Both the position numbers and the translations under genes were made by a program. The notes under the pieces are model-generated. The model did not search any database. It saw nothing but the letters and a program-made list of their open reading frames with translations, and was not told the origin of the DNA. A DNA stretch of 64,000 nucleotides from Perkinsus olseni (Eukaryota), in NCBI GenBank assembly GCA_013115125.1, contig JABANN010000052.1:1-64000 (forward strand), given 5' to 3'. This document shows, piece by piece, positions 1-64,000 of the stretch (positions are counted from its first letter, which is position 1; the number at the start of each line of letters is the position of its first letter).

Positions 1-51
<51 letters not shown>

Positions 52-73
52 CCCCCCCCCCCCGCCCCCCCCC
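1..73. repeat. Poly-C tract at window start, possibly a sequencing or assembly artefact
   Basis: Nearly pure C run, positions 1-73. Confidence 0.85.
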
Positions 74-189
74 TCCACACCTGCCATGGCATACTAGGCG
101 TTCTGTTCGACTGGTGGTCAACTCTCCTTCCCTTGGCAGATACTGAATTGGTACTCCTCCAGTAGTGTAGTCCCTACTGTCTCCCATGT

Positions 190-334
190 AGTGGAGAGAG
201 CGGTCTGCGGTCGTGCCCCTCCGCCAATAGTGCGGAGCTGCACGGAAGTCAGGCAGCAGGCGCTGGTCGCTGTCCGCCCCCAACGGGCACGCTCGGGATT
301 CTGGAAGAGCATCGCGAGCTTCTTCGGTCGCTAA
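190..334 (+). CDS. Possible last exon of an upstream gene (hypothetical)
   Basis: Open frame ...VERAVCGRAPPPIVRSCTEVRQQALVAVRPQRARSGFWKSIASFFGR* ending at TAA 334; no recognisable domain. Confidence 0.3.
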
Positions 335-596
335 GCGCCCGCACTACTCGGTCCACCGATTTTTAACCGCATATACTATTAGTAGTTTTTGGAAGTCTCA
401 TTATCGCTGCTGGGCCCCCCGCAATGGGAGCTCACTCGGGGCTCCGAGTGCGTTGTAGCCTACATCTTTTCTCACTACTTTCACCCCACGGTCAGCAGCT
501 TCACTATAGCCACCTTGGTGGTGCCAGCAGCGCTTCATGTTGAGCTATTGGGGGTAGCAGGCGCCCTTCTAGCATCTCAGCGATACCACTCCTTTC

Positions 597-1617
597 ATGT
601 CTCTTCGGCAGAGTCGGCGGCTCCTTGCTGCTCTGCCCAGCAACACCGCCAGGATGCACAAGCGTTTTTATGACGTCGTGAAGGTCGCACGGAATACCTC
701 GGAGGAAGGCGGGGGATGGACGGTCCTTTTGGATGGCAAGTAAGGGGGAGAGGCGAGGAGGTTGGGAGGAGGCACGTGGCACTTAGGCGTTTATCCACCC
801 CTGCCAAGCACCCACTGGCGCTGCCCACGGAGGGCTTGGCATTCGCAGTAGCCGAAGAATGGGAGCGACAAGACGGTTTTATACGACCTCAGTAGGCCAG
901 GGTGTGTGTGCATGCGTGCAAGTGCAGAGTTTTGCAGTTTCATGCCGTTGATGGCGCTGGCGGCGACGACCATCGACCTGACAGTGCGGGATATGGGGTC
1001 AGTGGTGGACAGGAACCTCCATTACCTCGATACGGATCTCACGTGCTACGGGGAGTATCCTGAGTGGGTCGATTACCGAAGGTCAGCTGCTGCATATTGG
1101 CGATTCCTCGTACCCCAGCCTCTGTTCAGTTTCGTGTCGAAGAAGTTCGACTGCGTTATCGGGTCGTGCAAGGGCATATCTCTACCCAAGCACTCGGACG
1201 GAGCGGTATTGCTGGGGTGTACGTAGATTAGCTTTCGAGCGTCTGCTCCCAGGACGCGGCCTTAAGGGCGTATCTTAGTACTCTCACTCCATGGGAACTC
1301 ACTGCGTTCGATGCGATGACCAGATCGGCTAAGTCCGTCATCATCGCCCTCAACTACTACTTAGGGAACACTCCCTTGCAGGAGGTAGCAGCACCCTCTG
1401 TGCCGTCCTGGCGAAGGCTCTTTCTCAGGCGTGTAGAGCATCGGTTTTAGAGGAACTAGAAAACAGAGGGAAATGGGGGACGTAAGAGAAAGTTGAGGGT
1501 TTCGGGCTTGGATGCGTCCCTTGTAGTGTTGAAGGCGATCACGACGTCTCCGACCGGACGCTGAAGATGGCGATGGCCTCGTCGAAGTTTTTCGCCGAGG
1601 AAAGTCAAACAAATTGA
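597..1617 (+). CDS. ATP12: Mitochondrial F1-ATPase assembly factor ATP12/ATPAF2 (multi-exon)
   Basis: Spliced product MSLRQSRRLL...KRFYDVVKV...WTVLLDGK/RLSTPAKHPLALPTEGLAFAVAEEWERQ...FMPLMALAATTID...YLDTDLTCY...AKSVIIAL...WG/VVEGDHDV; typical ATP12 motifs and an Arg-rich transit-like N-terminus. Confidence 0.92.
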
Positions 1618-1745
1618 GGATGTCTCAGTGCCTTCGTTTCCGGCTCGGCGGTATCTTTGAGTTCTCCTGTATGCTGCTGGGGAGTGGGGCCCTTACAGTC
1701 CTCCCCCTTCGTAGTTGTTGTTTGTTGTTGTCGCGGCTAGTCGGC

Positions 1746-2654
1746 ATGTCATCATTTCGCCCTCACGGACCCTTCGGCCCCCTCGTCCCTGCAGTCACAT
1801 CCAGTGAATGGTTGAAGAGGAGACCGTTGGGATACAAGGACCCGGCGGAGAAGGATTCTTCCGAGAAGGACGTAAGCTTCCGCTCTTTGCGTTCATCTTC
1901 TACGCCAGCTTGGCTCTCGACTCATGCACTGGACTCAGACCAGGATTTGTGCGTTGAGATAATTTTGTGGTATTTTGACAGTACAACCAACGACGACGTG
2001 GGGTCTGGTCAGTGGCAATACTGGTGGTGTTCCTCAGGCGGAACTCTGCGCAGAGGAATCGGAGTTGCCAGAGTGGGCTAAAGTGTCGAAGGAGGAGTAC
2101 TTCAGATACGAGAATATGTTCTGTGGATGTAGGCCTGTAGTAGTAGTAGCGATGGTTGCAAACGACTGTGTGATTTGCAGATTGCGGTTCTTTCTACGAC
2201 CAGAGACAGAAGGGACAGTACTCCATGTGCTCTAGGTGCGGGGCGAAGCGAGATCGTGAGTTTTGCGGGGAGGCGGTGTACTGAGGTGATGCAGCTCACT
2301 TCAGGATTCGCCACTGGACCTCTGATGGAGTCGCATGCGGTCTTGGACTATGGCGAGATGAAGGTGTGGATGAAAAACATTATTGATGAGGAGGAAGGGA
2401 AGGAGAAGAAGGGCGACAAGAAGATGGCTTTGGTAAGACCGCCTTCCGGGGCACAGGGGAGGTCTGGGCGATCAGTACCCTGCCTGGAATGTATTGGAAG
2501 ATAAGATCGTTCTTGTCAGGTCGATGAGGAATGCCCGAAATGCAAGAATCCGAGAATGGCGTTCTGGACCCAGCAGCTGCGGAGTGCAGATGAGGGCCAG
2601 ACGGTCTTCTATGAGTGCCAGAAGTGCGGCTACCGCTTCAACGTCAATACGTGA
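1746..2654 (+). CDS. RPA12: RNA polymerase I subunit RPA12 (TFIIS-like zinc ribbon), multi-exon
   Basis: Last exon VDEECPKCKNPRMAFWTQQLRSADEGQTVFYECQKCGYRF; N-terminal ribbon FCGxCGSF...CSRCG. Confidence 0.9.
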
Positions 2655-2820
2655 GTTACTACTACTGCCACCACTCACCAGCGGCGGCCCTACCAGTTGT
2701 TCTTACGTCAACGTATACTGCTACTACTACCACCACGCTTGGTGTTGAGTTCGTAAAGGGTATGAAGGTTTGTAGTGAGTCCAGCTTCGTACGAGGACTC
2801 TAGCAGGACATGATTCAATT

Positions 2821-5800
2821 ATGATGGTCTCGTCAGCGCGGTCGGCCCTGCGAATAGATCTGCGGTATCCTTTCCTGCAGCGTGCAATCCTGAACAGATC
2901 TGGCCGGCGAGGGCTCAGCGGCGGCCCTGCGGTGGTGGAGAGGTTGAGGATGATACGTAACATTGGGGTGTTCGCTCATGTGGATGCCGGGAAGACTAGT
3001 ACGACCGAGAGGATGCTGCTGCACGCGGGGGAGATAGGCCAGCCTGGCAGCGTTGATCGGGGCACAGCTCAGATGGACTACCTACGACAGGAGGTCGAGC
3101 GAGGCATCTCCATCAGGGCGGCGGCCATGACTTTCAAGTGGGCGGACTATACCATCAACTTGGTGGACACACCGGGCCATGTCGAGTTTGGTGCGGAGGT
3201 CCAGAGGGCGGTCAGAGTCCTGGATGGCGCTGTAGTGGTAATAGATGGCACGGCTGGGGTGCAGGCTCAGACTCGGACCATATGGAAGCAAACTGACCAT
3301 TTACCCAGGGTCATCTTTGTTAACAAGTTAGACATCGAAGGAGCCTCCTGGGAAACGGCAGTACGAAGCCTCAGCACAGCCTTGCCTCAGTCGATAAGCC
3401 AGCCCGTGATGATACAGTATCCACTACTTCATCCGGGCGGAGGTATCCGGGGTACCGTAGATCTGCTTACTCGGCAGGGCTACTTGTACCGAGGGGAGTA
3501 CGGCGAGGTGCTGAGTGAAGTCAGGGTTGAAGACGAGGACGACCTGGACGGTGTTGAAAAGGCCCGCACTGAGCTGCTCGAGGTCTTGGCGATTTTGGAT
3601 GAGATTTTTGCGGAAGAGTACTTTGGCCAAGGAGAAATGTCCGCGGCTTCGGTCAGCTCAGCTATACGGCGACAGTCCGTGGGGCGGGCCCTCGTACCTG
3701 TCCTTTTCGGATCAGCCATATCGAACATCGGGATACAAGTAGGTGTACAGCCCCCCTCACTCCTGTGTTACACAAGGCTGTTGGCTTCAGCATCTGATGA
3801 ACTCGATAGCATTGTATCTGAGTAACCCTATGGAGGCTGCTCGGGACCGCCATCATTACTTGCCGGACCCTTTGGCGGAGGGTACTGTGATAGAGGCCTT
3901 CAAAGTGATTCCCCCCTCAACGGACCCGGAGGAGGAGGAACGCGGCAACGTGGTCTACTGTCGGTAGGCCAGCCCTGCTTCGACCTCGGATACTCCTTGG
4001 TGGACAGGATACTCTCGGGTAATGTCGCAGTTGGGACGAAGCTCCGCAATAGGACAAGGGAGAGGGAGGGAGAATACGAGACAGCCTCTGGGGTGTACAG
4101 GGTGAAGGCATCTGAGCTGCACCCGAGGAAGGTGCTCCTGGGTACGACTGTCGGGCTGGCCATCGGCCTTCCTCATCGCCATTGCCTCTCAGATGGCGAC
4201 ATTGGTGTCGTTACGGGGCTGCAGAACATCCGAAGTGGTGATATCCTAACGGCTGTAGACGGTGAGGGGCGTTTGAGCGAGGCCTGCGAGGCCATCATTG
4301 CACTGCGGAAGGAAGATGCCAAGGCCAGCGAGGTGCTACTACGGCAGCGTCAGGAGCCCACGCTGTTGTTCATAGTTGCCAGGAGTATGCTTCACTACCT
4401 TTACCAGCAACACCAGGGATAATGATGAGAGGCTCAGGATTGCACTGCAGAGGATGATGCTGGAGGACCCCAGTCTCGAGTAGGAGGACGTTCGACTCGG
4501 CTGGCCTATCGTTCTCATCGCGATCGCTCTGAGCATGCATTGCTATAGCCCCAGTAGTGCACGGGTATTGCCCCCTTCTGTCAGCTTCAAGGTGGATACG
4601 AATACGGGGCAGTTCATGGTATGGGGGATGGGTGATTTTCATTTGGACCTCCTACGGGACCGTATCGAGACTGAGTACCAGATACCGGCTAAGATGGGCG
4701 ACTTGCGGGTGGGCTGCCCTCCGGAGGCGCTCACTGTGGCGGTGACTGTTCTCCTTTCAGATAACGTACAGAGAGTATCTTTCGGAGGCCTTTGCTCTGA
4801 CGAGCTCATCGCCGGGTCACGACTTAGGCCTGTCCATGAGGTTTATGATGTCAGTGGGGCCTACTAGGGACCTGCCAGTCCTGGAGGAGGGCGGGGAGGC
4901 AGGAGAGAGCGCCTATGTTAATGAAGTGGATATAGTTGACGGGGTCGACGCTGAGACCACCTTGCCGGAGGAGTTGAAGGCAGAGCTGAGGGAACTGCTG
5001 TGTGACGCTCTGACTATGGGACCGTTGAAGAAGTCTAGAATGGCCGCTACTCATGTAACCGGACGGTTGGGGGCTCTCATCACTGAGCGCGACTGCTGCT
5101 GGATTCAGGTGACACTATCGGATGTGGTTTGGAAGGCCGGCCACGACAGCAGCAGCGATACAGCTGTTCTCAAGGACGAGGTCATCCGCATGTACCACTA
5201 TCTCATGAGAATGGTGAGGGGGGCATGTTCGCTGCCTGGGTCGGCAAGTCCGTGGTCGAAGTCAAGGCAATGGATATGCTACTGTGCATGTACGTGAATG
5301 ATGATGATGATAATGGTGGATTGTAATAAACTGAAGATAGTCATGTTGTCACTACGTATGGATTGATGAATAATATCTAGAGTAGGGTGAAATATGGTAT
5401 GATAAATTCATGAATAATACTTGGATACTCGCTTGGCCTTTCACTCTCTTATTTCCCCAGGCGAAGAAGAAAGGATCCATCAAGATACTAGAGCCGATAG
5501 TTCAAGTTACGATCAGCGGGCCGGAGAGTATCCGTGGGACCGTAAGGACCATCCCCGCTATGGCGATTCACAGCTCCCTGCCGACGCTCAGCTCAGCGGA
5601 CCCGTTCGCAGTGAGCTTATCCGGAATCGGCGAGCCCATGTTGACCCTGTTGAGTCCCACGACGACTTCACCTGTGAGTTGGTAGCATACGTGCCGCAGT
5701 CGAAGATGAAGGGATATGCCGCCCACGTCCGGGCTACAACGGGTGGGAGGACCACACTCCAGGTGACTTCACGGCAGCAGCAGCAGCACTCGATGAAGGA

Positions 5801-5883
5801 CAGCCTCATCTCAGGCGGTACCAATGGGCTACACCGAGATCGACCTCGATACGTTGAATGATGAGCTCTACGATGACTTCTGA
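2821..5883 (+). CDS. EF-G family GTPase, ribosome-recycling factor EF-G2mt/GFM2-like, paralog 1
   Basis: [36 protein letters not shown]; domain [15 protein letters not shown]; domain V LEPIVQV...[12 protein letters not shown]. Confidence 0.88.
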
Positions 5884-5917
5884 GGAGGCAGGGATTGCAT
5901 GTTGTCTCAGACTCTGA

Positions 5918-9464
<3,547 letters not shown>

Positions 9465-9524
9465 TGAGTGTTTCTGCGACCCCCTCCGCCGTCGTGTTCC
9501 GTAGCGTCGACTGTGGCTCTCTCT

Positions 9525-10748
<1,224 letters not shown>

Positions 10749-10997
10749 TGAACTCTACATACTGGTGCATGCTCAATGTATGGCATCTCCCGGAACCCTC
10801 CCTGTGTCGTCAACAGAGAAGTCGCCAGCACGGTATGATGATGTTGGCGAGCGCTCGCGTATCCTCTTTCGGGCATTCCTCGAATTTCCAGAGAGGATAT
10901 CCGAGTGTTTTTCCTTTTTAGCAGTTGACTCGGCCTAAAGCGCAACTTGTGGGTCATACCAACCGTTGCTTCGCGCTACCCTTCCGCGCCTCGAATC

Positions 10998-11914
<917 letters not shown>

Positions 11915-12215
11915 CAAGGAAGCTTTGAAGGTGACATAGCGACAGCCTGGTCAAGAGGATCCTCTTGGTCGCCTTTCTGAGATCAATGGCCTCAGATCAT
12001 CTCAACTCATGTCTGCCAACTCGGCCATCATCATCCTCCTCCTCGCCGAAGCCCCATTGTTGCATGTACCAATATCATCCAGGTGTACCCAGGCAGCTGT
12101 TAGACCCGTGTTCAGTGCTCAGGCGAATCGTGGGGTTGGGAGGGTTTCAACTTGTGCAATCACCAGAGAGTGATTTATCGTGTATGCAGTCATCTGCACC
12201 TCTACAACGCAATAG

Positions 12216-14466
<2,251 letters not shown>

Positions 14467-15001
14467 GCGACGAAGGCGCAAGTTTTTGTTACGTGTTTTC
14501 TGTGTCTATTGGCGGTAAATATTGCCGCAGTAAAAGTCAGTCCTGTTGCGTACGTGCAGTTGTCGAAGTCGAACTCGACTTGAAGGGCAAGTGCCTGTAA
14601 GGTATAGCAGGTACCTTCTAACCGTGTCTGCCGTGTTGTTTACCACACAATCACTTCACAGCTGCTTCTCAAGATCGTGGAGCGCTTGCCTTCCCTCTCT
14701 TCTTCGTACGATCGGATACTCGGTCCCTGTGTCACCCCGCACAGTATACCGAAGCGCAGGGCATCTAAAAATGGGACGTCTCCATCGGACCTCTCAGGAC
14801 GCTTGTTTGATAACTTGATGCAAAAGCGAGTTCGATGATCACCAATGAAACACCCGCCCACTGGTTCTTATGCGGGGACGTTCGTCACCGGTGGTGAGTC
14901 CCACCGTTACTCACTCATCAACGAAAGTCCCATGGGATCTCTTAACAACTGCACAACGAGTATAACAGAAGACATGGAAAGTAGTTGACAAAGCGCAGCG
15001 G

Positions 15002-18000
15002 TTAAGCAGCCACGACTCTTGGTGGGGGAGGCAGTGCCATACCGTGGGACCAGGCATGGGCGCACATGTGAGCATAAACGAAGTCCTGACCGGAGTTTAC
15101 AAGCTAGTGTCGCCGGGAGAAGTCATGTTCACTAACCTGCATTATAAGCATGCCCTTCCCTCCCTGATCCAAATTAGCGAATAAGGTCGCGTCGTCGCAG
15201 CCGAACAAAGTGTCATGGGCTGCATGCCCTCGCCCTGCACCTCAGAGCTGTCAATCTACCACACAGAGTTCCTCACCTTTAGGCGTCATAATCCAATCTC
15301 GCTTCGTCACAGCAGCCAATAGGCGTGCAAAGTCAAATAAGGTGACCTGAGCCCAACACTAGTATAGCGCTCCTTGGGAGAATCAAGGGTCACCTGTCCT
15401 CGTTTAGAAGGATCGAAGTACTCCATGGCCTGGGCGGGACCTCCGAAGAGAGACTCGATCAATTGCCCGAAGGATGCCAATGACACCTGATATCACTTCA
15501 ACTTCTGATTCATCTGCCTACTCTTATGTTACTTCTCTTTGCGATTTGATGCCCCGAGGAACCAGTCCGACAGGGTACACTTGCACCGACACGATCCGGG
15601 GTTCGTGCTTCCCTCCTTCAGCTGCTGCGCAGTTGCCTTGCAGAACGGTCTGTTGCAGACCGGTTCTGATGGTCCTATTGTTGAATAAATTTGGCGTCGA
15701 GCTCGATAGAGACAGCGTTTGGGAAGGAAAGGTTCTCGTTTGTGTTGGGAGAGGAACAATAGAATGCCTTTGCAGGGTTGGGACGGCGATTGGGCGCGGA
15801 GGTGATGCGTTGCCCAGCACTGTACCTGAGCATTCTACTCACACTCTGATCACGTCACGCCGATTTTAAACAGCGTACCGTATGTTGTCGGGGGGCCGAG
15901 GGCCGATGGAGGCAGTGGGACCGACTGAGCACCACTCAGGCTCCTTGAAGGTACCTCCTGAGTGATCTGTGCGAGTTGCGGTACGGCTGTGAAAAAGGTC
16001 GGCATAAGCCTCGAGGTCGCCGCATCCGGCAGGAACGTTTGCGAACTAGTCTTCTCCAGGGAGGGGGGCAGAGCAGCCCAGGTGTTGGAAAGCGGTGATA
16101 TTGTGTTCTTGCATGAGGGTTGTGACGCGGTCTTCGCTGATAGTAACTATAAACCGGCTGACAGCAACGCGGCGGCGTTAATCGTTGGGCTACTTCTCGA
16201 AGCCTCTCGTTCTCTTCCCTCAACGATGCGTTGAGTGCCCGCAGCTCGGAATTCTCCTTCTCGAGATTTTCCCGCTCCACTCCCGGCGCGGGATTACCCT
16301 GAGATGACAAGTGACTCGACTGGCCAGTGGCACCGACTACACACCCCAGCAACGCTCTCTTCTGCCTTGGCCGACTCGGTGGGCGGCAGCACGAGGGCAT
16401 GCTTTGTCCCCGTAACGCTGTGTAGTATCTGCAGGCACGAGTGAAGTTATAGCCCACTCCCGGGCTTGGCGAGCTTTACCGTGGATCGCCGATGGCGGTT
16501 GGTTGAAGCGGTTGGCACTCTGTCGATGGAGTCCTTCAGTTGTTCGATCTCCCTATTGAGCGAGGCTCTAGTCGAGAACTCCGTCTGCGTCCTGAGGGTT
16601 GCCGAGGATCCGCACCGCCGACAGCCACGATGCCCAATCACTTGACATCAGCTGGCTCGTCCGTCCAGGCGTCCAGCAGGCGGCCCTCGATGGTTCGGAA
16701 GAAATCTCCAGTCCGCACGTCTGAAGGTACGGGCAAGTGGTGCTCGGCAGGAGGAAGCAGATGCTCACCATGACGATCCACTGAGCCAATCTCCACCCGG
16801 TGATAGAGGTCACGCATGAGATCGAGTTGATGGCGGAATCTTTGCGAGCTCCAGTAGCAGAGAACCTGAGCTCTCAGCGTAAACCCGACGACGGCCGCCA
16901 TTGCACCGCCCTACCGTGGCATGGACACCATCGCTCTCCTTGTCGTGGAATTTGAGCAGGCGAATGACCACGAGATCTCGGGCAGGTGAGTTGTACACAT
17001 CCCAGATCAGCTCTACTTCGAACCTGACGACAGGAATTTGCCCTCAAGAGGGAGGAGTTTCCAACCTGAAGTTCATTTCTGGCCGCAGCTCAGTGGTCAT
17101 ATCATTGGCCTCGTCCACCAGAGGACAGATGCTTCTCAGGACCTGACCGGATATGCTTCCATCCTCTCTCCGTGCTGCGACACCAACCTCGAGGAACTCC
17201 GCCATCTGCTGGTCGTCCAGCTTGTTCTTGACATCCTCGATGTAGTGACGGAGCTCCTGCAGTAGACAGGGTAGTATGGTGAACCGTAGGCGTGGCCTAC
17301 CTGGAAGGCTTCACTGGAGTCGTCGTGAACTATCTCTCGGACGAAGTCATCGTACACAACACCCTGGCCGGCAGTGATCGTCTGCCATGACCCGAAGCTC
17401 TTCATAGGTCGGAGATGGCCTCGCTCACCTCGTTGGCCTCTCGCGAGGTCGGGACGATGAAGCTCATGCAGTGGGCCCGGCCGAATACGAGTCGGTCCAG
17501 GTGACGAAGGCGTCGTGGAGGGTCTCCAGCGCGTAGTACCTATCTTTGGAGGTAAGCGAGGGGACCCTGAGGTGAATGCTATTCCTCACCTTGCCGTTGA
17601 CCAGGACGCGACCTCCGGCCTGGGCACCAGCATCGGTGAGGGAAATGGTGAGCCTTTGGTTGCCGTAGTTGTCTACTTGGCACAGAGAAGGAGGTATACC
17701 CACACCCCTGAGGACCATGTGGCACTCGGCCGGAGAGCTGCCCACGATGGTGGTCTGTTGAGAAGGAAAGTGACAGCCAACACACGAGAGTAGAGGTCTC
17801 ACAGCATCAGGTTGGAAGTAGTAGATGAGGGAGCCCGAGAGCATCGGATCTTGTGAGACGTTGAGCATGTAGGGCGTGTAGTCCCCAACGCCGAAGGCTG
17901 CCTTGATCTCGGAAGAGGAGAGGCCTCTGTCGGCTAGGGCTGCCTCGCGCACTCGCAGCATGTCCTGGGAGGCGGCCAACTGACAGATATCGTGCTGTCC

Positions 18001-20022
18001 GGCGGCAAGGAAACTGAGGGCGAAGCACCTGGCTCTCATAGGTCCTCTTCATATCAGCGACGAGGCGCTCCCTCTCCTGCAACTCCCGGGTGAGCGTCGC
18101 CACCTCTGATGAAACGTTCTTGGACTGCTGAGACTGCAGCTGGCGACGAAGGCTCCCGATCTAAAACAACATGTGGGTGGATAAGGACTCCGTCACGCGC
18201 CACGAAAATATCACCTCAAGCTGCAGGACTCTGAGGACTTGCTCGTCCCTGTCGACGTTCACTCGCGCCGAGACCCGAACCTCCTGTACCGATGCGGCGA
18301 AGCGTAACGTGGAGACACTTTCCTCCAGCTCAGACCTGGGAGGACGACAGGTCCATGCGGTCGGGAGGGCGGGCCGGGCTGCTACCGTGCTGGACTGATG
18401 CAAGCGATCATGAAGGTCTTTGAGTTGCCCGCAAGAGAGTCTTTGAGGAGGAAGGTGAGCTTCGAGGACCGAAACGGAATCCACGACGCGGCTGCATGCG
18501 AATCTGAGAAGAACAAGTGATGCGGGCTTCGAGGTGGCAGCAGGCGGGCCCACCCCGGGTGGTTCTTCTCTTGACGGTATTGGGCCCTCGTTCCACAAGA
18601 TGCTTGATGACCATGCCCAGAGCGCTCAAGCTCTGATTGATCGAGTTTGCCTCCCTACACGAGCACCACTCCTGCCTCTCCCCACTTCTCTCCGAACCAA
18701 GCTTACCGGAGAACAGATCCAGTGCTGTGGGTCTTCTCCTGCCGCTCACTGCCCGCCAGATCGATGAGGTTGATGCATGATCGCAGCTTTGGCCCGTCAT
18801 CGGTCGGCTGGCACTGAGACGACGACCGTACCCTCGCTGAACCGTCCTCAGCAACCCACCTCCAGACGTATCCTGCACACTGCGTGGCTTCGACTTGAAT
18901 GCGGGTTCATCGAGGTCACCGACTCCGCCCGGCGTCTGTTGCCGACTGCAGAGAGATTCCCGGTACCACAGCCCTGAAGCCCCTACACTGCAGCAGCTTC
19001 TCCACCTCCTCCGGGGACTGCAGCAGGGCCTCGGTGAGATCCCTGACGTAGACGCCGAGCCCTGGATGCTCCATGACGGTGAGATCACGGTTCCTGGTGA
19101 GCGGGAGGAGGTGATTATGGCAAGGAGTGGTATGAAGTTACTCGTCATCCACTGCTAGCAGGTCCCTGAGGTGCTCATTGTAGATCTCTAGGTAGGACAC
19201 CCACATCCTCAGCTGAAAGCGAATAGGGTTCAAATGAACTTCTGCGCCATGACTCCAGTGCAGTCGGGCCCGGCTCCCCAAGAACTCTGGGACGCACTGT
19301 TAGGTGGGCCGAAAAGAATGTCGATATAATATTCATTCCTTACAGTCCCAGTGGCGCAGAGTGTAAACCATCACATTGGTGATGCGTGATGAGGGTAGCG
19401 GAGCAGCGTCCTGTGTCGAACTCTGCTGTGCCCGTGCCATGAGACTATGCCATGTCCCCACGAGTTGCCTCCCTGCTGCCGCCCACCTGCCTAACAGACT
19501 CTCCCGCAGCGAAGAGACTGCGACTGAGTCTTGGTATGATCCCGCGATGTTCTCCCGAGTAGGTCCCCGGTTCACCATGCATAGTGTACGACTTGCCAGA
19601 GCCCGTCTGGCCGTAGGCGAAGAGGCAGCCATTGAAGCCTTGCAGACCTGACCGATGCTCTTCCCCTCTCGAGGAGCCCCCCGTAGGGCTCACTGTTGCG
19701 CAGGATCTTGGTCCCGATCTCTGAATACAGCGCCGCCTGGGTCGCGGAAGCGGAATCAGACAGGTCGCTGCTGTCGAAAACATAATCGACGGTGAAGCTC
19801 TTAGCGCTGCTACGGGACGACGGCTGAGGTGCATCACACAGCAGCGTCGAGTTAAATGGCATTCGTTGCTACTACCCTGATGGAGATGCTGTTCTCGCCT
19901 TCACGAAGCATACAGGGGTCTGGTTCTGGTCTGCCCAGCCAGGAGCGGATGCGTACTGCAACGCTGATGTTTCCGGTCTCCGCCTTCTCCTGCGAGGATG
20001 CTAGGGGATCAGTACTGGCCAT
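15002..20022 (-). CDS. Kinesin-3 family motor (KIF13/KIF28-like) with FHA domain and C-terminal EF-hand-like pair
   Basis: [32 protein letters not shown]-loop, [32 protein letters not shown]-proximal [17 protein letters not shown]; spliced tail continues to TAA at 15002. Confidence 0.88.
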
Positions 20023-20234
20023 GACGGTGCAGTGGAATTATCGATGATACTGGCCTCGGGGCTGCACTTCGAGGGGTGTTGCAGGAGTTCGGATTGACAA
20101 CTCAAGGACTGTAGTAATGGTTGGTAAATATCATCAATCATGCCACCAACCCGCCGTGCCGAGCCTCCGGGGAAGGCAGACACCCCTGAACCCTCCGCCC
20201 AGTGACCACGTACAACACGGAGCTTGGATCGGCG

Positions 20235-22219
20235 TCAAGTGATCCCGAGTGCAGAGCGCATGGCGTTGGCGTGGTCCTCGTACTCCCTTCGTGGCACATG
20301 AGGCACCCTAGGGATCTGGAGGGTCACCACTGGCTCTGTTTCTCTTGTGTACTTGGCGGCAGCCAGCAGGCTTCGTTTGCCCATATCAAGCGGCAAGATC
20401 TTCTTCGGGTCGCAGAGCAGCTCGTCGTTCTTCGCTCGAAGCTTACTATTTTCCGTCGGATCAAACAACGAGCTACGCCGCCTCCCCCTCCGTCGCCGTC
20501 CCCCTGCCGGGCTAGATCGTACATGAGCACGCTTCGGAGTGGTGACCGGTGGCAGCGCAGTCTTCCAGCGAGTCCAGCCTCCCCCTCGAGCACTCCCGGA
20601 CAGGACCCACTTCCGCTCCGCTGCCCAAGAGCTCGATACGTCCTGCATGCGCAATGGGGACCTGGCAGACGAGCTCGGCCGAGTTGGGCGGACAGGCTCA
20701 TCGCGAGGAGTGAACATGGACAAGTCGATCGCCACACCATCACCATGGACTGCTCCTGGAAATCCTAGCGGTGGCACTAGGATCTGCTTCCGAGGCGTCT
20801 TGAGCAATCGTGCTGGAGACGGTCGTAACCGCGGATCCTTGCACAGCGGGTGTCCTCCATCCAGCTGTCTCGAACTGCAAGAGAGCAGCCCGAGCAAGTG
20901 CCACAGACTGGTGGTTGGGGCTTGGGCCTCTTTGACCTTCATGTGCCACAAGGTCGCCATATCCTCACAGAGCATTGCCGCGTGTTCCCGAGCTCCCACC
21001 TGTGCCGGCAGCACCAGGACAGTCCCGCTAGTTGACGGCGGCGCCCCAGCGGTTGACACCGCGGGCGAGCCTGTGGGTGCCGAGGGCTTAGGAATGTCTT
21101 TAGGGAAGCCAGGATGTAGCTTGGCACCATAATTGCTGCGATTAAGATCCTCGCACGCTTTGACGCCGTGGTCGAGGCCAAGGTAGACAGTGCAAACTCC
21201 CCGGGTGACCAGCTCCGGTTGTAGGCCCTGAGATCGAATAACACAAAAGTGGCCAACGTTTGGGCTCTGGTGTCAGCTGGGAATACTTGCGTGTCCGTTC
21301 CAACATGCATTTTTGCCGCTGCGCCTCGCAGCTGGTCCCAGAGCTTGGCGGAGGCTCGAAGCCTCTTGATGCTGTTCATTGCCCGCGTCCAACGCGACTT
21401 GTTCTTCTCGCTGTTCATGACCTTGTCGATCTCGGAGCTGCTCAATAGCGTCTATCGAGGGGACCGCCAAGGCCGCCTACCCTTCCTGAAACCCCAGTTT
21501 GGACATCATGTACCGGCACCGACGCTCGAGCTGGTCCACGTTCGCTCGAGCGCTCGAGAGCTCTTCTCGCGCCCGCAGCAATTGCCGCGAGCATCGACCG
21601 AAGGCCTCGTCGAACTCCCGCTGACAGAAAGGCTGAATGGACGACATCGCCAGGCTGCGGTCTCGGCTCACCTTGAGCTCAGAGGCGGCCCGCTGTATCC
21701 CCAACTCCAGCATGCGCACTGCATTCTCGGGCAGGTCAGATTCTGGGTAATTCTCGACCGTCAACGGTCGTGCGAGAAGGTCCTCGTCGGTGCTCTCTCG
21801 GTTGGGCTCCTCGGCCGGGCGACTATCCTCGAGAACATCGTCCCCTTGTAGGCTCAGAGACGGATCTTCGGCTGCTCCAGGACCAGCAGTTACCGCCCTA
21901 CCACAGTCCAGCGTTGTGGAATTGACGAAAGACCAGCGGCCATGCGAGGACCCCAGAAGGCGGAAATCACCCATCCATCTCCATCCAGACCACCAAGGTC
22001 ACCTCTCCGACTCGAGCTCACTCCTCCAAGAGGCTGTCCTCGCGGCGATGTTCTCATTCAGATCGACCAGTGCTCCACCGCTATCTTGGAGGCCGCTAGC
22101 GAAACCCTCTAACTGGTGCCAGAGCTGGTTAATCGTTCTGGTGACAAGGTCACTAGCCTGGGCATAACGACTCGTCGCATGCCCACGAGCATCTACCACT
22201 ACCTCGCTCGTCCTTTCAT
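20235..22219 (-). CDS. Hypothetical coiled-coil / low-complexity protein (multi-exon)
   Basis: Consecutive minus-strand ORFs (21999-22199, 21477-21974, 20939-21445, 20235-21059) separated by short GT-AG introns; no recognisable domain. Confidence 0.55.
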
Positions 22220-22507
22220 CTGGTATTTCACACTGCAGAGTTGACCCGACCTTCAGGGCTGGAAGGGCAATCCTGTATGAGGACTAGCGTTTCTCGCGCA
22301 TCAAAGCTAGTGCGACTCACCTCACTATGAGCGTGTGCTTGACGGAGGGGGTCTCCATTCTGGCAACCTGCAACTGTGGGCCACGACCGATCGCTCACCA
22401 CCCCCATTCACCAATACAAGCACTTAGCGGGAGCCGAAGGAAACTCGCGAGGTTAGATCAGAAACGCAGTCGAAAAGAACGACTGCGACTAAGGGAGTTC
22501 GACGTCA

Positions 22508-23731
22508 TCACTGCGAGGACTGGAGTCTACCCAGCACTTCTGCGTCGACAAAGAGGTTTATGAATTCGCCTTGGTCGGGCTGCTGGCCGTTCATCCAGCC
22601 ACACTCGACATGAGCGTTCAACGCCGCACGATGGAAGTCCGTCCAACCACGAAGCTCATCTGGCGGAGAGCTATAGAATCCCAAGCCGCACATGGTGTGG
22701 TCGTCCAAACAGGAGCAACCCTCTTGGCGGACGGCATCTTGAAGAGTCCGGAAGTAGTGCTTAACAGCTACTACACCCTCGACTGAGGTCACAGGACCAT
22801 GACCGGGAACTACCTTCCACGATGAGTCGATACGCTGCTCCAGCCAAATCAAAGCATTCAGCCATTTCTGTGCAGAGCCACTGGTCATGATAGGCGTAAC
22901 GCCGACAAATAGGAGGTCACCAGTGAACACCACCTTAGCCTCCGGAACGATAACCATGCAGTCGAAGGAGCTGTGGGTAGGGCCGAAACACTTGAGCTCG
23001 ATGTGGTCATGGACAAAACCGGAATCCCCATTGAAAGTGGCGACATCGACAGGAAGATGCTCCGGCTTCTCGGGGTCGAATTGGGCAAAGTAATGGCCGA
23101 GTTCTAGCCCGACAACTAGACGCTGCAAGGGAAGAGGTAGGACGTTCAACACGCGCTGGAGATACTGGCCGAACCATTCATAGAGGTAGTACGCAGCAGC
23201 TTGCTGTTTAGCTTCCCCTTTAGCAGCACCGAGGATTCCCTCAACCACCGGGCGCATCTTCTCGTGCATAATGGCCGTGGTAAGGTTCTTGTAGGCCGTG
23301 ATACCGCCAATGTGATCGGGGTGAGGGTGAGTGAGGATGAAGGTGTCAGCTGGTCCGAGCTCGGAGGAGCTGTCCATAGCTCCTGCCAGGTTCCTGTCCA
23401 TTAGGGAATCGACTTGGTAGACATGACCGTAGGCCTTGATGCGACCAGCGTTGCTCCAGCCTTTACCGCCGTCTGGTTGGACGTAGGCTTCTACAGAGAC
23501 GTTAGGAGAGCTGAACAGCTTGACAATACCGCAACGGTAGGGGACCTCGGGATGGGCGAGTTGTTGTTGCACCGAGGTGAGCGGGTTGGAGCCGCAGTCT
23601 TGGACTAAATATGTTGACGGGACGGCATGGGCAGGGTCTCGGAGCTTATACCCGAGCCACATGGCGAAAACACCAACCCAAGCGGCCATCGCCAGAAAGG
23701 ACACCTTGAGGAAGCTGGTGCAGCTGGACAT
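22508..23731 (-). CDS. Metallo-beta-lactamase-fold hydrolase (cyclase-like), N-terminal membrane anchor, intronless
   Basis: 407-aa ORF: AYVQPDGG..WSNAG, THPHPDHIGG (HxHxDH), GPTHS, VVFTGDLLF, VVPGHGPV. Confidence 0.92.
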   Translation of the reverse strand: MSSCTSFLKVSFLAMAAWVGVFAMWLGYKLRDPAHAVPSTYLVQDCGSNPLTSVQQQLAHPEVPYRCGIVKLFSSPNVSVEAYVQPDGGKGWSNAGRIKAYGHVYQVDSLMDRNLAGAMDSSSELGPADTFILTHPHPDHIGGITAYKNLTTAIMHEKMRPVVEGILGAAKGEAKQQAAAYYLYEWFGQYLQRVLNVLPLPLQRLVVGLELGHYFAQFDPEKPEHLPVDVATFNGDSGFVHDHIELKCFGPTHSSFDCMVIVPEAKVVFTGDLLFVGVTPIMTSGSAQKWLNALIWLEQRIDSSWKVVPGHGPVTSVEGVVAVKHYFRTLQDAVRQEGCSCLDDHTMCGLGFYSSPPDELRGWTDFHRAALNAHVECGWMNGQQPDQGEFINLFVDAEVLGRLQSSQ

Positions 23732-24853
23732 CGGTAAACAAATAAGCCTAAACGACGAATGATAATAGAATCAGCATCTTAATTCTCCAGCTAACAATGG
23801 TGGCAACAGCAGCAGCAAAGGGCACCTGCACAAGCCGCTTTGTGACCCGCTACCGGTAGAGTGACGATAATGATTGCGTACGGCGTTCGATTAGGGTCAG
23901 AATCTCAACCAAGACAAGCGAGGGCCATAATGGTGTAGACAATCCGAGCTGGACACTTTCCAGCAATTCGCGCCAAAGCGATCTGCAGACACAAAGCGGA
24001 GGGCTGTAACCGCTGACGTCAGGACGAAGATCCGCATTGACGGCTCACGCTGTAGCAGCGAGGTGCTAGGCTGCCTGGCGATGCCAGGGGTTCGCCCTAT
24101 TGCAGTAACTGTTGTCGTGGGAAAGCAGACCCAGCTGGCAGCCTGAGCTTCTCCATCTCTTTGGATCGGAGTCCAGCTTCTCGCAGAAGGGCAATCTGTC
24201 GCTATGCCGCCTTTCCTGCAGGCTGCAAGCTTGTGACCGATCTGAGCATCGTAATGGCGAGTGAGGGTGAATGCTTATCCTCTCATGATCATCGAGACGT
24301 ATTAGCTCAATCGATGGTGCGCCATGGCCATCACTCGACGGGACAGCACGCACAAAACCACGTCCGAACTGTGGGACATTCCTACTACTGCAGTTAGTAC
24401 CGCACACTACACGCCATCGGAAGGGTTCCTTCACTGTTGCTGAATCCTCTTTCATGAATATGCTGACAACCGCTCCGCCTGCTCCCACGGGCTAAGCGGG
24501 CTGAGCTACGCACACGCGTGCTGCGGCTCCGAAATCATTCCCAGCCCATCGAGTCAGAAGGATTACTCGTTTGGTGGACCACCAATAATAGTATCCCATT
24601 CGTAGATGGTATCTCTCTCATTCCCTGAAGGCCAACTCCGTAGTCAACGCCGCCCCCAGTTCCCACTGGGACCACCCGGGGGGCACGACCTTGAGCCAAG
24701 GGACACCGCACTACCAGGCAAGTCGTACCGTGACTCACGGTGTGACACCGTCGGTGTCTCCCCAGTACACGCAACTCGGTCGAGTACTTTAAATGAGATA
24801 TCCTCTTAATGATATGAGAAAGAGTCTAAGTTAACAGTCTACGGGTTGAAATT

Positions 24854-26086
24854 CTAGCGAGAGCTGGAAGCCTCTGACCTCATCCTAAGGGCCTCGGCTT
24901 GAGCCAGGAGTCTGATCTTGGTATCAACAGTAATAACGGAGCTGTCTTCGACCTCGCAGTGGACATAGCCATTGATCCTCATGCGTTCAGGGGATACCCA
25001 TGTCCTGAATTCTTCAGGGAGCTTCTCGAAAAGCTCGGTACCACAGGATTCTCCTGAACTGACGCAACTGCATCCATCAGCGGCCATTTGGTCGCGGAAA
25101 AATTTCCAGTACCTCTCCAAGGCCTTCAGGCCTTTGAGAGACGTAACTGGACCATGCCCAGGGACTAGCTTCCAGCTATCGTCCACCTGTTGCTCGAGCC
25201 AGCTGAGAGCGTCCAGCCACTTCTCGACAGGGCCAGCCCACATAATAGGTGTGACGCCGATGAACAGGAGATCGCCGGTGAACACGACTTTCGCCTTAGG
25301 AACTAAGACCATACAATCATGCTTGCTATGGATAGGGCCGAAGCACTTGACCATTACGTCGTCGTTTACCCGATACACGTCGGTTTTGAAAGTTCTGGTC
25401 TCGAGTGGGAACTTTTCCGGCATAGTCGGGTCGAACTTGGCGAGGTAGTGACCGTTCTTGAGCAACCCAAGGAGCCCCTGGGTCTTGGCAGGAAGCCGTT
25501 TCACATAGGGAACCAAAAACTTTCCCAGCCACTCATAGGCATGATAAGCGGATATGAGCTTATTGAAGGACGCAGGCGCCACCTTGAAGGTAGCGTCCAC
25601 CACAGGGACCATCTCCTCCCGCATAACGGCAGTCGCATTGGCAGGGACCTCTAGGATGCCGCCAAAGTGGTCAATATCGGGATGGGTCAAAATGAAGGTA
25701 TCAACTTCTCCCATATCGGTCGAGGACTCAACCATGTTCCTAGTGAGAGTAATATCTTGCAGTGCATCCACCATGATCAGCTTCTGGCCGCTACGGATGA
25801 AGCCACCATTGCTCCAGCAGGTCCCGCCGTCAGGCTGCACGTAAGCGCGGACTTCCAAGTCGCTCGAGTCGAACAGCTCGACGGATCCGCATTTAAAAAG
25901 CACCTCAGGGTGAGCTAGTTCACCATGCACGTCCGAGAACTCGTTAACAGTGCAGTCCGTAGTCTTGTAGCTGGCGGGTATCGAGAGAATACCCTCTCCA
26001 AAGTAACCGACATATACCGCTGGGACCACCACCCAGGCACTCAGGACTACCGCGGATATCTTGCAGACCCTGCCAATAAAACTCAT
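24854..26086 (-). CDS. Metallo-beta-lactamase-fold hydrolase, tandem paralog, intronless
   Basis: 410-aa ORF: AYVQPDGGTCWSNGG, THPDIDHFGG, GPIHS, VVFTGDLLF, LVPGHGPV; colinear with the 22508-23731 gene. Confidence 0.92.
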   Translation of the reverse strand: MSFIGRVCKISAVVLSAWVVVPAVYVGYFGEGILSIPASYKTTDCTVNEFSDVHGELAHPEVLFKCGSVELFDSSDLEVRAYVQPDGGTCWSNGGFIRSGQKLIMVDALQDITLTRNMVESSTDMGEVDTFILTHPDIDHFGGILEVPANATAVMREEMVPVVDATFKVAPASFNKLISAYHAYEWLGKFLVPYVKRLPAKTQGLLGLLKNGHYLAKFDPTMPEKFPLETRTFKTDVYRVNDDVMVKCFGPIHSKHDCMVLVPKAKVVFTGDLLFIGVTPIMWAGPVEKWLDALSWLEQQVDDSWKLVPGHGPVTSLKGLKALERYWKFFRDQMAADGCSCVSSGESCGTELFEKLPEEFRTWVSPERMRINGYVHCEVEDSSVITVDTKIRLLAQAEALRMRSEASSSR

Positions 26087-26772
26087 GAAAAGAAAATTGA
26101 AAGCCCCTGAATGAACACGAACGTCACGACCGCAGCCTCAAGGCCCAGAGAATCCTCGCCCCGATAAAGGACGAGAATGAGCCCGCTGTTTCCTAAATTC
26201 CCTACGCACCTGCACTCAGAGCCATACGGGGGACGAGCGGGAAACTCTTGGCGGTTGAAATCTGTGCCATACCAAATCACAAACTTGAGAGGGCCAGAAA
26301 ACACTATGGCACGCCAGATGCTGACGCAAACGCAAATCTATGACGAAGAGAAAGGAGATCTCATATTCTCGTGACTACTCACTCTTATCGTCGCTATTGT
26401 TGTTGCACTCTGCTTCAATAGGAAGGACACGTACAGACAGACGCATGATGGAATACCGGTGGGGAATCGTGGCAACAACCGGGGACATCAATCACACAGA
26501 AGAACAGAATTCACAGAAGAAGAAATATCTTAGGTTGATCGTTGCAGCCTTTACCACAACTAACAGCGAGGAGGGAATCTTATAGCATCAGCAGCCACAA
26601 CGGCCGCCGCACAGCTGAGGAACATGAGGAACGAACTGCAGAATAAGTAAGACTAGATAATACCGGATAGCACTCCGGATGGAACGACCATTGGCAGGTG
26701 GAGGGGTTGGTCCGTACCGTGGACAGGAGTCCGATAACATGACAGACCAACGGGCTCTAACCTTTACAGTCC

Positions 26773-27921
26773 TCACTTACCAATGGTCGTCGCTCTGAAT
26801 AAAGATGACCTCCGACGAGACGCCTGGACATCAGCGTCGGGGTCTCTCTCACTCGACACAGAAGGGGTCACCACTGGCTCCCCGTCGCTAGAACAGAGGG
26901 CCTCGTCCTCAATGGAATCAGCACTCTCATCGTCAAGCTCCGGACCAGTAGCCCGCCATTGTTTGGTAGGCTCGATCGGAGGCGGAGCATAGGCAGCAAT
27001 GAGGTCGATCCGAGACTGTATGTTGGACAGCAGACGAACCGTCCACTCAGAATTGGGGCCGAGGGCCGCAAACAGGGGGAAGGCGACGTTCTTGTAGAAG
27101 GCTAGCTGACACAGGGCGTAACCAGGCGATGTGAGGCTTCGCGAGGGCACGCTCACGGGCGGAGTTACACCAACTTTCCGACTAAGATCGTGCTCCCTCC
27201 AGAACTCGAAAGAGGATCGGATACTCCACAATTGACTGAGCCTGGCCTCCTTAGTAGGGTTGGAGATATCAGCGGCGTGCAGCAGGACACTGAGTCGACT
27301 TGGCAAATCCTCATTGACGTAATTTTGCGCCTTCTCCACCATCCTACTATGATAGTCCATACATGTACAGAGAATCATCTCCTGTATCATACAGAGCCGT
27401 TTGGGGCCCAGGAGCCCGTCCAGCCCCGCCGCCGCGAGCATCTTCGCCGTCTCACGTGCGTGCATGCTCTCCAGCGGATGGGGGTCATCGGCATCACCCG
27501 TCCCCAGCGCCTTAGCGAAGGAATTGGACCAGCCAGGATGACCAACGTCGTGAGCAAAGGCTGCAAGTATTGCCGCCAACTCATCGAGCGGATCGAGCTG
27601 GTGTGAGCCCTCATAGACCTGGATCATCTGGTACAGGGTGATGGCCGTGTCAGCAGCGTGGATTCGGGTATGGTAACCATAGGTCTGCCTGTACCCCTCC
27701 TGGACCATCGCTAGGAACTTACTCACAGACCCAAGGACCCGCCTACAATGGAAGAGATCTTGCCATGGAAAGCACGCAAGCAACTGAGAGTTCACCTGCA
27801 CTGATGCTCGGTGCCCTGCAGCAGCCGGTTGGCCAGGAACAGTCCGACTACGCGGACAATCTCAGAACGTTCGGGTAATGCTTCGGTGAATCGGAAGATA
27901 TCCCAATATGGGTTAACCATG
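26773..27921 (-). CDS. Class I 3',5'-cyclic nucleotide phosphodiesterase (start uncertain)
   Basis: YHTRIHAAD, AHDVGHPGWSNSF, LESMHA, LLHAADISNPTK, CQLAF; upstream exon with WDIFRF. Confidence 0.88.
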
Positions 27922-28449
27922 GCTTCATCGAGCTCAGCCTCGTACCTGCCGATTGTTGACTGAATCTACGCTCGAGTCCACGAGTCGCGGACCACGACTA
28001 TGCATCCACAACAGAAACCAATACCACTCCAATCGGAACTCTGTGTTCAGGTCTATCACGAGAACATCAACCCTAGGAATTGCACGATACTAAAACGATT
28101 TGAGTATGGTTAGTATAAGAAGCGGGAAATACTACCGTCGCCAGTGATCGGTGGGCTCATCTCCGCTGGCCGCTGCTTCTAATGGTCGGTGTGGTAATGA
28201 CATGTTTAGATAGATTACAACAGCTACCAGTAACTCCGTCAGCACAACACAGAAAAAACCTTCGGCCAAAATCCAATGGACAAAACGATGTAACTCGCGT
28301 AAGAAAGGGATATACATGGAATAGTTTACCCGCTATTAATCGTCGTGCTCAATCCATCCCAGAGCGATCAAGCTTCAGACCGGGCGTATCTTCTAGGCAG
28401 CCCGTCCTAGAACCCTCTCGTTCCATACTAGTTCGCCCTCTCCCTTCAA

Positions 28450-30229
28450 ATGACTGATAACACCCCACAAACCTTCCGCGTGCGCGTCAGCGACCTCGGG
28501 TCGGGCGAGAAGACCGAGTTCGTCCGTTCAGCAGCGGACATCGTCTACGCCCAAACACTGGCTGATCGGACTAAACAGTTCTCGAGGGCCTCCGAGGAGT
28601 TCACTGGCGCGATGAAGCAGATCCTGGACCGACGGTTCGGAGAGGACTGGAACGTCTGTGTCGGGTTCAAGGTAATAAGCTGACCTAAAGATGTCATCTG
28701 ACTCTGCCGCATACTAGTTCACACTGGTAGTCCTCCCACACGTTTGTTTGATGGTTTTCGTCGCTACACAGTGGATCTGAATAGTTCGAGCGCGCTCCCT
28801 TACCGGCTGCAGCATGTGCAGCAACATAATGCTCACGGGTGGACGATGCTCATTCGTGTGTTTCACGGCGTGGTCTTGTACTTGAAAATTCATAACCCGA
28901 GCATGAGTCGTCGGAAATATGGTATGAAAATTTTCCCAAACGCAGCTAGCGGGCCGTACTAGGCGTGTAAAACCCGAGCTGGAATAAAGTAGAGGGTAAG
29001 TGTGTCGTCTCTCATTGGTTACTGCGCCCTTTCTTCACTGTCCCCATGGTCGAAGGACAGGCGAAGACGTTCTCATTGGCAGCCGGTCCCGAGCTGTGTC
29101 CACCACGATCGTTCAGGCCGGCTACGCTCTGAAATCCCGGAAGAAGGAGTCCGCGATTGTTTTGAGGAGTAACACCAAGGATGCATCGCAGCTTTTAGTG
29201 GTATGCTGGCGGAGTCCAGCATTCGAAATACTCGATCGCGAGGTGGGGCTCACTGGGGGCCTCGGCAACGGTAGCGCCTCGAGAACAGGTTGTCCGCCTA
29301 CAAGCGAGCGAGCAAGTGAGGGCAGAGGAGGGCACCGTCGAAGAAGTGAAGGGTGGTGAGTCGAAAAGGAAGGTCAAGGTTCTACAGCAACCTCAGGTCG
29401 TACCACTCCATCCGCGACGGAGGTATAAATGATAATCACCCTCTCAGGTCGATGATCCGACCTACAGTTCCGACACTACTGGTGTTATCGAGGAGGTCAC
29501 TAAGTTGGCACAGTCCGATGAGCTCTGGCCCAGTGACAAGCAAGATCTAGCGATAAAGATACGACAGCATTTGAGTGCCCGTTTCGGTGAGTGCATCAGC
29601 AGCCCTACTCTCTGCTTCATGGCTTATCTTAGGTCCTTGCTGGCACATCTTAACCAGTGATGGCGAGATAATGTGCCGTACGGTGGATAAGGGTGTCGAG
29701 TGCAGCCTTACACTCCAAGTTGGGAAGACCAAGTACGTCCACTTGCTGGAGGAAATTTTGGTATCTTCGAGTTCAGGGTTATCATCTTCCGTCACATCCA
29801 GCCGTCCACTGGCCTGCTGGCCTCCCTCTCTCCATCAACCCTAGCCGAGGCTATGCCGACGATTATGATGGTCTTGCTGGCACTGGTCTACATCTACCAT
29901 AGGGGCGTCTGTTCCAACCCTACTATTGCCGCTCTCCTCCCTGATGTAGTCCACGAGGTACCGGGTTCGACTCCCACAAGCAGCGTTTCTCTTCAGGCCG
30001 CCCTTGCCTTATGTCCTTCCGACGACGCTTGGTTCACTGGTGTCCTCTATCAAGTGGCAGGTAGGCCTTTGCAGTCCCAACCCGTCACTGCATCTCCGCT
30101 GCCTTCACCTCAGGCGCTGTTTTCGTCCTGAGCGTCGTGCGAAAAGTGATGAAGGTCGTGGGCCAGGCCACAGGCCGTCGTCGAGAACTCCACCATATGA
30201 GAGAACAGCAACAACAGCCGCAGGAGTGA
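28450..30229 (+). CDS. Protein with two dynein light chain type-1 (LC8)-like domains and two C-terminal hydrophobic helices
   Basis: Domain 1: MKQILDRRFGEDWNVCVGFK/AGYALK...LLVVCWRS. Domain 2: LAIKIRQHLSARF/GPCWHIL...LQVGKTK/VIIFRH. Then MPTIMMVLLALVYIY and WFTGVLYQVAGAVFVLSVV. Confidence 0.65.
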
Positions 30230-30410
30230 TGACTGATGATCGAGCCAACGTATTCAACCTTACCAACATACTTGACAGACCCATTTCTCACCGATACAGC
30301 TTTGCGTCGTCAATCATCTTTGCTCGGTTATCCTCCAATACCGGATAGCCCAGGATGGTCTTGACGGAAAGGGTATCACAATCCCTTCAGTTGATCGCTG
30401 CCATCGACCT

Positions 30411-32539
30411 ATGTACAGTAAAACTCCCCCACGCCGACGACGTAGCGGTCCCTATAGCAACACAGTGTCGCCCTATGGTCTACCACAGAGGCCACGGTAC
30501 TCTAACAGGTCTCTGGTCATCAACCCAGCACATGGAGGAGGGTCCTCGGGTAGTCCGGCAAGCCGCACTAAGCCGTCACTGGACGACGCCAGCCCACCGC
30601 GACAGGGCAGCCTGGCGAGGCCAATGTTGCTCCCGGGAGTGATGCCTCGCGACGGTGTGATCACCCCACCTGAGTTCGATGAAAATAAGGTAGCTCGACT
30701 GTCCCCCTCTTCGAATGAGCGTGGCATGCGCTCAGGCAGCGGATATGGACACCGTGGGACTCGGCCTTAATGAGGTTCTCGGTTATTACGCCCGGCAAAT
30801 GGCAAAGATAAGTGAGTTCAGGCAACTGGGGGACAGGGACTGTGAATACCGTGTCATCTCTAGGGACGGACATGCTGGCAGTAAGCGCCTCCCAGGCAGT
30901 GATCGAGGCCACCACCGAATCGGATGTGTCCCCGGCGACGACCGCCGACCCACCAACGCCATCGACAACCAGAGGAGATGTACGCGGTCTCCCCTTGCTG
31001 ATTCGGATGGCCCTTGGCAGACTCCCGGCCGCTACAGCAATTTGACGTGGACGCCCAAGCAAGGCAACTCGGGCAATGCCGCCGCGCCACGACCCCCTCC
31101 TCCACCGCCACCGACGCAGGGCGACCACGCTAATCGGAGCTGGTGGGTGTCAGGGTGCTTCTAAGGGCTCCTAGTTAAGGAGTCAGGGACCAAGGAGGCT
31201 GGAACAGCGGCAGGAAAAGTCATCGAAGCAGCAGTGGTGGGCCTGGCACTCCTAATGGACGGATATCAGCTCGTCTCCCATCGGCTAAGATGGCGTTCAC
31301 TCCTAACGAGAAACGTAGGGCACTGGGAAGCGTCGTTCTCTCGCTTCTGTGCTCCGCCCAGGCACCACCTTGCTGATGCGGAATGTGCCCAACGATCTCA
31401 ACCAAGAGGGGCTTGTCGACCTCATCTTGAAAATATGCAGGCAGCGCGGGAAAAGTACATCTGGGGAACTCATCATGCGAAAGGGGAGGATAAACCTTAG
31501 ATATCCGGGTCAACTTCTTCTATGCCCCGATGGACTCGGGAACTCGTCGGAATCTCGGCTACTGCTTCGTCAACTTACAGGAGTCGATCATGGCCAAGGA
31601 TTTCGAGGAAAGTACCCTTCAATGGCTGCTGCTGTTGTTGTGGCAGCTCTCTTCCCTCTCAGTCTTCACGGGGTTGGAGCTCCGAGGGGCCGGTCGAAAG
31701 CGAGTAGACTGCCAATGGGCAGTTCTACAAGGCTTCGCCGAGAATGTTCGCCACTATAAGAACTCCTCCACCGTTATGGACAAGGACAGCTCATATTGGT
31801 AGAGACTCTAGGCAGCTCCTCTAGCGTCTGTGGCAAGATCGAGAATGATACACAGTATTGGCTTCCAGTGGTAGTGATGAGTCGTAACGGCCGACTTGCA
31901 AAAATTGGTGTCACCAACACCCCTGTGGACTCGACACCATCAGGCGTTAATTCAATCAGTTTTCGATTTGCAGGACTGTTCTTGTCCATCATTGGATGTG
32001 GCAGGCCTCTCATATTCGGCCCCGACCAACGGCGACAGACCTTCCCACCGATCATGCCGGACACCTCTGACGCTACGCCCTCCTCCAAGCACTCCTACCC
32101 TGGCAACGGTACCCCGATGACCCCAGCTAGACCTAAAGGGTTGGTTCGAACCGATCATGCTGTTTCCAAAGAGTCACTCTCCGCTGACCTCAGGCGTATA
32201 CCGGCTCCACAGTCGATCCGCATTGTGGGACCGCCCGATGCTCTGAAGCCTGGGCCTATTCTGATGTCGGTAGCGGATGTCGTCGCCAGGGGTCGAACCT
32301 GCGACCTTTGCAGGTACCTTTGCAAATTCGGCGAGGTTCGAGAGCTCAACTCACAGAATGAAGTCCTCGTACGATAACCCAAGCACGGTGGGCTGAAGTG
32401 ACCATCCCTCCCTCAGATCGATGACGAGGGGCACAGCTACTCGGTGGCCGACTGCAGCTTCGGCGACTCCACCACAGCCGAGAGAATTCTTTCCCAACGG
32501 AAGCACGTCATCAATGGCTTCCGGGTTCGTATAGAGTGA
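30411..32539 (+). CDS. MEI2-like RNA-binding protein (RRM3/RRM_2 type plus degenerate C-terminal RRM)
   Basis: TTLLMRNVPNDLNQ, NFFYAPMDSGTRRNLGYCFVNL, CQWAVLQGFAENVRHYKNS; low-complexity N-terminus, start uncertain. Confidence 0.82.
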
Positions 32540-33094
32540 GCCTTGACGTCGGGCGATGCCGAGCCGCCACGCTGTGTTCGTTCAGACGATCGGTTCTGCC
32601 GGACACACGGAGAATGTTCTATTAGTTTGCCATGAACATGTCTTCGTATAATTGAGCTTCCCTCGCGTGACCGTTGCACCACAGACTTCGCGAGCTTCGC
32701 GTTGCAGTAGTAAAGAGAAGGAGCGTAGACAATGGCAAATCTGAGGAAGACGAATAATGTTGAAGGAGAGGGAACTGCTGTGATCGAGAACATCAACCGC
32801 CTAGCTCTCGAAATAGAAGAACTAGTTAGGGACATTAGTCCGTCGCGACGAAAGGGCGATGCTTGAATTTTCACTTTTGCGGAATTCCGCGAAAGATGAA
32901 GTTTGCAGGCACGAGTCACCCTAACATTATGATCGCTATAGAAATTCTATAATAGAATGGTCTCATAGAATGGTTTTGATCAGGGCTACGAGGCCTGTTC
33001 CCTTCGGTGAGCTCCCCTACGGATTCATGCAGGGCTCATTATACTGGAGAACTCAACACCCAGCGTTATCATGTTACACTCGCGTGGCGGTATG

Positions 33095-36000
33095 CTACTG
33101 TTGATTCACTACACAACGGACGAGCCGCTCCTGCTGCTCAGCAGAAGTCATCGCGGGCACCTGATAAGGGTATAAGGAACCGGTCAATGACGGTGCCCTC
33201 ACTTCGCAATTGTGAAGACGCATGACCTCCACTCGGCCAGTGGTGTCACCAGCCACCAGCACCGGAGAGTTTGGAGCGAAGCCCACTGACGTGGCACGCT
33301 GCCAACGATCTCTCCCGAGGTCATTGACTGGGTAGTGCACCTGTGACGACGGGAGGCGTCGCTGGAACGCGTCGGGGTGGTCTCACTATGATGGGGTCCA
33401 ATGGGCTCCTGTGGATATCCCACAGTTCAATTCTCCCATCATCCATTGCACCAGCGAAGGAAGTAGAGTTATGCGGACACCAGGCGATGTCGTTCACCTA
33501 CATGACCGGTGCTGTACAGTCGACCCATCACAGCCACCAGGAGTACCGAGTCGCAGAGATCTGTGGATTGGTAGCTCTGCAAAGGCGTGTTAGTTGCGAC
33601 CCCGATTCGGTCCAGCGCGGTTGAGTCAGCTCGTTTGGGCATGTAGCTGCCGCTACCTGCAGAAGCAGCAGAAGGCGGCGCCGCAGGTGTGGGATCCTCA
33701 CCACGACGAGCTTCTATTGGTATGGGCTTGGTCGACCACAGTTTGATGGTCCAGTCAGCACTGCACGTAAGGAAAGCCGGCGCCCAGAAGGGGTTGCATC
33801 GGACCTGGCCGTCAACCCTCGATCCCTTAGCCAAGAGCGACGCAATCCCACCTTGTAGACAGCGGCGGCATGACCGTAGTAGGTCTCAAGGTACTGCTCG
33901 TTGTAGCTGGTAGAGCATCGGTGGACCAGCCCGTCTTCGGTACCGACCAGGTACATGGACGGGTCCTTCTTGAGGAAGCTCACACAGAAGCCACAGCTTT
34001 GCCTGAGGGCCTCTTTCGTGCAAGGGGTGGTATCGCAGTGAGCTCCCTCACCTGAATGCCTGACTATCCTGACTCGTAGCCCCTCTATCTTGCGGCCCGG
34101 TGTTGAGGACGTTGGTAGCGAGATCTGGGTTAGGTGATCTCTTCAGCGACATCAGCACCGCACGGTCTAGTCCCTGACAGGACCGCCTTCGTCCGTAGTG
34201 GAGCCCCCAGTGGGCTCAATGGACCCACCTTCCTCATGTCCCACTGCAGTACCTTACCATCAGCGCCTATCGATACAAGAGACTCCCTCGGGAACTTGTC
34301 AGGGCCTCTGTCCACCTGCCACAGAGGCAGTGCTGGCCACCGGCGAAGGCGGAGCGCTACCCATTGTAGGTCCCACACTGCGTCGGTATGTCTGCTAGAT
34401 AGAGTAGAGGCCGCGCTCCCGCCCTGCGACTGCTGACCTCCACTAGCCCGCTGTTGAGCGCCGCCAGTGGGCCCGGACTGGGCCGTTGAGTCCAGTATCT
34501 GAGCGGGAGAAGCTCCTCCTCCGCATTCCCGAGAACAGCCGACAGGTGATGCGCTTCCTTGACGGAGGTCCCAGATAGCGACGCCGCCGTTTTGCAGTCC
34601 GACCGCTATCAAGTTGGGATAGATATCGCTGAAGGCCAGCGAGGAGACCTAGCATGAGTAAAAGCAGAATAGTTTCACCCAGTGCAATAACCAGTCCTGC
34701 ATCTATCACCCCAGCGTTAGTTTCCAGGGCCCTCTCAGGATGGGAGGGGTTCTTGAGACTCCAAAACAACACAAGGCCGCTACCGGAGGCTCGCCACGCT
34801 GCATCGGAGTCTCCTGAGGGATGCCATACATTGGTAGGGATCAGTGGTTACCCCCGCCACGAACCGTAGGATGCGCAGAGAAGGTCCTGGTTGACCTGAT
34901 GCCACTTGAGATTGGTGGTGGATAGCCCACCCGTCAACTGGGGCGCTTCAAAACAGAAGAGATGCTGAGGACGATTAGCAGACATGAAGCCTCTCTTGGA
35001 CAGGGAAGGTGCCATCGGTAGTTTCCCAGCAAACAATGCTTAGCTGGGTTATTATCACCTTCATGCTCGATTTATCCTCGTCATCAGGTTCGGCGTCTTC
35101 CTTATCAGTTTCCTCAGGGATAGTGTCGGTCTTCTCCTCCGAACGAAGGGACGTTGTGCTCGATCGGAGAGAGGCATCTCTCGAGCGGCGCGCGTCGGTG
35201 CTGAAACATGTCCGAGTGTCGGACTTCTCCTAGCTCAAAGCCCTCAGACCAGATGAACACTCGATTTCCTTACCCGCTGGAGACACTAGGCGACCTCTGA
35301 CTGGTCGAGGCCTCAGCAGCGTTCTGAGAGGCCGCACTGTCGGCGACAAACTTCTGTTCTCTCTCAGTTAGTTCAGCTAGAGTCGGGTAGTTACGGTACC
35401 TACCACTGCCATCAATGCCTTCAGGGTAGCCGGCACAGATTCCTACAGCAAGTGGGCGCTGTGGTGCTCATTCTGGCTCAGAGTCCTCTCCATCACCCTG
35501 GCAGCCTCCGACAGCTCATCGGGTACGGACAGGTTGCTCTCCATGACCCATCCCAGAGTTCGGGAGTTTGACTGCAAGACGAACGATGGCGAGAAGCGCT
35601 GCTTTGAAGTGTAGCTCACTTCGGTCTTCGCCTTCAGCTCGACTCGTGCTGCCGCTCCTGACATTGGACCAGCTCTCTTAATTTTACGATTCATACGGGC
35701 CATCGAGTCACTTTTGTCACTCATCGGAGCGTGTATGTCGAGCTTCTTGGAGTTGCCAGTTCCCACCCCTTTGGACGCCTCTTTTGATAGACCAGATCGA
35801 TTACCCTGACCAGAGGGGCGAGCTGCATCATGTCATTCGCGGTAAGGCGGTGTTCATACTCCCTGCCCTCTCAAACCCTCCTTCTTGGACTGAGCAGTGA
35901 CAGCTCGAGAAATACCCCCGCTAGTATGAGAAAGGAGGGCCTCCGAGGAAGTATCAAACAGGCATCCGGACTTCGCTAGGCATTCCGAGGCCTGAGAATA

Positions 36001-37298
36001 TCGGGCGAGCGGTTAGCATTGCGTCTCGATGGGAACCCTACTGTTTCGTCCAAGTTTCGCTGACATTCGATCTGGATCTGCAAGTCGGGAGGGACAACTT
36101 CTTCTTCGAAGCTGTCGTGTATGTCCCAGACGGAGGCGTTGACTCCCGTCGACAAAGTGGCTGAGAAAAATACTGGAACCGAGAATCGAACTCGGGACCT
36201 ACTGCGTGTTAGGCAGTCGTCATAACCAACTAGACCATTCCAGCGATGTTAAGCCAGAAAGTTGAACGGGTGACATCCAAGTAATCAAAAACATCTCATC
36301 ATGATAATACTAGCCCGGCTACTGGGAAGAGGCATCAACTATCCGCTCACCTGGAGGGTCCGTGAGGGTCTCCTTCATCTTCTGAGCGTAGTTGAGAGTT
36401 TGTGTGTGTTGCGCTCGGAATTGATCTGGAGCGTTCTGTTTCCGGTTCAGTAGAGCCTCGTAGTCCTCGTTCTCGGTAACAATCTGGGTACAACACTTGC
36501 GTGAGGCCAGGGAATGCCCAGAACTCCCCAACAGCGCCCGCCAGGCCTCACCTTCTCGTACGCCTCCATTTCAGCGCTGGCCGCATTGCTAGGTATGTCG
36601 ACCAGGACTGTGGTCGGCGTCTCCGACAGGTTTACCTCTACCATTCGGTCCTCTCCGAAGTTACCCTGACAATCGAAGGAGGGTAGTGACTCACTACTAG
36701 TGAGGGATGAAGGAATTCACTGGGCCACCACCCTCTCCCAGCTAGGAGAAGGAGAGCAGACTCCTACCAGTGGCTTGAGAACAGCGTGCAGGCCTGAGGG
36801 TGTATTCTGCTCAGGGGGTTGCTTGAAAGTGTCCCTGATATGAACCATCGCATCGTAAGTTGATGGTCAGAGCCGAGCTGCCCTACGACAAGCGGCCTTT
36901 CCGAAGTTCCTCGACCTTCCTAAGTTCTTCCTTCAACTCCTCGACTGCTCTTCGAGGCATCGTCTTTAACACAGCTCCCTGCTGCTGTTGCTGCACTGGC
37001 GGAATCAGGGACTTCGGCGTTACATTGCGACTAGGACGGTACCCATATGGAGCCAGTCGAGCCCTAGTCAGCCGCCTACCCATCCAAAATAACGTAGGTG
37101 TTCGTGGGCTTTGGTGAGGCACCCGTGGTGGTTGCACCGATCTGACTGCTGTTCAGCATGTTTCCATGTGGATGCAACTGCAATGGGAATCTATTTCCTG
37201 GTTCTATCACCAGTTCATGGGCTTACCTGCTTGCTCCCACTGGTATTTAGGCGTTTAGAGTCGCCGGGCCGTGATTGAGCTGTTGCCGTCGCCTGCAT
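33095..37298 (-). CDS. WDR78: Axonemal dynein intermediate chain, WD40 repeats (WDR78/DNAI4-like)
   Basis: LSETPT, VMERTLSQN, LFWSLKNPSHPER, HTDAVWDLQW, YLVGTEDGLVHRCSTSYNEQYLETYYGH, FLTCSADWTIKLW. Confidence 0.85.
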
Positions 37299-37581
37299 GA
37301 GGAGGCATACGAAAAGGACCTCTAAAATAGAGAGCTATGCTGGACAGCAAGCCCGACAACAACGAGCTTCAATCGAGGCAATGATGATCCCTGCAAGATT
37401 CAGAAGTGGCGAGGTTTCCCTCCGGCGAAGCCTTAAGAATTAACAACCCAATGCGATCTACGCAGGGGAAAGCCGCAACAATGCGCGGAGTAACCCTGAA
37501 ACCAAGGCCGGAAGCTCGTCCCTCGGAGGGCCCTCATGCCCTCAGTCACCCAAGTGGTCATCAAGCAGGGCGAAGATCTCC

Positions 37582-40012
37582 TCATCCCGGGCTTATTCCG
37601 GCTAACTTATCGAATTGCTCCTCCGCGATCTCCATTCTACTTTCGCTCTCGCTAATACACCGTACCAAACTACTCGAGTCCTGTACGACCGGCTTCAAAG
37701 ACGCCTCCAGGACCATTACCCGACCTAAGGCTCTACGGCAAGCCTCTGACAGCAGCTGGTACGTAGCAATCTCCAACGCGGCCTTGCTCGATGCCTCGTC
37801 CCTCAGAGCCTTCCTGACGCATTTAAGTAACCCCTTCGGAATGGGAGATTTGCCAGACAACAGAAATGTAGAAGTTAGTAGCTTTCGACACCGGCGGGAC
37901 ATCCCCTCTGTTTGGTTCCACGGGGCAACCTGAATCTCAGCCCCCAGTGGTGCCTGGGCTGGTAAGGGTAAGCCTTGAACTGCCGCCAGCGTCGCTGACC
38001 CCCGCCATTCGAACGACAGGGGGTCGCCTAGCTCTATATCAGAGCTCGCAACAAATCTCATCAGCCCTTCGCTCTCGGTTAGTCGAAGACTCCCTCGTTC
38101 TGAGTCGCTACTGCGAACGAGTTGGGAACCCGGCAGCAGAACCCACCTGAATTTAGCGACGACATGCTGAGCAGACAGGCGTTGAGGCGAAGCGTACATC
38201 CCACGGCCGAGACGTATGCTATCGGTGAGAACGGCAGCTCTGAGCCACGACTCTCCATCAACAGATGCTGCTGCCAATTGGGCATCCAGAACCACCTGCA
38301 AGACATCCAAGGTAGTATGCTGTGCAAGCGAGTTCCATGCGCTGTGGATAGGAGAGCGACCCGAATCATAGCCTCAACTGAGCCGTGATCAGCTGCTGAG
38401 ACGAAACGTTAGCTGAATAACAGCAATTACATCGCTAGTATCGACACCCATCGTAGTGACTATGTTAAGCAGTATTTCTCACGCCCTGTTATGACCTAGG
38501 CTGAGTATCAGCAACATTAACGCTGATGGGAAGCCATATGAAACTCAAGGGACCTACCGCCCCATTCGCTTGTACTACCTCTTTATATATAGTAGGGCTA
38601 ACCGCTTCCAATGCCTCCACTAAACTACCATTCACGTCCCCTATTATCGATCTAGCACCACGCAGCGGTGCGTGCTCCTTCGCCTCGGCTAGATAAGCTC
38701 CCCAAAGCTCCTCTGGACTCGACTGCTGCAGCTCCTCTAGACTATCCACGATCTGTTGCAGAGAGCCACGCAGTACAGCCTCCTTGGGATACTCGAATAG
38801 TGATATGCCGGCTGGCAATGCTGTAAGGGCCTCCAACGGTCCACCAGACTCTGCTAATCCCACCAAAGTCGAAAGTATCCCTTCGTCTACTAGCGCAGCG
38901 TAAAGTCGACTCTGCGCCGTATCCGATACGAGAGGTTCTTGATGGCGTATAGGATCCAGATTAATCGGGTGTTGGGACCATTGCCTGAACTTGACCCATG
39001 ACCCCGAGCGGTCACTGGAGATGACCGTGCTACCTGAGTTTCCGAATGTACTCGCCGTCAAGTCTTTCCCAATCGACGGCTGTCCACCAGGCTCTGAGAT
39101 ACCCCTCTAAGCTGGCCGCATGGCTCTCGATGTACCTACAAAATCCTGCAGAAAAGTTGGCTGGCACCACTCGACTACTACGCATGCTCCCAGAGATCAA
39201 TGTTGAAAATGGCGTAGATGTGGTCACCGTGGATACCGTCATAGTCGGGAGAGGCTATAACAGATAGTCCTTCCGGGAGGCTAAGGAGCCAAACCCAACC
39301 GTATCCATCGAGGGATGAGGCAGCCTCCATGAGTTCCTGATAAATTGTAGCTAGAGGTGTCAGAATACCTGACTTACTTACCTCGAAAAGCTCCTTCATA
39401 CCACCGAACGCGTCAATAATATCTTGGGCCAGCACTGAGCCCTCGAAGGAGGCTGGCTCCTTAAACTCGTCAGACGTCCCGGTAGCTCGGAAGGAGCGGA
39501 AATAGATTTCGTGGTAGATGTAGCTGAAGCGAAGTGAGTTAGATGAGGCCTCAAGTGGGCTATTAGATTACCTATTCCCATAATAAAGCAGCTTGTCACA
39601 TAAGGGCGTAGGCACCTCCTCAGACAGACTGTTATCATATTCGCAGAAGTACAGGAGAGCATCAAAGCCCATGTGACGGGCGTGCCTGAGGACACCAGCG
39701 TATCTTAGGTCGACCCTGGCAGCAAAGGCATACGTTGGGAGGTCTGGTATCAAAGAGAGCTGTCTCAGTGCTGTGTTGAATCTGGCGGTATCCCGGCCGC
39801 ATACAGAGCGGTAGTGGTAACTGAAGAAGGTCCGTAAGAAGATTTACAGAACATCCTGCGTATGGGTACCTCAAGGACTTGGGGTGGACTAGAGGCTCGT
39901 AATTGGTGTAGGTTGAGAAGGGCACGTCAAATAGCGGCACTTGTCGGGCACCGAAGGCAATCGATGCAAAGAGGATGAGGACGGACAGGCCTCGAATGAA
40001 GTGAAGTAACAT
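37582..40012 (-). CDS. Signal peptide + Fe/Mn-SOD-like domain + degenerate SET/Rubisco-LSMT-like domain
   Basis: Spliced: MLLHFIRGLSVLILFASIAFG; YEPLVHPKSLSYHY; YHEIYF; IIDAFGG; GYGWVWL; IDLWEHAY; WWTAVDW; then SET-like ALTALPAGISLFEYP, LP...PSAW, VLLPGSQLVRSS, FVASSDIELGDPLSFEW. Confidence 0.72.
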
Positions 40013-40340
40013 TGGAAAAACTATGAGGCCACCGTCACGAAAACGAAAATGACAAACAAAACTCGCTCCGTAGCGGAGCGATGCGTCGGTTCTTCGCAAC
40101 GGCGCGTTATCTGAATTCCTCTATATCCATTCAGGAACTGCGATTTATGCGGTGAGCGTCTCCTGCCATTCAAGGCACAGCCTGATGGTATCCTAGGTTC
40201 ATGGAGGCTGAATTTAAGTTAACAAGATATGATAAGATTCGTCGAAATCGGACTGCTGGCATTCCGACCTCCCCAGATTCGAGTCCGCTCACCGGAAAGG
40301 TTCCAGTTTGATAGTTCGTGGATAGGCTTTCCCTCCTGTA

Positions 40341-41895
40341 ATGGCAACCTGCATCGTCTTTGGCGCCGGGGCCTTCGGTACTGCGATGTCTGCTGCTCTG
40401 GCACGGTCGTCGGCGATTGGGAGAGTTTACCTCTACGGCCGTGACCGAAAAGTGATAGATGGTATCAATCGGTATGGCATCAATGAGAGAGTAATACCAC
40501 AAGTACTAGGGAGGTTACTCACGCTAAAACCCGTGTCGAGAATCGCCCGTGACATTGGGTAGGCGACTGACGGGGTCGTCCGAGGCCGAGAGTTTCCCGT
40601 CTCTGTTTCCATAACCCTATCATCCGTAGCTGCCCTGGATGGTGCATTGGATGATTCCTCTTGTCTTGTAAGCATTACCGTTCTCAACGTGCTTAGCTCT
40701 AACGCGGGTGACTTTATTCGTCGCCACGGGGCCGCGTGTGAAGGGTTATCTCGCGTAGGTAGGTACCCACCGTTTGAGTACCGACAAGATTTTAGCGACA
40801 ACCTCTTTACACGATCTGCCGCAAACTGCTAGCTCGTACTTCCATGCCATACCAGTGCAGCAATCTATGGCGTTTTTACGGCATCTGGAGGACGCCCACT
40901 TTCCTCTCGGTGGATGCCCCTACGTTAACTGCTCCAAAGGTGTCATGCTGTACGAAGGCAATAAGCTCATGACTGTGAGCCAAATGTTCGGCCATTGCCT
41001 AGGTTTGAAGGGGCACTACATGGCTCTGTCGGGGCCTTCCTTCGCCCAGGGCCTGTTGGAAGCTGCTCCATGCGTGATGTCTCTCGCGGGTGGTAACGGC
41101 GAAGTTGCCGAGCTGTTGCGTGCCAGTCAAGGGATTTTCATAGAGGATACGCCGAAGCTGACGGTAGAGGCAGTGGAGTGGGCTGGGGCTATGAAGAACG
41201 TCTGTGCGCTCGCTTACGGCTGGGTGGAAGCCAGCCTGAACTGTAATACAGCAGCGGCAGTTGTCACTGTCATGTGGAGGGAGCTCTTCGGCCTCCTTGG
41301 AAGGGAGGATGAGAGTAGTAAGGGTGCGGCAAGTTCCTCGATTATTTTATAGGGAACCGCTAGGATTCCTGAGGTATCCGAGTCCCTTAGATTCCAGCTT
41401 GGTGTAGCTCGCGTGGCCTCATTCTCCGGTCGGAATTGGAGTGTAGCGGTATAACTTGAGAAGTTTTTAAATCGTCCTCGGCAGTCGCAATTGACGAGGT
41501 TTTACTTATCTCTAGGTAGCCGATATTCATTTTTTGAGAGTTCTGGTGGCCTCGGGGATCTACTGGTAACCTGTAGCGGTGGGAAGAGCCGTAATGTTGG
41601 GTATGGCCGAGACGTCGCGGAAGCGCAACAGAGGGGTAGGCTTCTCTGCTCATGCATTGGTCGAATTAATTGTTCGCTGCACGCTACATTTTCAGAAGGG
41701 CCCGTGGCAACGGATCTCACTGCCCGACCGACAGTGGAAGGTTTGCATACCGTGAAGGCATTGCTGTCTTTCTATGGGCCTGATAGAATACCGCGTACAA
41801 GCCGTATAATAGAGGGCCTCCAAGGCCTTAGGGACCCTGCGGCAGCAGTCGCTAATGCTTTACGAGCTTACGTTTGGGGGCTGTCGATTTGCTAG
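40341..41895 (+). CDS. NAD(P)H-dependent glycerol-3-phosphate dehydrogenase (GpsA-like)
   Basis: VFGAGAFGTAMS, NCSKG, LSGPSFA, VEWAGAMKNVCALAYG, GLGDLLVTCSGGKSRN, VEGLHTVK. Confidence 0.9.
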
Positions 41896-42381
41896 TGCGA
41901 TCAATTGATGGGATGAGCCTGTTGAGAGGATGACTCATCGACAGCAGCTAGTGGAGGTGTTGAGGAGGCGTGCAATCCAAGCCGCGGTGATCGTAAAGAG
42001 AAGGCCACGGTAGTAATATTCAAGCGGCTGAAAGTGGAGCCCACTCCGCACAATTGCATACTACCGTGGTTTGCGATTGTTTCTGGACCACTTGGATCCC
42101 AGACCAGTCGAGTGGAGCGTGCCAACTCGCTTGACATATCCTATTGACACATAAGAGAGGCACTGCTGGCTTGAGGGAGGATTGATGAGACCTTGCGGAC
42201 GCTAAAGGTCCAATGGGGAATGCAACAAGAAATGAGTTATTGTGGAGGATAACGATAATTAGGCTCGATAATTCTATGCGCTCAGATGGTCAGTACTCCG
42301 GTGTGCCAGTTTTGATTTCCTATGGTAGTAGTCTCCCCTCGGCAACGTTCGCCGAGCAGGCTGACCGAAGGGAACGATCCA

Positions 42382-44739
42382 GGTAGTGAAAGTTAACGGT
42401 GGCGGTCGTCTGGTGGGGACTCGCTGTTGTCAGCCGCTGCTGCTGCGTACAGCCGACTACTGGAAAACTTCATGTCCCCGGATTTCGATGTGGCTACATT
42501 CGTACGGGAGATGGTAGCCAACGCTGAGAACAAAGGGAGTGGCTCTCCTAGTGGAGGTACTACCACCAGGGTGGGTCGGATGCGGCAGTAACTCTGATTG
42601 TGTAGAAGCTGAACGGGGGTGCATGAGAGAACGAATCAGTCTTGGGTACTCAGGTGGTAGTCCTCGAAGGAGAAGTCAGTCTGGTGGCGGCGCTGTGGCG
42701 GTGAGCTCGCCATCCTATCCGCCTGTTGCAGCTGCTGTTACCTCGTCAGGCCGTGATAGCGCAGTTGGACCAGGCGATATTCACTGTGGACGAGCAACTG
42801 CGGAGTAAAGTAGCAGACTGCTACGATCAGCTCCTGCTTAACGATACGACGGGTATGGAATGCCGATTGAACATGAGAGGCATGGCTAGTGTTTCAGACC
42901 TCGATCGGGTTGATGGAGAGCTGAGACAAGTCCGAGAGTCGGTTGCCGTGTTGAAGGCTACACTGGACAATGTGCGAACAGAAGCAGTGACTCCGTTCAG
43001 AGTTATAAAGAAGAGGTATCGCCACCGGGGATCGAACCAGAGTCACTGGAACGGAAGAGAGAGTTCCCAGGTTGGACACACTAGAAAGAGCACAGAAGGC
43101 AGCTGCTTTGGTACGGAGCACTCAGAAGCTGCTGCTAGGAGTGCGTAAACTGAGGATGCAGATGCAGGCCGCCAGCGCTGAGAGCGCCTCGGCTCTAGAT
43201 GGTGAGGAGTCTGGTGATATTTACTAGACTGTAAATCGGGTGATCAACAGAGCCTCGGGGATCGACTAGAGTAGAAGTAAAGCGGGAGGCGTACCATCCC
43301 ACCAGGGCTCAACTCGCCCTCGCCCACCAGGGAATCTCCGTACGAGCAGCGCATACCTTCAGGCCGGCCGATTCTGGGAACACACTCGGCGAAGGCTGCC
43401 ATTTTGGCCAACGGTCTGGAGACGTGTAAGGCCGCTGTCGGATGACGATGAATTGGGTCTTTTGCCTCTTCTACCTTTGAGACATGTCTAGCAACTTCGG
43501 TGCTCTGACATGATTTCAGCTCAACTCTTTAGTGATCCTTATCAGTTGTTCCTGTCATTCAGCATTGCAAGCGGACACTCTCGGACGGCTACCTGCAATC
43601 TCCAAGGAAGTCGCCTTTATCCATCACAGCTCCTCAGCGCTACGGAAACACGCTTCGGAGGTACTAGCTCTGGCGGTTATCGGGGTAGGAGTTGTTCAGT
43701 CGCTCACCCTCAGGCTCTGATGGCGGGCCTGGAGCCTGACGCTGGTTCTCCAGTCAAACAGCAGGCGCTCCTGATGTCCGCTGTACAGGTCCTCTTTGAG
43801 CTAGGTAGGCCACTGTACCCCTGACCGATTGCCTCAGTAACCTTGCAGGTTGCCTTTCCACAGAGAGTGTATCGTGTGCTGCCGCGGTTGTATCCAATGT
43901 GGACGCGTACGCTCTGCAGGTGCCAGGAGAGGTAAAACCGGGTGTATTTCGTAGCCTTTCAGTCCATCCGCTGAGCTCAAACCTTTCAGAGCAGCGCTCA
44001 AGGTGATATAGTTAACGAGGAGCAGTTTTGGAGAGTAGCGGAGAAGCTTGGCGAGGCCATAGTACAATTTGGAAGGCCTGTTAAGGTGAGATATTGGTAA
44101 AGCGAGTTTCTGTCGGTAGCTCTGCTGTGCACGGCATGTGACATTCCGAAGAGTACAGTGACAGACCGTGCATACAACTCGTATGAGTGCTAATAATGAG
44201 TGCGCGATGTGTCATGTTATTTGGGGGGCTGCGTGGTTGTGAGGGGTTCGTCCTGTCCTTAGATGCTCGACGAGCTCGTACGACTCGGCGTTGACCCGCT
44301 AACGCAAAAGCACTTCATCTCGTCCTTCCAAGGACCTGAGCCCCAGCCGATTTTCCGAGCTGCATGGGACGCCATTGCTGGTGGACTCGCAGTCAAACGC
44401 TTGAAGCACGCTCATACCACGAATCGAAATTTACGGGGCGGGAAGGCAAGTTCGCTGCGTGGCCATTGATCTCATCCAAGAACTCTTTGTGACTGCATCG
44501 TTCACACCCTACAGGTGACCTGTAACAGGTCGTTCTATGTGTTCCGTTCCTGCCTCAGGTGGATCTCAATCGGCTGCGGTCAGTCGTGATCAGCGGTCCC
44601 CTGAAGTCTTTGCGTCGAAGCACTCGTGCGTCGAGGACGGGGCAAACTCGGTCGAACCCCGACGGGGCAGGGGACGACAGTGCGTATTTTTCTTCAATGG
44701 AAGAAGCATTAGGACTATCAAGTGTGCCTTCCAAGTGAT
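42382..44739 (+). CDS. COG5: COG5-like conserved oligomeric Golgi complex subunit (boundaries approximate)
   Basis: FMSPDFDVATFV, LDQAIFTVDEQLRSKVADCYDQLL, coiled coil ...PFRVIK..LERAQKAAALVR, AVQVLFEL, DPLTQKHF. Confidence 0.6.
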
Positions 44740-45028
44740 TCACTGTTTCAGAGAGGCAGCTCTGCGTTCATCAGAAGGGGTTGGGTGGGTGAATCGTGGA
44801 TCGTACGAGATGGTCTGCGCTCTGGTAGAGTAGAGCCTAGTCCTGGCCTGATGCTCAATGATCCTGGAAACCGAAGCAGCTGTATCGCGACGGGAACTGG
44901 GCGGCATTATACTGAGAGGTTTATGAAATGTGAGAGTTGCCGTATCTAATAGCATTCGGAAGATTGTGTTTGAACCATTAGATTGTGTCTTTTGAAACAA
45001 ACAGATGCGAGGAACAGGTGTGTATAAG

Positions 45029-45102
45029 TACTCTGAGCGGGACTTGAACCCGCAACCTTTGGATTAGAAGTCCAACGCTCTATCCGATTGAGCCACCAGA
45101 GC
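45029..45102 (-). tRNA. tRNA-Arg(TCT)
   Basis: Cloverleaf GCTCTGG-TG-GCTC..GAGC-G-TTGGA CT TCT AA TCCAA-AGGTT-GCGGG TTCAAGT CCCGC-TCAGAGT-A. Confidence 0.95.
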
Positions 45103-45163
45103 CATGATTTTATGCTGGCTCGATCGAGGCAGGCGTGCTCAGCATTTTTGTCACAAATTCCAA

Positions 45164-48188
<3,025 letters not shown>

Positions 48189-48481
48189 GCGGCTTCGCTC
48201 CGCCAAGTCTCGTCGTCGCGGAGCATTGGATGCCTGCGAGCTGGACAAGATGCGCAAGATGTAGGGCTCATTTCACGTATCTGAAGTCTCCTGCCGTCTC
48301 GTTGGTCAATTACTTGGGCGTTATTACTTCGGGGTGTTCGGTCTCTCCCGATCGCGCCAGCCCTCCGGCAGCTCACCACGGTGAAACATCACCCTTATTC
48401 TGTGTGGATTTCCGTATCGGGTACGCGCAATTAACTGCTTGTAGTTTGTTCGGATCCTCAATCGACCTCTGACAAGACTGA

Positions 48482-64000: not shown

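Follow-up and report, generated by a model that had tools for sequence, protein, structure and literature searches.

One in-frame mRNA, transcribed from the minus strand of the window (the whole 64,000-nt stretch of DNA analysed here, from the alveolate Perkinsus olseni), links a long C-terminal region to an Fe/Mn-SOD fold and, ahead of that fold, a signal-like segment. The reading favoured here, to which a probability of roughly 0.6 is assigned, is that the resulting 603-residue protein combines a signal segment, a SOD fold that would bind metal but has an altered second shell, and a diverged, non-catalytic SET-like tail. Fe/Mn-SODs nearly always occur as enzymes on their own, and no description of a SOD-SET fusion, or of the Perkinsus gene at 37582..40012, was found in the literature.

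SOD is central to the survival by Perkinsus of the oxidative burst from oyster and clam haemocytes. The gene is a third member of the SOD family in this genus, in which a full set of ligands goes with a rewired shell, a predicted export signal and a large extra module. It is a natural test case both for the drift of a SOD scaffold that goes on holding its metal and for the uses of degraded SET modules.

Gene structure and transcription

The coding sequence runs from an ATG at 40012-40010 to a TGA at 37584-37582, the same coordinates as in an earlier interpretation made without database searches (the sequence-only reading), and its 1812 nt, assembled from nine exons separated by eight GT-AG introns, encode 603 amino acids and a stop, with no internal stops (Table 1). 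About six introns had been claimed earlier; the outer coordinates and the linker intron stand, while the introns at 39686-39733 and 38147-38197 had been overlooked and the 283-nt extent of that at 38296-38578 had not been given. The peptides quoted at that time (WWTAVDWERLDGEYIRKL, ALPAG..LFEYP, LLPGSQLVRSS and ASSDIELGDPLSFEW) all fall within exons supported by RNA.

A single 1908-nt contig from run X4, which is on record as RNA-seq, spans 37495-40021 and contains the full CDS with all eight introns spliced out. Identical junctions are found in X1, at a depth of 316-402 as against 2-7 across the downstream gene, and 20 of the 24 listed runs, which come from 11 studies, contain half or more of the words sampled. 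The transcript ends approximately 90-120 nt past the stop codon, where depth drops from 402 to 27 and then to 2-7, the coverage of the next gene downstream being around 100-fold thinner. At the other end, the X1 contig runs into sequencing adapter after 40027. Intron 7 sequence is present in X1 at approximately 4-5% of exon depth (record 4: 15.1 vs 316-398), and no Rfam family was found in this 283-nt intron; across 36400-40400 the only Rfam match, to Xist_exon4, is below threshold (20.3 bits vs 100) and is taken as chance.

The junction between the two halves of the protein bears on a different interpretation of the locus, under which two products would be made: a SOD-like protein standing alone, ended near 39030 by polyadenylation or by intron retention, and a second protein encoded independently downstream. 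The continuous ORF would then be an artefact of annotation or assembly. Retention of the linker intron would indeed stop the frame at the TAG at 39032-39030, as the sequence-only reading had said; trans-splicing is in use in Perkinsus, and the database model of the P. marinus gene terminates within the SOD domain. However, contigs of both X1 and X4 join 38984 directly to 39034, skipping the 49 nt (GT..AG, phase 2) that had been proposed as an in-frame linker intron, and the depth at this junction equals that of the flanking exons (316.2 in X1, 15.6 in X4). RNA reads crossing this site had been suggested as a check, and contigs of two runs do cross it in spliced form. The X1 depth of 200.6 in the bin containing the linker intron equals 316.2 x 85/134, so that no depth remains in the contigs for a form with the intron retained, although contigs lose rare variants and the lack of a retained form from them is not proof of its absence. 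The exon following the linker has no Met, as had been noted from the genomic sequence and as the spliced sequence bears out; the same eight junctions are used by the P. olseni database model, and the end of the P. marinus model at intron 5 is a modelling error. Polyadenylation after 39030 with a separate gene downstream is not seen, the transcript instead continuing beyond the TGA. The stand-alone SOD isoform envisaged through intron retention has no support in the RNA contigs, and the existence of two separate products, already largely refuted, is very improbable.

Table 1. Features of the SOD-SET-like gene in the window
Feature	Position	Strand	Basis
3' UTR; contig ends 37495 (X4), 37463 (X1)	37463..37581	-	RNA contigs
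Whole CDS, 603 codons + TGA at 37582-37584	37582..40012	-	RNA contig junctions, open ORF, P0001 match
Exon 9 (residues 416-603 + stop): beta-rich stretch with LLPGSQLVRSSDS (419-431) and DIELGDPLSFEW (452-463), putative degenerate counterparts of SET motifs III/IV	37582..38146	-	hhalign register, conservation vs P0002/P0003
Intron 8, 51 nt	38147..38197	-	RNA contigs
Exon 8	38198..38295	-	RNA contigs
Intron 7, 283 nt, ~6x the length of the other introns	38296..38578	-	RNA contigs
Exon 7 (residues 248-383): helical, without Met; possibly an iSET-like insert	38579..38984	-	Secondary structure of low-confidence model
Linker intron 6, 49 nt, phase 2, at junction of SOD half and C-terminal half	38985..39033	-	X1 and X4 contigs
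Exon 6: end of SOD fold (..WWTAVDWERLDGEYIRKL)	39034..39135	-	Pfam, alignments
Intron 5, 46 nt, starts GTAGTAG = in-frame stop	39136..39181	-	RNA contigs
Exon 5: SOD C-domain core; Y194 at Mn-type Gln position; Asp209 (39196-39198) and His213 (39184-39186) in DLWEH	39182..39336	-	Pfam Sod_Fe_C, alignments
Intron 4, 45 nt	39337..39381	-	RNA contigs
Exon 4: ligand His119 (39511-39513)	39382..39523	-	Alignments
Intron 3, 48 nt	39524..39571	-	RNA contigs
Exon 3: ~16-residue insertion between the two long SOD N-domain helices	39572..39685	-	Alignment
Intron 2, 48 nt; junction shared by P. olseni model	39686..39733	-	RNA contigs
Exon 2: ligand His50 (39814-39816); replaced second-shell V54, C55, D58	39734..39820	-	SOD alignments
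Intron 1, 49 nt, GT..AG	39821..39869	-	RNA contigs
Exon 1	39870..40012	-	RNA contigs, spliced ORF
Codons 1-21 MLLHFIRGLSVLILFASIAFG, predicted signal peptide or signal anchor	39950..40012	-	Hydropathy
5' UTR, short; contig ends 40021 (X4), 40027 (X1)	40013..40027	-	RNA contigs

Orthologues and public gene models

The gene is real and expressed, and the public databases model it wrongly. In P. olseni the model P0001, the cluster of which has 11 members, is identical at 556 of 583 positions (95%) without gaps over residues 1-583, and has been erroneously merged with the downstream axonemal dynein gene. The P. marinus model P0004 is truncated, ending exactly at intron 5, which is attributable to a modelling error because the first codons of this intron are stops. 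In the P. marinus-like species the SOD part has 82% identity (P0004) and the tail 72-73% (P0003), P0003 and P0005 each coming from one 10,083-nt contig; both halves of the protein are conserved between two Perkinsus species. Searches of JGI metagenomes gave 205 matches to a pattern from the tail and 208 to one from the SOD part, none of either set being confirmed by tblastn. As the public models are wrong in both sequenced species, one being fused to a dynein gene and the other cut at an intron, proteomic and comparative work on the antioxidant defences of Perkinsus will miss or mislabel this gene.

The SOD-like domain

Residues ~25-247 are a genuine Fe/Mn-SOD fold of the Mn type. The Sod_Fe_C profile (PF02777) matches the P. 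olseni orthologue at 62.1 bits against a cut-off of 20.9 (5.6e-17, profile positions 4-99 of 102), and exon 5 of the window on its own at 29.8 bits; Sod_Fe_N (PF00081) had no Pfam match at E<=10, and the helices of the N-domain can be aligned with those of E. coli SodA and SodB, and are long in the AlphaFold model of P0004. A phmmer search of the PDB matched MnSODs, down to 4.9e-15. The AlphaFold model of P0004, which was built from an input alignment of SODs and is without the last ~35 residues of the fold, has a pLDDT of 70-95 over residues 53-244. With this model Foldseek found 251 PDB matches at E<=0.001, the best 50 of the 251 all being SODs and the best match being 1gv3_A, a membrane-bound cyanobacterial MnSOD (E 3.9e-10, TM 0.58/0.66, ~20% identity). 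The profile score above cut-off and these structural matches bear out the earlier suggestion of a SOD fold. A complex prediction with two copies of the domain (score 0.01, mark 0.32) says nothing either way on dimerisation.

When aligned by MAFFT to SodA and SodB of E. coli, the domain keeps all four metal ligands, H50, H119, D209 and H213, in the columns of His26, His73, Asp156 and His160 of the E. coli FeSOD, as it does the Trp and Glu of DLWEH, and the ligands are likewise kept in P. marinus. Given the full ligand set, the domain should still bind metal. The second shell, by contrast, has been replaced: His30 by Val54, His31 by Cys55, Tyr34 by Asp58 and Asn72 by Tyr, with the active-site Gln present at neither of its sites (Ser115 at the Fe-type position 69, Tyr194 at the Mn-type position 146). 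The replacements are identical in the two Perkinsus species except for Val versus Ile at the His30 position. Among 73 bacterial SODs these residues are otherwise almost invariant, with His30 in 73, His31 in 70, Tyr34 in 72 and Asn72 in 71, and 70 have Gln at one or other of its two sites; the His26 and His73 columns are kept in all 73. The genes for this set, and for the SOD multiple alignment, were picked by an exact match to DVWEHAYY, and the columns of Asp, Trp, Glu and His in that motif are therefore bound to be invariant.

In SODs, Tyr34 and the Gln form a hydrogen-bond relay to the metal-bound solvent, the loss of which cuts turnover by orders of magnitude. From this established enzymology, the domain probably cannot run proton-coupled dismutation at normal rates. 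The sequence-only reading had described the whole as a fusion of two probable pseudo-enzymes; for the SOD half this label is only half right, because all four ligands are kept and the second shell alone is lost.

It might instead be argued that the domain is an active secreted or membrane-anchored Mn/Fe-SOD that shields the parasite from host superoxide, with the tail merely positioning it. Such a role would fit the retention of the ligands and of the Trp and Glu of DLWEH, the identity of the nearest sequence and structural match as a membrane-bound MnSOD, and the good coverage of the gene in RNA runs; that Perkinsus uses SODs against host reactive oxygen is also described in PMC2868825. This appears unlikely, however, since His30, His31, Tyr34, Asn72 and Gln, each present in at least 70 of the 73 bacterial SODs, are all replaced, including both members of the relay.

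The C-terminal tail

The tail (residues 249-603), a region so far found only in Perkinsus, appears to have an alpha/beta/alpha layout, and is most probably a SET module of the Rubisco-LSMT type that has diverged very far, with a helical lobe on its C-terminal side. The likeness to SET/Rubisco-LSMT proteins that the sequence-only reading had perceived has no counterpart in Pfam or the PDB. Neither SET (PF00856) nor Rubis-subs-bind (PF09273) was matched at E<=1 by the window exons or at E<=10 by P0001, P0002 and P0003, and a PDB profile search of the tail gave four matches, all at E>=0.67 and none to a SET protein, which are taken as chance (a mitoribosomal L17 extension, the best at E 0.67, and aminoglycoside acetyltransferases). 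A phmmer search of 1.84 billion representatives with the 263-aa stop-to-stop frame at 37585-38373, which holds exons 8-9, returned 0 matches; this is weak evidence of absence, as the query held ~44 intron-encoded residues and the P. olseni copy, which probably belongs to the cluster of a different representative, was also not returned. AlphaFold prediction, which had been proposed as a check on this half, gave an unusable model from a 5-row alignment (pLDDT 33.3), and the result of a Foldseek search with it (best E 0.38, nothing at E<=0.001, no SET) is meaningless.

A putative SET/LSMT ancestry has weak backing, drawn from two lines that are separate from each other. Of the 30 named neighbours of the tail in the ESM Atlas, 28 carry SET, Rubis-subs-bind or Ctm1, with scores of 0.91-0.92 and 136-157 shared features vs the 170 typical of true family members. 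This is a lead and not proof. A score of 0.9 is reached by 4-10% of shuffled proteins, and the three best neighbours found without a filter are unnamed bacterial clusters (0.93). The second line is an hhalign comparison of the tail with 31 bacterial SET domains, a generic template and not an LSMT-type one; PF09273, sought in E. coli and 14 control genomes as the source of an LSMT template, had no match there. The alignment scores 24.6 (P 0.007, probability 5.5%) in the register of the sequence-only reading, pairing GDPLSFEW with GEELxxDY and SS(N/D)S with NHS. One of 274 block shuffles reaches this score (mean 12.5, sd 2.6), and the reversed query scores 15.0. A gap stands opposite the Asn of motif III, N430 (in the window D430) opposite its His, and W463 opposite the Tyr of motif IV, in agreement with the earlier statement that the NH and Tyr motifs are absent from the tail, and the N-SET strands are not recognisable. 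The Asn-His and Tyr motifs, which AdoMet binding and methyl transfer require, would have been lost from the tail, seemingly together with the N-SET strands, and the tail would serve as a protein-binding or anchoring module, not as an enzyme. The C-terminal part of exon 9 is helical and is conserved in comparison with P0002 and P0003.

It is possible, if doubtful, that the last 355 residues form a new domain specific to Perkinsus and without SET ancestry, in which case the fusion would be real but the motif, profile and embedding signals would reflect chance or convergence. The agreement of the language-model neighbours with the profile-profile alignment, which share no machinery, speaks against this, as does the coincidence of the alignment register with one drawn by eye. 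LSMT-type enzymes have the order iSET, C-SET and C-lobe, which the helices, strands and helices of the low-confidence AlphaFold model also fit. A domain of separate origin is favoured, on the other hand, by the Pfam, phmmer and PDB sequence searches, all without a match, by the low hhalign probability and the block shuffle that equalled the real score, by the unnamed clusters that head the unfiltered Atlas neighbours and the ease with which shuffled proteins reach 0.9, and by the absence of the N-SET strands and of all catalytic motifs.

The N-terminal segment and the destination of the protein

Residues 5-22 are the sole strongly hydrophobic segment of the protein (Kyte-Doolittle 2.2 in a 15-residue window), and P0004 of P. 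marinus has a hydrophobic segment at the equivalent place. R7 is followed by a 13-residue uncharged hydrophobic core (LSVLILFASIAF), with A19 and G21 before A22, such that A-F-G precedes the likely cleavage site. Residues 1-21 look like a signal peptide or signal anchor, which would route the protein into the secretory pathway. A secretory or a plastid destination had been proposed earlier; the former is likely from the hydrophobic N-terminus, and the latter unlikely because the SOD fold begins ~4 residues past the predicted cleavage site, leaving no room for a transit peptide. If secreted, the protein would be a candidate host-interface factor.

A more ambitious and rather improbable interpretation is that of a secreted metalloprotein with an intact metal site and a rewired proton-relay shell, having a different activity, redox or metal-handling, where host and parasite meet; a pseudo-methyltransferase module recognising a specific parasite or host protein would deliver or tether it. 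The rewiring in question consists of Asp for Tyr34, Tyr for the active-site Gln, and Val and Cys for His30 and His31. If true, this would represent a lineage-specific invention from two enzyme folds never otherwise combined.

It is improbable that the protein serves within a larger organellar complex, as a structural subunit without catalysis, with the N-terminal segment acting as an import signal or membrane anchor. Degradation of the second shell would suit such a role, and the best PDB profile match of the tail, although non-significant, is to the mitoribosomal L17 extension. However, a 13-residue uncharged hydrophobic core and small residues at -3 and -1 are what secretory signals typically show, as opposed to amphipathic presequences, a plastid transit peptide could not be accommodated, and the four metal ligands are kept, whereas mitoribosomal SOD-like proteins usually lose theirs. 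A parallel exists in the plant plastid RNA polymerase, which has subunits with SOD folds (PAP4/FSD3 and PAP9/FSD2) and one with an LSMT-like SET domain (PAP7) (PMC11561172), but the accessible sections of this source place PAP7 and PAP4/PAP9 in different clusters, without contact. For this reason a 'Rosetta stone' argument, in which the fusion would mirror plant PAP7 touching PAP4/PAP9, was rejected. Membership of a Perkinsus respiratory supercomplex as a SOD-like subunit was likewise considered and rejected, the accessible parts of the preprint concerned naming SOD only in general discussion or as an assay reagent.

Comparison with known systems

The LSMT-type SET group, in which a SET domain is combined with a Rubis-subs-bind lobe, includes plant LSMT, SETD6/SETD3, yeast Rkm/set11, Ctm1 and PAP7/pTAC14. 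The putative likeness of the tail to this group lies in its Atlas neighbours, in the hhalign register over motifs III and IV and, with low confidence, in the order of its helices and strands. It differs in having no HMM-level match, no Asn-His, Trp463 in place of the catalytic Tyr and no recognisable N-SET strands, and in its position behind a SOD fold and a predicted signal peptide.

SOD-fold proteins have elsewhere been recruited as subunits, as with mS42/mS43 of the mitoribosome. The Perkinsus protein shares the Fe/Mn-SOD fold with these, and perhaps a role that is structural and not catalytic, but its ligand set is complete, and its membership of any complex would be speculation.

The cyanobacterial membrane-bound MnSOD, the catalytic portion of which is PDB 1gv3, is the best match in both sequence (E 4.9e-15) and structure. 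It has the same Mn-type fold and the same four ligand positions, together with a native N-terminal hydrophobic anchor, the entry title describing it as 'membrane-bound'. The Perkinsus protein, unlike this enzyme, is without His30, His31, Tyr34, Asn72 and Gln, and has gained the ~16-residue insertion between the N-domain helices and the extra region of 355 residues.

The P. marinus FeSODs PmSOD1, which is mitochondrial (PDB 2cw2), and PmSOD2 come from the same group of organisms and have the same fold. PmSOD2 has an N-terminal leader and is located in single-membrane compartments, according to PMC2868825. In the comparison with PmSOD1, 2cw2 matches P0004 at E 1.3e-6, more weakly than fungal and bacterial MnSODs (2.3e-10), so that the present gene did not arise by recent copying of PmSOD1. 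Both PmSOD1 and PmSOD2 are of the canonical, active FeSOD type and carry no extension at the C-terminus, in contrast to the fusion protein described here.

Gene structure and transcripts

RNA contigs confirm a gene that fuses an SOD-like half to a C-terminal half (the tail, residues 249-603): the sequence-only reading was right about the fusion, and its exon structure is corrected here around the eight introns that these contigs define. In X4, a public run on record as RNA-seq, one 1908-nt contig corresponds to 37495-40021 with eight segments skipped, and X1, a public run guessed to be RNA, has the identical eight junctions at a depth of 316-402. All skipped segments run GT..AG on the minus strand after small shifts of the cut points, and the nine exons join into 1812 nt (603 codons) with no internal stop. 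The P. olseni protein model has the same junctions, with 556 of 583 residues identical and no gaps. Four runs were placed on 36400-40400 for this comparison; 20 of 24 listed public runs (11 studies) contain half or more of the words sampled from 37300-40100. Two 2026 runs of raw RNA reads, X23 and X24, of which 4-5% each was sampled, placed no reads on the 4-kb stretch; their species label is that of the runs containing the sampled words, and the explanation is either a loosely applied label or a low abundance of the organism in these two runs.

Features of the SOD-like gene and its surroundings
Feature	Positions	Strand	Evidence or remark
SOD-like gene	37582-40012	minus	ATG at 40012, TGA at 37584-37582
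Intron 1	39821-39869	minus	RNA contig junction, GT..AG
Intron 2	39686-39733	minus	RNA contig junction, GT..AG
Intron 3	39524-39571	minus	RNA contig junction, GT..AG
Intron 4	39337-39381	minus	RNA contig junction, GT..AG
Intron 5	39136-39181	minus	RNA contig junction, GT..AG; first bases GTAGTAG = stops
Intron 6 (linker)	38985-39033	minus	RNA contig junction, GT..AG; 49 nt, phase 2
Intron 7	38296-38578	minus	RNA contig junction, GT..AG; 283 nt
Intron 8	38147-38197	minus	RNA contig junction, GT..AG
Dynein intermediate chain gene	30000-37300	minus	P0001 residues 577-1524
Intron of the dynein gene	37031-37079	minus	49 nt
Divergent intergenic region	40013-40330		~320 nt
Glycerol-3-phosphate dehydrogenase gene	40759-41892	plus	positions are those of the Pfam NAD_Gly3P_dh_N/C matches; GxGxxG start near 40336
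Translational-GTPase genes	2779-5858, 6074-9086	plus	GTP_EFTU and EFG_C domains
Metallo-beta-lactamase-fold genes	22511-23770, 24857-26137	minus	tandem pair
3',5'-cyclic-nucleotide phosphodiesterase gene	26776-27861		adjoins the tandem pair

The linker intron, which separates the SOD half from the tail and had been predicted from the sequence, is real, and is spliced out at exon depth in both X1 and X4. Its retention had been proposed as the source of a stand-alone SOD isoform. This is unlikely: the depth of the bin holding the intron equals exon depth multiplied by the exonic fraction (200.6 = 316.2 x 85/134 in X1; 9.93 = 15.6 x 85/134 in X4) and is fully explained by the spliced form, and no contig placed on 36400-40400 retains the intron. 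The opposing scenario, in which the transcript would end near 39030 and the tail belong to a separate downstream gene, fails because the contigs continue to 37495 (X4) and 37463 (X1), and only beyond this does the depth in X1 fall, from 402 to 27 and then to 2-7 across the next same-strand gene, which has its own junction (depth 3.4).

Intron 7 is the only one to leave a trace, an unspliced unitig in X1 (38268-38595, depth 15.1, or ~4-5% of exon depth) that extends less than 31 nt into either exon and was not counted as bridging. It measures 283 nt, against 45-51 nt for each of the other seven; the frame can be read without a stop for 27 codons beyond the donor and for 26 codons ahead of the acceptor, and no Rfam family was found within the intron.

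Database models and genomic surroundings

Searching with the long exon that follows the linker intron recovered P0001, a P. olseni model of 1524 aa, at 96% identity. It is named 'WD repeat domain 78 / dynein axonemal intermediate chain 4', and tracks this gene to residue 576 before continuing into the downstream dynein gene; the model fuses the two. P0004, a 244-aa model from P. marinus ATCC 50983, breaks off after ..DLWEHA, exactly at intron 5, because the opening codons of that intron are in-frame stops. At its other end this model begins ~28 residues too early, ahead of what is likely the true Met (MFLYSLLL..). Two further P. marinus-like fragments, P0005 (the SOD part) and P0003 (the tail, 72-73% identical), each derive from a single contig, 10,083 nt long in both cases. 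The two contigs are probably one and the same, which suggests that the two halves are neighbours in that species too.

The window has a G+C content of ~54%, and the proteins encoded elsewhere in it are ordinary eukaryotic ones: EF-G-like GTPases, kinesin, metallo-beta-lactamase-fold proteins, cyclic-nucleotide phosphodiesterase, glycerol-3-phosphate dehydrogenase, SRP54 and topoisomerase 3-beta. The GTPase genes are two copies arranged head to tail. The downstream same-strand gene encodes an axonemal dynein intermediate chain with WD40 repeats (DNAI4/WDR78-like), covered ~100-fold more thinly in X1. The region separating the SOD-like gene from the divergent glycerol-3-phosphate dehydrogenase gene is probably a shared bidirectional promoter.

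The SOD half

Homology of the N-terminal half to SODs is firm. Pfam Sod_Fe_C matches at 62.1 bits (cut-off 20.9) over profile positions 4-99 of 102, with no match to Sod_Fe_N, and a phmmer search of the PDB found MnSODs with E-values down to 4.9e-15. An AlphaFold model of P0004 built on the SOD alignment has a pLDDT of 70-95 across the SOD region; Foldseek gave it 251 PDB matches at E<=0.001, of which the 50 listed are all SODs, the top among them being 1gv3_A, a structure of the catalytic part of a cyanobacterial MnSOD that is membrane-bound. For the P. marinus FeSOD, 2cw2, the sequence match is weaker (1.3e-6) than for MnSODs from fungi and bacteria (2.3e-10). From the Sod_Fe_C and MnSOD matches, the Foldseek result and the weaker match to 2cw2, it is concluded that this is an old, Mn-type-like SOD fold.

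When the spliced protein and P0004 are aligned with E. coli sodB and sodA, residues H50, H119, D209 and H213 fall in the columns of FeSOD His26, His73, Asp156 and His160. Bacterial SODs for comparison were collected with a degenerate DVWEHAYY pattern, giving 118 stretches, DNA for 80 loci and 74 clean ORFs, from which one of 335 aa was omitted; because the pattern itself selects for them, the motif's Asp, Trp, Glu and His are invariant and uninformative.

Active-site positions in 73 bacterial SODs and in the Perkinsus proteins (E. coli FeSOD numbering)
Site	Bacterial SODs	Perkinsus
His26, His73	His 73/73	His
His30	His 73/73	Val (P. marinus Ile)
His31	His 70/73	Cys
Tyr34	Tyr 72/73	Asp
Asn72	Asn 71/73	Tyr
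Ser of FGSGW	Ser 73/73	Tyr
Fe-type Gln site	G 53, Q 19, S 1	Ser
Mn-type Gln site	Q 51, A 16, H 3, G 3	Tyr

In SODs, Tyr34 and the Gln form a hydrogen-bond relay that is required for fast turnover. Judged from these columns, the domain keeps its metal site but has lost the relay. The earlier description of this half as a pseudo-enzyme is therefore plausible as regards dismutation, but not in the sense of a site dead through loss of ligands, as all four are kept.

The C-terminal half

By ordinary sequence methods the tail is an orphan. Pfam gave no family at E<=1 for the window's exons, nor at E<=10 for the orthologues; the frame holding exons 8-9 had no match among 1.84 billion representatives; an index of 5.8 billion proteins returned only Perkinsus fragments as matches to the tail; and nothing was found in JGI metagenomes. 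AlphaFold, run on five near-identical rows, gave an unusable model (pLDDT 33), to which Foldseek found no match at E<=0.001. The best matches in a PDB profile search have E-values of 0.67-1.1. The first of these, not significant, pairs residues 261-350 (P0001 numbering) with 7pkt_G, the C-terminal extension of mitoribosomal L17, and has short identical runs (sdtaq..ly.a; alpag.s.f).

The likeness to SET proteins of the Rubisco large-subunit-methyltransferase type (LSMT) that had been read from the sequence is plausible yet unproven, with no Pfam match and two results that lean weakly towards it. Among Pfam-named ESM-Atlas clusters, 28 of the 30 nearest carry SET, Rubis-subs-bind (the LSMT substrate-binding domain) or Ctm1, at scores of 0.91-0.92 and with 136-157 shared features; when clusters lacking a Pfam name are admitted, the top three are all bacterial and unnamed (0.92-0.93). 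An hhalign comparison with 31 bacterial SET domains, drawn from Pfam SET matches in five genomes and then 301 of one phylum, gave a best local score of 24.6 (P 0.007, probability 5.5%). The reversed query scored 15.0, and shuffling the query's columns in blocks of 8 gave a mean of 12.5 (sd 2.6), with one of 274 shuffles attaining the real score. The register, GDPLSFEW on GEELxxDY and SS(N/D)S on NHS, is that of the sequence-only reading, and in it the Asn-His pair and catalytic Tyr are both missing (gap, N/D430, W463), as had been noted; no convincing N-SET strands were aligned. SET/LSMT ancestry is given a probability of about two in three, and if true would leave the module unable to work as a methyltransferase. 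Conservation between the two species is highest over the last ~110 residues, which points to a constrained function, with protein binding as the simplest candidate.

N-terminal segment and proposed working

Residues 5-22 are the sole strongly hydrophobic segment of the whole protein by hydropathy, with Arg7 N-terminal to the core, and Ala19 at -3 and Gly21 at -1 of the likely cleavage site. An equally hydrophobic segment of different sequence occupies the same place in P. marinus. Residues 5-22 are predicted to form a signal peptide or signal anchor for secretion. Of the two destinations first suggested, the secretory pathway is likely and a plastid unlikely: the SOD alignment starts four residues after the likely cleavage site, so that the transit peptide of a bipartite plastid leader would have no space.

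The fusion protein would probably enter the secretory pathway, its SOD-like domain would hold Fe or Mn, and its tail would bind a partner or anchor the protein; complex prediction gave no verdict on homodimerisation of the SOD-like domain. The metal site may remove superoxide at a slow rate, carry out some other chemistry or have a purely structural role. On this reading the domain should contain bound metal and turn over at least 100-fold less, and the tail should not bind AdoMet. Overall, the initial interpretation is supported in part: the fusion is real and the signal likely, the SOD half is ligand-complete but rewired, the SET likeness is plausible yet unproven, and neither plastid targeting nor the stand-alone isoform is likely. 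The result is a new domain architecture made from known folds, so far only in Perkinsus.

Comparison with known systems

A full-text literature search found no description of an SOD-SET fusion or of this gene. According to the accessible portion of a P. marinus EST paper (PMC2868825), both SOD domains are present in three EST clusters, and ESTs were matched to PmSOD1 and PmSOD2; no divergent or fused SOD is mentioned there; in the corresponding portion of a P. marinus supercomplex preprint, SOD is mentioned only generally. Both kinds of protein occur in the spinach plastid RNA polymerase, where, according to the accessible portion of its description (PMC11561172), the LSMT-like SET protein PAP7 and the FeSOD pair PAP4/PAP9 are both subunits, albeit in different clusters.
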